Notes under the pieces: generated by a model | The model's input: only the letters and a program-made list of their open reading frames with translations | Databases searched by the model: none | What the model was told of the DNA's origin: nothing | Part shown: piece after piece, positions 1-64,000 of the stretch | Layout of the letters: every line of letters starts with the position of its first letter | Position numbering within the stretch: position 1 is the stretch's first letter | Translations under genes and position numbers: made by a program | Source of the DNA: a virus | DNA: 64,000 nt | IMG/VR virus record: IMGVR_UViG_3300030329_006605 | Location: 1-64,000 of that record | Direction: 5' to 3' (one strand)

Positions 1-3000
1 ATCTTTAACATCAAATCCTTCATCGCCAGCAGTTGCAATCATTTTTGATCTAAGCTCTCCAACTTCTAAAAATGCGCCCTTGATGTCGCCCACCTCTCCG
101 GCAATTCGATTGATATTGTGCACGTGTGCTTGAAATTGTTTTATAGCCTGCTGTTGGTTTTCTAGACTAAAGCTTCTAGCTTTGTCGAATTGCCCCTGCG
201 CTATCCCGCGCATTGGTTCATATTGGTTCCCCACAATCTTCTTTATAGCATCCAAAATCCCAACCATCTGTCTTGTATTACCGGCAGTTTCCTCAAGGGG
301 TGTGTCTCTCATTATCTGCTTCATTGCCGCTTCGTAAACCTTTGGATCATCTGCCGCTCTTTCCATTTCTTCTGCTGCAGCAATCATTTGAGACCTCTTG
401 GCTGGGTCCATCTCTGAGGTAGCACGGCTTCTCATTGTGTCTGCTGCGTTTAAAGTGTGTTGTTTGAGTAGGCCCGCGTATTCTCCAATCGCCATATCAC
501 GCATAGCCTCCGCGGCTCCACCACCGTCAGGAGATTGACCGGTAATTTTTTCCCAAGATTTTAAAAGCATCAGAGCTCCTCTGCCTTGTTCTGCGCCGGT
601 CGGTCCTGTGGTAAATTTATCAAGGCCTAATGTAAATTTTTCTATGAGTGGGTCCATGGACTTTGGATCCAAGAAAGCGTTTATTCCGCCCATTCTATCT
701 AATTCTCTTTTATCTTGACGAACTAATTGGGCGTGTAATTTTTGTTGTATTAATTCTCTAAGCTGATGAACGTTATCCATATGCAGAGTACTCAATATTT
801 CTGTAATTTTATCTGTTTGCTCGTCGATACCAGATTTAAGAGTTTCGGTCTTCATGAAGGTCTCTTTATTTGCGTCAACAATTTGTTTTAATTTATCAGC
901 CACGTCAGTTATGCTTCCGGCACCGCCCTCTTGCGCAGTCTTTTGTAGCATAGCTACTTCTTCACCTATTGCTAGCACCGCCTTCAATTTCTTTTCTGCT
1001 TGGAAGGTCGCCGCTTTATTTCTTTCAGACCCGCCCGCACTTCTTTTTTCTTCTGCGCCAGCTTTGATTCTGGATATTTGATCAAACACTTTATCAAACA
1101 TTCCTGATTGAGCTTTTCTCATTTCGTCTCCGAGTTTAACACCCGAGTCTTCCATTATTTGGCTAAGTTTAACATCATATTCTAATTGCGCTGTTGTTTC
1201 TTCGCCCATGAATGGTGCCATTCTTTTTATTTCTAACTCCATTCTGGATCGTTCTAAATTTCTACCCATTCTGGAATCTAATCCAAGTCCCGTTCCATCT
1301 TTGCCCATTCTATCGTCGATCTGTTTTTTGAACTCAGCCCTACGCCCCATAGCCTTTAAGAATTGGAAATAAGCTTCCTTCGCGTCATTTAATACATCAA
1401 TGGAGTCTTTATGAGCTTTTGTTAATTGTTCTGCTTTTATTCTTTCTTGATCGCGGACCTCCCTTAAAGCTTCTAGTGTATTTTTAGAGTTTTGCATTTG
1501 AGCGGATATTTCTACAATGGCATCAAAATATGTCTGCAAGCCTGTTGCGTCTACGTCACCTTGTTCAACGCCCCTGCGCTGTCCCTCAATTATTAACTTC
1601 ATTTGGTCCGTTTGGTTTGGTATAGATTCCAAAGCGGACACAATATCACTTGCCGACGCGCCTTGTAGCTCCGGTGCACGGTCAGCCATAAACTGTAATT
1701 GTTCTGAGTCAAGAGATTTTGAAAAAGCCTTTGCGTCACTACGCGCATCCATTCTTCCCTTGATTGTCTCTGTATTGTAGACTTTATCGTTCATTCCCAA
1801 GATGCCTTCCGTAAAGAAGTCATGCCAGTCGTCAACCGCGTCAACAGCTTCAGCTAATGATGCAGCAAGAGATATCTGTTGTAATTTTTGACCTTCTTCG
1901 TAAAGGGCTTTTGCGATGAGTTCTTGCTGCTTGGTGGTGTCGTTAACGGCCATTAATTGCGCTCGGTATTGATCCGGAACATCTGCAAGAGTTTCAGCCA
2001 TTTCCCTTTCCAACCTTACGATTGTTTCTGCGTGAGAATTTACATCTGCATATGCCGCCGCTAATTTTTGTGAAACTTGAGTAAACTTTTGTGTGCTATC
2101 GGAAAGTTTGGTAAATTTCTCTTTCGTTTTTTCCATTTCTTCTTTGAGCGCTGGACCGGCATCATTTAAAGAATTATATAGGGATCCCACCACGCCCGTT
2201 ATTCCAACGAAGGCGCCCGCAGCCACTCCTATCGGACCCGGAATCATCATCATTGCTGTTCCAGCCATAGAAGCGGCTTCCGACATACCGCTTAAAGCGG
2301 TTTTTGTTTTTTTCATTTCTTCCGGAAGCATGCCGCCCGCTATATTCATAGCCATGCCTCCACCCATACCAGCAACCATGCCTTTTTTCTTAATGTTGTC
2401 GGTTCTTTCTGCGCGAGCTCTCGCGGCGGCTTCTTTATCAGAGGTGTCCCTTAACTCACTTTCCCACGCTGACCTCGATTTTGTCTCCCCCTCTATTGTT
2501 ATTTGTTGTTCGGGGGCAATAACTTTCCCACTATCATCCATAGAATACCCCTCGGCTTCGAATCTAGCAACCTCGCTTGTGAATTCGTTTTTTAGCTCCT
2601 CCTTGGCTATTTTGCTTGCGGCGGCTTTGCCCTCCCTCGTGGTTCGTTCTCCACGCATAAAATGATCCTTACCTTTATCATCTGTTATTGTCCTTCCGCT
2701 AGCGATAATTTCATCTGTTTTTGCTTTAAGGATATCACCCTTAGGCTGATATCTTGAAGGGTCTTTGCCTACTTCCATTTTTAAAGCTTTATATTTTTGT
2801 TCTGCTCCCGCCGCTGATTGACCGGCCCCCTCAAGCTCTCTCTGCAAAAGACCTAATCTGCCTCCTAGCCTTTCTATCTCTTTTAAAACTGGATTAATAA
2901 CTGGTTCTATCTCGCCCATCTGACCGGAATAAGCTAGCATTCCCAATCCCATCGGCCCCATTAAATCACCTAAACCAAATCCTTCTTCCGCAAAATTAGG

Positions 3001-6000
3001 AACAAATCCACTTGCAGCATACCTTTCTTTGCCAGAGCCGGTTTTACCTAGATTAACCCGGTCTGCTTTTTGCCCTCGATCTATGTGATCTTTCTTGATG
3101 ATTTTATCAGCGCTATAGCCATGTTCACGAGCTTGACTTCTATTAACTACCACCTCTTGTCCTAGTCTATTAGATGTCAAAGCTATCGCGCTACCAGCCA
3201 AAGCTTTTTCTCGCTGCATTGATTCAATCATCGGGTTAAAGTTCGGAACAAAACCGCCATACTTTTGCCGTTTTATTGCGTGACGCCTCATGTCTGGGCG
3301 CACTTCTTCAACCTGAGATAAAAATTCGTCTTGATCAGTTGGGAGTTGTAAAGATCCGACAACAGAACCCCAACTTCTAGTAAATAAATCAGAAGGAGTA
3401 TCAAGCCTACCAATTCTTTGTTTCATAATTTGCTCAGGGCCACCCTCCGCCTCTAACGCTATAAGTCTGTTTGATTTTTCGACCGTTTGTTTAGTAAGTT
3501 CGTTATTTAAATTGTCAGAAGCTTGAACAACTACAATTTTATCAGAATCAATAATGTCCTGCTCAGATTGAATAGGAGTACCCTTACCACCTTCTTTTAT
3601 TCCAGCAAAAGTTGATTTACCTACGCCCGAAGGCCCCATTACCGTCGTTATAGGCTTACCAGAATTTAGGGCAAATCTAACTAACTCATCATAGGCCAGT
3701 CTTGACCCCTTGCCCTTTTGTTTAAAAGTGTCCCAATCAAGAACTCCTCTAGCGGCAAAGTTCGGAACAAAACCGGAAGCGTAATCTCCAGCTTGCGAAT
3801 ATTTTGCTATTTTTTGACCCCTCCGTAAGTCTGCGTCAGTCTCTGCTCCACCCAGAGGGATTTCTGTGTCCAAATCTTCAGAAACTCCAAGCACCTGAAG
3901 GCCCAGATTTATGCTATCTTTAAAATTTGCATCGCCCTCTTTAAATTGTGAATCCGCATTGGCCACACTTCTAGCAAGAATGTCTCTAGAATGTTTTCCT
4001 ATGGTTGCTTTAAACCATTCGTCTATAGAATTTACTCCCCCCACTTCCTTTGAAACCATTTCTTTATTTTTAGCTTCACCAGATGTTACCAATTCTTCAG
4101 GGTTGAGCCCAGAAGATTGACCAAGAGCAGCGCTCCTTGTATGACCTTCAGGATAAACAATATCAGCAGAATAACTATCGCTCGTTAAACCACTCTTAGC
4201 CGTTGCTTGTCCTTTTAAAGTTGTTCTTCTCGCAGCTTTATCAACGCCTTCTATCAGGTGCTTGTTTTCGTCAAGCGTATCCATTATGTATTCATCTGCA
4301 CCAGTTCTAAAACCCCCAGTCTCTTCGGCCATTATATCTTCTAAAATATCAGCTTTTGCTTTTAATCCAGCAGCCTTTTGGGCGTCAACTATTTTTCTTG
4401 CTTTGTTAAACTCTTCTTCGAATTGCTTAGCTCTTAAGTGGGGTGCAACATATCCTTTATCTCCTTCGGGTTTGAATGCATCCGGATGAATAGTGTCTAA
4501 ATACGCTTGGGCGGCTTCTTCCGTGGTGTATTTCTCTTTACCTTCTCCTAGAACCGGGTCAGCAATTCTCTGCCAAGAAGCTCCACCCCTGCTGCCCACG
4601 ATTTTTTCCTCCCCCATTTTTTCGTTAACACCACCAAAAGCTTTAATAAGTGTTTCACTTTGAATTTGATCGTCAGATTCGATAGGTCCGGCGCCAAATG
4701 GCCATTCTCTTCCCGCACTCTTTGGGCCTAATTGAGATATACCAATAACTTTATCCATTTTTATCTGACCAGCGGCGTAAGCTTTTTGATCTGGCGTATT
4801 GATAATACTTGGATTTAATCCCGCAAGCCTAGCCTGAATACCCATTGGTCTCATATTGTTTAAATAAAAACCGACCTCTTTTGGAGAAGGAACAGGTAAT
4901 CCAGCACGCTTGTATCTTTCTGTTCGGGTTGCTCTCTCTAATCTGTCTTTAGATTGACCTCCTCCCCCCGGGGTCAAAGCAGAACTTAAAATTTCATTAT
5001 TTGTATTTGTTAGAATCTTCTCCAAATCAGAAGCTGACCCACTTTTGGTTGCGTGTAGGGCTACTAAATCAGATACAGAAGAACTAAAGCTATAACGATA
5101 CCCGCTGTCGGGATCGCCACCAAGAAAATCGTACTCCAAGAAGTTGGGAACATGACCGACTGCTCCATGTATACCCCCTATTCTTTTTACTTCTTGTTCG
5201 GTTCTTGGAGAATGATGCTGCCATCCTCCTGCTGCAAGTTTTGGGAGCTCTTGGTCGGGACCAAGCCAATTTTGCGCATCAAAATAGATTGCTTTTTCCA
5301 TTGCAAGATCTATAAGTCTGGTAACTGCCTCTTGCCCCCCTCTGCCCGCGGCAGCCTGCATAGCAAACCACCTCCGAGTCTTTTCTTGATTCATTAGGCG
5401 TTTCGTGCCGTGTTTGGTTTCTCTTAAACCGCTCGACGCCTCACTTCTACGAGTAAGTTCCCCTGCTGTACCGGGGCTACCGTCTGCGGATCCAATCTCT
5501 GGAGCGGAACCAACCTCTTCATCACCGGGTGTTAATTCTAACATGGCTCCGCGATGCTCTGCCCATCTTTGCGCAATTTCCTCGCTTCTACTTAGCGAAG
5601 CAACTCCAGCGGGAGATACCGATTTGGAGCTTTGCTCAGCTAGCCACGCTTCAAAAGATCTCAGTGATTCTTCAGTAGTATTCCCTTGGCCGGCCTGTTT
5701 TTCTTTACCCGTGACAGGACCATAAGACATGTCTGGCCTGCCCGCTTTACCGTATTGATATTCTCCTTCACTATAACCCCTAAAGAGATCTAAGAAATTC
5801 GGAACATAACCCGTGCTTTTTTTGCCACCAAAAAGTGAAGAAATTTTTCCTTCCGCCCATTCTCCCCAAGTTTGCCCCGCGTCAGATGGAGGAGTTGATG
5901 GGTCGTCTTGTGTTGGTGAAGATAATTTTTCCTTGACCCATTGCTTGGCCGCTTTTACTCCAAAGAAATCTTGCTCTTCTGCATCGCGTTGGTCGTGCTG

Positions 6001-9000
6001 TAACTGAAAGATTTCGGATTCATTTTTTGTCCCTTTGTGCGGTGCGGTGGGGTCAACTAGGGTGTCTTCAGCTATTAATCTGTCAATTTCCTTCTTGCGA
6101 GTATTTTGGAAGAAATCGGTGCTCTCTATTATAGTTTCTAATATACCGTGGTTGTAATCCTGACCCGGGAACTTTCGCCCGGCGAATGGTGGCTCGCTTT
6201 TTGTTTGCCCGAAAGGTACGTCGGGGTCGTACATCATTCCTTTTATAATTGTGTATGGTACTCCAACGAACTGCGCTGCTTTTTGAAGCTTTTCAAGCCA
6301 TGGGCTTGGTGTCCCTGCTTGAGAATGAAACGGAATTTGTTGAGGAACCAAATCAAGTAAGGTCTGTTGGGTTTGAGGATCGAGGAGAGGATCGAGAAAA
6401 AAGTTTGGAATATAACCCATGCTTTTCATTTGGGCTAAGTTTTCTGGTTTAGCTAAATTTAAAATTCTTTCTATATCATCTACGGTTTCAATATTGTCGA
6501 AGCCTTCATCTAAAGTGGGAGCTTCAAATCGATTATACATTCCCTCAATAGCCGCTTCTGGAATAGTTTTACTTCCCCCTTTTTCTTTTATTATTTCCGC
6601 TCTTCTTGCGGTTATAGCTTTTATAGCAGACTTGACATCCTCTTGTTTTCTGGGGTCAAGATTAGATATATCCCCAAATACTACCGCTTCTTTTTCGTAG
6701 TCTTTAATTGTATCTTGATCGAACATTTCTAAGGACATTTTTCTTTCCCTAGCGCTCATGTTAGTCATATCAACCGAAATGTCTTTTCCAGATTTACTCG
6801 CTTCAGAAACTCTTGCGTCAAATCTTTTTTGAATTTCTCCCCGAGCCTCTAAAACATTACTCCAAACTAATTCCGGTATCCAAGGTTGATCTTCAGCGAG
6901 CTTTGGATCAAAATCAGGATTTACCATAGCTGTTCCTAATTTCGGATGAATCGCCCCAACCTTAACTTCTTCTCCGGGTATTTCGAATGTATCGTCATAA
7001 CTCATACCCATATCCGCGACAACTTCATTTACTACATCATCTCTACTTATAATAAAATCATCTGGGGCATTTTTCTGCAACCAAGTTGATTTGCCTACGC
7101 CCGGCGCACCCACGAGTGTTCTTAATTTTTTTGCAAAATTCGGCACATAACCAGAAGCCTTCGAGTCGCGTCCAAACATTTTTCTAGCTTTGTCTGGGAT
7201 ACTTCCTAAATCGTCAAGATCGGTGGAGAGAATGTCTCCCGCTCCTTCAGCCAATCTTTCTAACCATTTGGGGTCTTTAACTTTATCATCAATACTGAGG
7301 GGGTCGAAACCATCCTCACTAAACATAGAACGTAACCCCGCGTATCCCGCTGAGGCTGCCATTGCGCCCGTGGTCACAAGCTGCCCTGCTTCAGCCAATA
7401 TAGCGGGGTCAATGAAATTCGGCACGTGACCAGCAAACCTTTTTGAGCCGCCGGGATTTGCTCCTCTATTTGCGTGCTTACTTTCAAAAGATTGAACTCC
7501 GGTAATTTCTGGTATACCAAGTTTATTTATTTCTTCAATATTTTCTGCAGCATCGTCCCCGAGATTGAAGCGCGGGGTTACCCCGCCTTTATCTTGAGCT
7601 TTTCTGTGCATTCTTGCTAGAACTAAAGCTTTCTTTTGCGCCGAATTTAAATGTTTCCATCTTCTACTACCCTTACCTTTTGGCCATCCTTTCTCATCTA
7701 AACTTTCGTATTGATCATCAAGCCTACCACCCGGCGCAAAATCACTAGGTCTAACTACGCCCACTTCGAGACCCGTGCTGGGATCGATCTGGGCAAAATC
7801 ATATCCTTGTTCTATTTTTATGTCATTGAACAAATCTCCAGTAGTTATTACGCCTTTGAGGTTTACGTTTTTATTTAATAGATTTTCTTCAATTGTCGGC
7901 TTTGACTTTCTACCTCTCGCTGTAAGAATTTCTACCCTACGTTGCGAATCTACCATCTCTTGCCCAACACCCACTTGTGTTGTTGGAGCATCAGTGTCTT
8001 CGGGTGAGCCAGTTAAAATACCCTGCTTGGCAGACCAAGCTTGAGCAAGCTGAAAACCCTTTACATTCGCTGGGTAAGTTACTGTATGCTCGTCATAATC
8101 ATCAAATTGAACCAACTCGTCATCTGATAGTTCGCTAGGTCTTATAAAATTGGGAACATACCCCGTTGCATAGTGTGGTTTCGTACCGAACCCAAAAGTT
8201 CCAGCTTCATCCAAAGCTCCTCTTTGTTGTTCCAATCTATCCCACTCAGGCTGAGGAGGCCCGTCTGGATAAACTGCATTAACCATGCCCGCCGCAATCC
8301 CCCGAAGTATTTCTCCGTTTTGATCTGGATCTTCTTCAAACCAACCGTACAAGGATTTAGCCATAGCATCGCCGCTAGCACCCCCGCCCTTCATAATTTT
8401 CTCCACTTCAGGAGGTAAAACATCTGCGGCTGCGGGTGAGTTCGATAACCTTTGAATTAAGTGTATTGATTTTTTAACATCTCCTTCATTAGATGCGGGC
8501 AACAAGCCTTCAAAATCTCCAGCCGGATCAGATTTAGCATGACTAAGTCTATCTTCTCCGCTTCCCGCCCCCCAGATAGCATCTGTTCCAAAAATCTTTT
8601 CGGCGGCCTTAAGTCTGTTCGCTTCTATAGTCTCAGCAATAACTCTCTCTTCATCTCCACGCTCTTTATCTACGCCTTTTATAGCTCCAGCTAGTTCATG
8701 TCCAAGCGCAACGCCAGCATGTGCGCCTTTTACTCCAGTAAAAGATAATGTTTCCGCTTCGCCTTTTACTTTATTACCCTTTTCGTTGAAAGCCCTTGGG
8801 TTTGCGAATTCGATTTGTAAATTATTTATTGCATCTTCGTAATTATTAAAAGCTTGACCTTCGTAAGTAAAATTTGTTGCCGCTTTAAATCTTTCTAGTT
8901 CTATAAGATGTTTGCTTTGTTCTTGTAATACTAATAATTTTTTATGTGCTTGTGGGTCTGTGATAGCTGGAGCTTTTATTTCTATTCCTGAGTCTGGTAG

Positions 9001-11559
9001 ATCTTCTGGAAAAAGAGCTTTGAATTCTGGCTTAATACCCTGTCCCATTATATCTACTCCCTCTGCACCCTTTTGCCCCCTTGTCTGTGGGTAAGTCATA
9101 GCCTGCAAGAAACCTTCCCAAGCATGACCCCTTACTTGTCCATGAGCATTTTCGGGCAAAGATTGAGGATCATAAGAATCCCTCATTGTTTCCCAATCCG
9201 GATGTTTTCCAAGGGCGTCTCCCGCGACATTATGCAGTAGGCCTCTCCAATTATTATCTAAAGAATGATCAAATCTTTTTCTAAAGCTGTCTGGCATTCC
9301 TCTGTTTTCGTCCCCAGAACTACCGATTGGTCCACCTTCTTCGGGTGTGATTCTTTCTTTAAGGTCTCTATTAAAAGTACCCGGCTCAACACCCGCACCC
9401 TTTTCCATTTCGCTTTGAATCAATCCGAAGCGAGCCGCATGAGGTCTATCAAGTAAAGCCCCGCCCACTCTTTCTTTTTGTGTTCCCAACTCCATTACAG
9501 GTAGCCGTGCTTTCCCAAGCCCCATATTAGCGCCGGGAATCTCATCGTCCAATAGCCTTTGAGGCCCGCTTATACTGGCGAAGTTAGGAACAAAGCCGTC
9601 GCTTTTTTTGAATTCTCTTTGTCTGGCTTCTGTAATTTTGTCTGCCAACTCATCCCTTTTTTGTCTTCCCACTGCGCCGTACCTAGGAATGACAGTCCAC
9701 TCCCCACCCTTGGGCGTCACGCCAAATTTTTTCTGCATTTGTTGTGGGCTATAAACATCTTCAGCATCATTAGCTAGAATGCCTGTATGCCCTTCTATTT
9801 TCGCTTGAGGATGCCATTGAGACTGAACGCTTTTTGGTGCGCCTAAAGCTTTAGCCATGGTTTCTTCTGAATTGCCAGCAGAGAAATTAGGAACATAGCC
9901 AGTTGCCGCGGTTTTTCCTGCGGGCATCATCTGCCCCTCAAAAACTTTCCCTGCTGCTGTATCACCTTTACCTACGGTGACCCCGGAAGCCGCAAGATTC
10001 TTTGCGATCGTCTCAGAGGTTTTTGCCATTCTAATCATGTGGTCAGATTCTTTTTGAATCATACCTAAAATTTTTGCATGCAGATCTTTCTCAGTAATTA
10101 AACCTTGGTTTAGTTTATTCAATTCTTCTGGGTTCTTCTGCAGGTAATTAAAAATCTGCCCTTGAATGTTGGCAGCTTCTCTAGAGCCTTGATTGAACCC
10201 TGTGATTCCTCCTAGAGCGTCCGCACTAAATCTAGTAAGTTTGTCGAACAGCTTCATTATACCCAACGTCAAAACCGCAATACCGGGCCCCTTGAGAAGA
10301 TTACCTATACCCTCTAACACTCCCGTAGCTAGCTTTTGACCGATCCCTTTGCCATCCATATCATCGCCGACGCCTTCAAGAGCTTCGTTTAAACCTCCCA
10401 AAGTTCTCTTTAGTGCTGGCCCCAAAGTTAAATTGCCAACAGCCGAACCAGCTTTCACAAGATTATTGAGCGTTTGAATCAATTGCGCGCTGATTGTTTT
10501 GTTTAATTGTTGATTTCTTTTCTCTGCTTCGTCCGTGGCTGAAGAAGCGATATTTAATGCGTTCGCATATAAGCTATGCTCTTTACTTAAATCTCCCAAG
10601 GCGGCTTTCAAAACGTTAACTTGGAAAACGCCACCAACCATCTCAGCGACCATGGCTCTTTGTCTTTTTTCTAAACCGTCATACTCCTTAGCTAGATTTC
10701 CTAATACCCCCATCAAGCTAAGGCTTGCTCCATTCGCGTCTTCCGTCGTAACACCTATAGCTTCTAAGGCGTCAATAACCCTAGGTCTTTGCATTCTTGT
10801 AAAGATAGTTTTGAATGCGTTACCAATAACCGCACCACCTCTAGCGGTTGTTTGTTGTGTTGCAGCGACAATACTTAACAACTCGTTCAAAGATACTCCT
10901 GCGTCAGAAGCAGAACTACCTACACGCTTTATGGCTTCAGCTAGGTCGGCAGAACTAACAGCAAAAGCCGCATCAACCGCGGCCATCTTATTTACGATTT
11001 CATTAGACTTTAAAGCTTCTTTCGTGAAGCCGTTCATCGCAGCAGTTAATGCCATTACAGAAGATGCTGCGTCTAGTCCAGATATACGTGTTAAAATTAA
11101 AGCGTCATTTGTTCTCTTTAAAGTTTCTTCTATCCCCAAGCCTTGTCTTGCTAATTCGTTTGCAGCTTCAGCTACAACAGAAAAAGCTTGACCAGTTCTA
11201 TTCGCTATTTCGAATAATTGATTTCCGAATCTTTCTAAAGAAGCACCACTTACCCCCAAGATTGTATTAATTTCCGTAAGAGATTTTTCAACGTCATGCG
11301 CTGCTTGAACCATTCCCCGAAGAGCCATTGAAACTGCGCCGATTGCTGCAACCGATGCACCGAACGCAATAACACGAGCATTAGAAGCTTCTAGGGATTT
11401 TTCGAATTCACCGAGTTGACCTTTAATTCTGCCGAGGGGTTGAGAGAACCGTTTGGCATCCAGAGGACCGAGATTATATCTAGCGTTTAACGCTTTTTTA
11501 ATCTCTCTGCTTAAGAGCGTGGTATCGCCCGATACGGTTAATCTAATATCAGATGGCAT
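1..11559 (-). CDS. Giant tail tape measure protein (>=3853 aa, 3' end outside window) with an internal array of enzymatic cargo modules
   Basis: ATG at 11559, with an in-frame stop upstream at 11590-11592. No stop in the ~7 kb translated by hand, and the ORF is absent from the track as expected if it stays open to base 1. N-terminus (MPSDIRLTVSGD...EKSLTEINTILG...LARQGLGIEETLKRTNDALILTR...AAVDAAFAVSSADLAEAIKRVG...TTARGGAVIGNAFKTIFTR) is a TP901-type TMP core. Gly/Ala/Met-rich hydrophobic segment at ~2180-2400. Lies downstream of the tail tube and chaperone-position genes. Confidence 0.93.
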   Translation of the reverse strand, partial: MPSDIRLTVSGDTTLLSREIKKALNARYNLGPLDAKRFSQPLGRIKGQLGEFEKSLEASNARVIAFGASVAAIGAVSMALRGMVQAAHDVEKSLTEINTILGVSGASLERFGNQLFEIANRTGQAFSVVAEAANELARQGLGIEETLKRTNDALILTRISGLDAASSVMALTAAMNGFTKEALKSNEIVNKMAAVDAAFAVSSADLAEAIKRVGSSASDAGVSLNELLSIVAATQQTTARGGAVIGNAFKTIFTRMQRPRVIDALEAIGVTTEDANGASLSLMGVLGNLAKEYDGLEKRQRAMVAEMVGGVFQVNVLKAALGDLSKEHSLYANALNIASSATDEAEKRNQQLNKTISAQLIQTLNNLVKAGSAVGNLTLGPALKRTLGGLNEALEGVGDDMDGKGIGQKLATGVLEGIGNLLKGPGIAVLTLGIMKLFDKLTRFSADALGGITGFNQGSREAANIQGQIFNYLQKNPEELNKLNQGLITEKDLHAKILGMIQKESDHMIRMAKTSETIAKNLAASGVTVGKGDTAAGKVFEGQMMPAGKTAATGYVPNFSAGNSEETMAKALGAPKSVQSQWHPQAKIEGHTGILANDAEDVYSPQQMQKKFGVTPKGGEWTVIPRYGAVGRQKRDELADKITEARQREFKKSDGFVPNFASISGPQRLLDDEIPGANMGLGKARLPVMELGTQKERVGGALLDRPHAARFGLIQSEMEKGAGVEPGTFNRDLKERITPEEGGPIGSSGDENRGMPDSFRKRFDHSLDNNWRGLLHNVAGDALGKHPDWETMRDSYDPQSLPENAHGQVRGHAWEGFLQAMTYPQTRGQKGAEGVDIMGQGIKPEFKALFPEDLPDSGIEIKAPAITDPQAHKKLLVLQEQSKHLIELERFKAATNFTYEGQAFNNYEDAINNLQIEFANPRAFNEKGNKVKGEAETLSFTGVKGAHAGVALGHELAGAIKGVDKERGDEERVIAETIEANRLKAAEKIFGTDAIWGAGSGEDRLSHAKSDPAGDFEGLLPASNEGDVKKSIHLIQRLSNSPAAADVLPPEVEKIMKGGGASGDAMAKSLYGWFEEDPDQNGEILRGIAAGMVNAVYPDGPPQPEWDRLEQQRGALDEAGTFGFGTKPHYATGYVPNFIRPSELSDDELVQFDDYDEHTVTYPANVKGFQLAQAWSAKQGILTGSPEDTDAPTTQVGVGQEMVDSQRRVEILTARGRKSKPTIEENLLNKNVNLKGVITTGDLFNDIKIEQGYDFAQIDPSTGLEVGVVRPSDFAPGGRLDDQYESLDEKGWPKGKGSRRWKHLNSAQKKALVLARMHRKAQDKGGVTPRFNLGDDAAENIEEINKLGIPEITGVQSFESKHANRGANPGGSKRFAGHVPNFIDPAILAEAGQLVTTGAMAASAGYAGLRSMFSEDGFDPLSIDDKVKDPKWLERLAEGAGDILSTDLDDLGSIPDKARKMFGRDSKASGYVPNFAKKLRTLVGAPGVGKSTWLQKNAPDDFIISRDDVVNEVVADMGMSYDDTFEIPGEEVKVGAIHPKLGTAMVNPDFDPKLAEDQPWIPELVWSNVLEARGEIQKRFDARVSEASKSGKDISVDMTNMSARERKMSLEMFDQDTIKDYEKEAVVFGDISNLDPRKQEDVKSAIKAITARRAEIIKEKGGSKTIPEAAIEGMYNRFEAPTLDEGFDNIETVDDIERILNLAKPENLAQMKSMGYIPNFFLDPLLDPQTQQTLLDLVPQQIPFHSQAGTPSPWLEKLQKAAQFVGVPYTIIKGMMYDPDVPFGQTKSEPPFAGRKFPGQDYNHGILETIIESTDFFQNTRKKEIDRLIAEDTLVDPTAPHKGTKNESEIFQLQHDQRDAEEQDFFGVKAAKQWVKEKLSSPTQDDPSTPPSDAGQTWGEWAEGKISSLFGGKKSTGYVPNFLDLFRGYSEGEYQYGKAGRPDMSYGPVTGKEKQAGQGNTTEESLRSFEAWLAEQSSKSVSPAGVASLSRSEEIAQRWAEHRGAMLELTPGDEEVGSAPEIGSADGSPGTAGELTRRSEASSGLRETKHGTKRLMNQEKTRRWFAMQAAAGRGGQEAVTRLIDLAMEKAIYFDAQNWLGPDQELPKLAAGGWQHHSPRTEQEVKRIGGIHGAVGHVPNFLEYDFLGGDPDSGYRYSFSSSVSDLVALHATKSGSASDLEKILTNTNNEILSSALTPGGGGQSKDRLERATRTERYKRAGLPVPSPKEVGFYLNNMRPMGIQARLAGLNPSIINTPDQKAYAAGQIKMDKVIGISQLGPKSAGREWPFGAGPIESDDQIQSETLIKAFGGVNEKMGEEKIVGSRGGASWQRIADPVLGEGKEKYTTEEAAQAYLDTIHPDAFKPEGDKGYVAPHLRAKQFEEEFNKARKIVDAQKAAGLKAKADILEDIMAEETGGFRTGADEYIMDTLDENKHLIEGVDKAARRTTLKGQATAKSGLTSDSYSADIVYPEGHTRSAALGQSSGLNPEELVTSGEAKNKEMVSKEVGGVNSIDEWFKATIGKHSRDILARSVANADSQFKEGDANFKDSINLGLQVLGVSEDLDTEIPLGGAETDADLRRGQKIAKYSQAGDYASGFVPNFAARGVLDWDTFKQKGKGSRLAYDELVRFALNSGKPITTVMGPSGVGKSTFAGIKEGGKGTPIQSEQDIIDSDKIVVVQASDNLNNELTKQTVEKSNRLIALEAEGGPEQIMKQRIGRLDTPSDLFTRSWGSVVGSLQLPTDQDEFLSQVEEVRPDMRRHAIKRQKYGGFVPNFNPMIESMQREKALAGSAIALTSNRLGQEVVVNRSQAREHGYSADKIIKKDHIDRGQKADRVNLGKTGSGKERYAASGFVPNFAEEGFGLGDLMGPMGLGMLAYSGQMGEIEPVINPVLKEIERLGGRLGLLQRELEGAGQSAAGAEQKYKALKMEVGKDPSRYQPKGDILKAKTDEIIASGRTITDDKGKDHFMRGERTTREGKAAASKIAKEELKNEFTSEVARFEAEGYSMDDSGKVIAPEQQITIEGETKSRSAWESELRDTSDKEAAARARAERTDNIKKKGMVAGMGGGMAMNIAGGMLPEEMKKTKTALSGMSEAASMAGTAMMMIPGPIGVAAGAFVGITGVVGSLYNSLNDAGPALKEEMEKTKEKFTKLSDSTQKFTQVSQKLAAAYADVNSHAETIVRLEREMAETLADVPDQYRAQLMAVNDTTKQQELIAKALYEEGQKLQQISLAASLAEAVDAVDDWHDFFTEGILGMNDKVYNTETIKGRMDARSDAKAFSKSLDSEQLQFMADRAPELQGASASDIVSALESIPNQTDQMKLIIEGQRRGVEQGDVDATGLQTYFDAIVEISAQMQNSKNTLEALREVRDQERIKAEQLTKAHKDSIDVLNDAKEAYFQFLKAMGRRAEFKKQIDDRMGKDGTGLGLDSRMGRNLERSRMELEIKRMAPFMGEETTAQLEYDVKLSQIMEDSGVKLGDEMRKAQSGMFDKVFDQISRIKAGAEEKRSAGGSERNKAATFQAEKKLKAVLAIGEEVAMLQKTAQEGGAGSITDVADKLKQIVDANKETFMKTETLKSGIDEQTDKITEILSTLHMDNVHQLRELIQQKLHAQLVRQDKRELDRMGGINAFLDPKSMDPLIEKFTLGLDKFTTGPTGAEQGRGALMLLKSWEKITGQSPDGGGAAEAMRDMAIGEYAGLLKQHTLNAADTMRSRATSEMDPAKRSQMIAAAEEMERAADDPKVYEAAMKQIMRDTPLEETAGNTRQMVGILDAIKKIVGNQYEPMRGIAQGQFDKARSFSLENQQQAIKQFQAHVHNINRIAGEVGDIKGAFLEVGELRSKMIATAGDEGFDVKD
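3256..3756 (-). other. TMP module 9: small P-loop kinase
   Basis: VMGPSGVGKSTF Walker A, followed later by a lid-like QIMKQRIGR. Confidence 0.75.
5158..5793 (-). other. TMP module 7: putative R-S-E ADP-ribosyltransferase
   Basis: LFRG (R), ASLSRSEEIAQRWA (SxS plus helix) and TEQEV (ExE), in canonical order. Confidence 0.7.
6418..7134 (-). other. TMP module 5: polynucleotide kinase-like (AAA_33) P-loop kinase
   Basis: LVGAPGVGKSTW, IISRDD, ISVDMTN...R and IPEAAIEGMYNRFEAPTLDEGF match the T4 PNK kinase/AAA_33 signatures. Confidence 0.88.
7432..8145 (-). other. TMP module 3: HAD-family phosphatase (PNK 3'-phosphatase-like)
   Basis: Motif I FDDYDEHT, motif II VEILTARG, motif III SAQKKALV, motif IV NLGDDAAENI, in the expected order. 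Confidence 0.75.
8164..9579 (-). other. TMP module 2: putative PD-(D/E)xK nuclease domain
   Basis: RGHAWEGFLQA...GVDIM...GIEIKA gives the E...D...ExK pattern of the restriction-endonuclease fold. Confidence 0.6.
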
Positions 11560-11654
11560 GGGACCCGGTTGCAGCGATTTTAATCGCTTTTATTACCACT
11601 TATTACACATTTTTTACTTATTTTATAAATTAATTTTATACTCTTTTCCCACTG

Positions 11655-12572
11655 TTATCTTCTTCTTCTGGCGGGTTTGGATCTCTTTATAGAGCTCTGT
11701 TGTTTTGACTGCATTCTTTGTTGTTCTCTCCTTGAATTTATTAAATTAAATTCATTATCAAACCAATTCATTATCTTCTCTAGTCCCCCTTGTTCATCTT
11801 GGTAATAATGCTCAGGAACCCCGTTTTCACTTTCTTGCAATACAGATTTACAAAATTTACCCCTAGTATATAAATTCATTTGATATACAGTCATTTCTAA
11901 CACGGGCTTTCCGAAGAACTTTACGGGGTCATTATCAGACATCATAAAAGCATTAAGAAAAAATGTATTAACTGCTATTCTTTTTATATTTTTCTCCGAA
12001 TAAGATGATATTGCTTGATTATATTCTTTAACAATTCCCCCAATATCTCTGTAACTTAATTCAGAATATTCTTCTTTCGTATAGTAGGGTTCGGTGAGTT
12101 CTTCGTTCTTGTAAAAAGCCCTATAAACATAGTCTTCATTTATTTTTTTACTACAGAAGCTTTCTAGGGTTGGATTTACTATTTCATCTCTTTTTTTTGA
12201 AATATCTCTTAAAGCTTTTTCTTCTTTATCAACTTCTTCTTGAAATTTTTCCCTTTGTTCTGGGATGACTATTTTAGCCATGTGATCGATTGTGTCAGAT
12301 AGGTTTTGTTTTGCCTGAAGATATTCTGTTTCTTCTTCTTCGGTCCAGAAATCTTCTTCTTTAAGAAATTTAATTTTTTCCAATTCTGACATTAAGCCCA
12401 TTTCTTGAGCTTCTATTTTATAGGAATTATATATACTTTCTAATAGCCCCAAATCAGCTTCAGCAAAATGTTTTATGTATTTATTCCCATTAGGAACATG
12501 GGTGTATCCCTGCAGTATATCTCTATAAGCATTACGGCATTCTTTTGAATTTGTTAATATTATACTTGACAC
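11655..12572 (-). CDS. Hypothetical protein, possible tail assembly chaperone
   Basis: 305 aa, helical/charged, immediately upstream of the TMP. Confidence 0.45.
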   Translation of the reverse strand: MSSIILTNSKECRNAYRDILQGYTHVPNGNKYIKHFAEADLGLLESIYNSYKIEAQEMGLMSELEKIKFLKEEDFWTEEEETEYLQAKQNLSDTIDHMAKIVIPEQREKFQEEVDKEEKALRDISKKRDEIVNPTLESFCSKKINEDYVYRAFYKNEELTEPYYTKEEYSELSYRDIGGIVKEYNQAISSYSEKNIKRIAVNTFFLNAFMMSDNDPVKFFGKPVLEMTVYQMNLYTRGKFCKSVLQESENGVPEHYYQDEQGGLEKIMNWFDNEFNLINSRREQQRMQSKQQSSIKRSKPARRRR

Positions 12573-12581
12573 TTAACATAC

Positions 12582-13595
12582 TCATTCTTCGGCTTCGTTA
12601 CTTAGGTTAACCTCTTTTTCAGACTTTACAGAAGCCTCTTCCTCCGCGACAGCCTCTTCTTTATCTGTTTTTTCTACCGCTTTTTCTTCTGTTTTCTTGG
12701 TTACCTTAGGTTTTCTGCCTCTTTTCTTTTTTGCCGCTGTCTTTTTCTTGGGCTCTTCTTTCTTTTTCTCTTCCGCCTTTGCTGCAGCTTCTTCTTCAGC
12801 TTTCTTAGACTCAATGATCGTGTCTATTTCGTATTCATTATTAGATTTATAGATCTCCTGAATAGATTCAAAATCTTCTTGATTTGCTGCTCTGCCCATG
12901 TACCAGAAACTAACATAATAAGCTAATCTCTTAATGGCTTCGTTTCCAAATACATCGTCTGAATCTTCAATCTGGTCATAAGAATCAAGCCTCGCTTCAA
13001 AACTTGTTCCATTAAAAAACGGCGCGAAATCATTATGATCATGCTCTTTCCAATGGGATAAATTTAAAACCCACCACATAATGACTTGATTCTTCGCTCT
13101 ATTTTCGGCGGTTTGATCAAAAATGTTAGATTGACTGTTCTCAATATCTTGCAATTCCCTCCTCATTCCCGCGATTTCTGTTAAAAGACTTTGGGAAAGT
13201 TGTGTTTTTAGGTCGGAATCTTTTTCGTCAAGATTTAACTGGAGTCTTTGGTATTCGTTTTCCTTGTTATAAATGGCTAAATACAATTCAGAATACCGCT
13301 TTTTCTCTGATTCGCTGAATGCCCCGCCGTCGTCTTCGTAACGCTTTGCAAGCAAATTCCTTGTCAATAAACCAGCCTTAATGCCTTCTGACATTTTTAC
13401 CCCATAAAATAGCTCTGCTTGGTCATAGAGCTTTCTGTTGGGGCGCTTCAGTGCAAAAGCAATTTCTCGAGGTTTTTGAACCTTTTTAATGGTTTTAATG
13501 TCCTCGCCGTTTTCGTCTTTGGATTCAATTGTTTCTTCGACCTCATCGAAGTTATTAATTGAAAATTCAAATAGCCATTTATTTCTCTTCTTCAT
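12582..13595 (-). CDS. Hypothetical protein, possible tail assembly chaperone, with E/K-rich C-terminal tail
   Basis: 337 aa, between the tail tube and TMP genes. Confidence 0.45.
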   Translation of the reverse strand: MKKRNKWLFEFSINNFDEVEETIESKDENGEDIKTIKKVQKPREIAFALKRPNRKLYDQAELFYGVKMSEGIKAGLLTRNLLAKRYEDDGGAFSESEKKRYSELYLAIYNKENEYQRLQLNLDEKDSDLKTQLSQSLLTEIAGMRRELQDIENSQSNIFDQTAENRAKNQVIMWWVLNLSHWKEHDHNDFAPFFNGTSFEARLDSYDQIEDSDDVFGNEAIKRLAYYVSFWYMGRAANQEDFESIQEIYKSNNEYEIDTIIESKKAEEEAAAKAEEKKKEEPKKKTAAKKKRGRKPKVTKKTEEKAVEKTDKEEAVAEEEASVKSEKEVNLSNEAEE

Positions 13596-13956
13596 AAATA
13601 TTATTCCTTGTTTTACTGTGTATAATTAGATTTTTATCCGGGTTGCCGAAATCAATATCATTATTATCATTTAATGAAATATTAAAATTTTCCAACAAAT
13701 CTGAAAGATCTCTCATAGCCTCGTTACCCGAATCAAGAACTCGCTTACGAACAAGGGAATAATGATCATTATTTAGATAATTTAATATAGCTAAGTCTTC
13801 TGGAGATAATTTGTCTCTTAGCTTCTCTACGGCAATTGTATGTGTATATTGAATATCTTCTAACGCTCCCAGATAATTTTTAAAAAGTCTGGTGATTGAT
13901 TTTCTGATTTCTGAATTCAGAAGTTTGTGATGTTTTTGACCATTTTCCTTGTCCAT
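13579..13956 (-). CDS. Hypothetical protein
   Basis: 125-aa ORF in the tail operon, preceded by a late-promoter-like motif. Confidence 0.6.
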   Translation of the reverse strand: MDKENGQKHHKLLNSEIRKSITRLFKNYLGALEDIQYTHTIAVEKLRDKLSPEDLAILNYLNNDHYSLVRKRVLDSGNEAMRDLSDLLENFNISLNDNNDIDFGNPDKNLIIHSKTRNNIYEEEK

Positions 13957-14004
13957 AAGCCTTTTTCCTTAAATATAAATACACATTTTTAAATAATAAA
14001 TCAC

Positions 14005-14033
14005 AAAAAACCCCGCGCCGGAACGCGGGGTTT
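14005..14033 (-). terminator. Rho-independent terminator after the tail tube gene
   Basis: CCCCGCG/CGCGGGG stem followed by T6 on the minus strand. Confidence 0.85.
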
Positions 14034-14078
14034 ATGTTTACTTTAGTTAAATAAATAACTAAAAGCTTTGTGACCCGA

Positions 14079-15014
14079 TTACTTAATGTTACAGGAGTCA
14101 GCGGTTGATCCGACTACGTAGTTGTACGTAGCGAACAATTCACCAACAGCCATATTGCTAGTTCTCGAATCGATCTCGCCGTTACCAATTTCAAATTGAT
14201 AAGCACCGATGTTACTCGAAGTGAGTTTGTTTGCGTCGCTCACTTCTTGCAGACCCTCAAGAGTCATAGAAGCAGTTCCCGGAGGAGAACTCAGAGCTTC
14301 ACCATCAGTTGCGGGATTGCCACCCAAGCAGAGAACCAACTCTACAGGGATGTCCCAAGCCCAAGCCAAGGACTGAACACAGCCATGACCAGTTGGGGTC
14401 GTGGCGAAGATGTCGTTCGGCTCAACAACGGATAGGGTCGAGGCCGCGCCGCCACCATCAGCAGTTTCAGAACTACCGGCTTGCGCACCGAAACCAAAGT
14501 CACCACTTACTGCTTGCGCACCAATGAATGACAAGGAAAAGGTCGGCATAGCGCCAACAGAAGCGTCGGCGGAGAAGGACGTCATAAGAGAGTGGGCGAT
14601 TGCGCCAACCTCTTGAACTACAACTCCAACATAATCTGGCGAATTCGCCAACGTATCATGAAGCATAGCGTTCATGTCCTTTTCAGACAATGCGGCTGTA
14701 TTTGCGTGATCGGTTGGAGTCTGAGTTCCGTCCTCAAGCTGATCGGCGGAAGCGTCAGTTCCTGAGCCTGTACGCGGGATAAATGAAAACTCGATGTTGG
14801 CGGATTCAGCCTCTAATTTAGGCCGAGCAACAACACCTTTAACGCCAAAAGCGTTTACGTCAGCACGAGGAATAGTCAACGTATAAGTTGCATTCTGTAC
14901 TGTGTCGGGCTTCGCATATAGATTTTGACCAGCAGCACTACCACCTGTGAGGGTGGCGGCTTCTGATTTAATTTCTACATTCGATTGCGTATAGATTTTT
15001 CTACTAATTGCCAT
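14079..15014 (-). CDS. Major tail (tube) protein
   Basis: 311 aa, beta-rich G/S/T/A composition, strong AGGAGA RBS and own terminator, located between neck genes and TMP. Confidence 0.7.
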   Translation of the reverse strand: MAISRKIYTQSNVEIKSEAATLTGGSAAGQNLYAKPDTVQNATYTLTIPRADVNAFGVKGVVARPKLEAESANIEFSFIPRTGSGTDASADQLEDGTQTPTDHANTAALSEKDMNAMLHDTLANSPDYVGVVVQEVGAIAHSLMTSFSADASVGAMPTFSLSFIGAQAVSGDFGFGAQAGSSETADGGGAASTLSVVEPNDIFATTPTGHGCVQSLAWAWDIPVELVLCLGGNPATDGEALSSPPGTASMTLEGLQEVSDANKLTSSNIGAYQFEIGNGEIDSRTSNMAVGELFATYNYVVGSTADSCNIK

Positions 15015-15136
15015 AAGATATATCTCCTATATTTAGACTAAACATAGACAAGCAATCAAAAAATGGTTTTGAACTCGCATATCTTTGTATATCTACGTGG
15101 TATTACAGCCAGTTTCGGTGAATGTGAAATAGATAT

Positions 15137-16027
15137 TTAACTTTTTTGACCTAAGGAATGCACCTCAAAGTCGACAAAAGCGGAAAAAACGTCTAAATCT
15201 AGTTCGTTTACTGACTGAGAAGAGTCGGGTGCGATCTTAGAAACCCTTACGTTCCATATGCTAGGACCACAATTGCCGTCTGAGCATTGAGAAAGTGTGT
15301 CATAATTGTATGCTGTGCCCGTATATGCTCCCATTGCATTAAAAGGTGTGTCAGTAATAATTGGAAGCCTTTTTCTGGCTGTATCTTTAAGAATATTACA
15401 AACCGCGTCCAAACTAAAAGCGGAATCTGAAAGTATAACCGCTCGAATATCAGTTCGAACATTTTCTACGCCGCCCAGCCCCATAGGTAAACTGTCTCCA
15501 CCCATGTTTTTTATATATATAACTGGGTATGTAGAAGCGTCGTATTGTAAACCCGTGACCGGTTGATAAACCTTTGGTCTAAGGTGATGCTTGGTGTGAA
15601 AAAGTAAATTTTCTTCTGATTGACTTGTTAAAAGAACACTGTAATCTTTTACAGCAAAATTCCCGCTAATAGTTGATCCAGATTTATCTTGATTAAAATA
15701 AACGTGCCCTTTTTGATGATTTATGCCGACTAAGCCCGCGTCATTACTTGCAACAGATTTAAAAACCCCATCGACGTAAACCCCGTCAATTATATTTGCG
15801 TAGTGTGTGCTTGCGGGGCTAGTGTTTGGTATGGTAGCTGTTTCCATACTGCTATCCACAACAAACTGCTGGAAAGGAGATGTATAAGTATAATAACCGT
15901 TATATAGATTATCTGCTGGGTAAAAATTTGCCCCCCAGTTTTCGTACGCCACGCCTTTGTCAAGAATTTCGTGATCCACGAATTGCAAAAAGCTGCTCAT
16001 TATTTTATTTTCCCATTGAACTCTCAT
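15137..16027 (-). CDS. Putative tail terminator/completion protein
   Basis: Synteny, plus YPVIYI...DIRAVILSD pattern typical of tail terminators. Confidence 0.5.
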   Translation of the reverse strand: MRVQWENKIMSSFLQFVDHEILDKGVAYENWGANFYPADNLYNGYYTYTSPFQQFVVDSSMETATIPNTSPASTHYANIIDGVYVDGVFKSVASNDAGLVGINHQKGHVYFNQDKSGSTISGNFAVKDYSVLLTSQSEENLLFHTKHHLRPKVYQPVTGLQYDASTYPVIYIKNMGGDSLPMGLGGVENVRTDIRAVILSDSAFSLDAVCNILKDTARKRLPIITDTPFNAMGAYTGTAYNYDTLSQCSDGNCGPSIWNVRVSKIAPDSSQSVNELDLDVFSAFVDFEVHSLGQKS

Positions 16028-16611
16028 CCTCTCATTAACTCCTTTCGAAATTTGCTTAAAAGCTCAGACATATATGGTGTTGGGGTTGATGAAGACATTC
16101 TTATTTTGCCCTTAATTTGTATGCCCGAACCAGACCTAGAAGCTCTAGATTTTTTCTCCATATAAGAACTAAAATTACTTATTCCTCTTTCTATCATTTC
16201 TATCCAGCTATTTCCACCCTCATACGGCATTTTGCCTACCGCAGAAAAATCTTTAACATTTGGAACTCTTACTGAAAATCTTTGAGATATTCCTTTGGGG
16301 GAGACTTGGGCTTTACCCGCATTAACTCTTATTGAAGCGTTTAACAAATTTCTAACTTCTGAAATAGGGTCAGACCCTTGGGGGAAACCAATAAAAGAAA
16401 ATAAATTTCCATATCCTCCAAGAGAACCGCTAAGATTTTTAGAGCTTGGACCACTATTTATTTCTTGCGTAACTGCATGGTTTTCGAAATCTTGCATTAA
16501 TTTTCTTTTTGCTATTTCAACTCTTTTTCTTCCTGCAGCCTCAAGAGATTGATTTAGTTTTCTCGACCTAGAAACTTTTTGTTGTATTTGCTTCCAATTA
16601 ATTTTAGCCAT
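16024..16611 (-). CDS. Putative neck/tail completion protein
   Basis: Basic 195-aa protein in neck-gene position. Confidence 0.45.
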   Translation of the reverse strand: MAKINWKQIQQKVSRSRKLNQSLEAAGRKRVEIAKRKLMQDFENHAVTQEINSGPSSKNLSGSLGGYGNLFSFIGFPQGSDPISEVRNLLNASIRVNAGKAQVSPKGISQRFSVRVPNVKDFSAVGKMPYEGGNSWIEMIERGISNFSSYMEKKSRASRSGSGIQIKGKIRMSSSTPTPYMSELLSKFRKELMRG

Positions 16612-17096
16612 TAACTTATCTCCTTTAGTTTAAAAATATAATAACCAGTAAATAAATGATTTATTTCAGAGTCTTCACTTATTAGACTATAAGAATGGTC
16701 TTGGACATCTATTCGTTCTACTTGTTTTCCCGTTGTTAAATAATCTTTTGTTGTTTTGTCGACCTTTATTCTTATTTCTCCTTCAGGTACAAAAGCTCTA
16801 ATGTCTGAGCCTACTTCTAAATCTTGGTTTGCTTTTTTAGGATACCAAACCAAAGCATGGAATACGGAAGACTCTGGTTCATACGCATAGTTTTTTGATG
16901 ACAGCCCACCCATACCACCAGTAATATCCGAATGGCTACTTTCTTCTCCGTAGCCATATAAAAAAGATATGTCAATGTTTTCTATAACCTTTTTTGGAGA
17001 CTTATGAACGGTTATTTGTCTTTTGAAAGTGTCAAAGAAATCATCATACGCAGAGCGTAGTGCCGCCTTCTCTGATTCTGGTATTAAGCTCGCCAT
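16611..17096 (-). CDS. Putative head-closure protein
   Basis: Size, beta-rich C-terminus and synteny. Confidence 0.45.
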   Translation of the reverse strand: MASLIPESEKAALRSAYDDFFDTFKRQITVHKSPKKVIENIDISFLYGYGEESSHSDITGGMGGLSSKNYAYEPESSVFHALVWYPKKANQDLEVGSDIRAFVPEGEIRIKVDKTTKDYLTTGKQVERIDVQDHSYSLISEDSEINHLFTGYYIFKLKEIS

Positions 17097-17098
17097 TT

Positions 17099-17626
17099 TT
17101 AACTGGTTGTATTATCTGAAGATCTATCTGGATTTTCATGCGAATCGTCCAAACCTCCACCTATAATAGTATCATCACCCGAAACTTGAAGAGGTGTTGC
17201 ATTACCACTTTTATAAGCTATAACCAATTTTTCCAACTGAACATTTTCTTCTTTTTTTACTTGAGCCAAGGTTTTGCCAATTTCACTTCTATTTATTTTT
17301 CTAACTCTAGCGTTCATATCTGTAACTTCTATTACAGAATTCCAACTGGCTGCGCCAATAGAGTCGCGCACTAACGTATCATAATAATGAATTAAATGCA
17401 TTTTCTTTAAAATAGAAACTTCGTTACGGCCAATCTCCGTAGTTACACTATCGACAGTTTCTTCTATCTCGTGGCTTGCATTAAGAACAAAAGAGGTATT
17501 AATTAGGTTGTTTAAAGTTCCCACATTTGTTCTTATCCAAAACGCGATTGCGGGAACACTCAGGTTCGTAGGTGAACCTAGCTCTGTAAATATTTCGTGG
17601 GATATGTCGGTAATCTTCATACGCAT
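17099..17626 (-). CDS. Putative head-tail adaptor
   Basis: Helical 175-aa protein, first gene of the neck cluster. Confidence 0.45.
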   Translation of the reverse strand: MRMKITDISHEIFTELGSPTNLSVPAIAFWIRTNVGTLNNLINTSFVLNASHEIEETVDSVTTEIGRNEVSILKKMHLIHYYDTLVRDSIGAASWNSVIEVTDMNARVRKINRSEIGKTLAQVKKEENVQLEKLVIAYKSGNATPLQVSGDDTIIGGGLDDSHENPDRSSDNTTS

Positions 17627-17630
17627 TTAA

Positions 17631-18488
17631 TTACACAATATATCCGTTATCTTGCATTTCTTTATAAGTTTGTTCGCACATTTTTTCTAGCTTCTCAACG
17701 GGTTGCCATTCCTTAAAATGGTCTATAATAGGGGTTACGTCCATATCTGTTTCTAAAAAACCTATAAAATAGTTTCTTATTTTATTATCCATAGTTAAAA
17801 CATACTTCACTCCGTCGGGTCTCCCAAATCTATGGCACCACCTTAAAAATGGTAAACACATAGCCTTGTGCCCCGCTTTTCTGTATTTTTCATGGATACA
17901 TCCTTCTTCCGCGCCGAAACCTCTGTATAGCTTATTGAACCCCAGCCAAGCGTCTTTCCTTGATGAAAATACACCCATACCCTGCATTGGTATTTCGAAT
18001 GGGTCTGAGTCAGCGGTAATCCCCTTTTTGTCTGTAGCCCATATCCCCCACATTTGATCTCTCCATATAGGGTCAAAGTGGGTTGATAAATTTTTTAGAT
18101 CGTCATAAACAAGGGGGCCTTGGTATAAATTATTCGTTTCAGGATTCTGTTCGTACATATCCAACAACCTTTTTAAAGCTCCCGTCTCAAACATCACGTG
18201 CCCATCCATACAAACGACATATGGCGCGCTTGCATTTTCGAAAACTTGATTCTTTGAATTTGCTGGCCCAATCGATTCTTTATAAGGTATATACTTGAGA
18301 TTCGGAACCCAATTTTTAAAATCTTGAACCGCTTTTCCATGCGGTCCGTCTGGATTATTATCAATAACCAGAAGCTCTGCTACATCCATTATCTCCGGGT
18401 GGTACATTCTCAAAGACATTATTGAAAAATATACCCCATGGAAATCATCATAAGTAGGCATTCCAATGGTTATCTTGGGTTTGGGCAT
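17631..18488 (-). CDS. Glycosyltransferase family 2
   Basis: ITIGMPTY, LLVIDN, GPANSKN, VVCMDGH and GFGAEEG are GT-A fold motifs. Confidence 0.85.
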   Translation of the reverse strand: MPKPKITIGMPTYDDFHGVYFSIMSLRMYHPEIMDVAELLVIDNNPDGPHGKAVQDFKNWVPNLKYIPYKESIGPANSKNQVFENASAPYVVCMDGHVMFETGALKRLLDMYEQNPETNNLYQGPLVYDDLKNLSTHFDPIWRDQMWGIWATDKKGITADSDPFEIPMQGMGVFSSRKDAWLGFNKLYRGFGAEEGCIHEKYRKAGHKAMCLPFLRWCHRFGRPDGVKYVLTMDNKIRNYFIGFLETDMDVTPIIDHFKEWQPVEKLEKMCEQTYKEMQDNGYIV

Positions 18489-18491
18489 ATA

Positions 18492-19085
18492 TTATGATTG
18501 TTTTTGGCTGTTTATTTTTCCAAGGTTTTTTCTGTATTCGAAAGTGGCTTCTTGGTCTTCTAGCCACATTAGTAAATTATCCTGATCTATAGTATAGCCG
18601 TTTTTAATATATTTTAATAATCTTCTATTGTTGACCCTTGGTCGTCTGTCTCGGATAGAGTTCCTTACTAAGGTTTTGCTTTTTATATGATTTTCGAAAT
18701 CAGAATGACAAACAAATTCCCCTTTATTATCTAAAGCAGCCATTCCTATCGTGAAATCAAATAATTTAATCATTTCTTCTGGGGTTTTTGCATTAGCTAA
18801 AGATTCGTCAGAGTCAGACCAGCAAAGCATGTCGTAGTAATTATCTTTGTATATGTATTTTTCTCCTCGCGGTAAATCTTTAACTTTTTGCGCTCCAGAT
18901 TCTAGTAGTCTTTTTTGGGCCATTTCCCTGTCTTCGTGACTAATAAAGAAGAAGTCGTAATCTTTTAGATTTTTGCCAATAAAAAAATCATTTATTGCGC
19001 CCCCAGCAATCCAAAAATATATATCCAAACCTTCGAAAATTTCAAAGTGCGGCTGCATATGTTTTTTTAAATCATCCGAGTTCAT
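18492..19085 (-). CDS. Nucleotidyltransferase (CCA-adding/poly(A) polymerase head-like)
   Basis: IAGGAIND...KDYDFF (GG..D.D) and FDFTIGMAA (RDFT-like). Confidence 0.75.
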   Translation of the reverse strand: MNSDDLKKHMQPHFEIFEGLDIYFWIAGGAINDFFIGKNLKDYDFFFISHEDREMAQKRLLESGAQKVKDLPRGEKYIYKDNYYDMLCWSDSDESLANAKTPEEMIKLFDFTIGMAALDNKGEFVCHSDFENHIKSKTLVRNSIRDRRPRVNNRRLLKYIKNGYTIDQDNLLMWLEDQEATFEYRKNLGKINSQKQS

Positions 19086-20776
19086 AAGTATTTTAAATAC
19101 CTTTTGTATTCTGAGTGGTTTTCTACCATACTGTTAGTCTCTTCAGAGATTTCACCTAGATCTAAATAAGTTTTGTACCCCTTGCTTTTAGAGGTATTTT
19201 GTTTTTTCGTGGGAACATATATGTGTTGGAAGTTTTCTAGTAAGAACGAGCCAAAATTTTTGTTATTAAATTTTGCAACGTACTGTATGTCATCTACATA
19301 ATCAGGTAAAGCCCATAAACGCTGCGCTCCTTTGCTATCTAGCATACCGCGAATAAAATTATTTAAACTAATATTGTGCGGATTATTCTGTCCAGATATT
19401 CTTATTAACTGTTCTTTCAAAGGTTCTCTCAAAGCTTGAGCGCTTTTATCTTCCTCGCTCCATCTGTCCCACTGACCTTGCGCCCAAAAATATAAAGAGC
19501 ACATTATATCTTTAGGGTTTCTTGTGAACATAAACGTAAACCAGCCATTATCATTAAATTTCTTAACAGATTCCTTAGTCCAATTTATGTGATGATTATG
19601 TGTCAACGCTTCTTCTACGTCTTCTTCAGCTATTTTCAATAACTCTTCTTGCGTCCAATCTCTATTTAAAGCTCTTTTGTTGATGTGGTTAAAATCCCAC
19701 CAAGAATTAAAATGTTTTATATGCGGGAAAACATATTTTCTTATATAATGCTGGGTATAGACTCCAGCAGCTTTTCCAAAATGTACGAATGCTAATTTTT
19801 TATTGCAATTAGGATTGTACTGTTTTCTTATATAGCTATTTATAATTGGACTGTTTTTTGCTTGAGCTAAAGCGTAATCTTTGGTTTGTTTATTTAAAGC
19901 TATTAGGTGTAAATTTCTACCTGCGCTACCTAATTCAGTTATATGCGTATGAACAGATTTGGCTTTAGGTGGTAAATTTTCACCTCTCCAAAATCCTACA
20001 TTATGCTCTTTGCCGAATGTTTGTATTTTATAGTAATCGGATATTCTATTCATGCACTCCTGCTCAAAAAAACTTGAATCAGTTAAATACGAATGCCTCC
20101 AAAATTTTGGAAATCCTTTATTTGCACAAAATAAATATCCAGCATTGTAAAAACCAAACTCAAAGCCCTTATGTTGATTTTCGGTTGGGTAATAATGAGG
20201 TGACAAAACAATTTCCGCAGTAAAGTATTCTTGCAAGTTATCTAAAACTATGATATCTGTATCTAGAAAAAAAGTATTATCGTGGTGCTTTAATGCGAAA
20301 TCCATAACTTCCATCTTTTTTAATATAGAAGGCGCATGATGAATATCGTTGGCTATGCACGGGTGGCCATCGAAAACTTTTTCTTGTATCTGATTTAAGT
20401 CTTCTTTTTCGGCGCTTGTTTTAAACTTAACATTATCGCACACATTCATTTTGTTTAGGAAAACCCTAGTTTCTTTGTCACAAATAACGTAAACAGGCTC
20501 ATCGTGGAAAAGTCTTAGAGTCTTTAATAAAACTTCAGCTTCATCTTTAAGATTACCCGTGGTAACAAAACAAAAGCTTTGTATTTTATGGTATTTTTTA
20601 GGTTCGTGCTTAGGGGGTAAATTTTCTAACCAAAACTTTTTCGGACTATAGTCAAGATTTAATTGGCCTGAAACTGCGTCGTTAAACACGGAAAGGTTTT
20701 TGGGTTCAAATAAGCCTTCCCCTAGGCTACGCAAACCAATTTCTTGGTCGTTATATTTTAGTCTTGGCTTGTCCAT
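19082..20776 (-). CDS. Glycosyltransferase fused to a sulfotransferase-like domain
   Basis: N-part has FLDTDII (DxD), YNAGY and FFEQ. C-part has FVHFGKAAG and FTRNPKDIMCSLY, resembling the 5'-PSB and 3'-PB motifs. Confidence 0.7.
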   Translation of the reverse strand: MDKPRLKYNDQEIGLRSLGEGLFEPKNLSVFNDAVSGQLNLDYSPKKFWLENLPPKHEPKKYHKIQSFCFVTTGNLKDEAEVLLKTLRLFHDEPVYVICDKETRVFLNKMNVCDNVKFKTSAEKEDLNQIQEKVFDGHPCIANDIHHAPSILKKMEVMDFALKHHDNTFFLDTDIIVLDNLQEYFTAEIVLSPHYYPTENQHKGFEFGFYNAGYLFCANKGFPKFWRHSYLTDSSFFEQECMNRISDYYKIQTFGKEHNVGFWRGENLPPKAKSVHTHITELGSAGRNLHLIALNKQTKDYALAQAKNSPIINSYIRKQYNPNCNKKLAFVHFGKAAGVYTQHYIRKYVFPHIKHFNSWWDFNHINKRALNRDWTQEELLKIAEEDVEEALTHNHHINWTKESVKKFNDNGWFTFMFTRNPKDIMCSLYFWAQGQWDRWSEEDKSAQALREPLKEQLIRISGQNNPHNISLNNFIRGMLDSKGAQRLWALPDYVDDIQYVAKFNNKNFGSFLLENFQHIYVPTKKQNTSKSKGYKTYLDLGEISEETNSMVENHSEYKRYLKYL

Positions 20777-20997
20777 GATTCGCCCTTTAGTACCTCAATG
20801 ATTTCTTCGTGATTATACTCTTCTAAACCTACGGCGTCTTGGGTTATGTTAAACACAAAGCCGGGCTGCTCTCCTTCATACTTTAGTAAAAAGCGTTTTC
20901 TATCCAAAGAATAACGTAAGCTTTCTGGGTTCGTTTGTTTTACTTTTGTAAAATCAACGTATTCTAAAAATTCAGATGGTACGATTATATAGTTCAT
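20758..20997 (-). CDS. Hypothetical protein
   Basis: 79-aa ORF overlapping both neighbours. Confidence 0.6.
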   Translation of the reverse strand: MNYIIVPSEFLEYVDFTKVKQTNPESLRYSLDRKRFLLKYEGEQPGFVFNITQDAVGLEEYNHEEIIEVLKGESWTSQD

Positions 20998-21785
20998 GCT
21001 GTGTATGTAGCTCCATAAACTCTATTATTATGCATGTCATGGGATGCTAAAAAGTTTTGTCTAACTTGAGAGTTTTTAAGTTCTGAAGTATGTACATGAA
21101 CATGGCCTAATTTTACACCGTTAGTCGAGTAGTACGGGCTACTATCGTAGCTTCTACCTAGGGTTAAGGCTGAGTTCGCTGCCGTTCTCCCAAGAGAAAA
21201 AGAAGTAGAAAGTGGGGTCTGCCCATCATTCTGTATGGTTCCATTTATGTATACTTTATAGTTACCGCTCCCATCGTGAGTTAACGTAACGTAATGCCAA
21301 GCGCCAGCAGAAATCACATCCGTACCATTATAAGGTGCATAAGTTGCGCTGTTTGAGCTATAAGTAGACGAAAACACCGCCAAATAAATTGTTGATGGGT
21401 AAAATTGAAGACCAACATATTCATTGTCGCTTTCAGAACCTATACAAGAATAATAGTTTCCGTTAGAGGGGGTGTTGATCCATTGAGATACAGTAAATGC
21501 ATTTGCACAATTTATATTAAAAGCTGAACCGCCATAACCAGTAGAAGCTTCACCTAAATAATCATCTGAACCGTCAAAAGAAAAATGATGAGGAGTAGAA
21601 TTTACATGTGATATACTATTATATCTTCGAATATTATTTCCACCACTAACTTGATTATCCCAAGCGTTAGAGTCGCTTCCAATATTTGATGGGTCAAAAT
21701 TACCAATTAAATTACTAGTAATAATACCATCAGATTGTTGGCCTAGGGTTTTGTTCAAACCCGTTTTATGAACATGAATACTCAT
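20994..21785 (-). CDS. LamG/concanavalin A-like lectin domain protein (fibre-associated)
   Basis: FSFDGSDDY, FTVSQWI and WHYVTLTHDG...YKVYING. Confidence 0.85.
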   Translation of the reverse strand: MSIHVHKTGLNKTLGQQSDGIITSNLIGNFDPSNIGSDSNAWDNQVSGGNNIRRYNSISHVNSTPHHFSFDGSDDYLGEASTGYGGSAFNINCANAFTVSQWINTPSNGNYYSCIGSESDNEYVGLQFYPSTIYLAVFSSTYSSNSATYAPYNGTDVISAGAWHYVTLTHDGSGNYKVYINGTIQNDGQTPLSTSFSLGRTAANSALTLGRSYDSSPYYSTNGVKLGHVHVHTSELKNSQVRQNFLASHDMHNNRVYGATYTA

Positions 21786-21787
21786 AA

Positions 21788-24700
21788 TTAATCCTGTACT
21801 GCGTAACTACAAACAACATCAGTTTCGTTTGTGCCAAAACATGTCATGCTTAATATAGCGGTTTTATTAGCAGCTATACTTGTCGGTTTTTCTCCAACAA
21901 ATACCCAACTACTATTCCAAGTAAAAGTTCTTGCGCTCCCTCCTGCAGCTATTTTAATTACTATAGATTTACCAGCGCCTTTATTAGCGGCGGCCGTATC
22001 AATTGCTACATTACCGTTTAATGTGGCTTTTTGTAGGGCGTCTTCATCGAAGTCCACGTTAATGTCTGCTGTGGTTCCATAGTCATGAACTGAAGTGTGT
22101 AAATTACCGGTAAGAACTAATTTAGAACCATCAAAAGTCAAATTAGCTTCTGCGTCTAACTGTGAAGTTGTAGAAGCAACGGTCACTAATTCATTTTCGG
22201 TGGCATTATTTATGGTCGCTGTTGAACCTTGGTGACCTTGGTGGCCTTGTGCTCCGTTTGTACCGTCTGTACCATCGCTACCAGCATTACCTTGATGACC
22301 TTGGTGGCCTTGGTGACCTTGGTGACCTTGGTGGCCTTGTGCTCCGTCGTTACCGTCGCTTCCTGAGCCCCCTGTTGCTCCAGTATTACCTTGGTGGCCT
22401 TGATGGCCTTGTGCTCCGTCGTTACCGTCGCTTCCTGAGCCCCCTGTTGCTCCAGTATTACCTTGGTGGCCTTGATGGCCTTGATGGCCTTGATGGCCTT
22501 GGTGGCCTTGATGACCTTGGTGGCCTTGGTGACCTTGGTGACCTTGGTGGCCTTGTGCTCCGTCGTTACCGTCGCTTCCTGAGCCCCCTGTTGCTCCAGT
22601 ATTACCTTGGTGGCCTTGATGGCCTTGTGCTCCATCGTCGCCGTCGTTTCCTGCGCCCCCTGTTGCTCCAGTATTACCTTGGTGGCCTTGATGGCCTTGA
22701 GCGCCTATATTACCCGTGCGACTAAAAGCTACACCGACAGTGTCATTATTTGCTAGACTGCTTACATTGCTTGCTACGTGAGATACTGGAATTTTCCAGT
22801 AACCACTACCATCAGTTAAAGCTCCCGTAACATTAAATATTGCTGTTTGACTTGCGTCACCGAGTTCATTAATGGTAATTGTTCCGCGCAAAGATGTAGT
22901 GGTGCTGTCATCAAACATTTTAATCCACTCTTCTATATTTGCGCTATTAGCATTTACGTCATCAATATATAAAACAGTTATTGAAGAGACCGTAGAATTA
23001 TTACCCCAAATATCGCCAGCGTCTTGATCGGAATCGCTTGTAGCTGTATTCCAATTAAATAATTGTCCCGCAGAAGTCCCTGTGTGGCCTTGGGCTCCAC
23101 TAATTGATTTCCAAGCTATACCGGCTGCAGCAGACGAATCTGCGGTAAGTACATAATCATCTGTCCCGACCGCTAATCTAGTTTGTGAAGTTGTATACGC
23201 TTCCAAATCCCCTTTGGTAGTTAAATTTCCTCCGCTAGCGCCCCCAGTGGCACCTTGATGACCTTGATTACCTTGTGCTCCAGAGCCTGTTTGACCTTGG
23301 TGCCCTTGGTGACCTTGTGCTCCGTCATTACCGTCACTACCCGTAGTCCCTGCGTTGCCTTGATGCCCTTGGTGGCCTTGATACCCTTGGTGCCCTTGGT
23401 GACCTTGTGCTCCATCGTCGCCGTCGTTTCCTGCGCCCCCTGTTGCTCCAGTATTACCTTGGTGGCCTTGGTGGCCTTGTGCTCCAGAGCCTGTTTGACC
23501 TTGGTGCCCTTGGTTGCCTTGATGACCTTGGTTACCCTGAGCGCCAGTCCCTGCGGCTCCTTGGTGCCCTTGGGCGCCCGTGTTGCCATCGCTACCCGTT
23601 GCTCCAGTATTACCTTGATGACCTTGGTACCCCTGTAGTCCTTGAAACCCTTGATCTCCTTGATACCCCGCGCCAGTATTACCTTGGTAACCCTGCATGC
23701 CAATTGAACCTTGTCCGCCATCATCGCCCTGATGCCCTTGAGCACCACCCATGCCTTGGAGGCCTTGGTTCCCTTGGTGTCCTTGATACCCCTGATGCCC
23801 CCTAACTGTGCTATCTGCGCCTGTGCTACCTTGATGACCTTGGTGCCCTTGGTATCCCTTATCTCCAGCCATCGTAAACGAGAAAAGTATATCATCATTA
23901 TTTGAAAATGAACCATTATGATTTACGTATGTTACTTCTGCCTTTTTGCTTAATTCTAAAACTGCTCCGCTAACGTCAGACGAAATAGCAAGTTGTGAAG
24001 TTAAATCTTCATCTGTATATAAGTAAAAGGTGGTTCCACCCGATGGATTACCTACATAATATATTGACCCCACCGTTGGACCTACACCAGAAGACATAGA
24101 CACAAGATAAACTGATTCTCCAGAAGATAAATTATGACTACTCACGCTCCATTGATTATTAGAACTATTAGCAGAAACGGAATTTAATCTAAGGTCTGTA
24201 CCACCCGAAGTTATATTAAAAACTGCATATGTATTAGGATCATTTTCTTTAATTAATTTAAGCCTTCCCCTAACTGGATTAGTGGTATTATTATCCAAAG
24301 AGTTTATCCAAGGTATAACATTAACATTATTTTTGTTTAAAATATCTGCATAAAAATCTCCCGTTGTAAACAGGTCCCAACTCGCTGTGTTGGTTGGGGC
24401 GGTTCCCTGTAATCCATTTGATTTAGCTATATAAACAAAACCCTGATAATCTACTACATCATATTGATTATAGGTTGTTGAGCTATCATAATCTCCTTCA
24501 AAAACAAAACTGTATTTTATTTTACCATTTCCGGGGTCAGTGTCAGCGGTGGTAGATGTATTAAATTTATAAGGTTGACTATCACCAGTGTGTGTGCCTT
24601 GGTACCCTTGAACACCCGTATCACCTTGATGACCTTGGTTTCCTTGGTGTCCTTGGTCACCTTGATGACCTTGATGCCCTTGGTGTCCTTGGTTGCCTTG

Positions 24701-26173
24701 GTTACCCTGATTACCAGTGTTTCCAACATTACCTTGGTGACCTTGATAACCTTGTGACCCTGTTGGTCCTGCTGGACCAGTGCCTCCGATATTACCCTGA
24801 GGCCCAACAATACCCTGATCGCCTTGGTGTCCTTGATTTCCTTGGTGGCCTTGATGCCCTTGGTGCCCTTGGTGGCCTTGGTGGCCTTGTACTCCGTCTG
24901 TACCGTCTGTACCAGCACTACCTTGATGTCCCTGATGACCTTGATGCCCCTGATGACCTTGATGCCCTTGGTTACCTTGAGGACCAGCAACCGTGCTGTC
25001 TGCGCCTGTGCTACCTTGGTGCCCTTGATGACCTTGGTGCCCCTGATGACCTTGAGCACCGGTTTGTCCAACATTAATTAAAAACCCATCAAACTGGGCA
25101 TCGATTGTTTGATTTGCCCCATGAGAATACTCAACATTCTTAAAGACAAACCAAACTTCAAAATGATCCGTTGAACCATTAGCTTCTACTATACCTTTGG
25201 TTTCTACTGATGCGTGATTAACGTGTCCCGCGTCAGGTGCAGTATAATAATTTTGCGCCACAATTGTCCCCGATGGGGCGGTGGTTGTTCCACTGGTTGT
25301 TCCCGTTTCATTTTTTATGATACGAACTTCAATGTATTGACCCATGCCACCGTAATTCGGGCTAGAGTATATAGCATTCCCGCCTATTTTAGCGTGAAGA
25401 TTGTATTTGCCTGCTGTAGTTGGAGTAAATCTACTTGTGCTAACGTCATAGTTTGAAGCGGTATCAATTAACTCGTTGTCGATGTCAGCCTTATGCCACA
25501 ACGGGCAGCCATTATTCGAGCAGTTAGTCGTGTTATCTGAAAAGTTATATGTAGTAGAAGTATTTTCATCAGCAGAGAAAACAACGTCTGGTCCAGTTGT
25601 TCCTGTTTGACCTTGGTACCCTTGAACTCCCGTGGTCCCTTGATTTCCTTGGTGACCTTGGTGACCTTGGTGGCCCTGATGACCTTGGTAGCCTTGAGGA
25701 CCAGCAACCGTACTGTCTGCGCCTGTGCTACCTTGGTGACCTTGATTACCTGTTCCGCCGGGGAGTCCTTGCGCACCTACGGAACCTGTGGCGCCCTGTG
25801 CTCCCGAACCTGTTTGACCTTGATGACCTTGGGGACCAGCCACAGTACTATCTGCTCCAGTATGACCTTGATGACCTTGAACACCCGTACTCCCTTGGTA
25901 GCCCTGAAAAACTGCACCACCAGATAACCCTTGGTGACCTTGGTGGCCTTGAACTCCCGGAACCGTACTGTCCGCTCCTTGAGCGCCTTGATGTCCTTGA
26001 AAGCCTCCTCCTGCGGCGCCTTGAAACCCCTGAGATCCTTGGTTCCCTTGTGCGCCTATTGTAACATTACCTGACGCCGTACCTACTTGATCGCCGGAAG
26101 TTACTACTCCGCCAGACACAGTAATATCCTGTGTTGAGCCCCCTCCAGTTACATTGATGTCGTCGGTCGCCAT
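21788..26173 (-). CDS. Collagen-like tail/head fibre protein (Gly-X-Gln repeats)
   Basis: 1461 aa with four long GHQ/GNQ/GAQ triplet blocks separated by globular domains. Confidence 0.9.
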   Translation of the reverse strand: MATDDINVTGGGSTQDITVSGGVVTSGDQVGTASGNVTIGAQGNQGSQGFQGAAGGGFQGHQGAQGADSTVPGVQGHQGHQGLSGGAVFQGYQGSTGVQGHQGHTGADSTVAGPQGHQGQTGSGAQGATGSVGAQGLPGGTGNQGHQGSTGADSTVAGPQGYQGHQGHQGHQGHQGNQGTTGVQGYQGQTGTTGPDVVFSADENTSTTYNFSDNTTNCSNNGCPLWHKADIDNELIDTASNYDVSTSRFTPTTAGKYNLHAKIGGNAIYSSPNYGGMGQYIEVRIIKNETGTTSGTTTAPSGTIVAQNYYTAPDAGHVNHASVETKGIVEANGSTDHFEVWFVFKNVEYSHGANQTIDAQFDGFLINVGQTGAQGHQGHQGHQGHQGSTGADSTVAGPQGNQGHQGHQGHQGHQGHQGSAGTDGTDGVQGHQGHQGHQGHQGHQGNQGHQGDQGIVGPQGNIGGTGPAGPTGSQGYQGHQGNVGNTGNQGNQGNQGHQGHQGHQGDQGHQGNQGHQGDTGVQGYQGTHTGDSQPYKFNTSTTADTDPGNGKIKYSFVFEGDYDSSTTYNQYDVVDYQGFVYIAKSNGLQGTAPTNTASWDLFTTGDFYADILNKNNVNVIPWINSLDNNTTNPVRGRLKLIKENDPNTYAVFNITSGGTDLRLNSVSANSSNNQWSVSSHNLSSGESVYLVSMSSGVGPTVGSIYYVGNPSGGTTFYLYTDEDLTSQLAISSDVSGAVLELSKKAEVTYVNHNGSFSNNDDILFSFTMAGDKGYQGHQGHQGSTGADSTVRGHQGYQGHQGNQGLQGMGGAQGHQGDDGGQGSIGMQGYQGNTGAGYQGDQGFQGLQGYQGHQGNTGATGSDGNTGAQGHQGAAGTGAQGNQGHQGNQGHQGQTGSGAQGHQGHQGNTGATGGAGNDGDDGAQGHQGHQGYQGHQGHQGNAGTTGSDGNDGAQGHQGHQGQTGSGAQGNQGHQGATGGASGGNLTTKGDLEAYTTSQTRLAVGTDDYVLTADSSAAAGIAWKSISGAQGHTGTSAGQLFNWNTATSDSDQDAGDIWGNNSTVSSITVLYIDDVNANSANIEEWIKMFDDSTTTSLRGTITINELGDASQTAIFNVTGALTDGSGYWKIPVSHVASNVSSLANNDTVGVAFSRTGNIGAQGHQGHQGNTGATGGAGNDGDDGAQGHQGHQGNTGATGGSGSDGNDGAQGHQGHQGHQGHQGHQGHQGHQGHQGHQGHQGNTGATGGSGSDGNDGAQGHQGHQGNTGATGGSGSDGNDGAQGHQGHQGHQGHQGHQGNAGSDGTDGTNGAQGHQGHQGSTATINNATENELVTVASTTSQLDAEANLTFDGSKLVLTGNLHTSVHDYGTTADINVDFDEDALQKATLNGNVAIDTAAANKGAGKSIVIKIAAGGSARTFTWNSSWVFVGEKPTSIAANKTAILSMTCFGTNETDVVCSYAVQD

Positions 26174-26177
26174 GATA

Positions 26178-26504
26178 TTATGTGGTTACTTCTGGACTAA
26201 TAAGCACTTTTCCAGACAAAAGAGCTTCCGCATCATATGCGTTTGAGTATTTTTCAATATCATAAACTCCTATACCTACAGGTAAATTAGCGGTTTGTGC
26301 GGAGGTTAAGGTTATTGTAACCTTATTACCGTCAACCGTGGGAGAAAAAGATACTAATGGTGAAGTATCAGAATATCTGAGTTTTATAGAACCCCTCACC
26401 GTAAAACCGGTGAAATCCATTGGGGTTCCGTCAGCATTACTTAAATTAATATTAAAGCTTGCTGTAGATCCTTGAGTAACATTTAAATTATAAGTGGACG
26501 CCAT
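26178..26504 (-). CDS. Small beta-sandwich virion protein (BppU N-terminal/LtfC-like)
   Basis: YNLNVTQGST...DFTGFT...LTSAQTANL...VYDIE pattern. Confidence 0.6.
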   Translation of the reverse strand: MASTYNLNVTQGSTASFNINLSNADGTPMDFTGFTVRGSIKLRYSDTSPLVSFSPTVDGNKVTITLTSAQTANLPVGIGVYDIEKYSNAYDAEALLSGKVLISPEVTT

Positions 26505-26545
26505 ATTAATTATTTACACTGGATAGCGCCCAGAAATAAAAAAAA

Positions 26546-26953
26546 TTAACGTCCGTCAGATAAAAGTTTTCTTACTTTTGCGTGAGTGTCCTTCTCGATT
26601 TGTCTTTCAGTTTCTGAAGGTTTTCTAAATTTAGAAACATGTTTCCTAAATTCACTCATTAAAGTCTTGGTAAGTCTATTTCTGTCATCAAGAGGAACAA
26701 CCCCTATTTTTGATGCGTGAGTTTGTAAGTCAGACCTGTTAAACTCATCAAGTTGTCTTTGATATTCTTCCTCGTTTAATGTGCCATACACACTTAATCC
26801 TTCGTCCCCCCAGACCTGATCTAAGGTTGTTGGCTCATATTTTTCCTTTTCTTCTGTTTTGCCGTGGGTTTGTGATAAATTTTTTAAATTACTCTTCTTG
26901 GCAGATTTTTTGGCTGCCGCCTTCTTTGGTTTTGACTGACTTTTCTTCTTCAT
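26546..26953 (-). CDS. Hypothetical protein, K-rich N-terminus
   Basis: 135-aa ORF following the capsid terminator. Confidence 0.65.
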   Translation of the reverse strand: MKKKSQSKPKKAAAKKSAKKSNLKNLSQTHGKTEEKEKYEPTTLDQVWGDEGLSVYGTLNEEEYQRQLDEFNRSDLQTHASKIGVVPLDDRNRLTKTLMSEFRKHVSKFRKPSETERQIEKDTHAKVRKLLSDGR

Positions 26954-26990
26954 ATAGTTTTAGACTCCTTTTGTTATTTAAATATTTAAT

Positions 26991-27018
26991 AAAAAAGGAC
27001 CCGCCCGAAGGCGGGTCC
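26991..27018 (-). terminator. Rho-independent terminator after the major capsid gene
   Basis: 9-bp GGACCCGCC stem, TTCG loop and T6. Confidence 0.9.
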
Positions 27019-27042
27019 AGTGAATTATAGTCTATCTAAGCA

Positions 27043-28230
27043 TTAGTCGCCAAGAATTAGACCAACGATTGCTCTTGAATCGATGCAGATACGTCCCTCT
27101 TCCAAGTAACCGTAAAAACCGGTTTTCTCAGAACGAGTTACCCACTGGTCATCAGGCAATGCGGAGAAGCTTCCACCACTGTCGTGTTGACGGGCAACAG
27201 GACGGATGAAGGATCCACGAGCGTTGTCAATACCAACAACGAGCTCATCATCGGCGTCAGCAAACGCTGCACCAATCGCATTATTACTTCCATCCCAATC
27301 ATGAGTGTTTTGGAAGTTCTCAAAGCCAGTACTACCAGCAACTGTATCAAACAGCTTGTTGTACTTCTTGCCGTGTCCGAACTCAACCATCTCAACGAGG
27401 TTAACACCCCAGATGGAGCTCATTCCTGCGCTTCTGAAAACGTCCGAACGGACATCTTCCGGCAGGGCTTCGCCCGGAGATCCGGTATAGATCGGATTAT
27501 AAGCGAAAGCGCGAACGGCTTCCATCTGCTCAGGAGAGAGATACATATCGGTCATGCCCGTGCTAAACGGAGCAACCGGAGTATTCCCAGAGAAGGATTC
27601 ATTCATTCTCTTATTATGAGTGATCATCTTATTCATCAGATCAACGGTTAGCAAGTTGCTTCCGTTAGTCAAGGCAGAGGTGCTACCAGTTGCAGCAGAG
27701 GTTGTACGCACAGCGTGCCCCAACTTTCTACCGTTCACATTCTCACCACTTAGGCCTTCGGCGAGCGACTTGAGGATAACCGCCCAAGCATTTCTTTCTT
27801 GCTTGATCAGAACCTCTTGAGCCATACGCTCAATAGCTTTGCTTACGACATCAAGACGAGCCCTACGAGCATAGCGCTTTAAGAAACTTACAGCACTATC
27901 CAAACGATAGGTGGCAATCTTGATCTCTTGCATGCCTTCTACGTGCGAGGTGGGAAGACCACCAGCAACGCTTTGACTCCAAACACTTACGTGTCCGGGG
28001 GCGTCTCCATAGTATAGATCCAACGGATAACTTGGAGAATCATCCTCATCGAACTCCGAATCGGAGTAAATCGCAGATGCAGTACCAGCGGTCAAAAGAA
28101 CCTTCTGGATAACTGGTCCGAGAAATGCAGCGAATGCTTCAGAGGCTTCACGAGCCACGGTTTGATCCGAAGATCCCATAGCCTTAATGAGTTCTACCTG
28201 TTCAGGTGTATTTTTTAATTTTAATTTCAT
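27043..28230 (-). CDS. Major capsid protein
   Basis: 395 aa, strong AGGAGA RBS and terminator, downstream of protease and decoration genes. Confidence 0.8.
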   Translation of the reverse strand: MKLKLKNTPEQVELIKAMGSSDQTVAREASEAFAAFLGPVIQKVLLTAGTASAIYSDSEFDEDDSPSYPLDLYYGDAPGHVSVWSQSVAGGLPTSHVEGMQEIKIATYRLDSAVSFLKRYARRARLDVVSKAIERMAQEVLIKQERNAWAVILKSLAEGLSGENVNGRKLGHAVRTTSAATGSTSALTNGSNLLTVDLMNKMITHNKRMNESFSGNTPVAPFSTGMTDMYLSPEQMEAVRAFAYNPIYTGSPGEALPEDVRSDVFRSAGMSSIWGVNLVEMVEFGHGKKYNKLFDTVAGSTGFENFQNTHDWDGSNNAIGAAFADADDELVVGIDNARGSFIRPVARQHDSGGSFSALPDDQWVTRSEKTGFYGYLEEGRICIDSRAIVGLILGD

Positions 28231-28256
28231 TATTATATGTCTCCTATTAATTAGGG

Positions 28257-28862
28257 TTATGCTGCCTCACCTGTAGCATCCCACTGAGCAGTGACATCAA
28301 GATGAATCAACACGTGGTTGTTCGCATCTTTAGCGCCTAGAGCGATAGCTACTGGGCCACCGCCACCGACGGTAACACTAAGCTCACCATCTGCCGCTAC
28401 ATAAAGTGATTGTCCTGCTGATACTGATTCACCGGCCAATGTTGCACCGCTGTAAAGGAAGATTCCCTTAGTAACGATCGGCACTGCCTGTCCACTTAAA
28501 ACGCACTCCATTTCTACAGCCTTTCTGGGGTTGTAGATAAGTTTTTCGCCGTTTTCGTCGGTCTCTCTAACATCGTAGAGAGTCATTCCTAGCGCTCTGT
28601 CAGTTACCGCCGCGGTGTGAACCACCTCAGCTTTAACGCCGTAACGCTGCGAGACTACGTTCGAAATTGAATTCGTGCCTGCGGCACCATTCAGTTCGAT
28701 TCCGTCCTCGTTGCTAGCCTGCCAGCCATTACCGCTTGCCTTTACGAACGTACCTCTGTGAACAGGGATAGTCGCGTCTTCGGACAAACGATAGAGATTG
28801 ATTACGTCATGATCTGAGTAATCTCTGAAAGGCAATAATGTTCTATCAGTTAAGTCTGCCAT
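28257..28862 (-). CDS. Capsid decoration/cement protein
   Basis: 201 aa between scaffold and MCP, with GQAVPIVTKG...AGQSLYV pattern. Confidence 0.6.
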   Translation of the reverse strand: MADLTDRTLLPFRDYSDHDVINLYRLSEDATIPVHRGTFVKASGNGWQASNEDGIELNGAAGTNSISNVVSQRYGVKAEVVHTAAVTDRALGMTLYDVRETDENGEKLIYNPRKAVEMECVLSGQAVPIVTKGIFLYSGATLAGESVSAGQSLYVAADGELSVTVGGGGPVAIALGAKDANNHVLIHLDVTAQWDATGEAA

Positions 28863-28883
28863 AATTATGTCTCCTTAATAATA

Positions 28884-30437
28884 TTATTTTGTAATATCGA
28901 ATTGCTCAATACTAAAAGCGTCTCTGTATCTGTCGTAGACAGTATCTTTAGAGGGCGCGGTTGAGTTGGGAACAGTCTCTTCTTCTTTCTCAGCTGCTTC
29001 AACAGCGGATTCTACAACCTCCTCAGCGCTTTCGGGCTCTGAAGATGCTTTAGTTTCAACTTGTTCTTTTTCTTCAACCTCGGCTTCAGCCTTGGCTTTT
29101 TCTACTTCTGCTACTGACTTATGATTGATAAGTACAGATAATTTTTTAACATAGGCTTCAAAAGCCTCGTTATCCATGTCTTTGATATCAGAGGCAATGA
29201 CTTCACGATCTTCATCGTTCAGAACATAACCTTCATCAACCATAGCCATGCGTTCGTTAAAAGTGGCCTCAGCCTCTCTTGCCGTCTTCTCTTCCTCTAA
29301 AGTAGTAAGGGCAGATTTTAGTTCACCAAGCTCTTTTTCAATTTCCTCATTTTTCTGAGTTAATTCAGCTTGTTTCTGTTCAGAATCCTGAAGTTGAGCT
29401 TCAACAGCTTTTTTATCTTCAGCAAACTTCTCAGAGGCAACTTTCATCTCCTCCTCAATAAATTCAGCGATGACAGAAGCGGACAAAGTCTTTAACGACT
29501 CGTCAGTGATGTCTTTTACTGATGTAAGTTTCATAGTGTTCTCCTTGAGAATTACATTATTTTCTTTATTTTGTGAAATATTATCTAATATTTCTTCATC
29601 CTTGGAGGAGTCTGCCACCAAGGAAATTTTCTCTTTAGCTAGATCATCTAAACAAGGAAGATCTTCTAGCTTTTCTTCAGTAGAAATGGATTTTTCCATA
29701 GTCTTAAGAGTTGCAACGCCTTTAACGTCTGCCGCGGGTGTTTCAGTTAGTCCAATCCCTAGGGGTACCACCTTGTTTATTACCTGTCTATGAATGCAAA
29801 CATTCTCATCCAAGCATCCTTTTCCACCAAAAGCTTTTAAATTATCTTGCATAGCCTCAATTAGAGATTCGTCAGAAATTACTTCTCCATTTTCTGTGTT
29901 TTTCTCACCAAACGGGAGTTTAACTATTTGAAAATCCGAAAAACCTAATTCCCAACTTGCAGAAATTCTCATGAAATTTTCATCAGAAGGATCTCCGCTT
30001 TCTTCAATTAAGTCTGCTAAGTCATTATTTACTACTTTCCAAATTACGCCACCAAGAGCAACGTTAAATGGCTTATCAGAGCCCCTAACCTCTTCTTCTG
30101 TTAAGGGCTTGTCCGTACCAAACTCGCTAAACCCAGCGGTTAAAATACAGCCCACAACCCTTTCTCTTTGGTGCTCTAGATTAATAGGCTTATTAATAAA
30201 GTTTTTATAAGAGGCTAAAGCGGTTTCTGCGTCAATAACATCTCCGTTAAGATTAACCCTGTTGACAACGCAAGCATTGAACGCGATAGGAAGTAAATCT
30301 ATATTTTCGTCTGTGTTTACATTGGGGATAAAATCTCCAATATCTACTAACGAAGCCATAGCAAGATACTGGTCTTTTTCTTCCGAAACCAAAGGTTTAA
30401 CGGTAGAACTAAATATTGTTGTATATTTATACTTCAT
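28884..30437 (-). CDS. Prohead protease fused to coiled-coil scaffold
   Basis: N-terminal NLNGD, KPINLEH and SASWE (His/Ser) protease-like motifs, then an acidic coiled-coil C-terminus. Confidence 0.8.
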   Translation of the reverse strand: MKYKYTTIFSSTVKPLVSEEKDQYLAMASLVDIGDFIPNVNTDENIDLLPIAFNACVVNRVNLNGDVIDAETALASYKNFINKPINLEHQRERVVGCILTAGFSEFGTDKPLTEEEVRGSDKPFNVALGGVIWKVVNNDLADLIEESGDPSDENFMRISASWELGFSDFQIVKLPFGEKNTENGEVISDESLIEAMQDNLKAFGGKGCLDENVCIHRQVINKVVPLGIGLTETPAADVKGVATLKTMEKSISTEEKLEDLPCLDDLAKEKISLVADSSKDEEILDNISQNKENNVILKENTMKLTSVKDITDESLKTLSASVIAEFIEEEMKVASEKFAEDKKAVEAQLQDSEQKQAELTQKNEEIEKELGELKSALTTLEEEKTAREAEATFNERMAMVDEGYVLNDEDREVIASDIKDMDNEAFEAYVKKLSVLINHKSVAEVEKAKAEAEVEEKEQVETKASSEPESAEEVVESAVEAAEKEEETVPNSTAPSKDTVYDRYRDAFSIEQFDITK

Positions 30438-31102
30438 TAGTCCTCCTTTTCCTCACTGATCTCATTGACCTTTCTCCAGAGTTCGCCATAGCTACCGGGC
30501 CTCCCATGAGGATGCCAGCGGCCTTTTTTGTGGCTATCGCTTTTCTCGACCTTTTTTAAATCTCCGTTTTCATCCCTATATTCTCCCTTTTTAGTTTCCC
30601 TCTTTTTGGCTTTTTTCTTTGGGGAGCCGTCTTTTTTCTTGGGAACCTCTTCGCTCGCTACGGAATATCGAGGGGGATGGTCCACCTCTTTTAGCTCAAC
30701 GGCTCCGGGGTGATCGGACATATCAAATAAAGATTTTAATCCCTCTACTTCCCAAACGCGCCCACGATAAGCTAATTTATAAACGTATTTAACCCCTTCT
30801 CCCTCTTGCGAGGCTACTGCGTCCTCAGCGTTTTCTAATGCAGGATATCGTTTAAGAATTCTAGAAGCACTATCAAAATTGAGAAATTCCCCCTTTTCTA
30901 CACCCCAATCGAACCCAAGTTCTTTCAAGAAGGATTCGAGCATTTCTTTGCTCGACACAAGAATTTTCATGAATTCGCCGCCGTCTGTTTTTGCGAAAAG
31001 CGCATAACCCTCCCCACAGGGAAAGGGTTTGTAAAGAGTATCTCTCTCTTTTTGTTGTACTATATATTTTGAAAAATCAATATCCATAATGTTTACTCCC
31101 AT
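30437..31102 (-). CDS. Hypothetical protein
   Basis: 221-aa ORF abutting the protease gene. Confidence 0.6.
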   Translation of the reverse strand: MGVNIMDIDFSKYIVQQKERDTLYKPFPCGEGYALFAKTDGGEFMKILVSSKEMLESFLKELGFDWGVEKGEFLNFDSASRILKRYPALENAEDAVASQEGEGVKYVYKLAYRGRVWEVEGLKSLFDMSDHPGAVELKEVDHPPRYSVASEEVPKKKDGSPKKKAKKRETKKGEYRDENGDLKKVEKSDSHKKGRWHPHGRPGSYGELWRKVNEISEEKED

Positions 31103-31614
31103 TCGAAACTTACTTTTTTGTATTCTAAGTATATCTCATCTAAACTAGAAAAAGAATAATTTAAATTATACTTAGAAACATCTTCTTCTGCCATCTTATA
31201 ATCTTGTTCAGTAGGAAACCATTCCTCTGTAAGATCTAAAAAATTACTAATTGAAGTCTTTTCTTGTAACTCAAAATCTAATCCATCCATTTTACCCGAG
31301 GTCGGTTGTTCAGATTCTATTGAGATTTTTCTTCCGGATTTATAAGCAAGGTACATATTGACCCTTGCTAGCCCCCAAAGATTTAAAGACCCCATTGGGT
31401 CTTTGGCTGCTTCAAATTGCTTTGCTCCTTGAATGTATACTTTCTTTAATTGTTGAAGAGTTGACCTATTAGATGGATTTTCTTTGTTGTGGTTTTTGAA
31501 CTTGTCCTCAAGGGCAGCAACCAATCTTAAAGAGAAATGCACAGCATTATCTTCCTCTTTCGAGGAATTATCCTGTTCCACATTCTCTATATTTTCTTTT
31601 TTCAAATTTTCCAT
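31093..31614 (-). CDS. Hypothetical protein (WGLARVN motif)
   Basis: 173-aa ORF in the head cluster. Confidence 0.6.
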   Translation of the reverse strand: MENLKKENIENVEQDNSSKEEDNAVHFSLRLVAALEDKFKNHNKENPSNRSTLQQLKKVYIQGAKQFEAAKDPMGSLNLWGLARVNMYLAYKSGRKISIESEQPTSGKMDGLDFELQEKTSISNFLDLTEEWFPTEQDYKMAEEDVSKYNLNYSFSSLDEIYLEYKKVSFEWE

Positions 31615-31695
31615 GAAAAGACCTCAACAAAGTGTACAAGAAATTTTACACTTTTCTAGCGCTTTTTACCTATTTTTTTTTATTAAAAAATATTC

Positions 31696-32208
31696 TTACC
31701 TTTTCAATAAATATATTGTTTTCAAAACCGTGTCTTTTCCAAAAAATCTCATAATATTATTACTAGTTGGATAAGTTATCCAATGATAATTTAGTGTTCC
31801 CCTTTGATGTATTAATACAACAGCTACGTCTCCGCTCTTTAACTGGTCCATGTCTTTAATAATTTCTATTTTAACGCCCCTGTCTGTAAAGTATTTCTTA
31901 ACTTCGCAGGGGAATGTTATTTTTTTGCTGTCGTACACAAACAAGGACATTACGTCTCGTGTTATGGTTGAGCATTTATTTTTCCGCCTTAATTCTCTAC
32001 TAATCTCTGTTCTTGACTCGGACTGAATATTATAACCCCTCAGGTTTAATTCAAATATTGCGTCGTTTATTGCATCTGGCCCACAACTCATAATATGCTG
32101 GTATTCGTTGTAGTTTCTTGTGTGTTCTGTGCTTTTTAGTGCGCCGCAACCCACCATAAACAAAGTTAAAATAAAGATTAAAGTGTTCTTAATAAAAAAT
32201 AGCATCAA
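31696..32208 (-). CDS. Putative C39-like cysteine peptidase with lipoprotein-like signal
   Basis: Hydrophobic N-terminus ending MVGC, plus QHIMSCGP (Cys) and YHWI (His). Confidence 0.6.
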   Translation of the reverse strand: MMLFFIKNTLIFILTLFMVGCGALKSTEHTRNYNEYQHIMSCGPDAINDAIFELNLRGYNIQSESRTEISRELRRKNKCSTITRDVMSLFVYDSKKITFPCEVKKYFTDRGVKIEIIKDMDQLKSGDVAVVLIHQRGTLNYHWITYPTSNNIMRFFGKDTVLKTIYLLKR

Positions 32209-32236
32209 TAATGATTACACTATTTTTTTAATTAAG

Positions 32237-33502
32237 TTATTTATTCATTGTATCCATCATACCCTTTTTGAACGCTTCGAATACCATCTCTTCTCTTTTT
32301 AATGCTCTTTCATATTCTTGTTTCCTTTGTTCGAGCTCTTCTCTGGCAGATTGCCAAGTCCTTAGAAGATGTTCCATTGCTGGAACCGGTAATTCAAATT
32401 TAGCGACTTCAGAACTTGGTTCTGGCACGGTATTTTCGTTAGTGTTCGTTGCTTGTTCTGCTATTTCAGCCACCGCTGTTATTTTGTCTCGTGAATCTTT
32501 ATAATATAAATGGTCTATATAATTTTTAAAATATTGACTTATTAAATGTCCTTGAGGATTAGTCTTATAAAAAGGCTTGTGTTCCGTAGCTTCGGCATTA
32601 AACCTGTCTTGATTTAAAGCGAATATAGCGGGATATTCAATAAACTTTAGACACTCCAGAGAAGAAGGGTCAAAGACTTGTTTGTATTTTTTTAGGCAAT
32701 GATCGCCAGAATACAATAGTTTTACAGACTGATCGATAAAACCAATTTTGAGTTTTGATTCTAATAATGAAGAATTATAGCTTGTGATATTATAATAAAG
32801 CTCCAAATTATGATCTTTATATAACTCCAGCAATTCGGAGTCTGATTCAGCCAAATTATTTACAGCGGATAAAAATGTTAATGCATCTCCGGAATCAGAA
32901 AAATCTAAATCAAAAAGACCATGCTCCTTAAAGAAGGATCTTTTTACTCCCCATCCGCCACCAAGGTGATAGTCATCCCTTAGCTCTTTTGAGCTTTTTC
33001 CAGCCAAGTGCCCCTTTGCTCCGCCCTCTTGTTCAATAGAAACTTTTTCTTTCTCGTCAAGACTTAAGAATCTACTTCCGATTTGAACTAGATCATTTTT
33101 GTCTAGCATCTTTTCCATATCAGATAACCAATTATCATTTTCTGGAAGAACATTATTATCTAGCCACACTATTTTTGTGTATTCGGAAGGCACAAAGTAA
33201 TCTACCATTACATTTATCATATTTTCCCTGCACCCGAATGGTGCACCAATATCTAAAGCAAAATAATTATCTCCACCCACTATTTCGTTTAGCTGTGGTG
33301 GATCATGAGCCGCTTCTTGCCCGGGCTGAACATCATGAACCCTGTCGGACAATATTTCCCCGACATAAATTGGGTAACCTGAATCTTTGAGTTTAGAATA
33401 GAATTTCTTAAAATTCTCTACAAGCTTCTCGTTTTTTGCAAAATCAGAGAAGCACGTAACTACAGCTAATTTACCTTTTTCCTTAGTTTTCCTTTTTGCC
33501 AT
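32237..33502 (-). CDS. Glycosyltransferase-like protein with C-terminal coiled coil
   Basis: RENMIN, KIVWLDNN, GGGWG and SGDAL resemble GT-A motifs, but DxD is degenerate. Confidence 0.55.
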   Translation of the reverse strand: MAKRKTKEKGKLAVVTCFSDFAKNEKLVENFKKFYSKLKDSGYPIYVGEILSDRVHDVQPGQEAAHDPPQLNEIVGGDNYFALDIGAPFGCRENMINVMVDYFVPSEYTKIVWLDNNVLPENDNWLSDMEKMLDKNDLVQIGSRFLSLDEKEKVSIEQEGGAKGHLAGKSSKELRDDYHLGGGWGVKRSFFKEHGLFDLDFSDSGDALTFLSAVNNLAESDSELLELYKDHNLELYYNITSYNSSLLESKLKIGFIDQSVKLLYSGDHCLKKYKQVFDPSSLECLKFIEYPAIFALNQDRFNAEATEHKPFYKTNPQGHLISQYFKNYIDHLYYKDSRDKITAVAEIAEQATNTNENTVPEPSSEVAKFELPVPAMEHLLRTWQSAREELEQRKQEYERALKREEMVFEAFKKGMMDTMNK

Positions 33503-33529
33503 ATTTTCCTCCGCTAATATATAAATATA

Positions 33530-34717
33530 TTAACGTATATCACCAGCTTGTCTAAGTTGTTTTATTTTTAATAGTGGTTTTTCTAACCCTCCAACCATGG
33601 TGAATATATTTAAATTATTTTGGTCACCGCTGTATACGCCGATATGCACAGTGCTGTTAGGCCTTAATATTCTAGATAGCTGAGAGAATGCGCTATCAAG
33701 GTGAGATTGAGGCACATTATCTAAAACGCTGGAGTGACCGATAGCTATAATCCCCGCGCATGATCCACTTGAAAAATCTATGCCATCACATAAAGAATTA
33801 TTTTTAATATTTTCCCTTACGACCCTAGAGATGCAAACTGGATCTTTCCAATCTTTAACAGGAGAAGCGCTTAAGGTTACTAAGCCTGAATTTAATACCT
33901 GCATATAATCTTTAGAATCAAATGAAGAATAACTACTATCCTTAGTTGCTGTTAAATTATATAGATGAAACAAACCTACCAAAGATGAGTTCGCCGCCTC
34001 CCAGAACTTAGAAACAGATAGATTGGGGTATAGTTTAGAAATTTTTTCATTATCAATTAATAAAAGCGTAGAAACTTTACCGGTCCTTGTTAGGTTAGAA
34101 ATGTCTTCTAAAGTCTGAGCAGCATTAGCGTTAACCTTCTTGCCTTCTGAAGCCTTCGGTAAAGCTAAAATAACACCAACCCCAGCGTTTTTGTTCGGGT
34201 TAATCATCTGTTGTAATTCGTGCGCTGTATCGATAAGAGGAAGTAATGCTCCTGCGCCGGTCCCGCCACCAGCAGAAGCACAAATGAATATTTTATCAAA
34301 AGTTTCCCCAAAAGAATATCTAAGAAAATCTAAAACATCATCTTTTCTTTTATTAAACAATGCATTTGATAAGTCTTTATTTTTCCCAACTCCCCCGTCA
34401 CCAAAGCATAGTTTATTTTCTAAATCTAATGTGTTCAAATCCTGCTCGGCGGTATTTATTGCCGCAATCCTATTATATCCAAGCTTTTTAAAAGCATGAG
34501 CTAATCTTCCTCCGGCTTGACCACAACCTACAAAAGAAAATTTAAAAGCTACATCTACATCATCTTCGATTTCCTTGTTGTAGATTTTATCTACCACATT
34601 CTCTTCTTGCGAATCGGGAGGTAAGAGTAAACCCTCTGGCATAGATAAGTCTGCCGATGGTTCTTCCCCATACAATGATTTGATTTGCTCTTCGTTTTCA
34701 TTATTAAGTTCTTCCAT
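33530..34717 (-). CDS. Tubulin/FtsZ-family GTPase
   Basis: VGCGQAGGR, AINTA..DL, signature AGGGTGAG, LLIDNEK and FDSKD. Confidence 0.9.
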   Translation of the reverse strand: MEELNNENEEQIKSLYGEEPSADLSMPEGLLLPPDSQEENVVDKIYNKEIEDDVDVAFKFSFVGCGQAGGRLAHAFKKLGYNRIAAINTAEQDLNTLDLENKLCFGDGGVGKNKDLSNALFNKRKDDVLDFLRYSFGETFDKIFICASAGGGTGAGALLPLIDTAHELQQMINPNKNAGVGVILALPKASEGKKVNANAAQTLEDISNLTRTGKVSTLLLIDNEKISKLYPNLSVSKFWEAANSSLVGLFHLYNLTATKDSSYSSFDSKDYMQVLNSGLVTLSASPVKDWKDPVCISRVVRENIKNNSLCDGIDFSSGSCAGIIAIGHSSVLDNVPQSHLDSAFSQLSRILRPNSTVHIGVYSGDQNNLNIFTMVGGLEKPLLKIKQLRQAGDIR

Positions 34718-34720
34718 AAT

Positions 34721-36739
34721 TTATTCCTTTTCTTTTATTACACTGTGATATAAGATTCCAGCTAAATAATCCCCTAGTTGGTGTTCGTACGCAACAGCCC
34801 TTATCTCTTCGACTTGATCGTGATTCTTGTCGATAGGTTTTTCGCAGTATTCATTTACCGCCCCAACCCAAGCCTCAGGCTTTTCGTTAGCTATGATTAC
34901 ATTGCTAATCTGCTCTGCGACTTCTTTTTGTTTTTTTGTAAGCCTTTTAACCTTGTGTTTCTTTCTTAAATGAGAAGCCACTTCTGTCTCCAACTTTTGA
35001 GCTTTTAGCATATTTTCTTTTACCAAATCAAAACTGAAGGATCTTTCGGAAGCGCCGACAGGAGAAGCTTCTTTTGTGGTCTGTGGAGAATTAGTCCCCG
35101 GAGGCCTACCAGTATTTGGTTTAGTGGTTGAACTGTCTTTTGGTTTTTTGTCTGTATTTTTCTTGGGGGCGGGAGCCTCTTTCTTTTGTAGCTCTGGATG
35201 AACAACTTCTTGCGGTTCCCAGCTTTCCATAGACGGATTATCTATTGGCTGTCCACCAACCAAAGGAAAATAAAGACCGTCATCCCTGTCGCTAATGTAT
35301 TTTCTCTGACTATCCATTGAAGCTTCTTTATCGGGTAATCTGTTAGTGTCTAACGCTTCGAATAATTCTTCCGGAGTTAAGAGGCCCAATTCAGCCATCC
35401 GCGTGTAAACTCTATATTTTTGAGTATTGTCTCTTAGATTAATTTCCGTGAACTTGGGGGTAGGATAATTTTTAAAACCTATTTCTTTTGCAACTCTTTT
35501 AATCTCTGGAATTAAAAAGTCGTTCAAGAACGTCTTTCTAGCTTGTCTAAGTCTAGCGATAAAGACTTCAACCTTAGCCTGATGATTTGCAAATTTTTCT
35601 CCAGAACCCCCGACTCCAGTAAGAATATTATTTAACCCGGCGTTAATATCTTTATTTACTTGTTCGTATTTTTTGGGGTCAAGTATGTCGGATATTTGAG
35701 GTATAACGAATTGAGCCTTGGTTGTGTAGTCTGCAATTAAGACTCTGCCAACAGATTGATTTTCAAAAAGCTTTTGCATTTCTTGAAGATTCTTCTGGTT
35801 AACTCCACCCTTGTCTGGTTCTGCACCCATGGTGACTAAAAGTATTGCTTGTTGAACGGTTCTGGCAATAGCCATATCCATTTTCTTTAACTCCGCTTTG
35901 TGATTTAAGTCTTCTAAAACCGGATACCCCATAGGAACAGCGAATGGTTCATAATCCATTTTCTTATAAAAAATTGTGCTTACCTTGTCATGATGCAAGG
36001 TCATCCTTAACTCTTGCATAGAAGGATTGTTTTTAAGTTGTTTTTTGGTTTCAGGATCTAAGCCCTCTATAACCCTAAAGTCTTCGTCTGTCTTTGGGTT
36101 TTTAAGTCTTTCTAATTCGAAGTCTGAAAGAATTTTAAAATATTTTCCCTCGTTAAAACTTAGAGTTCCAGAGACTTGCACATCTGCGGGGTTTAATATG
36201 ATATATCTAAATGGTATCTCTTTCTTGCCTCCTTTTGCTCCAAAAGTTTGATTTATTCTTTTTAAATCTGAAGCTTTTAATTTCGCATCAAACCTATAGA
36301 CAAAAACGTTTCCGCTTCTGTAATACTCCCTAAAAAATTTATCCATCAGTTCGTATACATTTATTTTTTTAAATAGAGCCTCAAAGAAAGACCTAGACTT
36401 CTTGCTTCCGCCCTCATAATAAAGATCGGTGCAGGTAAATTCCGTCATTACGTCAATCGTATTTCTAAAAATTGAAAAATTATAATAAGCTTTCTGACAG
36501 AGGATGACCGCGTCTCTAACAGAAATTGCAGACTTATTTTTTACCGATCCATATTTAAAGGGTACTAGACCTTGATCAATATGCACATACTTATCAGTCC
36601 TTTCTATTGTCGCAGACTTATTTCTCCGTGTGGGGGTTGCTGCGGCAGCTATGGATTCGGATAAAGTGGACATTAAAGGTTGTCCAGTAGCATCAGGCTT
36701 CTTTCTTCTTGCTGTTGTTTTTTTTGGTTTTTCGGTCAT
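34721..36739 (-). CDS. Portal protein
   Basis: 672 aa directly after TerL, with FFREYYRSGNVF and helical composition. Confidence 0.8.
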   Translation of the reverse strand: MTEKPKKTTARRKKPDATGQPLMSTLSESIAAAATPTRRNKSATIERTDKYVHIDQGLVPFKYGSVKNKSAISVRDAVILCQKAYYNFSIFRNTIDVMTEFTCTDLYYEGGSKKSRSFFEALFKKINVYELMDKFFREYYRSGNVFVYRFDAKLKASDLKRINQTFGAKGGKKEIPFRYIILNPADVQVSGTLSFNEGKYFKILSDFELERLKNPKTDEDFRVIEGLDPETKKQLKNNPSMQELRMTLHHDKVSTIFYKKMDYEPFAVPMGYPVLEDLNHKAELKKMDMAIARTVQQAILLVTMGAEPDKGGVNQKNLQEMQKLFENQSVGRVLIADYTTKAQFVIPQISDILDPKKYEQVNKDINAGLNNILTGVGGSGEKFANHQAKVEVFIARLRQARKTFLNDFLIPEIKRVAKEIGFKNYPTPKFTEINLRDNTQKYRVYTRMAELGLLTPEELFEALDTNRLPDKEASMDSQRKYISDRDDGLYFPLVGGQPIDNPSMESWEPQEVVHPELQKKEAPAPKKNTDKKPKDSSTTKPNTGRPPGTNSPQTTKEASPVGASERSFSFDLVKENMLKAQKLETEVASHLRKKHKVKRLTKKQKEVAEQISNVIIANEKPEAWVGAVNEYCEKPIDKNHDQVEEIRAVAYEHQLGDYLAGILYHSVIKEKE

Positions 36740-36783
36740 TTTCGTTTTTTGGTTTTTTTTAGCTTATTTTAGCTTATTTTAGA

Positions 36784-38613
36784 TTACACCATTCTTGGTA
36801 CAAATGTTGCAACATCCTCTGTTTTATATTCTTGCATATCAAAATAACACTTTGCAGCCCAATTCGCCAGCATAAGAGCGGTATAGTTATCTTTTCTTGC
36901 TCTGCCTGCTGATGTGTTTCTTTTTAAATGTTGCGGTAAATCAAAGGTCTGCGACCCTTTAGCCGTCGTCTTCACCTCAACAAGAGCACATTGTTTCTTT
37001 GTTTGATGAATTAGATTGTCTTGGATGTCAATTAATTCACCTATATTTTTTTCTCCTGTCCATCCCATTTGTATTTTTTGTATAGATTGTTTCTCAAACG
37101 CTGTTCCGCTAGCATTTGCCCTAGAGGCAAACCATATTCTTTTGTAATCTATGCAAGCCTGTAAATATTCGTTTGCTTTTCTTATCCAATTAGTCGTAAA
37201 TACTTGATTATAAATAATTTGTTTATTTTCTAAATTATAATTCTTTTTTAAATCTCTTATGTTTTTATTGTAATCTATACCCTCTGATTCTGAATTGAAG
37301 TCTTCTAATACGTTTAATTTAAATCTTTCGTTTTGCCAAAACTTTGATTGATTACAGGCTTCTATAAATATGTCTGCTCCAGCATTATCAAAACTACCCA
37401 TGACTATATTAAAATTTTTAAATAAATAAAGTAAATATTTTACATGGTTTGTAAGCGCCCCCAAACCCGCATAATTGTGCACAAGTGTAACATGTTTTTT
37501 TTCTTCGTCAAGCTCTAAAACTGATATTGCAAAATAATCCGCGCTAGGGCTATCGCTCATATTCGGATCAAGACCAATAACATATTTTTTATCAGGGCAA
37601 CCTTTAATCATTGTTGTGGGTTCTTCACCATCTGGCACGGTGCATTCATGCATTTTAAGAGCGCTGAAATAACTGTCTGATCCGTCAGTGAATTGAGCAC
37701 AATATTCTCGCTGGAAAGATGCGTGAGAAGAGCCTCCCTCTTGAGCCTCCTCAATGATCGTTTGATCTATCATGTGCTCTGGTAACGCCTCAAACCCCAT
37801 CTGGGATATAAAATAAGTGGCGTCGTCTGATTTCGTTCCATGGTATATATTATTTTGCCAAGTAGAGTATTGCTTGTATAGATTTTCAAACGTATAACTT
37901 GCGGATGATAAGGCTATCATTTTACTGTCGTTTTCAAAAACCATCCTATCTTCTTCTTTCATAGCTCCTTCGGATATTAATTTATCTTCAATTTCTCTAA
38001 CCTCCAACCTTTCTTTCATGTTCTGTGGTGCAACCAAGAAGGGCATAAGTACGTTGGTGATTAGATCCTCTGGGAGCAAAAGGAACTCGTCAAGCACAAG
38101 TATGTTAGCGCGAAAACCACGAATTTTTTCACCGTTAAGGGGGATAGCTGTTATAGAGCCCCCGTTTATTTGCCACTCAAATTGATCGTTTCTTTTCGCT
38201 TTCGCACCAAAGCATTGAGCTAATAACTCTGCACCCTTAGATTCAACCAAGGTCTCTAAATTGTTAAAAATAAATCGAGCAGTACGAAAGGTTGGGCCCG
38301 CAACTAATATCTTAGTTCCCGGATTGAAAACGCATTGCAAAAAACAAAAAACAGAAGCTATAAAAGTTTTTCCACAACCACGACCCCACACGCACATAGA
38401 AAAGTTTCTATTCATCATTCCTTTTAGGGTTACTTCTTGAAATGGGGCAAGCTTTATTCCTGAGATGAGCTCTGTTGTGAACCCCACGTTAGCGCTAAGA
38501 AATTTAGCTAAAGAAATCTTAGCCTCTTTATCGCTTAACTCCCCCTTCAACTTTAGAAACTCCTCGTTTAAGTCGACGGTATCTTTTTCGTATCTTTCTG
38601 GACAGTACCACAT
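36784..38613 (-). CDS. Terminase large subunit
   Basis: GRGCGKT Walker A, LVLDE Walker B, FQREY, and IGLDP...DYFA plus KDNYTAL nuclease motifs. Confidence 0.92.
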   Translation of the reverse strand: MWYCPERYEKDTVDLNEEFLKLKGELSDKEAKISLAKFLSANVGFTTELISGIKLAPFQEVTLKGMMNRNFSMCVWGRGCGKTFIASVFCFLQCVFNPGTKILVAGPTFRTARFIFNNLETLVESKGAELLAQCFGAKAKRNDQFEWQINGGSITAIPLNGEKIRGFRANILVLDEFLLLPEDLITNVLMPFLVAPQNMKERLEVREIEDKLISEGAMKEEDRMVFENDSKMIALSSASYTFENLYKQYSTWQNNIYHGTKSDDATYFISQMGFEALPEHMIDQTIIEEAQEGGSSHASFQREYCAQFTDGSDSYFSALKMHECTVPDGEEPTTMIKGCPDKKYVIGLDPNMSDSPSADYFAISVLELDEEKKHVTLVHNYAGLGALTNHVKYLLYLFKNFNIVMGSFDNAGADIFIEACNQSKFWQNERFKLNVLEDFNSESEGIDYNKNIRDLKKNYNLENKQIIYNQVFTTNWIRKANEYLQACIDYKRIWFASRANASGTAFEKQSIQKIQMGWTGEKNIGELIDIQDNLIHQTKKQCALVEVKTTAKGSQTFDLPQHLKRNTSAGRARKDNYTALMLANWAAKCYFDMQEYKTEDVATFVPRMV

Positions 38614-39551
38614 TATAATATTTTCTTATCGTAAGCTAATTGCAAATCCGTTTTTTTATGAACACAACCGCAAGTAAAAATCTTTTCAATAACCCTTGCG
38701 GATTCTCTCCTACCTTTAACAAATACGAATTGTATATGTTCGTTTTTCTGAATCAAATTTCTAACTCTATTAAAAATAAATTCTGGCGTTGCTCTTATTT
38801 TTTTTGAAATATAAGGAAGGTATTTAAAATTGGAAGCGTTTTCTATTGTGTCTTCAACCAAAATAACTAAATACGCACCATCCTCTTCTGCCCTCTTAAT
38901 TTCATTAACAAAACGTTCATATCCGCCGCTTAACGTTCCTATAAAATCAGACAAAGATTTTCTTTCTATGTAAGTATTACAAGTAGCGTTGCTGTTGTCA
39001 AAAGTATAGTCTCCATATTTTAAAGTCATTAATTCGAACGGTCTTTCGAATTTCAACGGTTTTTGTTCTCTTGTGTCCACTAGAATCTTGTAAACTGGAT
39101 TTTTCCACTCTGCTTCTTCTAAAATATTATTAATTGTGGTATACTTATTTTTAAAACCCAAGGATTTACAAATTTCATAATAATCTCCGATCTCCTTTTC
39201 GTAGTATTGAATGGGCGGGCTCATTATAGAACGAAGCTCCACCTGACAGGGGGAATATACTAATTCTTTTTCTTCTTTTCTTTTAGATAAAACGCCAGTG
39301 CAAAATTTCTTTTTGTCTTCCAAAGATTGATCTTTAAGCCACATTCTTAAGTTAGTTCTACTATTAAATTCTGTGCTAAAATATTGTTTCTTATTTTTAA
39401 ATTTAATTATTTTCTTATCGTGTTTATCGTATCGAGGAAAATGTTTTTGGTAATAGGCAGCAACTCGAAGATCATGCACTTTAATATGCGCGTGGAGTTG
39501 TTTTTCCGCCTCAAATTCTTTTTTACATTCTTGACAAGTATGATTATTCAT
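38613..39551 (-). CDS. C2H2 zinc finger plus ERCC4 (XPF/Mus81) nuclease
   Basis: CQEC...HIKVH finger, then VDTREQ, GDY and IERKS. Confidence 0.88.
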   Translation of the reverse strand: MNNHTCQECKKEFEAEKQLHAHIKVHDLRVAAYYQKHFPRYDKHDKKIIKFKNKKQYFSTEFNSRTNLRMWLKDQSLEDKKKFCTGVLSKRKEEKELVYSPCQVELRSIMSPPIQYYEKEIGDYYEICKSLGFKNKYTTINNILEEAEWKNPVYKILVDTREQKPLKFERPFELMTLKYGDYTFDNSNATCNTYIERKSLSDFIGTLSGGYERFVNEIKRAEEDGAYLVILVEDTIENASNFKYLPYISKKIRATPEFIFNRVRNLIQKNEHIQFVFVKGRRESARVIEKIFTCGCVHKKTDLQLAYDKKIL

Positions 39552-40632
39552 CGAGAACTTCCCCCTTAGATAAGCCCATAATCTTACATTTTATTTCGTC
39601 CATATCACTTAGATTTTCCACCTCTTTGCCAACCTGCTGTTTTCTTAATTGCGCAAGCTTTATGAGTTTTTCTCTAGATTCTTCTTCTTTCCATATTTGA
39701 ACAAGGTTTAAGACGCTTGCGTTTTCTTGAATTTGATTTTTTAATCTATCGCTTCTTTTCGTCTTTAAGGCTTCTAAAAGTTTTTGCTGGCGGTTGATAC
39801 ACTGATGGTATTCTCCTTGAGCGCTACTTATTGATTCAACTAGACTCATTGAAATTCTTCTACCCTCTGTATCGTCTGCCACATCATCTAATAAATCTTG
39901 AAGATGTTCGACTCTCCGCTGGATATTGGCCGAGATGACAACCTCGATAGATAAAACTATATATTGGTCAACCTCTTCCTGAGTTAAGTCAGGTTTATCA
40001 TAAGTATAACGGATGAAGCTGGATTCGTATAGTTCTCTATCTGTTTGCGTTTGATAATGATTCATGTGGTGGACAAATCTATAAGTTTCCAAAAACTTCA
40101 TTAACGTTTCAATATTTTTCTTTTCTTGTCTAGTTATTTTTTCTTTGTTTATTCCGCTCGGTACATATTTATTTACTCTAGCTACGGCTGCCACAAAGGT
40201 TTTCGGCGGCTTGTAGGATTCTGCCGCGGGTACTTCCTCTGTATTTTCATATGGCTCTATATCTAAAGATTTAATGTATTCGCTTACAGTTCTAGTTTCT
40301 TGATTTAAATTTGTTAATTCATTATTCTTAAAAATAACCTTAGCTATTTCCAAGGCTTTCATCATGGCTGCATTGTTTTCTATAAACTGAATTTGTTCTT
40401 CTGTTAAATCTATTTTATCTTTATGCTTGTAAACGTGTGCGCCATCCGCGGATAGATTACGAGTTGCAAGAAAAGCTTTAACACTTCTTCCTTCTTTACT
40501 CCTACCATCTATATCTGGTTTGTCAGGGAAAGCTAACCTTATCAATTCTAAAAGAGAAGGTGGATTTTCCTCTCTTGAATTCCACTCTTCAAGAATTATA
40601 TTCTTTTGCTCTTCTGTTAATAATTCCGACAT
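39544..40632 (-). CDS. Hypothetical protein (possible terminase small subunit/DNA-binding protein)
   Basis: 362 aa helical protein, two genes upstream of TerL. Function inferred from position only. Confidence 0.4.
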   Translation of the reverse strand: MSELLTEEQKNIILEEWNSREENPPSLLELIRLAFPDKPDIDGRSKEGRSVKAFLATRNLSADGAHVYKHKDKIDLTEEQIQFIENNAAMMKALEIAKVIFKNNELTNLNQETRTVSEYIKSLDIEPYENTEEVPAAESYKPPKTFVAAVARVNKYVPSGINKEKITRQEKKNIETLMKFLETYRFVHHMNHYQTQTDRELYESSFIRYTYDKPDLTQEEVDQYIVLSIEVVISANIQRRVEHLQDLLDDVADDTEGRRISMSLVESISSAQGEYHQCINRQQKLLEALKTKRSDRLKNQIQENASVLNLVQIWKEEESREKLIKLAQLRKQQVGKEVENLSDMDEIKCKIMGLSKGEVLDE

Positions 40633-41252
40633 TAGCTTACCGCCTTAGATGCTTTTAAAAATTTTTTATTTTCTTTCTTGGCTCGCAAGAAATCTTCCTT
40701 GGTTTTTTTCCAGAACACATCACCATAGTCTATATAAATCTCTTCGCCAGCCTCAATATCTCTAATAGATAAAATCATAAAATATGGTTGAGTTGGAACC
40801 GGGTAGCATTGAGCATTATACCCGCTCTTAATCAAATAATTAATTCTTTGCTTATTCTTTTCTAGTATATTGCTTTCTTCATCTACGTTCCAGTAACCAG
40901 ATTGGCGATTATTATAATTATGTTTGTCATTTATGTAACCGCCTAAGCCTATGGGGTTTGTTGATGAAATTGGGTCACAATCTATATAAACGTCTAATTG
41001 GTTATCTCCGTCTTTCACTTTGGCTGCGGGATGCCACAAAGCATATCTTGGCATAGGCTCTTTTGGTGCAGTGCCGTCAATTTTATAAGCGTATTTTTCT
41101 TCTATTTTATCTGCGGTATAAAGATCGCCCTTGTATTCGCACATGGGTATACCTACAGGCAAATGAGCGGTTGCAAACAATCCTAGACCAGCCTTCTTTA
41201 TGTTTGAAGTTTTTATTTCTAAACCCGTTGCTAAATTATCTTGTATGTTCAT
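40632..41252 (-). CDS. SET-domain methyltransferase
   Basis: AGLGLFAT, EYKG, GYIND and RDIEAGEEIYIDYG. Confidence 0.88.
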   Translation of the reverse strand: MNIQDNLATGLEIKTSNIKKAGLGLFATAHLPVGIPMCEYKGDLYTADKIEEKYAYKIDGTAPKEPMPRYALWHPAAKVKDGDNQLDVYIDCDPISSTNPIGLGGYINDKHNYNNRQSGYWNVDEESNILEKNKQRINYLIKSGYNAQCYPVPTQPYFMILSIRDIEAGEEIYIDYGDVFWKKTKEDFLRAKKENKKFLKASKAVS

Positions 41253-41944
41253 AAAAAATCTACATCCCCCTTTTTTAAAGTAATTTTAACCTTTTCTATT
41301 ATATTTTTCTTTAAATTTTTTATTTGTTTGTATCCCGGATTCCTGTTTTTTTCCGTTGAAACATACCCCAAAGAACTGGCGACTTCTATTTCTTCTAAAT
41401 TTTTAATAAATAACCCCTCGTAAACTATCCACTCGTTCGGCTTTAAAATTTCTTTCATTTTTTTGTGTAGTTTCTTTGCGTTTCTTTCTATATCCATAGA
41501 ATCTGATAAAGCTATACGTTGAACCTCATAACTATGATCTTCTAAAGATAATGGTATTTTTATATTATATGCGCTTTTTTTTGTTTTTTCCCACCTAGCA
41601 AACAGCGGACAGCTTGAGTCTTGTTTGTCGTATATCTTGCATCCATCATGCCCTTCTTGAGCCGCACATTTCAAACATGGCCTACTATAATTTCCGTAAT
41701 TGTTTCTTATTAAATTTTTTATCTGATTAGATATTATTCTATTTAACCACGGCCCCAGAGGTTTATCCTCTTTGTATAGATGCCATTTTTCGTAAATGTG
41801 TACTCTTATTATTTGAGAAACATCATCGAAATCCATCCAATTTAAGGAAGTTAAGCTCCATTTATGCCTTCTTTTATTTATTTCTTGATTTATAAAATCT
41901 ATGGACTCCTCAAAGCTGGGTTTTTCTTTTCTTTTTTTAGGCAT
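41249..41944 (-). CDS. Phage sigma-factor-like protein
   Basis: Region 2-like DFDDVSQ...WLNRIISNQIKNLIR, a Cys cluster, and a region 4-like HTH (LKPNEWIV...EVASSLGY). Confidence 0.7.
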   Translation of the reverse strand: MPKKRKEKPSFEESIDFINQEINKRRHKWSLTSLNWMDFDDVSQIIRVHIYEKWHLYKEDKPLGPWLNRIISNQIKNLIRNNYGNYSRPCLKCAAQEGHDGCKIYDKQDSSCPLFARWEKTKKSAYNIKIPLSLEDHSYEVQRIALSDSMDIERNAKKLHKKMKEILKPNEWIVYEGLFIKNLEEIEVASSLGYVSTEKNRNPGYKQIKNLKKNIIEKVKITLKKGDVDFL

Positions 41945-42336
41945 TATTTGTTTCTAGAAGTTCCCGCTTCTGATTGGAACTCGTCCAAGAACTTCTTTTT
42001 ATTGGCAGCTTGTTGTTTTTTTGAAACACGCTTTCTTTTTTCACCCTTTTGGTTTGTTTGATTATTGGGTGGCGTTTTTCCACTTTTATCAATTGCGTCA
42101 CCAACCGTGATTCCTTTCGGGCTCATATCGTATTCCACGTCAAAATCTAATCCAGTAAGATTTACGTCTAATTCAACAATTTCGTCTTGTTCAATAGTTT
42201 CTACATCGTTGGGAACAATAGCCGGTGGTGTTACAGCCCCCTTTAAAAAGGAAAACCCACATTTAGGGCAAAAATTTGGTTTTTCTAAAGCTTTATGCTC
42301 GATTCTTTTTCCACAGCTATTACAATAAGTAGTCAT
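41944..42336 (-). CDS. Zinc-ribbon protein
   Basis: YCNSCG...FCPKCG. Confidence 0.75.
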   Translation of the reverse strand: MTTYCNSCGKRIEHKALEKPNFCPKCGFSFLKGAVTPPAIVPNDVETIEQDEIVELDVNLTGLDFDVEYDMSPKGITVGDAIDKSGKTPPNNQTNQKGEKRKRVSKKQQAANKKKFLDEFQSEAGTSRNK

Positions 42337-42399
42337 ACAGTTATATTACTCGTAATTAAGGTTTTTTCTCAAAAAAAGTGTGTATATATATTTATAGCG

Positions 42400-42558
42400 A
42401 TGAAGAAAGACTTAAAAACTATTCTTGATATAAGCTTTCGTTATTGCAAAAATTCAAACGACCATATCGCTAATTTCTTTAGAAAAATAAATGATACTGC
42501 ATGGCAAGCTTTAAAACATATAGAAAGACATCCCCCTAAAGATGAGGAAGAAAATTAA
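42400..42558 (+). CDS. Small hypothetical protein (only likely plus-strand gene)
   Basis: ATG at 42400 in an intergenic gap, preceded by a GTGTA late-promoter-like motif. Confidence 0.5.
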   Translation: MKKDLKTILDISFRYCKNSNDHIANFFRKINDTAWQALKHIERHPPKDEEEN

Positions 42559-43358
42559 ATTCTTTCTTCTTCTTCTGTTATTTTTTTAGTTATAAATTTA
42601 ACCAACTCAGACCGCATGATATCTTCTTCTGTAAAATTAAAAGTATAAATACCCATGGCAATACTATCTTCTTCAGAGAAGAGTTTCGATAATCTAGCAA
42701 ATCCCCCCTGAGAGCTTTCGTTTCTAATATCTGTTTGTGCTGGATCAGCAAGAACAAAGCACCTGCTACCTTCGGCCATCCTAGTGAGGACGGTAACAAT
42801 TTCTTTTTCTGTGGAGTTTTGCGCTTCGTCAAGAATCACACATTTTCCCTTCCAGTTCATTCCTCTGGCAAAATTAACCGGAAACATAGATACCCTATTT
42901 TGTTCTTCTAGTTTATCAGCTTTTGTTTCTAATAATAATTCGTCAAGCTTGTCTAAAAACGGTAGATTATAAAATCTAAGCTTTTCGTCCGCTGTGCCGG
43001 GTAAGAATCCCAAGCTTCTATCAGAACTTTCTACCGCTGATCGGAGATACATTATATCGCTAGCCGCCTTCATGTTGAGAAGTTGAAGCCCACAGTAAGT
43101 TGCTAAAAGAGTTTTACTGGTTCCCGCGGGGCCATTTACGAACACGATCTTCGTGTTGTAATCTAGAGCTACCCTAAAAAATTCTTTTTGTTTATCTGTC
43201 CAAGGAAATTGGTTGATTTTTATCTGTTTCTTTATGGGATTTTCGACTATGAACTTTTCATCATGAGGCGATTCGTTCATGACCGCGGAGACGACTTCTT
43301 TTCCTCCCCGTATTTTTACTTTACCGCCCGCATCGGGCTCTTTCTTTCTTCTTGGCAT
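42555..43358 (-). CDS. phoH: PhoH-family ATPase
   Basis: GPAGTSKT, LGFLPG, FARG, ILDEAQN and DIMRS. Confidence 0.93.
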   Translation of the reverse strand: MPRRKKEPDAGGKVKIRGGKEVVSAVMNESPHDEKFIVENPIKKQIKINQFPWTDKQKEFFRVALDYNTKIVFVNGPAGTSKTLLATYCGLQLLNMKAASDIMYLRSAVESSDRSLGFLPGTADEKLRFYNLPFLDKLDELLLETKADKLEEQNRVSMFPVNFARGMNWKGKCVILDEAQNSTEKEIVTVLTRMAEGSRCFVLADPAQTDIRNESSQGGFARLSKLFSEEDSIAMGIYTFNFTEEDIMRSELVKFITKKITEEEERI

Positions 43359-43391
43359 AATTAAAACACCTTGTAAAAGGTATTACACAAA

Positions 43392-44021
43392 TTAAATGTT
43401 CATATCCATCATCTTATCAATTATTGAATATTTTGAGTATTTTGAGTTTATAAATGTTAGTCTTATATTATGTCTGTTAAAATCTTGGGGGTTTAATACT
43501 CCCCTAAAATATGGGAGAGCTAAAAATTCTCTAGCTTTTTCTTTTCTGCAAATTTCTAGGATTTTATCTTCTAGGTAGGTGTTTATCTCTGGGTGGCTAG
43601 TTGATGAAAATGTGAACCCTCTTTTGGGTTTTATATTTAACAGTTCTGCCGTTTTAAAAACACTGTAGGCAGACAACTGAGATACGCTATCTCCCGGTAC
43701 TTGAAATACTTCTTTTATCATTGGCATAACAGTATCAAATCCTCTTTTGAATTTATAATTAAAGTTTAATACTTTTATGAACTTTTTTTTCCATGCGGAG
43801 GTTGTGTATTTTGCGTCTTTTATTAAAATGGGGTTATCGTTTTTTTCTAATGGAATCCTAAAGTAATAGTTTTTATCTTGAATGTTTAGTATTGTTTTAT
43901 TTATCCAATCTTTGCTATTAAAAAAGACGTCATCCAAGAAAATTACTTTATCAGCTTCTTGTACTATATTAAAGTAGCCCTCATAAGGGAAAAAACAAGG
44001 TTGGATTAATGCTAGTTTCAT
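43392..44021 (-). CDS. WbqC-like protein
   Basis: IQPCFFPYEGYF...DKVIFLDDV. Confidence 0.8.
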   Translation of the reverse strand: MKLALIQPCFFPYEGYFNIVQEADKVIFLDDVFFNSKDWINKTILNIQDKNYYFRIPLEKNDNPILIKDAKYTTSAWKKKFIKVLNFNYKFKRGFDTVMPMIKEVFQVPGDSVSQLSAYSVFKTAELLNIKPKRGFTFSSTSHPEINTYLEDKILEICRKEKAREFLALPYFRGVLNPQDFNRHNIRLTFINSKYSKYSIIDKMMDMNI

Positions 44022-44989
44022 TTTGCGTCAAAAAAGAATAGATGGAATAATCTACTGTTCTCTCTATTGCTACCGAAATATTCGGTTGCTGAGTGAATTA
44101 ATTTTGCATCCCATAGAACCAGTCTATTGAATACGTTTCCTACCGTATCAACTAATTCAAAGTTATTTCTATCATAAAATCCACCAGCAAAAATTTCTGA
44201 ATGAATAATCATAGGATCATCAACTTCCTTTTCCGAGGGCTCTTTTCGCCAACCGTTTATCTTACTCTTGTAGAAGCTTGTTCCACATCCAACGGGCGCA
44301 TCTGGAGTCAAATATACCGCTCCAGCCCATTGTTGTCCGTCTGTATGATATACGACCTTATCCTCTGCAGTGCAGAATTGAAAGCATCCGTTGGTGCCAT
44401 AATCCCATTTTGTAATTTCTTTACCTAGAAGGTTTTCGAATGCCTCCTTGGTCCCTTCCGCTATATAAGTTTCATCCGTTCTATTACCCTTGTGGTAATC
44501 TTCGTGTTGAATCATATCCGTTCTTAAAGCTAATTCTCTTACCTTCATGGGGTCGGAATAAAAATTATCAATCACGACAGCCTCCCTTTTAAGCTGTGAA
44601 TTTATTGTGACTGAAGACAGATCTAATTTTTCGAATCCTTCTTTTTCTTTGTCCGTTAATTCCTTTAAATCGACCCATATTTCGTTTTCAATTTTGCATT
44701 GTAATTTAACTTTAGTGCTTTTATCTGTTAAGAGGTTCTCTTCGTTTAAATGAATATCTATATAAAATCCCGTAAATAGCATTAAATCGCTATTATAAAA
44801 TTGTTTTACATCTTCTCGTTTAATGCCGTATTTTGCTCCACCCACTTCGACATCGTTTGCGAGCAGCCTTATATCTGTGACTTCTTTTTCCTCTATAGTC
44901 CCACACCAACCCCCTATATACAGCATTTCTCCCGTATTTTTGATTCGGTCTATGTTTAGATTAATACCCTTTGTTAAAGTTTCGTGCAT
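44018..44989 (-). CDS. 2OG-Fe(II) oxygenase (DUF6445-like)
   Basis: VIDNFY, HTD, WAGAVYLTP, FNRLVLWD..LIHS and RLFHLFFF. Confidence 0.8.
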   Translation of the reverse strand: MHETLTKGINLNIDRIKNTGEMLYIGGWCGTIEEKEVTDIRLLANDVEVGGAKYGIKREDVKQFYNSDLMLFTGFYIDIHLNEENLLTDKSTKVKLQCKIENEIWVDLKELTDKEKEGFEKLDLSSVTINSQLKREAVVIDNFYSDPMKVRELALRTDMIQHEDYHKGNRTDETYIAEGTKEAFENLLGKEITKWDYGTNGCFQFCTAEDKVVYHTDGQQWAGAVYLTPDAPVGCGTSFYKSKINGWRKEPSEKEVDDPMIIHSEIFAGGFYDRNNFELVDTVGNVFNRLVLWDAKLIHSATEYFGSNRENSRLFHLFFFDAK

Positions 44990-45923
44990 AATACTTTATG
45001 GTTTTCTTTAATCCATCTTGAAGTTTTGTTTTTGGAGCCCATTCTAGTTCCTTTTGTATTTTCTTGCTGTTTATGGCGTATCTAAAATCATGCCCCAATC
45101 TGTCTTTTACATATTTTATATATTTTTTATGGGATACTTTAAATATCCTACAAATTTCGTAGATAATTTCCAAATTAGTTTTTTCACAATTGGCTCCCAC
45201 CAAATATGTTTCTCCTAGTTTCCCTTTTGTCAGTATTGACCATAAGGCTCTACAATGGTCTTTAACATATATCCAATCTCTAATATTCTTTCCCTCACCG
45301 TAAACTGGTATTTTGTCTTCTTCCAGAATTGATCTAATTATGGTGGGTATAAATTTTTCTTGATGCTGGTTTGGACCATAGTTGTTTGAGCAATTAGATA
45401 TGGTTATCGGTAATTCATGGGTATTGAAGTAGGCTCGAATTAAAAAGTCAGATGAAGCTTTAGACGCGGAATATGGGTTCCTAGGGTCATACGCCGTATC
45501 TTCTGAAAATTTGTTATCGCCTTTATTTAGGTGGCCATATACTTCGTCTGTAGATACATGGTGTAATCGCTTTATTTTGAACTTCTGAGCGCATTTTATC
45601 AAATTGAAGGTTCCCACCACGTTACTCTCAATAAACGCGTCAGCGGCTAAAATAGAGTTATCTACGTGTGTTTCTGCGGCTAGATGTACAACGTGTGTGA
45701 TGTCATGTTTGTAAAAGGTATCATATACGTCAGAGTAATCCTTAAGATTAACCTCTTGGAACATATATTTTTCATGATTATCAAATTCTTCTACATTATT
45801 TAAATTCCCAGCGTATGAAAGACTATCAAGATTAACAAGCTTGCAAACTTGTTTTTTATTGATTACGTGTCTAATAAAATTAGAGCCAATAAACCCGCAT
45901 CCACCTGTGACTAATAAATTCAT
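44961..45923 (-). CDS. rfbB: dTDP-glucose 4,6-dehydratase
   Basis: TGGCGFIGSN, HLAAETHVDNS, STDEVYG, PYSASKAS, NNYGP and GHDFRY. Confidence 0.96.
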   Translation of the reverse strand: MNLLVTGGCGFIGSNFIRHVINKKQVCKLVNLDSLSYAGNLNNVEEFDNHEKYMFQEVNLKDYSDVYDTFYKHDITHVVHLAAETHVDNSILAADAFIESNVVGTFNLIKCAQKFKIKRLHHVSTDEVYGHLNKGDNKFSEDTAYDPRNPYSASKASSDFLIRAYFNTHELPITISNCSNNYGPNQHQEKFIPTIIRSILEEDKIPVYGEGKNIRDWIYVKDHCRALWSILTKGKLGETYLVGANCEKTNLEIIYEICRIFKVSHKKYIKYVKDRLGHDFRYAINSKKIQKELEWAPKTKLQDGLKKTIKYYARNFNKGY

Positions 45924-47323
45924 AAATAATTTAAATGTTCGGAACCCTTAAGGAATTCTCCATGTATCTTTGGTATGTATTTTTCTAGCGATGTTTTTAT
46001 CTTGTCGTGCCGTTCTTTATCTACGCCTACTTTTTTATAATGCCATTCTATGTATAATTCGTCAATATATTTTATTGATTTATCATCTATCATTTTTTCG
46101 AGCACCTCATATTCTGCTCCCTCAATATCCATTTTTAAAATTATATAGTCTTTTTCTTTGAAATTTGTTAGTATCCATTCGCTAAAGTCTATGGCGTCCA
46201 CAATTAGTGGATTGTCTAAGTCGTTTTCTTTATGACCGTTGGGGTGGGTTTTCTCTGTTAAAATACTGCTTCCATCTCCGTCATTTCTATCTAGGTAAAA
46301 ATTTATCTTTTCATTCTTAATCCAAACGGCGTTATTCATTATCTTATCTTTGGGGTTTTTTTGGGCGTAATCTTTTATCAAGTCGAAATTAGGCTCGAAA
46401 GAAAATATTTCATAATTTTTTTCAATGTACTTTCTTTGAGATTTAAACTTCCTTATTGATTGTCCGGTATTTCCACCACAGTCGATAAACGCCCTTCTTT
46501 TGGGGTTCTCGCTAAAACCATTTTTCCTTATCCAATCTATGGTATATCCTATTCTAGAAAATATTTTGTTTTTGCTGTCTATTTGTAGTTGTGGGTAAAA
46601 TTTATGTTCAATATGCCTTAATATTGCTTGGTCTGTTCCACACCCCTTAGGAAAGTTAATCGCAGCGTTCCCCCATTTCTGTAAGCCCTTATCTAGTATT
46701 TCTCCAGACTTCATCAAAGTAGATAGGCGTTTAATTAATTCTTGGTTTTTATACCATTTCTTTGCTGAAAGATCATCATCCGTAACATACTTTATAACTT
46801 CTTTAAATGTTTTAATTATGAAATCTTTTTTTCCTATATATGCTCCAGCGTTCAAATACCAACCACCATGCATTTCTTTCGCCCAAGCTTTTGCCGCACG
46901 AGACTCCTTAGATTCATTATAATATCCGTCTGAAAATTTTGTTGCGTTAAATAGCAAATCACAATTAAAGTCATTCAAAAATGTACTTAATATCTTATCT
47001 GGGCTCTGGGAAATAAAAACGTCGTCCGTGTCAACAAACATTACATATTTTTTGTCTTTTACCTCTTCGCTCTCTAAATACTCCAGATAGGGAATAAGTC
47101 TTAAGGTATTGCTCCAAGGATGTATGTTTAAATGTAAGCACGTATAATTATAACACTTATATTCTTCCATCTGCCTTTCCAAGAAGGATTTTTCCGTATG
47201 ATTGTGACAGCCTATAACAAGCATGTTTTCCGGAATTACAAATTTTTTAGGTAGCAGTCCATTTTCTCTATGAAACTCCCACTCTTTTACTGCTCGAATT
47301 TGGTCATGATAAACAGGAACCAT
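45920..47323 (-). CDS. PLOD-type glycosyltransferase fused to FkbM-family methyltransferase
   Basis: N-part: MFVDTDDV, LLFNA, YLNAGAYIG, TDQ, IDSKNKIF. C-part: FIDCGGNTG, FEPN, LKMDIEGAEY, IEWH. Confidence 0.8.
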   Translation of the reverse strand: MVPVYHDQIRAVKEWEFHRENGLLPKKFVIPENMLVIGCHNHTEKSFLERQMEEYKCYNYTCLHLNIHPWSNTLRLIPYLEYLESEEVKDKKYVMFVDTDDVFISQSPDKILSTFLNDFNCDLLFNATKFSDGYYNESKESRAAKAWAKEMHGGWYLNAGAYIGKKDFIIKTFKEVIKYVTDDDLSAKKWYKNQELIKRLSTLMKSGEILDKGLQKWGNAAINFPKGCGTDQAILRHIEHKFYPQLQIDSKNKIFSRIGYTIDWIRKNGFSENPKRRAFIDCGGNTGQSIRKFKSQRKYIEKNYEIFSFEPNFDLIKDYAQKNPKDKIMNNAVWIKNEKINFYLDRNDGDGSSILTEKTHPNGHKENDLDNPLIVDAIDFSEWILTNFKEKDYIILKMDIEGAEYEVLEKMIDDKSIKYIDELYIEWHYKKVGVDKERHDKIKTSLEKYIPKIHGEFLKGSEHLNYL

Positions 47324-47327
47324 ATTT

Positions 47328-48194
47328 TCATTTTCTCCAGCGAGTCAAGGATTCCGCGAGAGCTTCTTCTGTTGTCCTAATATTAACTCCTGTAGATAAA
47401 AGTTTAGAGTTATCTAGAATACAGTTAGATCTTGGAGCACTTGCTCCAATTTCGTAAAACTGTTGTTCACTCTCAAAAAAATCAAAATTCTTATTAATAT
47501 TTAAATATCGATGCATAATCTGCACTACTTGTGCAGTAGAAACAAATCCAGAATTTACAATATTATATATCCCGTAGGGGGCTTTCTTTTTAATTAAATC
47601 ATAACAAGCATTAACAAAATCATATCTATGAGACACAGAGTTTTTCATATCAAGTAATTTATCATAATTAAGAAGTTTAGACAAATAGTTTCTTGGGCTA
47701 TTTATATGGTCAAAGGGTATTCTAAGCCTACATACATAAGTCTTATCTCTGTTGATTAATTCTTCTGCTAAAGCCTTGGTTCCAGAATAAAACGAACCAT
47801 TATTAGTTTTAAAACAAAAATTAGGGGGGTCTTCTTCAGTATATTCCTTGTCATAGCCATTATATATACAACCAGAAGAAATATGACAATATATAGCGCC
47901 GAATCTAGCGCAGAGATTGGAAAGCATCACTGGGAATACGACATTGCCAGCAATCGTCTCGGCCTTGCGTGTTTCACACGCGTCTACATTGGGTTTTCCA
48001 ATGAATCCAGCACAATTAATAACAACATCATATTTACATGCTCCTATTTTTAAAAAGAACGAATTTAATTCTTCATAATTAGTATAGTCTACTTCACTTC
48101 TAGATAATGCATTGTATTCTATATTCCGTCTTTTAGCTTCTTCTACAAAAGCTTTACCAATATAACCAGATTTACCCAAAATTAAAATCATAAT
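47328..48194 (-). CDS. NDP-4-keto-6-deoxyglucose 3,5-epimerase/4-reductase (RmlD/NRS-ER-like)
   Basis: LGKSGYIG, NCAGFIGKPNVDACE, SSGCIY, SFYSGTK and RLRIP. Start probably at MILIL rather than the track's 48230. Confidence 0.85.
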   Translation of the reverse strand: MMILILGKSGYIGKAFVEEAKRRNIEYNALSRSEVDYTNYEELNSFFLKIGACKYDVVINCAGFIGKPNVDACETRKAETIAGNVVFPVMLSNLCARFGAIYCHISSGCIYNGYDKEYTEEDPPNFCFKTNNGSFYSGTKALAEELINRDKTYVCRLRIPFDHINSPRNYLSKLLNYDKLLDMKNSVSHRYDFVNACYDLIKKKAPYGIYNIVNSGFVSTAQVVQIMHRYLNINKNFDFFESEQQFYEIGASAPRSNCILDNSKLLSTGVNIRTTEEALAESLTRWRK

Positions 48195-48499
48195 TATTCG
48201 TCTTTTTCCTCTGTTTTGTTTAAATACCACATTCGAAATAAAAATACAGCGCCAAAAATAGCTAAAGTTAAAAACAACCAGCCAACAATAGATTTACCTG
48301 TCTCAATCTGGGTTTCTGTTGGCTCAAAAGGCTCTGGTTTATCCTTTTTGGGTGGTTGATCTTCTTTGTCAGGCAAAATTGGATCTAAAACAGCCTCTCC
48401 AATATTAGTAAAATAGCCGCCAACCTTTTTTATCGTCCCACAACCAGCAAAAGAAACAATACCAAATATCAAAAACACCAAAATTATATTATTTTTCAT
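48194..48499 (-). CDS. Putative lipoprotein with C-terminal transmembrane helix
   Basis: Signal peptide ending FAGC and a hydrophobic C-terminal segment. Confidence 0.6.
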   Translation of the reverse strand: MKNNIILVFLIFGIVSFAGCGTIKKVGGYFTNIGEAVLDPILPDKEDQPPKKDKPEPFEPTETQIETGKSIVGWLFLTLAIFGAVFLFRMWYLNKTEEKDE

Positions 48500-49355
48500 T
48501 TTTTATTAAATTTTCTAGATAAGTTTTATACTCGCAGTCTGAAAGTTCATTTATTATATCTTTTAATTTGTCTTTATCTATAAATTTGCTTCTTAACGCG
48601 GCCTCTTCAGCGCACCCAACCTTAACACCCTGTCTTTTTTCTATAACTTCAATGTATTCTGCTGATTCATGAAGCGCGGTTGTCGTTCCTGCGTCCAGCC
48701 ACGCACACCCACGGTTAATTTTATGTACATTTAATTGATTTTTATTCAAAAAGTGCTTATTTACATCAGTTATCTCTAGCTCTCCTCGCTTTGAGGGCTT
48801 CAGATTCTCCGCGACTTCAACAACAGTATGGTCATACAAGTAAAGTCCGGGCACAGCGAAGTTACTTTTTGGTCTTTTGGGTTTTTCCTCTAACGAAATC
48901 GCCACCCCTTCGTCATTAAACTCCACAACACCATACCTAGAGGGGTCTTTTACCTCATATCCAAATATCGTTGCCCCACTTTTAAAGCGTGAGAACGCTT
49001 TTTTAAACACACTAGAGCCAGCAAATATGTTATCGCCCAAAATTAGCGCCACCTTTTTGTTTTGGATGTGTTCTTTTGCTATAATGAAGGCGTCCGCTAT
49101 GCCTCTGGGCTCTTCTTGTATAAGAAAATTAAATTTTACGCCAAATCGAGCGCCATCGCCCAATAATTTTTTATAATTAATTATATTAATTGAGTCGCTA
49201 ATTAATGTTATGTCTTTTATCCCGTTTTCTATTAAAGTTGTAAGGGGATAATATATCATAGGCTTGTCATATACAGGTAGGAGTCCCTTGCTGACGATTT
49301 CAGTTAAAGGGTATAGCCTACTTCCCTTACCTCCGGCTAATATTATTCCTTTCAT
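48489..49355 (-). CDS. rfbA: Glucose-1-phosphate thymidylyltransferase
   Basis: GIILAGGKGSRLYP, LILGDN, EEKP, RGELEITD and WLDAGT. Confidence 0.97.
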   Translation of the reverse strand: MKGIILAGGKGSRLYPLTEIVSKGLLPVYDKPMIYYPLTTLIENGIKDITLISDSINIINYKKLLGDGARFGVKFNFLIQEEPRGIADAFIIAKEHIQNKKVALILGDNIFAGSSVFKKAFSRFKSGATIFGYEVKDPSRYGVVEFNDEGVAISLEEKPKRPKSNFAVPGLYLYDHTVVEVAENLKPSKRGELEITDVNKHFLNKNQLNVHKINRGCAWLDAGTTTALHESAEYIEVIEKRQGVKVGCAEEAALRSKFIDKDKLKDIINELSDCEYKTYLENLIKNEK

Positions 49356-50200
49356 TTATCTTTTGAACGAGTTATTTCCCAAACGTAGATTCCCATGTGG
49401 CCGTTAAATACTTTTTTATATTTCATGCCATTTTCATCTACAAAACCGTTGCTTTCTTTAGATTTTTCTTTTTTTGATTTACGCTGCTTAGAACCATCTT
49501 CTCCGTTGTCTGGAATTTTCATGCTAATATATTATAACGCGTATTTAGTTCGCGTCAACTCTTTGTTTAACTGCGCGAATATTTATTAATATTTATAAAA
49601 AATCTAGATTTCAGGGGGTCGGGCAGATAAAAATCAAGCCCCCACCATGAATATTCGCACACAGATACCCTTGTTTTTCAAAAAAAGGGGGTGGGTCACT
49701 TTATAGCAACCCACTTCCCAATTTCAATATGACATACAACATTAACAAAGATATAATCAACAACATAAACGTTCTTTTGTTCCTTTCATTGATATAATAT
49801 AACACACAATCAAAGTCTTGTCAAGTGATTTTCTAAAAAAAGTTATTCACAATAATGAATGACGTAGAAAAGGCAGCGCGCCCCGCGCCAAATAGGCCAA
49901 ATGCTTGTATTTAAGATATTTGGCTTATCTTAGAAATACAGCGCCAAATGCGCCAAATGCTTGTATTTAAGATATTTGGCTTATCCGAGAAATCCGAACA
50001 CCATCCCAATCAGGACGCCTATCGCTCCACCAATTAAGAAGCCACATTTGAAGTCTGCTGTTGTTTTCATATACCTTAATATACCACAGAACGAAGGTAA
50101 TGTCAAGCGATTTTTTTGGTTTAATTCTCGCCGCCCGTTTCATGCCAAACGCCTTTTACAAATGGTTATTTGGAGCTTGTCGTTAATCTGAGAAATTCAA

Positions 50201-50443
50201 TTAGCAAAAATTGTTGTAACCAGATTCCTTAAATGTTTGCCCACTGCGGTGGATTACTTTTGGCTCGCTAAAATGCTTTTCAAGAATGTCAAACTGATGT
50301 TCGCTTGTGCCTCTGTTGTTGGCGTACTCTAACATTCTGAGCTTCATGCAAGCCTTGGGAAAGGTTTCTTGCATCTTGGCGACAGCAAGATTCTCTTGCG
50401 TTGTGGTCGGTACTTCGTTAGTTGGTAGGTTTTTCTTTTGCAT
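50201..50443 (-). CDS. Hypothetical early protein
   Basis: 80-aa ORF in the early operon. Confidence 0.55.
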   Translation of the reverse strand: MQKKNLPTNEVPTTTQENLAVAKMQETFPKACMKLRMLEYANNRGTSEHQFDILEKHFSEPKVIHRSGQTFKESGYNNFC

Positions 50444-50444
50444 A

Positions 50445-50693
50445 CTAGTTAACTTTTACAAATTCATCTACATTCATTGACCAGACCGAATCAATTACTC
50501 TACCGTCTGGGCTTACTTCTATAATCTCAACGCCGCCAACCAACAACTTGGCATCGACTGCGTGCTGCAAGCACTCGTGTGCTTCCTCTAGTAATGCGTC
50601 AAATGACTTGCGACACTTGACCCGTGAGTTGAATACATCACCCAGAAACCAGAGTTCATAGGTGGCTTGCTTGTTATCTTCTTTAATCATCAT
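50445..50693 (-). CDS. Hypothetical early protein
   Basis: 82-aa ORF. Confidence 0.6.
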   Translation of the reverse strand: MMIKEDNKQATYELWFLGDVFNSRVKCRKSFDALLEEAHECLQHAVDAKLLVGGVEIIEVSPDGRVIDSVWSMNVDEFVKVN

Positions 50694-50736
50694 GCGTTCA
50701 GTATATCACAGAGGGTGGGACATCCGTAGACCCACC

Positions 50737-50970
50737 TTAAAACTTTTCTACAAAAAATTCTTCGCCCCACGCTTCCAAGTGAAATTCTTGCTTGGGTAGC
50801 CACCCCATCCAGCCATCCGATGCGCGAACGAGCCACATAGGGGGGAAGGCGTTATCATTGCGACGTTCTAAAATGAAACCTTTTGCTCCATGCTCACGAA
50901 TGCGATTTTTGGTGCGGGTAGTAGCCTTACTATTGGGGCTGATTAGAATGCGCTGTTCTTCAATGTTCAT
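50737..50970 (-). CDS. Hypothetical early protein (leaderless)
   Basis: ATG directly after the -10 box. Confidence 0.65.
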   Translation of the reverse strand: MNIEEQRILISPNSKATTRTKNRIREHGAKGFILERRNDNAFPPMWLVRASDGWMGWLPKQEFHLEAWGEEFFVEKF

Positions 50971-51059
50971 GAGTATAATATAACACATAAAGAGCCACTT
51001 GTCAAGGGATTTTTTAAGAAAAGTTATTCACAATTGTCTTGGCACAGAATAAGCTGCCC

Positions 51060-51251
51060 TTAGTACTCCAAGTCCCATACGCTGACACGCTCAAGCGGAG
51101 CCCATTCTACGGGGTGCTTTAAGCCCCACCAGTCATTTTTTGAGATCCTGATCGCCTCATAGGCGGTCATTTGGTAGTAGTTGGCTGTGCTGCCATCGTT
51201 GAAGGTGATAGTCCAATCTTGTTTGGGTTCATTGCCGAAGTCATACATCAT
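51060..51251 (-). CDS. Hypothetical early protein (leaderless)
   Basis: ATG directly after the -10 box. Confidence 0.6.
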   Translation of the reverse strand: MMYDFGNEPKQDWTITFNDGSTANYYQMTAYEAIRISKNDWWGLKHPVEWAPLERVSVWDLEY

Positions 51252-51411
51252 GCTATCAATATAACACAGAATGCCCCCCTTGTCAAGTCTTATGACACAA
51301 GTTTTTTTGACACCAGATCGGCAGCGGTTCTCATGCCAAGCAAATGGCAGGCCAAGCACGCCAAAGGCTTGTATTTAAGATATTTGGCTTATCTGAGAAA
51401 TCTTTGAGAGA

Positions 51412-51591
51412 TTAGTATTCCCAGCCACGCTCCATTGCATCAGCGCATGAGTCACAAGTGCCATGGTCAGAGGACATCTCTTTCTCAAGCCCACACCGCT
51501 TGCACTCCTTAACTACATAGTCGTATTTCCCAATAAACCGACCAACGTACTCGTCGCCACGGTTATCATGCTCATAGTAATTGCTACTCAT
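51412..51591 (-). CDS. Small zinc-finger protein
   Basis: CKRC...CDSC. Confidence 0.6.
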   Translation of the reverse strand: MSSNYYEHDNRGDEYVGRFIGKYDYVVKECKRCGLEKEMSSDHGTCDSCADAMERGWEY

Positions 51592-51766
51592 AATCATATC
51601 CCTCCATCTGATTGAAGTCAGCAAGGTCATCCATGCCTGACCCGTCACCGGGCCAACACCCACCCCACCCATCATAGGGTTGCGCCTCCTCTGGCTGCAC
51701 CTGTATCATATCACGCAAGGGGTGAGATTTGTCAAGTTTTGAATTAGGGTATTCGTTCTCATTCAT
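51584..51766 (-). CDS. Small acidic early protein (leaderless)
   Basis: MNENEY...GWGGCWPGDGSGMDDLADFNQME. Confidence 0.6.
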   Translation of the reverse strand: MNENEYPNSKLDKSHPLRDMIQVQPEEAQPYDGWGGCWPGDGSGMDDLADFNQMEGYDYE

Positions 51767-52143
51767 TGGTACAATATAGCACACAAAGCCCCATTTGTCA
51801 AGGGAAAAGTTATTCACAGTTTCGTAAAATCGACGAATTTCACACCTGAGAAATCACCCCTTTTTACGAAATCTTTTTACCAAATACCCCGCAAAAACAA
51901 GGTTATCTCTCAAAACAATTGCCCCCTTTGTCGCTCATTAATTGCCATAATTGATTGACAAAAAAGTTTGCCGCTCACGGGTGATCGACAAATAAATTTG
52001 CCGATCAAAAAAACAAGAAAATGATTGACAAACTTGGCACGAATCCGGCTGCACATTCCATGCCACCCCCCCTAGGGGGGTCTCTCATTCTGTTGCCACG
52101 CAGAGGTTGCGCCGAGTCTTAACTCAGGGGCAAGAAGCCGTGA

Positions 52144-52356
52144 CTACATCCGATTATAATCGGAGTAAGGGTCATCCATGTCTGAATGCCACTCCATGAG
52201 ATTTTCCTCACGGAAACGACGGTCAACAGGATGAGGCCGATCTAAACAGACCAACCAACCCCTTCCATCACGAGGAGAGCCAACCACTTGGCCCTTCTCC
52301 CCGTTATGGGTCACGACTTCCATGCCTAGTGCTATGGTCGTCATAGATTTCAACAT
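52144..52356 (-). CDS. Small SH3/KOW-like protein
   Basis: GMEVVTHNGEKGQVV...WLVCLD. Confidence 0.5.
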   Translation of the reverse strand: MLKSMTTIALGMEVVTHNGEKGQVVGSPRDGRGWLVCLDRPHPVDRRFREENLMEWHSDMDDPYSDYNRM

Positions 52357-52367
52357 ATACAGAACCG

Positions 52368-52490
52368 CTAGGGGTGCTTGGGCTTACGCCTAAAGCTACC
52401 CTTGCCCCTCTTGGGCTTGTGGGGGCGCGTGGCGCTACCCATCAACCCTTGAGGGTTTACTCTGGCTTTGATATTTTTGGTTTTAGCCAT
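52368..52490 (-). CDS. ArfA-like peptide (alternative ribosome rescue factor A motif), 40 aa
   Basis: MAKTKNIKARVNPQGLMGSATRPHKPKRGKGSFRRKPKHP, compared with the ArfA core KGKGSYxRKxKH. Below the ORF-track size cut-off. Confidence 0.65.
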   Translation of the reverse strand: MAKTKNIKARVNPQGLMGSATRPHKPKRGKGSFRRKPKHP

Positions 52491-52626
52491 CTTGCCAATC
52501 TAGCGTTTCTTCCACTTCTTCATCTGAAGGGATTTCAACACCCTCACAGATTTTGTCAAGGAGCTTGCGAGTGCGAGCCTCTTCAATCTCCTCCTCGTTC
52601 CATATGTCTACTATCTCATCGAACAT
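52483..52626 (-). CDS. 47-aa highly acidic early peptide (leaderless)
   Basis: MFDEIVDIWNEEEIEEARTRKLLDKICEGVEIPSDEEVEETLDWQDG, with ATG 5 nt after the -10 box. Confidence 0.6.
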   Translation of the reverse strand: MFDEIVDIWNEEEIEEARTRKLLDKICEGVEIPSDEEVEETLDWQDG

Positions 52627-52847
52627 ACCTAAATATAGCACATAAATGACCCCCTGTCAAGGGCTGAAATGCATTTTGTGAATAACTTTTTCCTTGGCAC
52701 GAATCCGGCTGCAAATCCCATACCAAATAGAGAGGGGGGTAGGGGTGCGACCCCCACCCTCATAGCCACCCCCAGCGGCTATTTGTACAAATGCTTGATT
52801 ACCAACCCGAGCAATAGCACAATCAATATTGTGGCCAATATCATAAG

Positions 52848-53051
52848 CTATTCGTCTGAGCCGAATACCATATCTTGGCAGCATTGGCATAGACCGCTAA
52901 TGCCATACTCCTTGCGTGAGAGTTCGTCATTGAACTCAAGGTTGAACTCGCCGCACTTGACACATTGACCGTTGTGCATCGCCACGGTGCGGCTACGGCC
53001 AAACATCTGCATTCCCATGTCCTCTTTGAACTGCTCTAACTTGCTTAACAT
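52848..53051 (-). CDS. Small zinc-finger early protein
   Basis: CVKC...SRKEYGISGLCQCCQD. Confidence 0.7.
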   Translation of the reverse strand: MLSKLEQFKEDMGMQMFGRSRTVAMHNGQCVKCGEFNLEFNDELSRKEYGISGLCQCCQDMVFGSDE

Positions 53052-53195
53052 ATACTATAATATAGCACAGGTTAGGCTATCTGTCAAGGGGTTTTTTTCA
53101 CTTTTTTTTCTTGGCACGAAACCGGCTGCGAATCCCATGCCAGCCCTAGTCACGCTGCGTTTAAAGCGTAGGGTCGCAACTGGCTGGGGGCGGTA

Positions 53196-53447
53196 TTAGT
53201 ACCGCCTGCCGTCTGGGTTGACCTTGCTCCACTGGTCAGCGATACCACTTGGTAGCTGGTTGAGGATACCCAACACCTCGTTGAGCCTATCCTTCTGCTG
53301 GTTGAGCAGGGCAACCGTAGCCTTGAAGTTCTGAACGTCTTGGTCGGTGAGCGTCTGCACGTCAGCCACAGCATTGAGTTGCTGGGTGAGTTCAGCGGCT
53401 TGTTGAGAGAGGGTGATTACGTTGTTGTTGTCTTTCTTGTTTGTCAT
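53196..53447 (-). CDS. Coiled-coil early protein (leaderless)
   Basis: ATG directly after the -10 box. Confidence 0.65.
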   Translation of the reverse strand: MTNKKDNNNVITLSQQAAELTQQLNAVADVQTLTDQDVQNFKATVALLNQQKDRLNEVLGILNQLPSGIADQWSKVNPDGRRY

Positions 53448-53689
53448 ATTCCTATAATATAGCACACAAATGGCCTCTTGTCAAGGGCTGAAAGGCACTT
53501 TTTTTCACTTTTTTTTCGGCATGAGAATGGCTGCAGTTTTCATGCCAACGTATAATTGTTATAATGATCCAAGGCGTGTTATTTATGATATTTGTATCTA
53601 TTTGGCAGATATGAGAAGACACAAAAAAACGCGAGCCAAGAAGAAAGGACAAAACACTTGGCTCACGTTCTGAGGAACGGACGTTATGA

Positions 53690-53887
53690 TTAGCCGTCCG
53701 TTTGCTGTAGGTAGGTTTCAACCTCGTCAGCACTTGCCATAGTTAGATTGTCAGCTTTTACTGCAACCAACTTGTTACTGTGCGACCTTGAACAACTCAC
53801 GGATGAGCTATTCAGTTGTCCCCTTACCCTTACAATTTCGTTTCCTGCTTTGTACAGGCTTCCGTTTCTTACTTCTTCGATTTTCAT
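53690..53887 (-). CDS. Small SH3-like early protein
   Basis: 65-aa ORF behind its own promoter. Confidence 0.6.
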   Translation of the reverse strand: MKIEEVRNGSLYKAGNEIVRVRGQLNSSSVSCSRSHSNKLVAVKADNLTMASADEVETYLQQTDG

Positions 53888-53930
53888 GTTAAATCTATTA
53901 TAGAGGTTATTTATGTTATGTCAAGCACCT

Positions 53931-54215
53931 TTATAGCTCCGACAGTGGCTTTGATTCAAACCACAAGTCACGCTCAACGTGTAGACCAAGCGGCCCACGA
54001 ATAGACTCAAGCTCTGCCAAGCTAAAATAACCAAGCTCCTTCTCAAAGCCGTCAACCAACCCAAAGAATGTATCTTTTCCGTCGAACTCTGTAGCATACC
54101 AAGTCCAGTTCGCGTCTGGGGTAAAGAATTTCGCAATGGCTTTCGGATCTTCGACCTCCTCTTGGGAGTAGAGTTGAGGAAGTTGCATCTGTAGGTCTTT
54201 CGTCATCAATTTCAT
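53931..54215 (-). CDS. DUF2958-family protein
   Basis: KFFTPDANWTWYATE...FFGLV..ELGYFSLAEL...VERDLWF. Confidence 0.85.
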   Translation of the reverse strand: MKLMTKDLQMQLPQLYSQEEVEDPKAIAKFFTPDANWTWYATEFDGKDTFFGLVDGFEKELGYFSLAELESIRGPLGLHVERDLWFESKPLSEL

Positions 54216-54339
54216 ATAGTATAATATAGCACAGAAACGGGGTTTTGTCAAGGGTTAGAAAGCACTTTTTTTCACTTTTTTTCTTGGCACGAAACTGGCT
54301 GCGAATCCCATGCCACCCCCCGAGGGGGGTATAGGGTAT

Positions 54340-54561
54340 TTAGGCTTTCGCCGCCACGAGGTCGTCAAACTCCCACATTGTGCCAGCCGTGTTTCCCTCT
54401 ATGTGGTCCCCGTATTCAGGGATGCGCCCCTCACGGAGCGAAGCGATGTTCTTGAGGTCTACCTCAGTGAGATGCGAATACCCTCCATTGCGTTCGGCAA
54501 TGTCCTTTTGGAGACGGCTGATGTGGGAGGCGAATAGTTCTTCTAGTTTGTTGTTCATCAT
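54340..54561 (-). CDS. Hypothetical early protein (leaderless)
   Basis: ATG directly after the -10 box. Confidence 0.6.
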   Translation of the reverse strand: MMNNKLEELFASHISRLQKDIAERNGGYSHLTEVDLKNIASLREGRIPEYGDHIEGNTAGTMWEFDDLVAAKA

Positions 54562-54641
54562 AAGGATACAATATAGCACAGAAACAGCAATCTGTCAAGG
54601 GCTTTTTTGAAGTTTTTTTAGTTCTGTGGGCGCAGCCGATT

Positions 54642-54890
54642 TCATGCCAAATCCCAATCGCTTGGACCGAATGAATCATTACCTTTATCTTTATTTTTTC
54701 TTATTTGGTCAGCTAACCCCTCAAGAATCTTACTAGGATTTGGAGAGGTTCGTAATAGACTAGCCAACAGCCCTAGATGTTCATAATCCTTATCGGGTGC
54801 GTCCTCCCACCCATGGTGTTTGGTCCATATAGCTGAACGACGTGTGCGGCTATTTTGAAATATAGCAAATTCTGGAACTTCATTATTCAT
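54642..54890 (-). CDS. Hypothetical early protein
   Basis: 82-aa ORF. Confidence 0.55.
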   Translation of the reverse strand: MNNEVPEFAIFQNSRTRRSAIWTKHHGWEDAPDKDYEHLGLLASLLRTSPNPSKILEGLADQIRKNKDKGNDSFGPSDWDLA

Positions 54891-55040
54891 TGTTATATTC
54901 TTACTAGTACCATTTTCCGTTTATAAACGCTGGGCCTTGCGGTAACTCAAACCGCACCTCACCAGTCATTTGTAACTCGGTTACAGTTACACCCTTGGGT
55001 TTGTCCTCTAGTTCGTTTAACAATCTTACGAACTCCGCTT

Positions 55041-55250
55041 CTACTGGTTCAGTGCCTTTGTCCATTCTATCTTATCTTCTAATTGTTCTAATACTTTTTG
55101 TTTGCTACCCTTAAAACCAAATTCTTCTTTAGTGATGGCGTACGCAGATCTACCGTTGCGTCTCATTCCAAGAATCTCAAGTTTAAGCGCACCCCGTAAG
55201 GCTTTTAATCTAAACAGTTCAATGAATGTAGGGTTGTCGTATTCTACCAT
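55041..55250 (-). CDS. Hypothetical early protein
   Basis: 69 aa, with AGGAG RBS. Confidence 0.65.
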   Translation of the reverse strand: MVEYDNPTFIELFRLKALRGALKLEILGMRRNGRSAYAITKEEFGFKGSKQKVLEQLEDKIEWTKALNQ

Positions 55251-55414
55251 TATACTAGCTCCTTTGTTGCTGTTGGTTTCTTGCCCTCTCGGACTAGGTT
55301 AACATCCCAGCAGACAGCATTTAATAGTTTGCTCTTATCTACGTTTCTGTTGCTTGCGATTACCGCCATCGTAAAGATGAAGTCGATTCGTTTTGATTCT
55401 TCTTTTGTCATAAT

Positions 55415-55672
55415 CTACATCCATTCAGGTTGGTAGTCGTTAAGATTCTCACATTCTAAATCATTGCAAGTGTAGCTAACGTGGTCACGAAATACATTCT
55501 TGCGATGCTCTACATCTTCAGGAGCAATGTAAGCTAAATTGTCCTCACATTCTTCCCAATCTTCTCTAATAGGGTAATCTGGCAAATCATGCACAGAGCA
55601 ACCAAGTCGAGTGTAACATACTTCATCCACGGCCTGAACGAAGTCCTTAAACGTGTAGTTTGTGTCTTTCAT
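55415..55672 (-). CDS. Acidic early protein (leaderless)
   Basis: ATG 7 nt after the -10 box. Confidence 0.65.
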   Translation of the reverse strand: MKDTNYTFKDFVQAVDEVCYTRLGCSVHDLPDYPIREDWEECEDNLAYIAPEDVEHRKNVFRDHVSYTCNDLECENLNDYQPEWM

Positions 55673-55727
55673 ATAATACAATATAGCACACAAAGCCCTG
55701 TTTGTCAAGGCATTGTGAATAACTTTT

Positions 55728-56003
55728 CTAAAGAGTGTCCTTTACGAGATGGTTGGCGATTGGGCCGAGGCTTTGCTCGGTGCGGTACTTTGTAAGCTCC
55801 CGAATCTCACTCACAAGGGTTACATCAAGAAACGCTTGCTTTGAATCGCCAAAGAAATCAACTTCTAATGTTCGCCCGTCAGCCATGATGCGGGTCACGA
55901 TTCCGGTACGACCACAAAATTCACTACGATGGTCGGTTACTTTAACCTCGTTGTTGAGGAGGAGTTGAGCTTCTTGTTGGATTGTCATTTCTTCGTTTTT
56001 CAT
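55728..56003 (-). CDS. KOW/SH3-like early protein (leaderless)
   Basis: VKVTDHRSEFCGRTGIVTRI...LEVDF. Confidence 0.6.
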   Translation of the reverse strand: MKNEEMTIQQEAQLLLNNEVKVTDHRSEFCGRTGIVTRIMADGRTLEVDFFGDSKQAFLDVTLVSEIRELTKYRTEQSLGPIANHLVKDTL

Positions 56004-56152
56004 TGATACAATATAGCACAGAATTGTCAGTTTGTCAAGGGGTTTTTTGAAGTTTTTTTCATTTTTTTCTTGGCACGAAAACTGCAGCGTTTTCCATGCC
56101 ACACCCCCCTAGGGGGTGGGGGGGCGTGGGCTAAGAATGTATTATTTATTTG

Positions 56153-56446
56153 TTATTTATCAATGTAACCTTCTTGTACGAGATAATCGCAAACATTCTG
56201 AAGTTGCCAATCTTTGATGGTGCTATTAAGGATTATTTCTTGTCGCTGGTGATCGAATAATATTGGGATCCCACCTATTACTATTCGCTCATCTCCCCTG
56301 CAACCCGGCGTGTAATAATTCGGATGAAGTTTTAATAGTTTGTATTTCTTTCTCATCTCCAGTTCAGCCTCGATAGAATCGCGGTCAAGAATACTACAAT
56401 TATAATTGTGATCCATATCATTTCCACTCTCCTTCCTTATATTCAC
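56153..56446 (-). CDS. Hypothetical protein
   Basis: ORF downstream of the gp88-like gene. True start uncertain. Confidence 0.5.
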   Translation of the reverse strand: MNIRKESGNDMDHNYNCSILDRDSIEAELEMRKKYKLLKLHPNYYTPGCRGDERIVIGGIPILFDHQRQEIILNSTIKDWQLQNVCDYLVQEGYIDK

Positions 56447-57152
56447 GGACGAATCCGTTCCATTGTTCAGGTGTTGCTACTGTGGACTTGTAAAGTAAAC
56501 CAACGATTTTTCCCATTGGGTCTAGAAACCTTAAATCGTCAGCATCTCCGTTTAACACTTCGACTCCGCCGAAATCATCAATAGGTAATGTACCACCCCC
56601 ATACACAACCGCAACGTTGACGCCACGATTCAAAACGTCTTTAACCGTAGCATCACTCACATCCTCACTGTGTGAAAATGTCAAATGATAATTCTTGGGG
56701 AGCTTACCGTTTGCATAATTAGCAATGCGTGTAAGACTCTTTGTGTAATCATAGAATTGCAAACCCTCCCATTTTTCCATAATAGACTGACCTTCAATCC
56801 GAACATTTTCCCAAGGCAAATCGCTTGTACCATTAAGACGGACGCAAGGAATTTTGTTATGCTTTGAGGCTTTCTTAACTAGAGAAAGAATCTCACGATT
56901 AAGCTGCGTCATAAACGCATCCCGCTCTTTAGCGAAGAATTTTGTTTTGTTAATTCTTGCTTGTTTAATGGGGTTCATTCGACCACGACCAGAAGTAAAC
57001 AAACACGCTGCCCGACAGCCTTCGCTGGCATTTGGGCAAGTGTTAATCACTCCGCTTGCATCACTAGGGGCAAGGTAGGTAATGCCCGTCATATATCCTC
57101 TTTTCTGTCCTTTGCGAGTTTTCGCGTTGGTATCGACTCCGAGTAGTTTCAT
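56418..57152 (-). CDS. Gp88-family protein (radical-SAM-like Cys motif)
   Basis: CPNASEGCRAAC, VRLNGTSDLPW, FYDYTK and DDLRFLD. Confidence 0.8.
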   Translation of the reverse strand: MKLLGVDTNAKTRKGQKRGYMTGITYLAPSDASGVINTCPNASEGCRAACLFTSGRGRMNPIKQARINKTKFFAKERDAFMTQLNREILSLVKKASKHNKIPCVRLNGTSDLPWENVRIEGQSIMEKWEGLQFYDYTKSLTRIANYANGKLPKNYHLTFSHSEDVSDATVKDVLNRGVNVAVVYGGGTLPIDDFGGVEVLNGDADDLRFLDPMGKIVGLLYKSTVATPEQWNGFVREYKEGEWK

Positions 57153-57165
57153 AATAATATTCTTT

Positions 57166-57636
57166 CTATGCTTGGTTTACGCGACCGTGAGATACCGCCT
57201 GTTGAACCGAGCGGCTTTTCCATTCTTCTTCATCAAAGGGCTTTGCTTGTGCAGGGTTTTCCCTCGACTCAACTCTACCCAATGAATAATCATACACGAC
57301 AGGGTTCGTGGACATGAACACCTCTGTGTTTTCCATGAGTTCAGCCAACCGCTTTTCTGCTAGTTCTTTAGCTGATGGCATCACGCCACCCTCTACACCC
57401 TTGAAACTCTCTGGATGCAAATTCAACAATAAATGTAATGATGAATTGAGAAAATACTTTTTCGCACGTTCTTCGTCTGTGACAATGTAGGAGAAAGTCT
57501 CACACATCTCATGTAACCCGCCGCTTGTTGCGCCGTGATTCCAGAATGAGTTATACTGTTGTTCCATTTCTTCTGGGTCATTAGATTCAATACCAATGAG
57601 CCAGACCGTTCCGAGTTGTTGTAGTACCAGTTTCAT
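57166..57636 (-). CDS. Hypothetical early protein (leaderless)
   Basis: ORF behind its own promoter. Confidence 0.65.
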   Translation of the reverse strand: MKLVLQQLGTVWLIGIESNDPEEMEQQYNSFWNHGATSGGLHEMCETFSYIVTDEERAKKYFLNSSLHLLLNLHPESFKGVEGGVMPSAKELAEKRLAELMENTEVFMSTNPVVYDYSLGRVESRENPAQAKPFDEEEWKSRSVQQAVSHGRVNQA

Positions 57637-57684
57637 ATATCTATAATATCGCACATAAAGTGTTAAAAGTCAAGAGACAATGTG

Positions 57685-57948
57685 TCACACCTTCCCAATC
57701 TGATGAATATAAGATTCAACATCTTCGGGAGTGCACCACCCTTTAACTGTATCGCCCCAATCGTCAGGGTCAACCATGTGATTGTTGAAGAAGCAACCAA
57801 TTTCATACAAGCCCTTTTCGCCGCCATACGAAAACTTATGTCTCACCACGGAAACTTCATAGCCATTCGGCAATTCTACATACGCCTGAACCGCACCCGC
57901 TCCGTGTGTTTTTGAGATGTCATTAAACTCCAGTTCGCTGAATTTCAT
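57685..57948 (-). CDS. Hypothetical early protein (leaderless)
   Basis: PNGYEVSVV...SYGGEKGLYEI. Confidence 0.7.
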   Translation of the reverse strand: MKFSELEFNDISKTHGAGAVQAYVELPNGYEVSVVRHKFSYGGEKGLYEIGCFFNNHMVDPDDWGDTVKGWCTPEDVESYIHQIGKV

Positions 57949-58120
57949 AATACAATATAGCACACAAACGGGGGTTTGTCAAGGGGTTTTTTTCACTTTT
58001 TTCACTTGGCACGAAATCTGCTGCCCATTTTGCGCCAAGGAAGCTCCCCCAAATCGGGGGAGCTCCATGTTTACGAGGTCCTACAGTTCTCGGGCACACG
58101 GTACCCGGAGATTTTGCATG

Positions 58121-59005
58121 CTACTCAGTAACAACCACCGCGCTATTTTTGGCGGGAGTCCAAAGCGTCTCCAGTCGCTTTTTGTTACGAGCAGCCATGT
58201 CAAACTTTTTGAGAACGTTGCCAGTCACACGGTTGGCGTATTCGAAACGCTCGTCCGCCACCTCATGGGTGAGATGCTGAGTCACCGCGTTGTTCAGGTT
58301 GTAAAGGTTACGTGCCTTATCCTCTTCGTGATCAGGATTGTTCCAAATCTTGGCGATGCTTTCGCGCACCTTCTCGCTGAACACTTTGCCATTCGCCAGA
58401 TTCTGCAAGATGATCAGACCTTGCTCCTGAGTAACAGGCTGTTGAGCCATCCGACCGTAAACGTTCAAGCTGTCCTTGAGCTTAGCCAATGCGCGATCCA
58501 AAGCGTCTTCGGTAATGATATCGCCAATGTTGATGTTGGTCGAATGCTTGCGCACCATCTCCACCTCTTTTTCAGTGGTCGTCATGCCATTGGTGCATAC
58601 GAGCCGAACCAATCCAAGAGCAAAGGAAATGCGCAGCGTGCGATCAAATGAGTTTTGAGCAGTAAGGCGATAAGCCATGGTGTCCCCAACCTGAGGAACG
58701 TCAGCCCTAAATAGGTCTCCGCCTAAATCGTACTGCGCTCGCATCTTGGCTCCACCCTCAGTCACAATGACTTTGCGTGTAACATCGATGCCTCGATCTT
58801 CGAAAGCTTTGTCTGCGCGGTTAATGATATCCTCGTGCTGTACAATTCCGTAGCGTTCGGTTGTCCAGCCAAGAATGTCGTCATTATCCTCACGGACATT
58901 CATGAAATAACCGGATTTACCTCCGAGGGTTGGGTGTGGAACCTCGACCTGCCTCACTTTAAAGTCAAAGCCGCTGTTGATTTCTTGTTTTGCTGTAATA
59001 GGCAT
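58121..59005 (-). CDS. DUF932/DUF945-family protein
   Basis: YGIVQHEDI, QNSFDRT and RLVCTNGM. Confidence 0.8.
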   Translation of the reverse strand: MPITAKQEINSGFDFKVRQVEVPHPTLGGKSGYFMNVREDNDDILGWTTERYGIVQHEDIINRADKAFEDRGIDVTRKVIVTEGGAKMRAQYDLGGDLFRADVPQVGDTMAYRLTAQNSFDRTLRISFALGLVRLVCTNGMTTTEKEVEMVRKHSTNINIGDIITEDALDRALAKLKDSLNVYGRMAQQPVTQEQGLIILQNLANGKVFSEKVRESIAKIWNNPDHEEDKARNLYNLNNAVTQHLTHEVADERFEYANRVTGNVLKKFDMAARNKKRLETLWTPAKNSAVVVTE

Positions 59006-59102
59006 CTGTAGTACTCTCTTTCTTTTTTTGGTTAGTTAGTGTTATTCTATTCTTCTATCTTACAGGGATTTTTTCCTGCGTCAAGCTTTTTTCTTAAAAA
59101 AA

Positions 59103-59265
59103 TGGTGTTGGTGTAAGGGGCTCGAACCCTCCCCCGTCCCTATCGTATCACCTTCACGCCTTGTTATGGAGCGTCCTCCCAGCGCGTCGGCTTTCAGCCA
59201 CGGGCGTTGCTGCGGTGAACGACTTTTGTCTCACAACTCGTCCAGCACTTCCATTTCTCACCAAC
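59103..59265 (-). ncRNA. ~163-nt structured RNA with tRNA-like acceptor stem, T-arm and encoded CCA
   Basis: 5' GTTGGTG pairs with CACCAAC-A-CCA 3'. T-arm GAGGG-TTCGAGC-CCCTT. Nested internal helices. Own sigma70 promoter at 59275-59304 and a T-tract after CCA. Confidence 0.7.
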
Positions 59266-59652
59266 ATTATACTATAATATAGCACACAAAAGGGGTTTTG
59301 TCAAGGGCTGGGAGGCATTTTTTTGAAAAAAGTTTTGGCACGAAACCGGCTGCCGATTTTGCGCCGAAGTCAAGAAAAAAACATTAATTTAACTTTATTT
59401 ATAGAATATAATTGTTCCCAGCCGATTCTTATTTGCATTATTACATTTCTTATTTGCGTATTTGGACATAACCTGTCAAAGTTCACCTCGCAATATATTC
59501 TCTTACTATTATTTACACTTTTATTATTCCTATCCAAAATAAATCAATAACAAATTACAATTTAATTGCTACACTTATTTTATTATATTTGAATTAAAAA
59601 AAATTGCCCCCCGTTTCCGAGAGGCAACTTTCTACAACAACTAACACTTCAC

Positions 59653-60591
59653 CTATTTATCTAAATCCTTTAGGTACTCCAATCCTTTGGACGTAATGGA
59701 ACGCCCCGTGGTTGTAATCTCCATCAAGTTGTGCTTCTGCAAATACAACTCGAAGTCCTGACGTAAGCATTGCGGAGTGAGTCCAGTTTTCGCAGAGAGG
59801 TTCGTCAAGCTGCACTCCTTCTTTTCAGTAAGGATGTTCAAGACTTGAACTTCAATACGACTTAAACCCAATGGCAATATACCGAGAGCGTGTCTTAACT
59901 CCCGCCACATATCCTTGGTCATTTCACTAGACCCACTCCGAGTGATGAACGAACTGATGTTGTTTGCCATCTTCTGTGCTTGCCGAGCATTCCCTCGCAA
60001 TACAGTAGCAATCTCATCTTTTAGCCCATCTTCAAAATCAATATCGGGAAGGTTCCGCTGAATAATCTCGCCCAACTCATTGAAGGAATACTCCTCAAGG
60101 TCAATACGGTCACAACGGTCAATCAACGCATGAAACAGTTTGTGCGCCTCTGTGGTGGCGAACATGAACGTCTGTCTCCGAAAATCTAAATCAATAGTAT
60201 AATCTTCATAAGAGAAAGAGGTGCGATTCTCTTTGTTCGGGTTAAGCATCGTAAGCAACGCCATAGAAACATCCTTGGGAAGCTCGCTCGCCTCATCAAA
60301 CAAGACGGTACACTCACGCTCATTAACGTGAGGAATCATTACTTGATTAACAAATTGTCCCACCGACTTCAAGGTGCTGCAATTCAACTCAAGGAAGGGT
60401 TTGGGGGAACCATCATAAGTAAGGTTCTTGCCCGTAGCTTTCGCCATCATCGTTTTGCCGCATCCCTTGGGTGCGATAAACATCAAATGGGGCATGATGC
60501 TAGAAGCATTGTAGTTATCTAAATGCCATGCGAGTTTTCGCTTGGCGATGGGTTGCCCAACAATATCGGGCCAGTATTCTGTATTAGTCAT
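59653..60591 (-). CDS. ruvB: RuvB-like Holliday junction branch-migration AAA+ ATPase
   Basis: IVGQ, APKGCGKT, VLFDEA, FATTE, LRGNARQA, LGILPLGL and TTTGR. Confidence 0.85.
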   Translation of the reverse strand: MTNTEYWPDIVGQPIAKRKLAWHLDNYNASSIMPHLMFIAPKGCGKTMMAKATGKNLTYDGSPKPFLELNCSTLKSVGQFVNQVMIPHVNERECTVLFDEASELPKDVSMALLTMLNPNKENRTSFSYEDYTIDLDFRRQTFMFATTEAHKLFHALIDRCDRIDLEEYSFNELGEIIQRNLPDIDFEDGLKDEIATVLRGNARQAQKMANNISSFITRSGSSEMTKDMWRELRHALGILPLGLSRIEVQVLNILTEKKECSLTNLSAKTGLTPQCLRQDFELYLQKHNLMEITTTGRSITSKGLEYLKDLDK

Positions 60592-60617
60592 AGGTTAGTT
60601 GTGTAGTGTTGTAGGGT

Positions 60618-60821
60618 TTACCAATCTTCTTTAGTTAATTCAACTGGTTGCATAGAAGTCTGATTCTTGGTCGTGGATGTGAAAGCGTCTGCCTCCAAAT
60701 CTAATGCCTCTGCGAACCGACGACTGACTACAACAGTTGCGTCCTCTTTTAGAACACGGTTAAGCTCCCGAAGATTGATTTTAACGAAGCTACCCGCGCC
60801 TTTTGTTTTACCTCTTGCCAT
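60618..60821 (-). CDS. Hypothetical protein (leaderless)
   Basis: ATG 6 nt after TACTAT. Confidence 0.65.
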   Translation of the reverse strand: MARGKTKGAGSFVKINLRELNRVLKEDATVVVSRRFAEALDLEADAFTSTTKNQTSMQPVELTKEDW

Positions 60822-61077
60822 ACTCTAATAGTAGCAGGTTTTTTAATAAAGTCAAGCCAATAAATTGAATTAATTATTCTTTTTATTCAGCCCTAATTCG
60901 TCGGATACAAGGTGGTGAACTCGTTCAGCCAACTTCTTGCCAACGGCGCAATGAGGGTTTGAGAGGACGGCAATCCTTTGATTGTAATTAAGTTTGCCAT
61001 GTTCTTCCCACCATACTACTTTGTGGAGGGGCCAGTATTTTGAAGGTACATTAACCATAATAATAATATTTATATTT

Positions 61078-61287
61078 TTAGTTTTTGCCTGAAAGGATGT
61101 GAGATTCTTCCCACTCCCAACTCTCTGCAAGTTTGATAGCTTCCTTTGTTACATCGTCGGCAATGCGTTTATCGCTCCGGTTCTCGTAAGGGAAATTATT
61201 AATAATAATATCCTTTTTAAATTGCGGGAGTTTATTGACAACTTGATTCCATGCCTTCTCGTATAGTCTTGCCATGTTCTTGCTCAT
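61078..61287 (-). CDS. Hypothetical protein (leaderless)
   Basis: ORF behind a promoter at 61295-61323. Confidence 0.6.
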   Translation of the reverse strand: MSKNMARLYEKAWNQVVNKLPQFKKDIIINNFPYENRSDKRIADDVTKEAIKLAESWEWEESHILSGKN

Positions 61288-62078
61288 CTATATATATATT
61301 ACAGCAATTTTCTGTTTAGTCAAGTCTCTTTTTTTGAAATAATCACATTTTGAAACTCCAATATTTATTAAAATTTATTCATGTTGATTATTATATTCAT
61401 TATGCTCAATTATATTGTTATATTCATCATTATTACCCCAAAGTTCGGCCCACTATATTTCGACCAAATATAAAAAAAATTGCAATTAATATTTATAATT
61501 ATTATATCTATTTACTGCTACTATATTTCGGCCTATTACAAAAAAATTTGCAGGTTTGAGGGGTGGCTTATTTCGCCGGAATATAAAAAAATATACAATT
61601 TAATAATATTTATTCGCGGCTGTATTTGTATTGGATTGTGATTTACTTGACATTAAAAAAATAATTGATATACTATTATTAGGCTAAATATATCTTCTAG
61701 CTTCTACTAGCCTACCAAATAAAAAAATAATATATCAGAAATAATATATTAATAAGGAATTTTTTGCTTGACTTTTGTATAAATAAATGTTACGCACTAC
61801 CCACTATCCCACACTTCGCAACACCTTACTCCACTAAAACAGTCCATAATCAATAAATAATTAATAATATTCAACCTTTTATCTACCTACTGATGTTATC
61901 ATATACCATGTAATCTTGCCAATAAACAAAACCATAATTATAGTTAATAACTCCATGTCCACACCTACTTCCTATGTAAGAAAGAACCAATTCATATATT
62001 GAAAAGAACTCTTTCTGGTTTACTTGTAGGTTGTTTTTGTAGTGCCTCATAATATTGATAAGTTTTTAAATTAATTCT

Positions 62079-62273
62079 TTATAGAATTTTTGTCTCGTAA
62101 TTAAATTCGTATTGCTCCTCTGCTTGAGTTTGCACAATCTCGAAATGCAATGACTTGCCTCGCGCCTCATATGCTCTACGGACTGCCGCCTCACTAGCGT
62201 ATTTACCCGCCGTAAGCTCCCAACGCTCATGCCCATCTCCATACCTCAATTTCATCCAGTACCGATTTTTCAT
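62079..62273 (-). CDS. Hypothetical protein
   Basis: 64-aa ORF. Confidence 0.55.
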   Translation of the reverse strand: MKNRYWMKLRYGDGHERWELTAGKYASEAAVRRAYEARGKSLHFEIVQTQAEEQYEFNYETKIL

Positions 62274-62719
62274 ATTGTTTCAATATAAATTCCTGTCGCT
62301 AATACCACCAACACGGAGGCGATAAATGTAATAATAATAAACATACAATCTCTCATTTTATAGACTCCCTATCATTTTTCGCACTTCTTTTTTAAAGGTG
62401 CGAACCTTCTTGGCTTGTTTTTCAAGGCCGTGTTTCTTATACTGTTGAGCCTTACGCTCAAGAGTCTCTTGAAGGCCATTAGACAAAGCGTTGTCTAGGT
62501 ACTCTTTAATTGCTTGCTTGTCTGCCATAATATTTTATCTTTCCATCTGCCATTCTCGCTGGCGAAATTCTGTCATATACTGTCCCGCTTCAAACGAACC
62601 CTCAAATGGGCCTATATGTTTGCCATCGTCTAGTTCAACGTACCATCTTTCGCACACTCTCGGCATGAGGCGTTTGGCCTCCCAATTAGGGTCAAAGTAT
62701 TCTCTTTTGTTAATTAATT

Positions 62720-63013
62720 TCATTTTAAATTCTCTATGCCTTCTACCCGTGTTCCGTCCCAATACCAACTGCCTTCGTACTCCTCTTGAATCTTGCGCGA
62801 TTTGTTCATGCGTAGGTAAGAAAAGTCTCCAGATACCCCTTTAAAGCACCCAAAATCCTCTATGGGAAGCGTTGCTGTCTTGGGCTTGCCGTTCTCCATA
62901 AATTCAGAATCAAGCACTATACGGGCGTGTGTGGCGTGTTTCGGTGGCTTGGGAACTTCTACGGCCCAATCCGCTCTACCTACGATTGTTGTTGGTTTTG
63001 ACTTAAATGGCAT
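62720..63013 (-). CDS. Hypothetical protein
   Basis: 97-aa ORF. Confidence 0.6.
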   Translation of the reverse strand: MPFKSKPTTIVGRADWAVEVPKPPKHATHARIVLDSEFMENGKPKTATLPIEDFGCFKGVSGDFSYLRMNKSRKIQEEYEGSWYWDGTRVEGIENLK

Positions 63014-63253
63014 CTTTTTTACTTTCTTTTTCTTGGTGCGCTTTATATTCGGGCCAATACTTTACCCGCATCATTTCAAAAAATCGTTCATCATTACACC
63101 CAGCATAGACTCTTTTCCTTCTCTCACTTGCGTTTTCCATTCCTTTGGGCGGTTTGCGCTCATTGTATTCTCGTTTCACTGAATTAAATTAATTAATTAT
63201 TCAGCAAGAGAGATGGGGCTACCGTGACTAGAGCGGCAACCCCATTCTCCTAC

Positions 63254-64000
63254 CTACTTATCCTGCTGTGCTGCATTGTATCCCGCTGCATAGCCGTCAT
63301 TCCAATCGTCGGACACTTCCTCATCCCAATCGACGTAATCATCGTCATAGGATTGCAGGGGTGGCGCGTCGATTGTCTCATAAACACCAACAACCTTATA
63401 TTTAGAGGTGCGGAGTTTCTGACATTCGCAGTCGTGCGGCACACTTACAACGTCACTGGGGTCGATTTCAACAACCATTAAGTGACCTCCTCCGCTGGCG
63501 TACCCCTTTGCGTATTCGTAAGAACCCGCATGAAAACCAGCAGAACAACCGATGTTTGCATCATCACAAACAGTGTTGCGTGTCATTTTCAAGGTTTGAC
63601 CAACAGAGTTATCGAATTTACCACTATACTTGTCGGTAAAGTCGTGATTTACCCCTTTGTATGCCAGAAAGTTACCGTCTGGCGTGAGTGGCATATTTTT
63701 ATGCTCCAAGAACGCATATAGCTCGTTTGTTGCGCGAGCAGATGGGTTATCCATCAGCTTACCAAGAAACTTTACTAACGGTTGATATGGGAGATTTTCC
63801 CGCATAAAGTAAAGAAGCCTATCGACTACATGATTATGGATTTCTTCCCCATCATAGAGAACCTGTCCATCCACGACCTCGATAAGTCCATCACTGTATG
63901 CAGGAACCGCTTTGGCAACGTCAAACAAATCCTCAAGCAAGTCGAAATCTTCGGCTTGGAGGGCGAGTTTAGCACGTTCCCATGAAGGATGCGATTTTTG
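63254..64000 (-). CDS. rIIB: rIIB-like protein (5' end outside window)
   Basis: LYAFLEHKNMPLTPDGNFLAYKGV, NSVG, CSAGFHAGS..YA, DVVSVP and KLRTSKY. The frame is open to base 64000. Confidence 0.82.
   Translation of the reverse strand, partial: QKSHPSWERAKLALQAEDFDLLEDLFDVAKAVPAYSDGLIEVVDGQVLYDGEEIHNHVVDRLLYFMRENLPYQPLVKFLGKLMDNPSARATNELYAFLEHKNMPLTPDGNFLAYKGVNHDFTDKYSGKFDNSVGQTLKMTRNTVCDDANIGCSAGFHAGSYEYAKGYASGGGHLMVVEIDPSDVVSVPHDCECQKLRTSKYKVVGVYETIDAPPLQSYDDDYVDWDEEVSDDWNDGYAAGYNAAQQDK

Follow-up and report, generated by a model that had tools for sequence, protein, structure and literature searches.

Phage tail tape measure proteins (TMPs) of the TP901 family lie in the lumen of the tail tube, and their length sets that of the tail. 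TMPs of the TP901-1 type are known in which an enzyme domain is embedded in the ruler, as with the muralytic domain of T5 pb2 and the Mt3 motif of mycobacteriophage TM4. Cleavage of the ruler is also familiar: lambda gpH is shortened to H* in tail assembly, and T5 pb2 is likewise cleaved in maturation. Phage T4 packages the ADP-ribosyltransferase Alt in its head and injects it, and after infection makes Pnkp, a 5'-kinase and HAD 3'-phosphatase that heals tRNA cut by host nucleases. Self-cleaving asparagine peptide lyases, which include nodavirus and tetravirus coat proteins and YscU/FlhB (NPTH), autocleave at an invariant Asn via succinimide in a folded catalytic context.

Among larger assemblies, gp96 of Thermus phage P23-45, a TMP of 5002 aa, has a virion RNA polymerase as its N-terminal portion (PMC10770324). 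The polyvalent proteins found in phages and in conjugative elements are giant chains of unrelated, conflict-related enzyme domains (ART, kinases, nucleases), for which injection followed by processing into units has been proposed (Iyer et al. 2017, PMC5512222); they are packaged in heads or transferred by conjugation, and an in-built zincin-like peptidase is the proposed processing enzyme (PMC5512222). Tape measures receive no mention in that paper, nor does it describe a conserved fence peptide. In actinobacterial contractile injection systems, Sle1-type TMP-related effectors load an exchangeable functional domain into a tail-like particle (PMC13277306).

The locus described here comes from an uncultured large aquatic phage and lies at one end of the window, the whole analysed stretch of 64,000 nucleotides (positions 1 to 64,000 of IMG/VR record IMGVR_UViG_3300030329_006605). 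It encodes a TMP whose overall order is a TP901-type core, then a series of motif-fenced modules, then a coiled-coil and hydrophobic tail.

A tape measure protein with eleven copies of one motif

The minus-strand frame over positions 1-11559 translates into 3853 residues with zero stops; the window and the contig start at the same base, so the 3' end of the gene runs off the contig. PF10145 matches residues 120-309 with an E-value of 1.9e-31 (110 bits, where the cutoff is 33.2), which bears out the tape measure assignment of an earlier note made from the letters alone, and the N-terminal core shares 42-66% identity with more than 1500 giant TMPs. Synteny of the genes upstream of the TMP is kept in 61-76 of 80 related loci. 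Taken together, the PF10145 match, the kept order of the tail genes and a long helical part with a hydrophobic segment towards the C-terminus identify the giant protein, by homology and context, as a tape measure protein of the TP901 family (PF10145 / TIGR01760 core). Its features are collected in Table 1.

Table 1. Features of the tape measure gene and its motif array, by position in the window
Feature	Position	Strand	Residues or length	Evidence or remark
Tape measure protein gene	1..11559	(-)	at least 3853 aa	3' end cut at contig end; syntenic tail genes upstream
N-terminal TP901-type TMP core	9901..11559	(-)	residues 1-553	PF10145 over residues 120-309
Motif 1, GYVPNF	9883..9900	(-)	residue 554	
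M1, conserved small domain D1	9598..9882	(-)	residues 560-654 (95 aa)	AF2 alpha/beta domain
Motif 2, GFVPNF	9580..9597	(-)	residue 655	
M2, cargo	8164..9579	(-)	472 aa	no Pfam or PHROG match
M2 subdomain	8935-9285	(-)	residues 759-875	common to modules of other TMPs; E...D...E-x-K/R kept
Motif 3, GYVPNF	8146..8163	(-)	residue 1133	
M3, cargo, tentatively HAD-phosphatase-like	7432..8145	(-)	238 aa	conserved motifs and Atlas lead
Motif 4, GHVPNF	7414..7431	(-)	residue 1377	
M4	7153..7413	(-)	87 aa	relatives searched for, none found
Motif 5, GYVPNF	7135..7152	(-)	residue 1470	
M5, predicted complete polynucleotide-kinase-like P-loop kinase	6418..7134	(-)	239 aa	AAA_33 E 7.8e-9
Motif 6, GYIPNF	6400..6417	(-)	residue 1715	
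M6	5812..6399	(-)	196 aa	fragment P0122
Motif 7, GYVPNF	5794..5811	(-)	residue 1917	
M7, ADP-ribosyltransferase-like (lead only)	5158..5793	(-)	212 aa	P0124 homologue motif-to-motif; Atlas
Motif 8, GHVPNF	5140..5157	(-)	residue 2135	
M8	3775..5139	(-)	455 aa	C-terminal half matches P0245 up to P0245's motif; no family match
Motif 9, GFVPNF	3757..3774	(-)	residue 2596	
M9, P-loop module	3256..3756	(-)	167 aa	weak P-loop matches
Motif 10, GFVPNF	3238..3255	(-)	residue 2769	
M10, conserved small domain D2	3010..3237	(-)	residues 2775-2850 (76 aa)	homology and AF2
Motif 11, GFVPNF	2992..3009	(-)	residue 2851	
C-terminal 'tape'	1..2991	(-)	residues 2857-3853 and beyond	helical / coiled-coil; homologous to relatives' C-terminal parts
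Gly/Met-rich hydrophobic stretch in tape	2167-2382	(-)	residues 3060-3131	

The motif G[YFH][VI]PNF occurs in eleven exact copies, and the intervals between them are the ten modules of Table 1. The array runs from 9883-9900 down to 2992-3009, a span that the earlier note had already given; its ten modules between eleven copies, at residues ~554-2856, were recovered with exact counts and positions. PNF is found nowhere in the TMP outside a motif copy. Composition predicts 1.3e-4 copies, against the 11 seen, and the maximum among 20,000 shuffles was one. All 11 matches in the 94-kb record fall in the TMP gene, on the same strand, the reversed pattern used as a control gave none, and no copy was found outside the TMP in six frames of that record or of 80 related loci; judged by these searches, the motif is specific to the TMP. 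Two further remarks of the earlier note also held. The motif is conserved as protein and written in varied codons (four for Gly, four for Pro, both for Asn, both for Phe), with only two of the eleven copies identical in DNA over 19 nt, and it is preceded by basic and small residues, K or R taking 29 and A, G or S 47 of the 132 positions made up by the 12 residues before each copy. Downstream of the motif, D/E and L are abundant.

The motif marks a family of more than 1500 giant uncultured tape measures. Among the matches listed, 114 of 119 giant relatives carry it, in one to at least 15 copies, and the 547 PNF sites in these listed relatives yield the consensus [KR][SA]xG[FY][IV]PNF[AS]. At 519 motif-like sites, Pro is present in all 519 and Asn in 509, and the last position is Phe or Tyr in 516. 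Some homologous module edges carry decayed forms (PHF, PTL, PAF, VNF), so the motif is dispensable at some junctions. The collection of motif-bearing TMPs that the earlier note had called for gave the pattern it anticipated, with module number and identity varying between conserved flanks. Its reading of M1 and M10 as cargo has to be given up: both are small conserved domains that bound the array as its fixed ends in most relatives, and the variable cargo is the eight modules between them, where most relatives have one cassette. Single-linkage clustering of modules over-merged through multi-domain segments and served only to show that architectures differ.

Searched against giant proteins, the whole array region matched solely the protein itself; a word search for relatives of the array among shorter proteins gave none, and a single-protein scan returned no close loci. 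In none of the relatives from the 80 related loci is the TMP gene split at a motif. Matches in cultured phages are limited to the kinase module or to Bacillus TMP cores at about 26% identity. Since the matches in GTDB genomes are MAG contigs of mixed phyla only, no host can be named.

Module exchange and the nature of the cargo

Near-identical relatives place the swap breakpoints within the 18 nt that encode the motif. L073 and L076 are 99.7% identical through residue 981, with a motif at 971-976, and carry different modules beyond; the sole difference between L076 and L075 falls between two motifs. At 3 of 3 junctions in these comparisons, DNA identity begins or ends within the motif or at its edge. 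Homologues of M7 and M9 in other TMPs are motif-to-motif units at differing array positions, those of M9 (in P0016, P0052, P0054 and P0101) beginning 1-2 residues past their own motif. To judge from these alignments, cassettes are almost certainly gained, lost and replaced as motif-to-motif units, with exchange at the motif. The breakpoints in motif DNA and the motif-to-motif homologues uphold the earlier reading of the motif as a modular junction.

No significant similarity links any of the ten modules to another; the P-loops of M5 and M9 come closest (E 0.12). In sequence searches of all ten against Pfam, PHROGs, NCBIfam and PDB, only M5 gave significant matches; M9 had weak P-loop matches. 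M5 aligns with more than 100 stand-alone proteins of 200-400 aa over nearly its whole length: the alignment starts at the residue that follows NF and stops about 12 aa short of the next motif. The first Met of these proteins lies 2-4 residues from that first post-NF residue. Across M5 and 30 aligned stand-alone relatives, G15, P17, G20, K21, D38, D128, R137 and R184 are invariant, comprising a Walker A GxxxxGK[ST], a catalytic Asp after strand 2, a Walker-B-like Asp and conserved Arg. The M5 profile matches the kinase domains of PNKP (1.7e-9), CthPnkp (4.9e-9) and T4 Pnk (2.4e-5), and M5 is predicted to be a complete polynucleotide 5'-kinase-like P-loop kinase.

Assignments for other cargo are more tentative. 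M3 relatives keep DxDET, LTAR and DDA (DxDET in two relatives; M3 itself reads DYDEHT), and the Atlas leads are HAD_SAK_1 and T5 dNMPase, at 0.89; the M3 profile had no significant match in Pfam or PDB, the best being DUF2608 (E 0.15) and 5'-nucleotidase (E 0.22). HAD phosphatases carry motifs I (DxDxT), II (S/T), III (K/R) and IV (DD or GDxxxD), and M3 is tentatively one of them. M7 is possibly an ADP-ribosyltransferase: its Atlas leads are NarE-like clusters (0.87-0.89), and HMM searches gave no match. R-S-E ADP-ribosyltransferases have Arg, S-x-S and E-x-E motifs in that order; in M7, FRG can be read by eye early in the sequence, together with an S-x-S-like stretch and, towards the end, EQE. 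The subdomain of M2 is tentatively nuclease-like. The fragment P0122 is 72% identical to M6 from the motif onward and differs upstream of the motif.

M10 shares 47-55% identity with the last small module of many relatives. An AF2 model of D1, built with 55 relatives, is an alpha/beta domain (pLDDT 81-91) starting with the residue next to NF, and that of D2 has an alpha/beta core (pLDDT 76-88) likewise beginning directly after NF; the motifs themselves are modelled as coil, with pLDDT from below 50 to 66. In these models the motif would thus sit in a flexible linker just ahead of the fold. Fold searches with both models returned no PDB match (Foldseek E of at least 1.2, VIA Z of at most 2.6). 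D1 and D2 are not claimed as duplicates, since hhalign shows only the motif and the following helix in common. The earlier note's question of whether domain boundaries coincide with the motifs is answered favourably by D1 and D2 and by M5, a whole stand-alone kinase. Its statement that recognisable enzymes begin right after NF holds for M5, through end-to-end alignment, and is tentative only for M3 and M7.

Proposed delivery, possible processing and competing readings

The TMP contains no cysteine in 3853 aa, some 2300 aa of cargo included, and 119 relatives together contain 15 in 314,331 aa; in this window's other proteins the share of Cys is 1.04%. Tape measures and virion proteins may be poor in cysteine quite generally, and the extension of this trait to the cargo suggests, as far as composition can tell, that the cargo shares the fate of the tape. 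We propose that the short peptide fences separately folding cassettes between the N-terminal core and the C-terminal coiled-coil/membrane tape. The cargo would remain on the TMP in the virion and exit the tail with it at infection, and the host would receive ready-made enzymes ahead of any phage gene expression. The motif, placed in the flexible, basic linker that leads straight into each fold, would be the cut site that frees the modules, through some protease or through chemistry at the invariant Asn.

Given the identity of the TMP and its lack of cysteine, delivery of the cargo together with the TMP is probable. Cleavage of the chain at the motif is a possibility that we hold to be somewhat short of even, and the explanation taken whole, from fenced cassettes through delivery to cutting at the motif, is equally tentative. 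Several points count against it: no peptidase was recognised in the TMP or in the scanned window ORFs, none of the relatives examined has its TMP gene split at a motif, decayed motifs show that some junctions do without an intact copy, several chains of folded 200-470 aa modules would hardly fit the tail-tube lumen, so that unfolded travel or another location would be needed, and confirmed function is absent for eight of the ten modules. A fuller version, which we rate as unlikely, is that Asn chemistry, or a protease encountered solely in the tail or host envelope, cuts the processing signal to give a magazine of free, Cys-less enzymes injected ahead of the genome, in which an RNA-end-healing pair of HAD-type phosphatase and polynucleotide kinase and an ADP-ribosyltransferase would blunt tRNA-cutting and other host defences ahead of phage gene expression.

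Searches of the TMP for a peptidase found no HExxH, no GDSGG and no peptidase family in Pfam, PHROG or NCBIfam; a divergent peptidase could conceivably reside in M2, M4, M6 or M8. Neither a prohead protease nor a C39-like peptidase was confirmed among the scanned window ORFs of at least 100 aa. As the cutter, a prohead protease is rated unlikely because such proteases also cut head proteins, yet the motif is confined to the TMP, being absent from the other frames of the record and from the 80 related loci; nor was a protease gene recognised.

The empty peptidase searches fit a different reading, in which the cargo is carried and delivered and the motif stays uncut, serving as a docking or register element or as a hinge, with the enzymes acting while tethered to the TMP. 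The peptide might be gripped by the tail assembly chaperone, by the tube lumen or by other TMP chains, or might act as a hinge for unfolding and threading. It is hydrophobic and aromatic, its linker is exposed, and monomer models leave it without structure, all typical of short binding motifs; it flanks D1 and D2 in nearly all relatives, single-cargo ones included, and is confined to the TMP; and gp96 of P23-45 functions as a TMP-fused RNA polymerase (PMC10770324). However, no binding partner was identified, near-invariant P-N-F over hundreds of lineages suits a catalytic or recognition site equally well, and enzymes with different targets would all be left membrane-anchored. When the 305-aa upstream neighbour was modelled in complex with D1 and its two motifs, the score was 0.00, which gives no verdict and is neutral on binding. 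We regard the uncut motif as somewhat unlikely. The breakpoints within the motif DNA, the motif-to-motif travel of modules and the decay of the motif at some junctions would also suit a peptide of no biochemical role, a tolerated linker whose coding DNA is a shared joint for in-frame recombination and which persists because cassettes joined there yield working proteins. Yet DNA with such varied codons, where only two of eleven copies agree over 19 nt, is a poor substrate for homologous recombination. Six residues that stay near-invariant while cores fall to about 40% identity point to selection on the peptide, and the motif also flanks D1 and D2, which most relatives retain; a mere recombination joint is improbable.

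That folded domains face a steric problem in the tube lumen, and that maturation cleavage of tape measures has precedent in lambda gpH and T5 pb2, would agree with modules that are never delivered, either trimmed at the motif during tail assembly or active in the producing cell, leaving only core and tape in the virion. But the cargo lies between core and tape, where removal would sever the ruler; zero cysteines across 2300 aa are hard to explain for cytoplasm-resident domains; and separate genes would be a simpler source of cytoplasmic enzymes. We consider such non-delivery very improbable. The contig is metagenomic, and the array might in principle be an assembly artefact fusing unrelated fragments at a repeated sequence, but this is scarcely credible: the 11.5-kb frame stays open through every junction, the repeats are only 18-19 nt and mostly non-identical, the same architecture recurs in hundreds of independent assemblies, and the M6 junction is found again in an independent fragment.

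Should the cargo be delivered, the arrangement would be a general way for phages to bring counter-defence enzymes, already made, into the host at time zero, and would raise the questions of how folded enzymes pass in or through the tail tube and how tail length is set by a protein whose own length varies with its cargo. The fence peptide would offer a precise handle, and a design rule taken from nature for equipping phage tails with foreign proteins. Were the processing-signal reading true, recombination at the motif DNA would let the magazine be reloaded quickly in evolution, and reloading by design would be feasible too.

Comparison with known systems

In common with enzyme-bearing TMPs of the TP901-1 type, the locus has a PF10145 core, a place in the tail module, a hydrophobic segment and enzymes inside the ruler, which here would likewise act at entry; some relatives here carry PF01832 or PF03734. 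Those TMPs have one cell-wall enzyme and no repeated fence peptide, whereas here ten motif-bounded, exchanged modules are mostly of cytoplasmic type. M7, M5 and M3 are predicted to supply activities similar to those of T4 Alt and Pnkp, the family being established only for M5; the T4 enzymes are separate gene products, and M7, M5 and M3 are modules of one TMP. Asparagine peptide lyases act in a folded catalytic context, while the fence motif, with Asn at 509 of 519 sites, is modelled as an unstructured linker.

Gp96 of P23-45, likewise a giant TMP carrying a cytoplasmic enzyme, is a precedent for a TMP-delivered enzyme (PMC10770324); the gp96 enzyme is active before phage genes are expressed, as the cargo here would be. 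Gp96 differs in having a single fixed N-terminal enzyme, with no cassette array, junction motif or evidence of module exchange, and no sequence relationship to it was seen. Polyvalent proteins likewise join many unrelated domains in one giant phage polypeptide, as here with ten unrelated modules, the M5 kinase among them; their proposed processing enzyme is an in-built zincin-like metallopeptidase (MPTase) or other peptidase, and searches of this TMP gave neither HExxH nor a peptidase family match. Sle1-type effectors resemble it as a TMP-like platform with an exchangeable domain, but that domain is single and C-terminal, the particle is a bacterial nanomachine, and no fence motif is reported (PMC13277306). 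The earlier note knew of no description of this arrangement, and the literature searched likewise held none of motif-fenced cassette TMPs. Single-enzyme TMPs and head-packaged polyvalent proteins are already known; what that literature lacks is a large, widespread family of rulers with a standard junction peptide and freely exchanged cargo.

The tape measure protein and its motif array

The long minus-strand gene at the start of the window is identified by sequence as encoding a tape measure protein (TMP). Model PF10145, the TP901-type tape measure core, matches residues 120-309 with an E-value of 1.9e-31. Upstream lie conserved genes of the tail module, their order kept in 61-76 of 80 related loci, and the region after the array is helical, with a Gly/Met-rich hydrophobic stretch at residues 3060-3131. 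Because base 1 of the window is the end of the 94,012-base IMG/VR record, the protein is longer than the 3853 residues visible. Some full-length relatives (P0003, P0016, P0025, P0099 and the one at locus L040) have a second motif group near the C-terminal end, far downstream, spanning residues 4143-5203 in P0003, so further modules may be missing here.

The array of eleven G[YFH][VI]PNF motifs, with its coordinates, is as first reported: the copies lie at residues 554, 655, 1133, 1377, 1470, 1715, 1917, 2135, 2596, 2769 and 2851, and all PNF tripeptides of the visible TMP belong to them. Composition predicts 1.3e-4 copies, and no shuffle among 20,000 yielded more than one. The opposite strand of the record contains zero copies, as does the record as a whole for the pattern read backwards. 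The chain before each motif is basic and rich in small residues, and the chain after it is acidic. Between motifs lie modules M1-M10, of 95, 472, 238, 87, 239, 196, 212, 455, 167 and 76 aa; comparison of all ten with one another found no significant similarity.

Features of the window (nucleotide positions)
Feature	Position	Strand	Evidence or content
TMP gene	1-11559	minus	single open frame, 3853 codons; ATG at 11559; runs off base 1
Motif array	9883-9900 down to 2992-3009	minus	pattern match in translated frame
Family-2 glycosyltransferase	17631-18488		among tail genes
Nucleotidyltransferase-like protein	18492-19085	minus	phrog_1614, E 3.7e-12; amid tail and neck genes; 89% identical in related locus L058
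Laminin_G_3 lectin-like protein	20994-21785	minus	next after collagen-type protein
Collagen-type protein, 1461 aa	21788-26173	minus	nine collagen triple-helix stretches, E 1.2e-73; region is local G+C peak, ~0.50
Tubulin/FtsZ-like gene	33530-34717	minus	PF00091, E 1.1e-10; Tubulin_2, 5e-9; between portal gene and head genes
Portal gene	34721-36739		
Large terminase gene	36784-38613		
ERCC4 nuclease-domain, SET-domain and sigma-70 region-2 proteins, PhoH	38613-43358	minus	adjoin large terminase gene
Sugar-nucleotide gene cluster	43392-49355	minus	WbqC-like; GDP-mannose-dehydratase-type epimerase; FkbM methyltransferase with glycosyltransferase part; RmlD-like reductase; nucleotidyl transferase
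Short-ORF stretch, 7 kb	49400-56400	minus	ORFs of 40-124 aa only; higher G+C, 0.43-0.48

Elsewhere in the window, the collagen-type and Laminin_G_3 proteins are probably fibres. The short-ORF stretch, in which no tRNA was found, has the look of a block of early genes for small proteins. In IMG/VR the record is classed as a provirus, 60% complete; no integrase or host-like genes were seen within the 64-kb window.

Module boundaries and cassette exchange

The N-terminal core retrieves 1538 proteins of 2119-6743 aa (E <=0.001), with 570 confirmed loci in IMG/VR. Among the best 119 of these proteins (P0003-P0121), 114 contain the motif, mostly in 3-5 copies, a few having 7 to more than 15. In this set, the 547 PNF sites give the consensus [KR][SA]xG[FY][IV]PNF[AS]. 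Across 519 motif-like sites, Pro is present in 519, Asn in 509, and Phe or Tyr as the last residue in 516; reversed sequences, used as a control, contained no such site. The common layout is core, motif, small domain of ~80 aa, motif, one cargo module of ~265 aa, motif, small domain of ~72 aa, motif, and long C-terminal tape. M10 shares 47-55% identity with the final small module of many relatives and M1 aligns with the first small domain, alignments by which M1 and M10 are the two conserved small domains (D1 and D2) of the usual layout. The window TMP therefore holds eight cargo modules, where most relatives hold one. Module number and identity thus differ between relatives whose flanks stay conserved, the pattern that the earlier note had proposed to look for.

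Four relatives have neighbouring genes in common with the window. Two of them, the IMG/VR loci L058 and L039, are 82-89% identical to it in neighbouring genes (compared with window 18492-20776), yet their TMP cores are just 45-51% identical to the window core; L058 has three modules and L039 at least five. Such similar neighbours beside a divergent core and module number mark the TMP as a mosaic hot spot.

Wherever testable, domain boundaries coincide with the motif. An exhaustive phmmer search with residues 1377-2576 found more than 100 stand-alone proteins of 200-400 aa matching M5, with the match starting directly after NF and stopping ~12 residues short of the next motif; once aligned, these proteins have their initiator Met 2-4 residues away from the first M5 residue. 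AlphaFold models of D1 and D2, based on 55 and 58 relatives, show small alpha/beta folds (pLDDT 81-91 and 76-88) beginning directly after NF, the motifs themselves being coil (pLDDT <50 to 66). Homologues of M7 (in P0124) and of M9 (in P0016, P0052, P0054 and P0101) extend from motif to motif at different array positions. Homologous edges without a canonical motif carry the decayed forms PHF, PTL, PAF or VNF.

Close pairs of loci place the breakpoints at the motif. L073 and L076 are 99.7% identical over 981 residues, with a motif at 971-976; beyond these, L073 has three modules and L076 a single 570-aa module. L076 and L075 are ~90% identical except for the module between two motifs, which differs. 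At all three junctions in these comparisons, the 18-nt motif or its edge is where DNA identity begins or ends. For M6 of the window TMP, the independent fragment P0122 shows 72% identity starting at the motif and is unrelated directly upstream of it. These breakpoints and the motif-to-motif homologues support the claim that the motif is a modular junction, at which modules are exchanged as cassettes.

Cargo and the role of the motif

The alignment of M5 with its stand-alone kin keeps the Walker A residues, D38, D128, R137 and R184 invariant, and its profile matches mammalian PNKP (1.7e-9), Clostridium thermocellum Pnkp (4.9e-9) and T4 Pnk (2.4e-5), in each case in the kinase domain. M5 is thus a complete polynucleotide-kinase-like enzyme inserted between two motifs, the sole cargo identity established. 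M3 is tentatively HAD-like: with two relatives it keeps the pattern DxDET (DYDEHT in M3 itself), LTAR, DDA; its language-model neighbours are viral stand-alone proteins (0.94) and HAD_SAK_1 and T5 dNMPase (0.89), and HMM searches with M3 gave no significant match. M7 has FRG at its start and an EQE stretch at its end, and the nearest named clusters in the language-model search are NarE-like (0.87-0.89); its fit to an R-S-E ADP-ribosyltransferase is only a lead. M9 contains a P-loop, and a 117-aa part of M2, common to modules of six other TMPs, keeps an E...D...E-x-K/R pattern. T4 Pnkp combines two healing activities, kinase and HAD phosphatase, and the injected T4 protein Alt is an ADP-ribosyltransferase; by this analogy a counter-defence role for the cargo is plausible.

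Proteins that have to pass through an oxidising compartment or be threaded unfolded typically lack cysteine. The visible TMP has 0 Cys, where ~40 would be expected at the 1.04% of the 42 other proteins of the window, a comparison with window proteins rather than motif-less tape measures. Among the 119 relatives, 314,331 residues include 15 Cys, and 112 of these proteins lack any. Absence across the whole TMP suggests that tape and cargo share one fate, the cargo not remaining cytoplasmic.

The motif may also be, as the earlier note held, a cleavage or processing signal; a cut there would free the modules. P-N-F is nearly invariant, release would benefit enzymes with different targets, and each motif sits in an exposed linker directly ahead of a fold, so that a cut after it would give native-like N-termini. 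Against cleavage, no peptidase was recognised in the TMP or in the window ORFs of 100 aa or more that were scanned, the TMP gene is split at a motif in none of the relatives' loci compared, and some junctions carry decayed motifs. The prohead protease was considered as the cutter; confinement of the motif to the TMP, with no other copy in the record or elsewhere across 80 related loci, speaks against it. In rival readings the motif serves for docking or register, or is no more than a joint for recombination. Codon usage varies among the copies, just two of which are identical in DNA across 19 nt (leaving no long repeat for an assembler to trip over); varied codons indicate selection on the peptide, and together with its strict conservation they speak against a mere joint.

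Comparison with known systems

Known tape measures include some that embed a single cell-wall enzyme. A literature search on the motif and on tape measures with polyprotein or cargo found no description of such an arrangement. In P23-45 gp96, a virion RNA polymerase is fused to the TMP (PMC10770324). Polyvalent proteins share with the reading proposed here the idea of a single injected chain that bears many conflict enzymes; the paper describing them leaves tape measures unmentioned and proposes an in-built metallopeptidase for processing, of which none was found in the window TMP (PMC5512222). In Sle1-type effectors, one exchangeable domain sits on a TMP-like platform (PMC13277306).

What the first reader, a model, noticed from the sequence alone, without database searches (positions are those of the whole stretch)
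6418..8145. Split RNA end-healing kit (HAD phosphatase plus polynucleotide kinase) inside the TMP
Seen: module 3 has four HAD-like motifs, and module 5 has PNK kinase motifs (GxxGxGKST, RDD, DxTN, EGF). They are separated by an 87-aa module and lie in the reverse order to T4 Pnkp. Known: T4 Pnkp heals tRNA broken by the anticodon nuclease PrrC. Inference: virion-delivered end-healing enzymes that counter ribotoxin or DNA-break defences from the first moment of infection. No ligase was recognised in the array, so sealing would have to come from elsewhere.
Basis: partly seen in the sequence, partly recalled or inferred. Interest (0 to 1): 0.8.

Follow-up and report, generated by a model that had tools for sequence, protein, structure and literature searches.

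The report
Pnkp-like kinase and phosphatase inside a tape measure
A giant phage tail tape-measure protein carries, as two separate embedded modules, relatives of the kinase and phosphatase halves of the T4 nucleic-acid end-repair enzyme Pnkp, suggesting that some phages bring ready-made repair enzymes into the cell inside the virion.

Summary
A minus-strand ORF of at least 3853 aa (window 1-11559, cut by the contig end) is a tape measure protein (TMP). Eleven G[YFH][VI]PNF motifs divide it into modules.

Module 5 (6418-7134) is a polynucleotide 5'-kinase by every test. It passes Pfam AAA_33. Its family profile matches T4 Pnkp (hhalign 97.6%, E 3.6e-12). The 12 best PDB sequences are all polynucleotide kinases.

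The "kit" reading is only partly supported. The HAD module occurs in about 22 giant TMPs. The kinase occurs in just two: this one and a relative with an 8088-aa frame, where the two modules lie about 900 residues apart. No RNA ligase was found in the 94-kb record. An ATP-dependent DNA ligase sits beside a free-standing AAA_33 kinase at 72-74 kb.

Virion delivery and the substrate (RNA or DNA) are inferred, not shown. I found no description of this architecture in the literature searched. It is a new variant of known kinds (Pnkp end-healing, injected polyvalent proteins).

The parts
1..11559 (-). Giant tape measure protein ORF, at least 3853 aa, 3' end cut by the contig end
   Evidence: Open frame. 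The window is the first 64 kb of a 94,012-bp virus record. N-terminal PhageMin_Tail 1.9e-31 and TMP PHROGs to 1e-48; the C-terminal 997 aa match phrog_1272 TMP at 3e-13. It lies at the end of the terminase-portal-tail fibre late operon.
9901..11559 (-). TMP N-terminal domain (aa 1-553)
   Evidence: Pfam PF10145 at 110 bits, cut-off 33.2. 53% identical to the G001 TMP N-domain. 25-27% identical to Bacillus siphophage TMPs.
8146..8163 (-). Delimiter motif GYVPNF (aa 1133-1138) before module 3
   Evidence: The motif is exclusive to the TMP.
7432..8145 (-). Module 3: HAD-superfamily phosphatase with a T4-Pnkp-type predicted fold (aa 1139-1376). Catalytic codons: D16 8098-8100, D18 8092-8094, T75 7921-7923, R77 7915-7917, K171-K172 7630-7635, D197-D198 7552-7557
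7414..7431 (-). Delimiter motif GHVPNF (aa 1377-1382)
7153..7413 (-). Module 4: 87-aa acidic spacer module of unknown function with a Gly/Ala-rich hydrophobic start
   Evidence: No family hit. pI 4.4. No relatives apart from one spurious repeat-protein hit.
7135..7152 (-). Delimiter motif GYVPNF (aa 1470-1475)
6418..7134 (-). Module 5: polynucleotide 5'-kinase of the Pnk clade (aa 1476-1714). K15 codon 7090-7092, D32 7039-7041, D122 6769-6771, R177 6604-6606
   Evidence: Pfam AAA_33 at 36.4 bits, cut-off 27. hhalign to T4 Pnkp 97.6%, E 3.6e-12. The profile against PDB puts polynucleotide kinases in the top 12. AF2 pLDDT 89.7. Foldseek and VIA top hits are PNKP, CthPnk, Pnkp1 and T4 Pnk. 69% identical to the G001 copy.
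6400..6417 (-). Delimiter motif GYIPNF (aa 1715-1720) after module 5
3256..3756 (-). Module 9: second small P-loop module (GPSGVGKST), a possible second kinase; in G001 it directly precedes the HAD module
   Evidence: Only weak P-loop hits. Atlas leads to AAA_33/zeta/KTI12 clusters score below 0.9. Position in G001. This is a lead only.

Best explanation
Two passenger modules of a giant tape measure protein are diverged counterparts of the two halves of a bifunctional polynucleotide kinase-phosphatase.

Module 5 is an ATP-dependent 5'-OH polynucleotide kinase. Its P-loop K15/S16 binds ATP. D32 acts as the general base on the 5'-OH. D122 and the lid Arg R177/R178 complete the site. Module 3 is a Mg-dependent HAD phosphatase. 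D16 is the nucleophile, D18 the acid/base, and T75, R77, K171/K172 and D197/D198 complete the site. Its fold is of the T4 Pnkp 3'-phosphatase type.

Because they are part of the TMP, they are made late and built into the virion. They leave the tail ahead of the DNA, so they are present in the next host before any phage gene is expressed. A kinase needs ATP, so at least that module must reach the cytoplasm. There the pair would convert 5'-OH and 3'-phosphate (or 2',3'-cyclic phosphate) ends into ligatable 5'-P and 3'-OH ends. Sealing is left to a ligase from elsewhere: a host enzyme, or the phage's own ATP-dependent ligase once it is expressed.

I judge broken RNA (tRNA cut by defence ribonucleases) somewhat more likely than DNA as the substrate.

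Shown: homology, conserved catalytic residues, and the TMP context. Inferred: activity, substrate, co-operation of the two modules, incorporation into the virion, and delivery.
For: Kinase:
- Pfam AAA_33 over its cut-off.
- The family profile against T4 Pnkp gives 97.6%, E 3.6e-12 over T4 residues 2-144. K15, S16, D35, D85 and R126 all have equivalents.
- The profile against all PDB sequences puts CthPnk, Pnkp1, T4 Pnk and mammalian PNKP in the top 12 (1.7e-10 to 1.9e-8), and no zeta-type kinase in the top 60.

Phosphatase:
- Four HAD motifs are invariant over 10 sequences.
- The same chains, 1ltq_A and 4xrp_A, are hit by module 5 on their kinase half and by module 3 on their phosphatase half.

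Context:
- Relatives of the kinase are coupled to T4 Rnl1-type RNA ligase (RpAliso, G040, G042). They are fused to a CCA-adding-type nucleotidyltransferase (L028) and to HD phosphohydrolases in the order phosphoesterase-kinase (L054, L057, L059).
- RpAliso has a naturally split Pnkp: a separate AAA_33 kinase and HAD_PNKP phosphatase, plus Rnl1.
- Both modules are kept in an independent relative, at 46% and 69% identity, with catalytic residues intact.
- TMP identity and late-operon position.
Against: - Module 3 has no significant sequence link to any Pnkp phosphatase or any Pfam HAD family. Its assignment depends on a model built from 5 sequences (mean pLDDT 67.6).
- The HAD module is found in about 22 giant TMPs, but the kinase in only 2. 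In G001 the two are about 900 residues apart, with other modules between. The HAD clearly works without this kinase in most phages.
- No RNA ligase (PF09414, PF09511, RtcB) is present in the held 94 kb (about 60% complete). The only ligase is an ATP-dependent DNA ligase, next to a free-standing AAA_33 and near an endoV-like glycosylase.
- T4 R38 has no equivalent (V35).
- It is unexplained how ten or more globular modules fit in or travel through a tail tube.
- There is no experimental evidence for virion incorporation.
Confidence: 0.5

Rival explanations
1. The two modules are functionally independent passengers. The HAD module is the ancestral, core cargo of this TMP family. It acts on a substrate that is not a polynucleotide end, for example (deoxy)nucleotides like phage T5 dNMPase, nucleotide-derived immune signals, or a phosphorylated envelope component. 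The Pnk-type kinase is a later, separate acquisition in one lineage.
For: - HAD alone in about 20 TMPs, and kinase in only 2.
- Module order is shuffled between the window and G001.
- No sequence-level link to HAD_PNKP.
- Atlas leads include T5 5'-deoxynucleotidase and DUF2608 clusters as well as an RNA-repair HAD.
- Most HAD enzymes act on small molecules (general knowledge).
Against: - The predicted fold ranks the two Pnkp-type 3'-phosphatases 2.4-3.2 Z units above every other HAD, including the deoxyribonucleotidase-like 3bwv at 7.1.
- R77, aligned by motif with the essential T4 R213, is invariant.
- Both TMPs that have the kinase also have the HAD.
Confidence: 0.25
2. The pair heals DNA ends, not RNA ends. 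It processes the ends or nicks of the incoming phage genome, or breaks made by host nucleases, so that a DNA ligase can seal or circularise it at once. This would protect it from exonucleases.
For: - The phage encodes an ATP-dependent DNA ligase directly beside a second, free-standing AAA_33 kinase, and near a pyrimidine-dimer glycosylase.
- No RNA ligase was found.
- The best Foldseek hits of the kinase are the mammalian DNA-repair PNKP.
- T4 Pnkp acts on DNA as well as RNA (general knowledge).
Against: - The nearest cultured and metagenomic relatives of the kinase are wired to RNA-specific partners: Rnl1, a CCA-adding-type enzyme and HD-Pnk-like fusions.
- The record is only about 60% complete, so an RNA ligase may lie outside it.
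- The best fold matches of module 3 are RNA-repair enzymes.
Confidence: 0.2
3. Module 5 is an injected small-molecule kinase toxin of the zeta/PezT/AvrRxo1 kind (UDP-GlcNAc or NAD kinase) that poisons host metabolism, and is not a nucleic-acid enzyme.
For: - Small-molecule kinases interleave in the Foldseek list from E 5e-4.
Against: - The family profile against the PDB gives polynucleotide kinases in the top 12 and no zeta-type chain in the top 60.
- No Pfam Zeta_toxin hit at E up to 1.
- hhalign to T4 Pnk is 97.6%.
- Identity to PNKs is 21-25%, against 12-15% to zeta-type chains.
Confidence: 0.05
4. The modules are catalytically irrelevant. They would be degenerate spacer domains that only add length or bulk to the tape measure, or the frame is an assembly artefact.
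For: There is no direct evidence of activity. Ten globular domains are hard to reconcile with a tail lumen.
Against: - All catalytic residues of both modules are invariant across relatives at 33-69% identity.
- The kinase is one of the two best conserved parts of the TMP between the window and G001, at 69% against 53% for the TMP domain itself.
- The same architecture occurs on independent contigs from other samples.
Confidence: 0.05

Closest known systems
Phage T4 Pnkp (PseT), bifunctional 5'-kinase / 3'-phosphatase
   Same: - The kinase module is homologous over the whole T4 kinase domain (hhalign 97.6%), with equivalents of K15, S16, D35, D85 and R126.
   Different: - The two activities are separate modules in reverse order, split by an 87-aa module and by G[YFH][VI]PNF motifs, and embedded in a virion tape measure protein rather than an early cytoplasmic enzyme.
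- There is no significant sequence similarity for the phosphatase.
- T4 R38 is not conserved.
- There is no Rnl1/Rnl2 partner in the held genome.
Pnkp1 of the bacterial Pnkp1/Rnl/Hen1 RNA-repair complex (PDB 4xrp)
   Different: Pnkp1 is a cellular, fused kinase-phosphatase that works in a complex with an RNA ligase and the Hen1 methyltransferase. No such partners were found here.
Split Pnkp plus Rnl1 of Ruegeria phage RpAliso
   Same: - Natural precedent for separate kinase (AAA_33, 163 aa; 28.6% identical to module 5, the nearest cultured-phage relative) and phosphatase (HAD_PNKP, 208 aa) polypeptides in one phage.
   Different: - They are ordinary free-standing genes. The kinase is translationally coupled to an Rnl1-type RNA ligase, and they are not part of a structural protein.
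- Its phosphatase matches Pfam HAD_PNKP at 1.7e-29, whereas module 3 does not match at all.
HD-Pnk type end-healing enzymes (N-terminal phosphoesterase, C-terminal Pnk kinase; known from Runella slithyformis, from my own knowledge)
   Same: The order is phosphoesterase before kinase, as in the window. HD-plus-AAA_33 fusions are found among distant relatives of module 5, one directly followed by Rnl1.
   Different: The phosphoesterase there is an HD domain, not a HAD domain. These are free cytoplasmic proteins.
Polyvalent proteins of phages and conjugative elements (Iyer et al. 2017, PMC5512222)
   Same: One very large polypeptide carries several unrelated enzymatic domains and is proposed to enter the host with the DNA and act before gene expression.
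   Different: - That paper does not mention tape measure proteins, polynucleotide kinases or HAD phosphatases (0 occurrences).
- Its hallmark processing peptidase (MPTase) was not found in the visible TMP, which has no HExxH.
- The modules here are bounded by a conserved hexapeptide instead.
Tape measure proteins with embedded enzymatic motifs (for example peptidoglycan hydrolase motifs in mycobacteriophage TMPs; from my own knowledge)
   Same: A TMP used as a vehicle for a catalytic passenger domain that acts at infection.
   Different: Known passengers act on the cell wall outside the cytoplasm, and number one or two. Here the passengers are ATP-dependent nucleic-acid enzymes among ten or more modules.

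Membership tests
Polynucleotide 5'-kinase clade (T4 Pnk / CthPnk / PNKP; Pfam AAA_33) | P-loop GxxGxGK[ST] binding ATP (T4 K15, S16) | tested here: met
   GAPGVGKST. G9, G14 and K15 are invariant and S16 nearly invariant. Aligned to T4 K15/S16.
Polynucleotide 5'-kinase clade (T4 Pnk / CthPnk / PNKP; Pfam AAA_33) | Catalytic Asp after strand 2 that activates the 5'-OH (T4 D35) | tested here: met
   D32 in SRDD is invariant in 10 sequences and aligned to T4 D35.
Polynucleotide 5'-kinase clade (T4 Pnk / CthPnk / PNKP; Pfam AAA_33) | Walker-B-like Asp in D-x-T-N (T4 D85) | tested here: met
   VDMTN. D122 is nearly invariant and T124 invariant, aligned to T4 SDTN.
Polynucleotide 5'-kinase clade (T4 Pnk / CthPnk / PNKP; Pfam AAA_33) | Lid arginine contacting ATP phosphates (T4 R126) | tested here: met
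   hhalign puts R177 opposite T4 R126, followed by a 9-residue insertion. R178 is the better conserved of the pair, so the register may be off by one.
Polynucleotide 5'-kinase clade (T4 Pnk / CthPnk / PNKP; Pfam AAA_33) | Arg contacting the phosphate 3' of the terminal nucleoside (T4 R38) | tested here: not met
   V35 aligns with T4 R38. From my own knowledge, this residue is not conserved in mammalian PNKP either, so I do not treat it as clade-defining.
Polynucleotide 5'-kinase clade (T4 Pnk / CthPnk / PNKP; Pfam AAA_33) | Significant sequence and fold similarity to characterised members | tested here: met
Polynucleotide 5'-kinase clade (T4 Pnk / CthPnk / PNKP; Pfam AAA_33) | 5'-OH kinase activity on RNA or DNA | not testable with these tools
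   Needs expression and an oligonucleotide kinase assay.
HAD superfamily phosphatase | Motif I DxDx(T/V): nucleophile and acid/base Asp | tested here: met
   D16 and D18 are invariant. The +4 position is His in the window, Asn in G001 and P0003, and Thr in the others.
HAD superfamily phosphatase | Motif II Thr/Ser, motif III Lys, motif IV DD | tested here: met
   T75, K171/K172 and D197/D198 are invariant in 10 sequences. The Lys-to-DD spacing in relatives is about 20 residues, against 19 in T4.
HAD superfamily phosphatase | Rossmannoid HAD fold | tested here: met
   Predicted only. The AF2 core has pLDDT 80-95. Nearly all of the 50 best structural matches are HAD members. Foldseek's top hits are also HADs, but not significant.
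HAD superfamily phosphatase | Match to a curated HAD sequence family | tested here: not met
   No Pfam family for any of 10 members at useful E-values (DUF2608 at 0.11 at best). No PDB sequence hit with the profile.
T4-Pnkp-type polynucleotide 3'-phosphatase (Pfam PF25109 HAD_PNKP) | Match to the PF25109 model | tested here: not met
   No hit on module 3 at E up to 10. RpAliso gp115 scores 1.7e-29 in the same library.
T4-Pnkp-type polynucleotide 3'-phosphatase (Pfam PF25109 HAD_PNKP) | Profile similarity to T4 Pnkp or RpAliso phosphatase | tested here: inconclusive
   hhalign E 0.12-0.67, although the motifs align co-linearly.
T4-Pnkp-type polynucleotide 3'-phosphatase (Pfam PF25109 HAD_PNKP) | Fold closest to Pnkp-type phosphatase domains rather than other HADs | tested here: met
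T4-Pnkp-type polynucleotide 3'-phosphatase (Pfam PF25109 HAD_PNKP) | Essential Arg residues of T4 (R176, R213) | tested here: inconclusive
   R77 in TAR matches T4 R213 in SGR by motif register and is invariant. No clear equivalent of R176 was found.
T4-Pnkp-type polynucleotide 3'-phosphatase (Pfam PF25109 HAD_PNKP) | 3'-phosphatase or 2',3'-cyclic phosphodiesterase activity on polynucleotides | not testable with these tools
   Needs a biochemical assay.
Tail tape measure protein | TMP domain and position in the late structural operon | tested here: met
   PhageMin_Tail 1.9e-31 and TMP PHROGs. Terminase, portal and tail fibre lie upstream on the same strand. Hydrophobic Gly-rich segment at aa 3100-3128.
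Polyvalent proteins (Iyer et al. 2017) | Several unrelated enzymatic domains in one polypeptide of a mobile element | tested here: met
   At least a Pnk kinase and a HAD phosphatase, plus a second P-loop module, in one ORF.
Polyvalent proteins (Iyer et al. 2017) | Embedded zincin-like processing peptidase (MPTase) | tested here: inconclusive
   No HExxH in the visible 3853 aa. G001 has HEMTH at aa 4947 but no Pfam match there. The window's ORF is truncated.

The most novel reading that the evidence does not exclude
This TMP family is a previously undescribed effector-delivery vehicle. The tape measure doubles as an injected polyprotein whose modules are bounded by a conserved G[YF][VI]PNF processing or docking motif. 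In this lineage it carries a complete pre-made nucleic-acid end-healing pair (Pnk kinase plus Pnkp-type 3'-phosphatase). That lets the phage undo tRNA or RNA cleavage by abortive-infection ribonucleases before any phage gene is expressed.
Probability: 0.3. Interest if true: 0.85.

Novelty: new variant of a known kind. Interest (0 to 1): 0.7.

Why it matters
Known phage answers to tRNA-cutting or DNA-nicking defences, such as T4 Pnkp plus Rnl1, are made after infection begins. A repair enzyme carried in the virion would act from the first moment. That would be a new tactic in the phage-host arms race.

It would also extend the list of TMP passenger domains from cell-wall hydrolases to ATP-dependent cytoplasmic enzymes. 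That implies large parts of a TMP reach the cytoplasm and refold there.

The HAD module defines a family that is invisible to Pfam. It is found only in giant TMPs (up to an 8088-aa frame) of uncultured, apparently marine phages. These proteins and their delimiter motif pose a concrete structural puzzle about how tails are measured and what they deliver.

Tried and rejected
- Single-protein locus searches for module 3, P0005 and module 5 found nothing. Only the alignment-based searches worked.
- Word-indexed searches found no relatives of module 3 and no giant relatives. The exhaustive HMMER search gave only 5 hits, one of them (P0006) a spurious repeat protein.
- Pfam, PHROG and PDB sequence searches of module 3, alone or as profiles A1 and A3, gave nothing usable.
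- hhalign of the HAD family against T4 Pnkp and RpAliso HAD_PNKP was never significant.
- PF10307 (HAD_SAK_1) does not match. PF26880 is not in the library.
- The zeta/PezT/AvrRxo1-type kinase reading was considered and rejected on sequence-profile grounds.
- RNA ligase families PF09414, PF09511 and RtcB were not found in the 94-kb record. PF09511 rang in no control genome, so that blank is weak.
- No ligase or peptidase domain was found in the rest of the G001 TMP. No PF01068 or PF09414 in G001, which is 64% complete.
- No relatives of the HAD module in 185,579 reference genomes, so the host remains unknown.
- No nucleotide-level relative among cultured phages.
- Literature searches for the delimiter motif, and for tape measure with polynucleotide kinase or RNA repair, found only coincidental co-mentions.
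- dN/dS between the window and G001 was not attempted, because synonymous sites would be saturated at 46-69% protein identity.
Full report
**What is there.**
The window is the first 64 kb of a 94,012-bp IMG/VR virus record, about 60% complete. On the minus strand, bases 1-11559 form one open frame of 3853 aa that runs off the contig end.

- Its first 553 aa are a bona fide tape measure domain: Pfam PhageMin_Tail 1.9e-31, and TMP PHROGs down to 1e-48.
- The last 997 aa also match a TMP PHROG.
- The gene ends a late operon that runs terminase large subunit (36784-38613), portal (34721-36739), collagen-like tail fibre (21788-26173), then TMP.
- Eleven copies of G[YFH][VI]PNF cut the protein into modules. 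The motif occurs nowhere else in six frames of the record, and shuffles of the protein give 0.0 copies.
- The finding's coordinates correspond exactly to modules 3, 4 and 5: aa 1139-1376, 1383-1469 and 1476-1714.

**Module 5 is a polynucleotide kinase.**

- It passes the Pfam AAA_33 threshold (36.4 bits, cut-off 27) and has PHROG hits to polynucleotide kinase.
- Free-standing relatives of 194-251 aa share 34-47% identity over more than 90% of its length.
- In their alignment, G9, G14, K15, D32 and T124 are invariant. S16, D122, N125 and R131 are nearly so.
- The family profile aligns with authentic T4 Pnkp (taken from NC_000866) over T4 residues 2-144, at 97.6% probability and E 3.6e-12. K15, S16, D35, D85 and R126 are matched by K15, S16, D32, D122 and R177. 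T4 R38 is not matched; V35 stands there.
- Against all PDB sequences, the 12 best distinct chains are all polynucleotide kinases: C. thermocellum Pnk 1.7e-10, Pnkp1 4.6e-10, T4 Pnk 3.4e-9, mammalian PNKP 3.9e-9. The tRNA-dependent kinase PSTK follows. No zeta-type toxin is in the top 60.
- The AF2 model is confident (pLDDT 89.7).

**Module 3 is a HAD phosphatase of Pnkp-like fold, but an orphan by sequence.**

- It has no Pfam, PHROG or PDB sequence match. It has no relatives in the word-indexed search.
- An exhaustive HMMER scan of 1.84 billion representatives gave five hits. Four are modules of other TMPs that share the same N-terminal domain and the same delimiter motif.
- Alignment-based searches then recovered 8 viral and 20 metagenomic loci, about 22 non-redundant.
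- In a clean 10-sequence alignment (33-50% identity), D16, D18, E19, T75, A76, R77, K171, K172, D197 and D198 are invariant. That is HAD motifs I to IV in the canonical order.
- The AF2 model has a confident core (pLDDT 80-95, pTM 0.65) and a disordered insert at residues 108-162.
- Foldseek found nothing significant.
- All other HADs scored 8.8 or less. That includes small capless ones (MDP-1 7.6, HisB-N 6.9) and mammalian PNKP phosphatase (6.8).
- The chains 1ltq_A and 4xrp_A are thus matched by module 5 on one half and by module 3 on the other.
- The caveat is real. Pfam's dedicated HAD_PNKP model does not detect module 3. hhalign to T4 or RpAliso phosphatases is not significant, at E 0.12-0.67. 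The model rests on five sequences.
- Language-model leads point to viral HAD clusters that include an RNA-repair HAD, T5 deoxynucleotidase and DUF2608. A nucleotidase reading therefore stays open.

**Do the two modules form a kit?**

Evidence for:
- Ruegeria phage RpAliso has a naturally split Pnkp. A stand-alone AAA_33 kinase, the nearest cultured relative of module 5, is coupled to an Rnl1-type RNA ligase. A separate HAD_PNKP phosphatase lies nearby.
- Other relatives of the kinase are fused to a CCA-adding-type nucleotidyltransferase (L028), or to an HD phosphohydrolase in the order phosphoesterase-kinase (L054, L057, L059).
- Rnl1 is adjacent to the kinase in two records.

Evidence against:
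- HMM searches show the kinase module in only two TMPs: the window's and G001's. G001 has an 8088-aa open frame, contig positions 69170-93433.
- The HAD module occurs in all of the roughly 22 related TMPs.
- Module order differs in G001. The second P-loop module 9 directly precedes the HAD, and the kinase lies about 900 residues later, next to module 7.
- The HAD is therefore core cargo that normally works without this kinase. The kinase is a lineage-specific addition.

**Sealing.**

- No ligase domain is recognisable in the window's modules or in the rest of the G001 TMP.
- No RNA ligase (PF09414, PF09511, RtcB) is present in the 94 kb.
- At 72589-73836 of the record there is an ATP-dependent DNA ligase. 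A second, free-standing AAA_33 kinase (72186-72611) sits directly beside it. A T4 endoV-like glycosylase lies near both.
- This makes DNA ends a credible alternative substrate.

**Mechanism proposed.**

As parts of a TMP, the modules would be built into the tail and expelled ahead of the DNA. A kinase needs ATP, so it can only act in the cytoplasm. There the pair would turn 5'-OH and 3'-P or 2',3'-cyclic-P ends into ligatable ends, before any phage gene is expressed.

Homology, conserved catalytic residues and the TMP context are shown. Activity, substrate, co-operation, virion incorporation and delivery are inferred. How ten or more globular modules are housed in a tail is unexplained. So is the role of the delimiter motif, which could be a cleavage site or a docking site. 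No zincin motif is present in the visible part.

**Novelty.**

The closest concepts are T4 Pnkp-type end healing and the injected polyvalent proteins of Iyer et al. (PMC5512222). That paper mentions no tape measure proteins, polynucleotide kinases or HAD phosphatases. Searches for the motif and for TMP-linked RNA repair found nothing relevant.

No cultured phage carries the HAD module, and no reference prokaryote genome does either. Several metagenomic relatives come from Tara Oceans assemblies.

I rate it a new variant of known kinds. The kinase assignment is about 85% secure. The Pnkp-type phosphatase assignment is about 50%. The full virion-delivered end-healing story is about 50% as the best single reading, with RNA favoured over DNA at roughly 60:40.

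Noticed in passing
window 2992-9900 (all eleven motif sites: 9883-9900, 9580-9597, 8146-8163, 7414-7431, 7135-7152, 6400-6417, 5794-5811, 5140-5157, 3757-3774, 3238-3255, 2992-3009): The hexapeptide G[YFH][VI]PNF, usually preceded by a small residue, bounds every module. It is exclusive to the TMP (0.0 expected by chance). It recurs as GF[VI]PN[FL] in all related TMPs, where it directly follows the HAD module. Whether it is a protease site, a docking strand or something else is unknown, and no paper mentions it.
   Followed up: partly
L014 plus L015 (G001 contig positions 69170-93433, minus strand): The closest relative's tape measure gene is a single open frame of 8088 aa, with a 4892-aa stretch free of delimiter motifs and without any Pfam match. 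It is far longer than any plausible tail ruler if fully helical. It has an HEMTH motif at aa 4947.
   Followed up: partly
window 3256-3756 (-): Module 9 is a second small P-loop module (GPSGVGKST). It shows lead-level similarity to AAA_33/zeta/KTI12-type kinases. In G001 it sits directly N-terminal to the HAD module, in the T4 Pnkp order (kinase then phosphatase). It could be the HAD's original kinase partner.
   Followed up: partly
same record, outside the window: 71140-73836 (L003 7140-9836): A conventional repair cluster on the minus strand: an ATP-dependent DNA ligase (415 aa), a free-standing 141-aa AAA_33 kinase overlapping its end, and a T4 endoV-like pyrimidine-dimer glycosylase nearby.
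   Followed up: partly
same record, outside the window: 92395-92775 (-): A 126-aa ORF gives a weak sub-threshold match to Pfam HAD_PNKP (E 8.8e-4, 15.6 bits). It lies between a trypsin-like peptidase and a UDP-glucose dehydrogenase. It may be just another small HAD.
   Followed up: no
same record, outside the window: 87528-92321: An arginyl-tRNA-protein transferase C-terminal domain (ATE_C, 8.8e-10), a ClpP protease (5.8e-26) and a trypsin-like peptidase (3.8e-10) lie close together. The peptidases are candidates for processing the TMP at its delimiter motifs.
   Followed up: no
window 11655-20776 (-): Ten consecutive genes between the tail fibre and the TMP, presumably tail tube, chaperones and related parts, have no PHROG match at all. 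This underlines how remote the phage is from cultured ones.
   Followed up: no
window 7153-7413 (-): The 87-aa module 4 between phosphatase and kinase is acidic (pI 4.4) and starts with a Gly/Ala-rich hydrophobic stretch. It has no relatives and no predicted function.
   Followed up: no
L028 4553-6433 (+): A close free-standing relative of the kinase module (38% identity) is fused to a PolyA_pol head domain and its RNA-binding domain (CCA-adding-enzyme type). This suggests a kinase plus tRNA 3'-end repair enzyme in an uncultured virus.
   Followed up: partly
window 38613-39551 (-): An ERCC4-type nuclease homologue (phrog_3490, 3e-14) is encoded immediately upstream of the terminase large subunit.
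   Followed up: no
same record, outside the window: 75261-75336 (+): A single tRNA-Gly(GCC) gene. There are no tRNA genes inside the window.
   Followed up: no

Follow-up and report, generated by a model that had tools for sequence, protein, structure and literature searches.

The window analysed is a 64,000-nt stretch (positions 1 to 64,000) of the 94-kb virus record IMGVR_UViG_3300030329_006605. Its early genes are accompanied by a recurrent palindromic element, which is confined to positions 49860-59366. A search with the pattern TGG-N10-GC-N-GC-N10-CCA, allowing at most one mismatch, recovered exactly the thirteen sites first described, against 0.83 expected by chance and a maximum of 3 in the shuffles. 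No further match was present in the whole 94-kb record. The element is a tripartite dyad of consensus T-TGGCAYG-N6-GCWGC-N6-CRTGCCA-A, 33 bp long with its flanking T and A and 31 bp long without them. Twelve of the 13 copies are located upstream of near-consensus sigma-70 promoters of the minus strand (TTGACA-N17-TGTGCTATATT) that drive small leaderless genes.

In the direction of transcription, the first copy (59336..59366), one arm of which is weakened to CGGCGCA, precedes the -35 box at 59304 by 31 bp. The corresponding promoter (59276..59304, TTGACA-N17-TATATT) has a TG extension and is followed by an ATG 8 nt past the -10 box. On the minus strand, a GC hairpin (GGAGCTCCCCC...GGGGGAGCT) stops 2 nt ahead of the second copy (58007..58037), which lies 24 bp from the -35 box at 57982 of a promoter (57954..57982) serving a leaderless 87-aa gene (57685-57948). 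The third copy (56071..56101) has the full consensus and is adjoined by a poly-C/poly-G hairpin; 32 bp separate it from the -35 box at 56038 (promoter 56010..56038, leaderless 91-aa gene 55728-56003). One arm of the fourth (54619..54649) is decayed, and the -35 box follows after 20 bp at 54598 (promoter 54570..54598, leaderless 73-aa gene 54340-54561). The fifth (54285..54315), again of full consensus, adjoins the hairpin CCCCCCTCGGGGGG and stands 33 bp before the -35 box at 54251; the promoter (54223..54251) serves a leaderless DUF2958 gene (53931-54215). The sixth (53517..53547) precedes by 32 bp the -35 box at 53484 (promoter 53456..53484, leaderless 83-aa gene 53196-53447) and the seventh (53112..53142), of full consensus, precedes by 24 bp that at 53087 (promoter 53059..53087, leaderless 67-aa gene 52848-53051). 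The minus-strand arm of the eighth copy (52695..52725) is TGGTATGGGATTTGCA, read as in the original prediction (TGGTATG-GGAT-TTGCA), and a TGTGAATAA box occupies part of the 34 bp up to the -35 box at 52660 (promoter 52632..52660, leaderless 47-aa gene 52483-52626). The ninth copy (52035..52065), of full consensus and with an adjoining hairpin, is the one for which no consensus promoter was found downstream; a non-coding stretch with iteron-like repeats (51871-52034) follows it. The tenth (51308..51338) has 21 bp between it and the -35 box at 51286 (promoter 51258..51286, leaderless 63-aa gene 51060-51251). The eleventh (51040..51070), with one arm decayed to its TGG and GC, is 34 bp upstream of that at 51005, with a TTATTCACA box between (promoter 50977..51005, leaderless 77-aa gene 50737-50970). 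Finally, the twelfth (50117..50147, one arm decayed) lies 10 bp from the -35 box at 50106 (promoter 50078..50106, leaderless 29-aa ORF 49981-50070), and the degenerate thirteenth (49860..49890) lies 35 bp from that at 49824, again with a TTATTCACA box between, its promoter (49796..49824) being followed only by a 10-codon ORF.

The gaps between dyad and -35 box thus amount to 10, 20, 21, 24, 24, 31, 32, 32, 33, 34, 34 and 35 bp, which agrees with the range of about 10-35 bp initially described for twelve copies. They span A-tracts or a TTATTCACA box. Distances from dyad to TTGAC recur with a period of 9.8-10 bp (R = 0.67, against a null maximum of 0.37 in 5000 simulations); two window copies, both with a gap of 24, are off the main helical phase. 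Promoter positions and phasing together support the assignment of the palindromes to the early promoters. The motif was absent upstream of middle and late genes, which have a GTGTAA-like motif instead.

This distribution bears on the idea that one of the sigma factors encoded by the phage uses the dyad as a promoter in both directions, with TGGCAC as -35 and CGTGCC as -10 element on either strand, such that late read-through and antisense transcripts would silence the early genes. The record does encode an ECF-like sigma factor (86152-86745), and a sigma region 2 is also present in another of its proteins (41249-41944). ECF promoters have the form GGAAC-N16/17-CGT, to which the GGCAC...CGT of the dyad is loosely alike. 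However, the spacer would be 18 nt, and neither the conserved GCWGC centre nor the phasing to a sigma-70 -35 box would be accounted for. With the motif missing before middle and late genes as well, this reading is very improbable.

Many IMG/VR contigs carry arrays of up to 15 dyads. These contigs belong to one uncultured lineage of phages, with terminases 37-72% identical and with records of 142 and 162 kb as the most complete. Related genomes each contain 6-15 dyads in a single block of 9-15 kb, one of them having an extra single degenerate match beyond its block. Conservation among 80 non-redundant, oriented copies covers the flanking T/A, the GCWGC centre and the outer heptamers, and the N6 interiors vary. 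The length of 15+1+15 also held: in about 1.03 Mb of lineage DNA, all 122 pairs of inverted heptamers have a 17-nt spacer and none has any other spacer from 9 to 26, although the lineage loci had been retrieved with the 17-nt spacing built into the pattern, so that the count is free of bias for the extra copies and the whole genomes only. The centre reads GC.GC in 117 of these 122 pairs although the search left it free. The central base is A in 44 copies and T in 30 with no orientation bias, and one copy in the related genome G005 is the exact reverse complement of most others there, in unchanged flanks. The dyad evidently functions in either orientation. In a Pseudomonadales MAG, all seven dyads are on a phage contig and none occurs in the remaining ~3.1 Mb; in named bacterial genomes, singletons appear at chance level only. 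As judged from this distribution, the dyad is a phage-specific site.

The early block is mosaic: only about one in three listed ORFs has a homologue in the related genomes G002 or G003, and these homologues are in a different order. It was considered whether the dyad is mainly a conserved linker for homologous recombination shuffling early cassettes, as proposed for the PeSL (promoter-early stem-loop) cassettes, with protein binding secondary. Besides the mosaicism and the copy inverted in place, the combination of GC hairpin, AT-rich tract and strong promoter fits the PeSL description (PMC2839356). For such a linker, however, neither a fixed tripartite dyad nor its helical phasing to the -35 box would be needed, nor would exactly three blocks have to be conserved around free interiors. 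Comparison of one cassette at the DNA level showed homology to G003 beginning at the ATG and stopping past the downstream hairpin, not at the dyad. A role primarily in recombination is accordingly improbable.

The dyad could also be a structured nucleic acid: an N4-type hairpin promoter, a DNA cruciform, or a hairpin in the RNA that serves as terminator or RNase III site. Folding is better for the minus strand of the window than for its plus strand, with 38 G:U pairs against 11. A giant ORF initially hinted at an N4-like virion polymerase; that candidate was rejected, the product being a tape-measure-type protein. Across the lineage, 205 of 480 facing pairs of interior bases are complementary, against 193 ± 10 with shuffled partners, and A:C mismatches prevail at positions 10/22. 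The dyad comes after the terminator hairpin or tRNA end of the previous cassette and before the promoter, hence it is largely untranscribed; an A-run, not a U-run, follows it and Rfam gave no match. Since the interiors are variable and unpaired, as the original prediction had noted, the dyad is unlikely in the extreme to be an RNA or DNA hairpin, and the prediction's preference for a protein-binding site appears justified.

The same prediction had compared each arm with a sigma-54 promoter, and the likeness is real. The arm reads Y-TGGCA(C/T)G-R-N3-N-K-GC-W, with GG and GC at canonical sigma-54 spacing, and the agreement goes further than described: T precedes TGG in 73 of 80 copies, a purine follows CACG and the GC is followed by W. 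Ordinary sigma-54 promoters they are not, the T of the -12 TGC box (-14 T) occurring in just 50% of copies in one arm and 20% in the other, and the -15 T being nearly absent; by our count, 28 of 29 ChIP-supported Salmonella sites have the former T (table in PMC3844500). Each arm could nonetheless be a -24/-12 site for two-way docking of host sigma-54 RNA polymerase, parked as an activator-free stable closed complex. The parked holoenzyme would form an inter-cassette boundary or roadblock, would assist or compete with the neighbouring sigma-70 promoter, or would act as a decoy draining sigma-54 from host stress responses. The variants TGGCATG and TGGTATG are tolerated among real sites (PMC3844500), TGG and GC are retained in the decayed arms of the window, and some relatives have TGC in both arms (12 of 14 arms in L134, 6 of 6 in L075). 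Persistence of the motif throughout a deep lineage with differing promoter details is what a universally conserved host factor would lead one to expect; rpoN is present in the Pseudomonadales MAG, the sole MAG with such phage contigs, and a sigma-54-like promoter is reported for Pseudomonas phage YuA (cited in PMC10914365).

The arms, however, come as pairs, although one site would suffice to dock. When the search was anchored on one arm and the centre, the partner arm, not selected for, was intact in ~118 of the 138 hits. About 12 partners scored poorly (0-3 of 9), a number near the ~9 single sites that would arise by chance on a rough estimate. There is therefore no excess of single sites, and isolated half-sites elsewhere in the lineage genomes are at chance level only. 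By these counts, the dyad is obligately two-armed. The -14 T is found in 0 of 14 arms of L034, and a sister clade has a dyad of ~33-35 bp with the GCWGC centre and the same cassette position in which TTGGCA is replaced by GACTTA (outer boxes GACTTA/TAAGTC). The phage records yielded neither a sigma-54 domain nor an enhancer-binding protein, the AAA+ gene adjoining the array being RuvB-like and lacking GAFTGA, and overlapping -12 boxes presumably cannot hold two holoenzymes simultaneously. The obligate dyad, the lack of single boxes and the sister clade count against a simple sigma-54 promoter or trap, and two-way docking of the holoenzyme is less likely than not.

The dyads are almost certainly a protein docking site common to the whole lineage. 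Our preferred reading, to which we assign a probability of roughly 45%, is that of a DNA-level operator or upstream element for a putative two-fold symmetric regulator; of the options first proposed, a dimeric regulator with RpoN-box-like specificity fits best. The original observation stood in full and its interpretation in part. The reader would be a dimer, either phage-encoded or a host factor other than the sigma-54 holoenzyme. In transcription direction, each cassette comprises the prior terminator hairpin or tRNA end, the 33-bp dyad, phased A-tracts or a TTATTCACA box, the near-consensus sigma-70 promoter and a leaderless ATG. The protein would read three blocks 12 bp apart and keep to one face of the helix as seen from the -35 box; the centres of the dyads are estimated to fall near -62, -72, -82, -92 and onward. 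It would act through bent A-tract DNA on the promoter RNA polymerase. A single factor could in this way switch the entire early regulon together, to boost it or, likelier for a phage product, to shut it off. The sister clade, with the same architecture but other outer boxes, has the pattern that co-evolution of regulator and operator would yield. Against this reading, agreement of the half-site with the sigma-54 consensus (YTGGCACGR + GC-W at exact spacing), estimated at ~20 bits, would be a remarkable coincidence if the protein were unrelated. Early promoters have to fire before phage proteins are synthesised, hence an activator must be host-derived or injected, and centres at -62 to -122 are an unusual place for a repressor site. 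No protein emerged as a candidate reader: the two clades have a single small early protein in common, which is L5 gp82-like (PF25735), and it folds into a beta-rich domain for which no DNA-binding relative is known.

Among known systems, enhancer-dependent sigma-54 promoters (glnAp2, pspA and the Salmonella ChIP sites of PMC3844500) share YTGGCA(C/T)GR with GC-W exactly 10 nt past GG. The dyad arms differ in being always paired head to head around a common centre base, in mostly missing the -14 T and in never occurring singly, with no enhancer, activator or leadered downstream gene found here. The YuA element (cited in PMC10914365) is a single directional promoter without a dyad array joined to sigma-70 promoters. 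The PeSL cassettes of the T4-type phages RB49 and phi1 are likewise repeated between genes of a hyperplastic early region. In them an AT-rich tract lies upstream of a strong sigma-70-like promoter and stem-loops of poly-G/poly-C close the prior unit, and they flank small ORFan genes whose order is shuffled among relatives (Arbiol et al. 2010, PMC2839356). The phase-locked tripartite dyad, conserved here in its own right, is an addition that they lack; they end in a Shine-Dalgarno sequence and ATG, whereas the genes here are leaderless and belong to an unrelated, tape-measure-bearing lineage.

Dyad sites also lie upstream of other promoters: those of the class I activator CRP are centred at -61.5, -71.5, -82.5 and -92.5, while p4 of phage phi29 has its site centred at -82 of promoter A3. 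As in these systems, the dyads are upstream, on one helical face and in ~10-bp steps, and a phased A-tract or bent DNA separates the site from RNA polymerase; in contrast, the dyad here is a tripartite element of 33 bp instead of 22 bp, and its steps reach ~-122.

The pattern TGG-N10-GC-N-GC-N10-CCA, with at most one mismatch, has 13 matches in the 64-kb window, all of them within 49860-59366, versus 0.83 expected from dinucleotide shuffles of the window (maximum 3). A scan of the whole 94-kb IMG/VR virus record, which is estimated to be 60% complete, yielded no copies beyond these 13. The original prediction had described the palindromes by position, as 15+1+15 units and with a minus-strand TGGTATG-GGAT-TTGCA at 52695, and every one of these details was reproduced. 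The anatomy of the dyad was established on 80 oriented, non-redundant copies, whose consensus reads T-TGGCA(C>T)G-R-N5-GC-W-GC-N5-Y-C(G>A)TGCCA-A. Because the flanking T at -1 (73/80 copies) and A at +32 (75/80) are conserved, the dyad unit measures 33 bp. Its N6 interiors display only a weak GGRCGK preference.

The dyad is obligately two-armed and never single. When sites were anchored on TGGCAYG-N6-GCW and the other arm was left free, the partner arm scored at least 7/9 in 118 of 138 cases; poor partner arms (score 0-3) numbered about 12, close to the 9 or so that a rough estimate gives for single sites arising by chance. Elsewhere in four genomes, isolated heptamers are at chance level. The spacer between inverted heptamers is 17 nt in 122/122 pairs, other spacings from 9 to 26 being absent, and the GC.GC centre is found in 117 of these pairs without having been required. 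The copy at 26733-26763 of the related genome G005 (locus L122) is the exact reverse complement of the form seen in most other copies there, with unchanged flanks: this 31-bp unit has been inverted in place. Together with the centre base, which has no orientation bias, this copy indicates that the dyad works in either orientation.

The dyad is a conserved working part of early promoters. As originally predicted, 12 of the 13 palindromes lie 10-35 bp upstream of a minus-strand promoter, cccTTGACA-N17-TGTGCTATATT, which is nearly invariant. An independent consensus scan retrieved 15 promoters matching at 11/12 positions and carrying a TG extension, and one more matching at 12/12 without TG. Early-class promoters span 49796-59304 in the window, on the minus strand, with two more at 67139-67166 and 74031-74058 of the record. 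Over the whole record, an ATG follows the -10 box by 5-9 nt at 17/17 promoters of this class, which makes the early genes leaderless; ORFs of 47-767 aa begin at 14 of the 17 ATGs. AGGAG-type Shine-Dalgarno sequences are present at many late genes, and early and late genes differ phage-wide in translation-start type. GTGTAA-like motifs were also seen ahead of several late genes. A complete set of leaderless early genes beside Shine-Dalgarno-led late genes in one phage makes translational temporal control directly testable.

The interval between palindrome and -35 box holds A-tracts (AGAAAAAAAGTGAAAAAAA) or, in either orientation, a TTATTCACA box. Five identical DnaA-box-like 9-mers were recorded (TTATTCACA at 49843, 51024 and 51810; TGTGAATAA at 52677 and 55714), sitting in either orientation between the dyad, or a gene end, and the -35 box; the 9-mer recurs in three relatives (loci L005, L025 and L085). 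On the other side, a poly-C/poly-G hairpin often abuts the palindrome. Strong hairpins (-10 kcal/mol or stronger) occur in the 48 nt upstream of 44/80 oriented dyads, and in 27 of those 44 just 0-5 nt separate the dyad from the end of the hairpin or of its T-run; the window hairpins have no U-tracts. Several dyads directly follow the 3' end of a tRNA. Lying between the close of one transcription unit and the promoter that follows, the dyad is expected to be largely untranscribed, which points to a role at the DNA level. The dyad at 52035 has the hairpin and no promoter; iteron-like repeats mark the non-coding stretch after it (51871-52034). Repeated TGATCGACAAAT/ATTTGCCGATCA and TTTGTCGCTCA/TTGATTGACAAA motifs occur in this stretch, which could serve as a replication origin or as a further operator cluster. 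Conversely, the promoters at 55708, 53924 and 51801 have no palindrome, and within the flanks displayed they have no upstream terminator gap.

Other features of the block were observed alongside. A 22-bp repeat, GCTTGTATTTAAGATATTTGGC, occurs in three copies on the plus strand (49903, 49959 and 51367), each just upstream of a dyad in the gene direction. A hairpin GGTGGG(T/A)C-N7-GTCCCACC at 50650-50740 (minus strand), downstream of the gene at 50737-50970, is conserved at 10620-10690 of the related genome G003, and similar hairpins take the place of the -35 region at some relatives' promoters. In many promoters of 49796-59304 a small stem ACAAA-N4-6-TTTGT is possible in the -35/-10 spacer, between TTGACA and TGTG. 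The block (window 50001-60000) is a compositional island of 42-48% G+C, versus 34-36% in the flanking DNA.

The dyad is phase-locked to the promoter. Distances from the dyad end to TTGAC cluster at 12, 20-21, 30-35, 39-44, 48-52, 60-63 and 69-72 bp, with a Rayleigh peak at 9.8-10 bp (R = 0.67); the maximum obtained in 5000 uniform simulations, scanned over periods of 7-14 bp, was 0.37. The phase is kept despite differing spacer lengths and sequences between contigs. Dyad centres derived from the measured gaps, assuming a spacer of 17 bp and transcription beginning 7 nt past the -10 box, fall at about -62, -72, -82, -92, -102, -112 and -122 in the lineage, and at -61, -71, -72, -75 (twice) and -82 to -86 in the window. 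This geometry, with the helical face fixed and A-tract DNA intervening, is also that of class I activator sites and of the phi29 p4 site. The dyad matches such class I-type upstream operators (CRP-like, phi29 p4-like) in its fixed helical face upstream of the -35 box.

The two arms could instead owe their symmetry to base pairing in RNA or in extruded DNA. Interior complementarity amounts to 205/480 pairs, versus 193 +/- 10 with shuffled partner arms; this null-level pairing argues against selection for a hairpin or a cruciform. In the window an A-run follows the dyad, and across the lineage A:C mismatches dominate positions 10/22. An RNA hairpin or RNase III site was rejected: the G:U skew that could suggest one in the window vanishes lineage-wide, being a family-consensus effect, and an Rfam search of the dyad gave no match. 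Hairpin promoters of the N4 type were likewise discarded, the 3853-aa ORF at the window start being a tape-measure-type protein (PF10145) and not a virion RNA polymerase. More generally, the dyad lacks the marks of an intrinsic terminator or N4 hairpin, that is a compensated stem and a U-run or virion polymerase. The proposal that the palindromes are protein sites rather than hairpins is thus supported by interiors that pair no more than the null and by the blank Rfam result.

An exact-pattern scan of IMG/VR returned at least 80 dyad loci, many with 3-9 copies. Terminases about 40-70% identical to that of the window (37-72% across the searches) were found in 10 of the 13 source records searched, which places the arrays in one deep lineage. 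The fullest records of this lineage measure 142 kb and, at 96% completeness, 162 kb. Three relatives fetched in full carry 7, 15 and 6 dyads, in a single block of 9-15 kb per genome; one of them, G002, has one degenerate match outside its block. Recognisable genes of the phage include, besides the tape-measure ORF, portal, terminase, tail fibre, an ERCC4 nuclease, PhoH, sugar-nucleotide enzymes and homologues of rIIB and rIIA (record 63254-64066 and 64829-67132, both minus). No dyad accompanies the leaderless early promoter predicted for rIIA, and the N-terminus of this protein, as we read the sequence, may hold a GHKL-type N-box. Two sigma-70-family-like proteins are encoded on the minus strand: one has region 2 only (window 41249-41944), and the other is ECF-like and has both regions 2 and 4 (record 86152-86745).

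Nucleotide searches against 50,697 phage records revealed no cultured relative, giving nothing or tRNA matches only, and the terminases of Bacillus and Clostridioides phages share only about 24% identity with the one here. The sole multi-copy match among 185,579 species genomes was a 20.9-kb phage contig binned in an uncultured Pseudomonadales metagenome-assembled genome (MAG); the other matches were singletons at about chance level. All seven dyads of this MAG are on its phage contig, and a second contig carries the phage terminase, which was absent from 400 other genomes sampled from the same order. These phage contigs are misbinned or co-binned. The MAG encodes rpoN, and binning is weak evidence of a host link.

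The arms resemble the -24/-12 boxes of sigma-54 promoters. GG and GC doublets 10 nt apart are found in all 13 window copies with at most one mismatch, and the unselected partner arm retains G2 (91%), G3 (88%), G14 (91%) and C15 (95%). The extended -24 box YTGGCACGR is reproduced: T precedes TGG in 73/80 copies, 62 copies have C and 18 have T at position 6, and a purine follows CACG in 59/80 and 64/80 arms. The TGC of the -12 box is not, its -14 T being present in 40/80 forward and 16/80 backward arms. The count per locus runs from 0/14 arms in L034 to 12/14 in L134 and 6/6 in L075; in Salmonella intergenic sigma-54 sites this T occurs in 28/29, by our count of the published table (PMC3844500). 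Neither did we find a single directional site driving a leadered gene, as the dyads are paired and the genes start 5-9 nt past a sigma-70 -10 box. Counting the dyads among sigma-54 promoters, to which the original prediction had likened the arms, is consequently not supported, with the -14 T mostly missing and the sites never single.

The dyad might nonetheless be a two-way docking site for host sigma-54 polymerase, which we consider unlikely, with some weight on its side. About 12 positions of each arm agree with the sigma-54 consensus (Y-TGGCACG-R, with GC-W exactly spaced), and this match, estimated at about 20 bits, is hard to credit as coincidence. The tolerated variants TGGCATG and TGGTATG are those of ChIP-supported Salmonella sites (PMC3844500), the decayed window arms retain TGG and GC, and some relatives, L134 and L075, have TGC in both arms. 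Against docking stand the -14 T, present in only 50% and 20% of arms and in none of L034, and the strict pairing of the sites. Furthermore, no sigma-54 DNA-binding domain and no enhancer-binding protein was found in the record itself and five relatives, nor, in the same six records (one related record being 96% complete), any AAA+ activator carrying the GAFTGA loop. The dyad array is adjoined by a RuvB-like AAA+ protein (59653-60591, minus strand), full-length and with a winged helix at its C-terminus, that is 60-67% identical within the close clade. This protein was rejected as a sigma-54 activator, since it aligns end to end with RuvB and has no GAFTGA.

A broader form of the docking proposal, which we regard as equally doubtful, would have host sigma-54 RNA polymerase, unaided by an activator, parked at the symmetric site of each early cassette, facing either way. 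In this state the enzyme would act as a phase-locked boundary or regulator of the sigma-70 promoters, or would drain sigma-54 from host stress and defence regulons, throughout this lineage of large aquatic phages. If true, such parking would put the sigma-54 closed complex to a new purpose, that of a DNA-bound protein with a structural or regulatory role. With sigma-54 holoenzyme as the reader, a virus would be turning the activator-less closed complex into a DNA-bound tool.

A sister clade speaks against sigma-54 by keeping the cassette layout with outer boxes GACTTA/TAAGTC. Its RuvB-like protein is 54% identical, and its dyad, at the same cassette position, extends over about 33-35 bp with a GC-rich core and a GCWGC centre. 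The full layout reads TAAGTC-N13-GACTTA, GC-rich core with GCWGC centre, TAAGTC-N13-GACTTA, and these composite palindromes occur within 11471-20820 of locus L136 and 7577-12646 of locus L143. An architecture kept while the outer hexamer is swapped is expected of a regulator co-evolving with its operator, and not of a universal host sigma factor. We lean, at a probability of roughly 45%, towards a dyad read by a putative symmetric regulator.

Only two early-block proteins are common to both clades, an L5 gp82-like protein (PF25735) and a DUF932 protein. The gp82-like protein was found on 17 contigs, always inside the array, and its predicted model (pLDDT 80, pTM 0.74) has a beta-rich fold with one basic helix; compared with the PDB, this model gave no Foldseek match at E <= 0.001, and its highest VIA-align Z was 2.2. 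Pfam and PHROGs searches on about 40 proteins identified no dimeric helix-turn-helix candidate, two conserved proteins of 362 and 231 aa had no useful PDB sequence matches, and no dimeric binder contacting RNA polymerase emerged among the proteins scanned. The dyad, a lineage-wide and phase-locked element, can be tested directly by pull-down. Were its reader a hitherto undescribed factor, the entire host-takeover (early) gene set would be controlled at one stroke, and the dyad would offer a direct handle for finding that factor by DNA pull-down.

Phage early promoters are usually thought to need host sigma-70 polymerase alone. Here an extra element that is conserved, obligately symmetric and phase-locked accompanies most of the early promoters in a phage lineage that is widespread and uncultured. 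In the published literature searched, no sigma-54-like palindrome attached to phage early promoters was described; a sigma-54-like promoter is reported for Pseudomonas phage YuA (PMC10914365). The same cassette design, with mosaic gene content and permuted order, is known from the promoter-early stem-loop (PeSL) cassettes of the T4-type phages RB49 and phi1 (PMC2839356). The early block studied here is likewise mosaic in content and permuted in gene order relative to G002 and G003, and in the one cassette compared at the DNA level no recombination breakpoint was seen at the dyad. As in PeSL cassettes, the early promoters are strong, sigma-70-like and preceded by AT-rich DNA, the cassettes border ORFan genes whose order is shuffled within a hyperplastic region, and the possible spacer stem resembles the commonest PeSL subclass. 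The two systems nevertheless differ in several respects. PeSL cassettes of T4-type myoviruses end at their 3' side in a Shine-Dalgarno sequence and ATG, whereas starts are leaderless here. The present lineage, judging from its tape-measure protein and a terminase distant from those of cultured phages, is unrelated to the PeSL phages. Finally, PeSL cassettes have no dyad, in contrast to the early cassettes described here.
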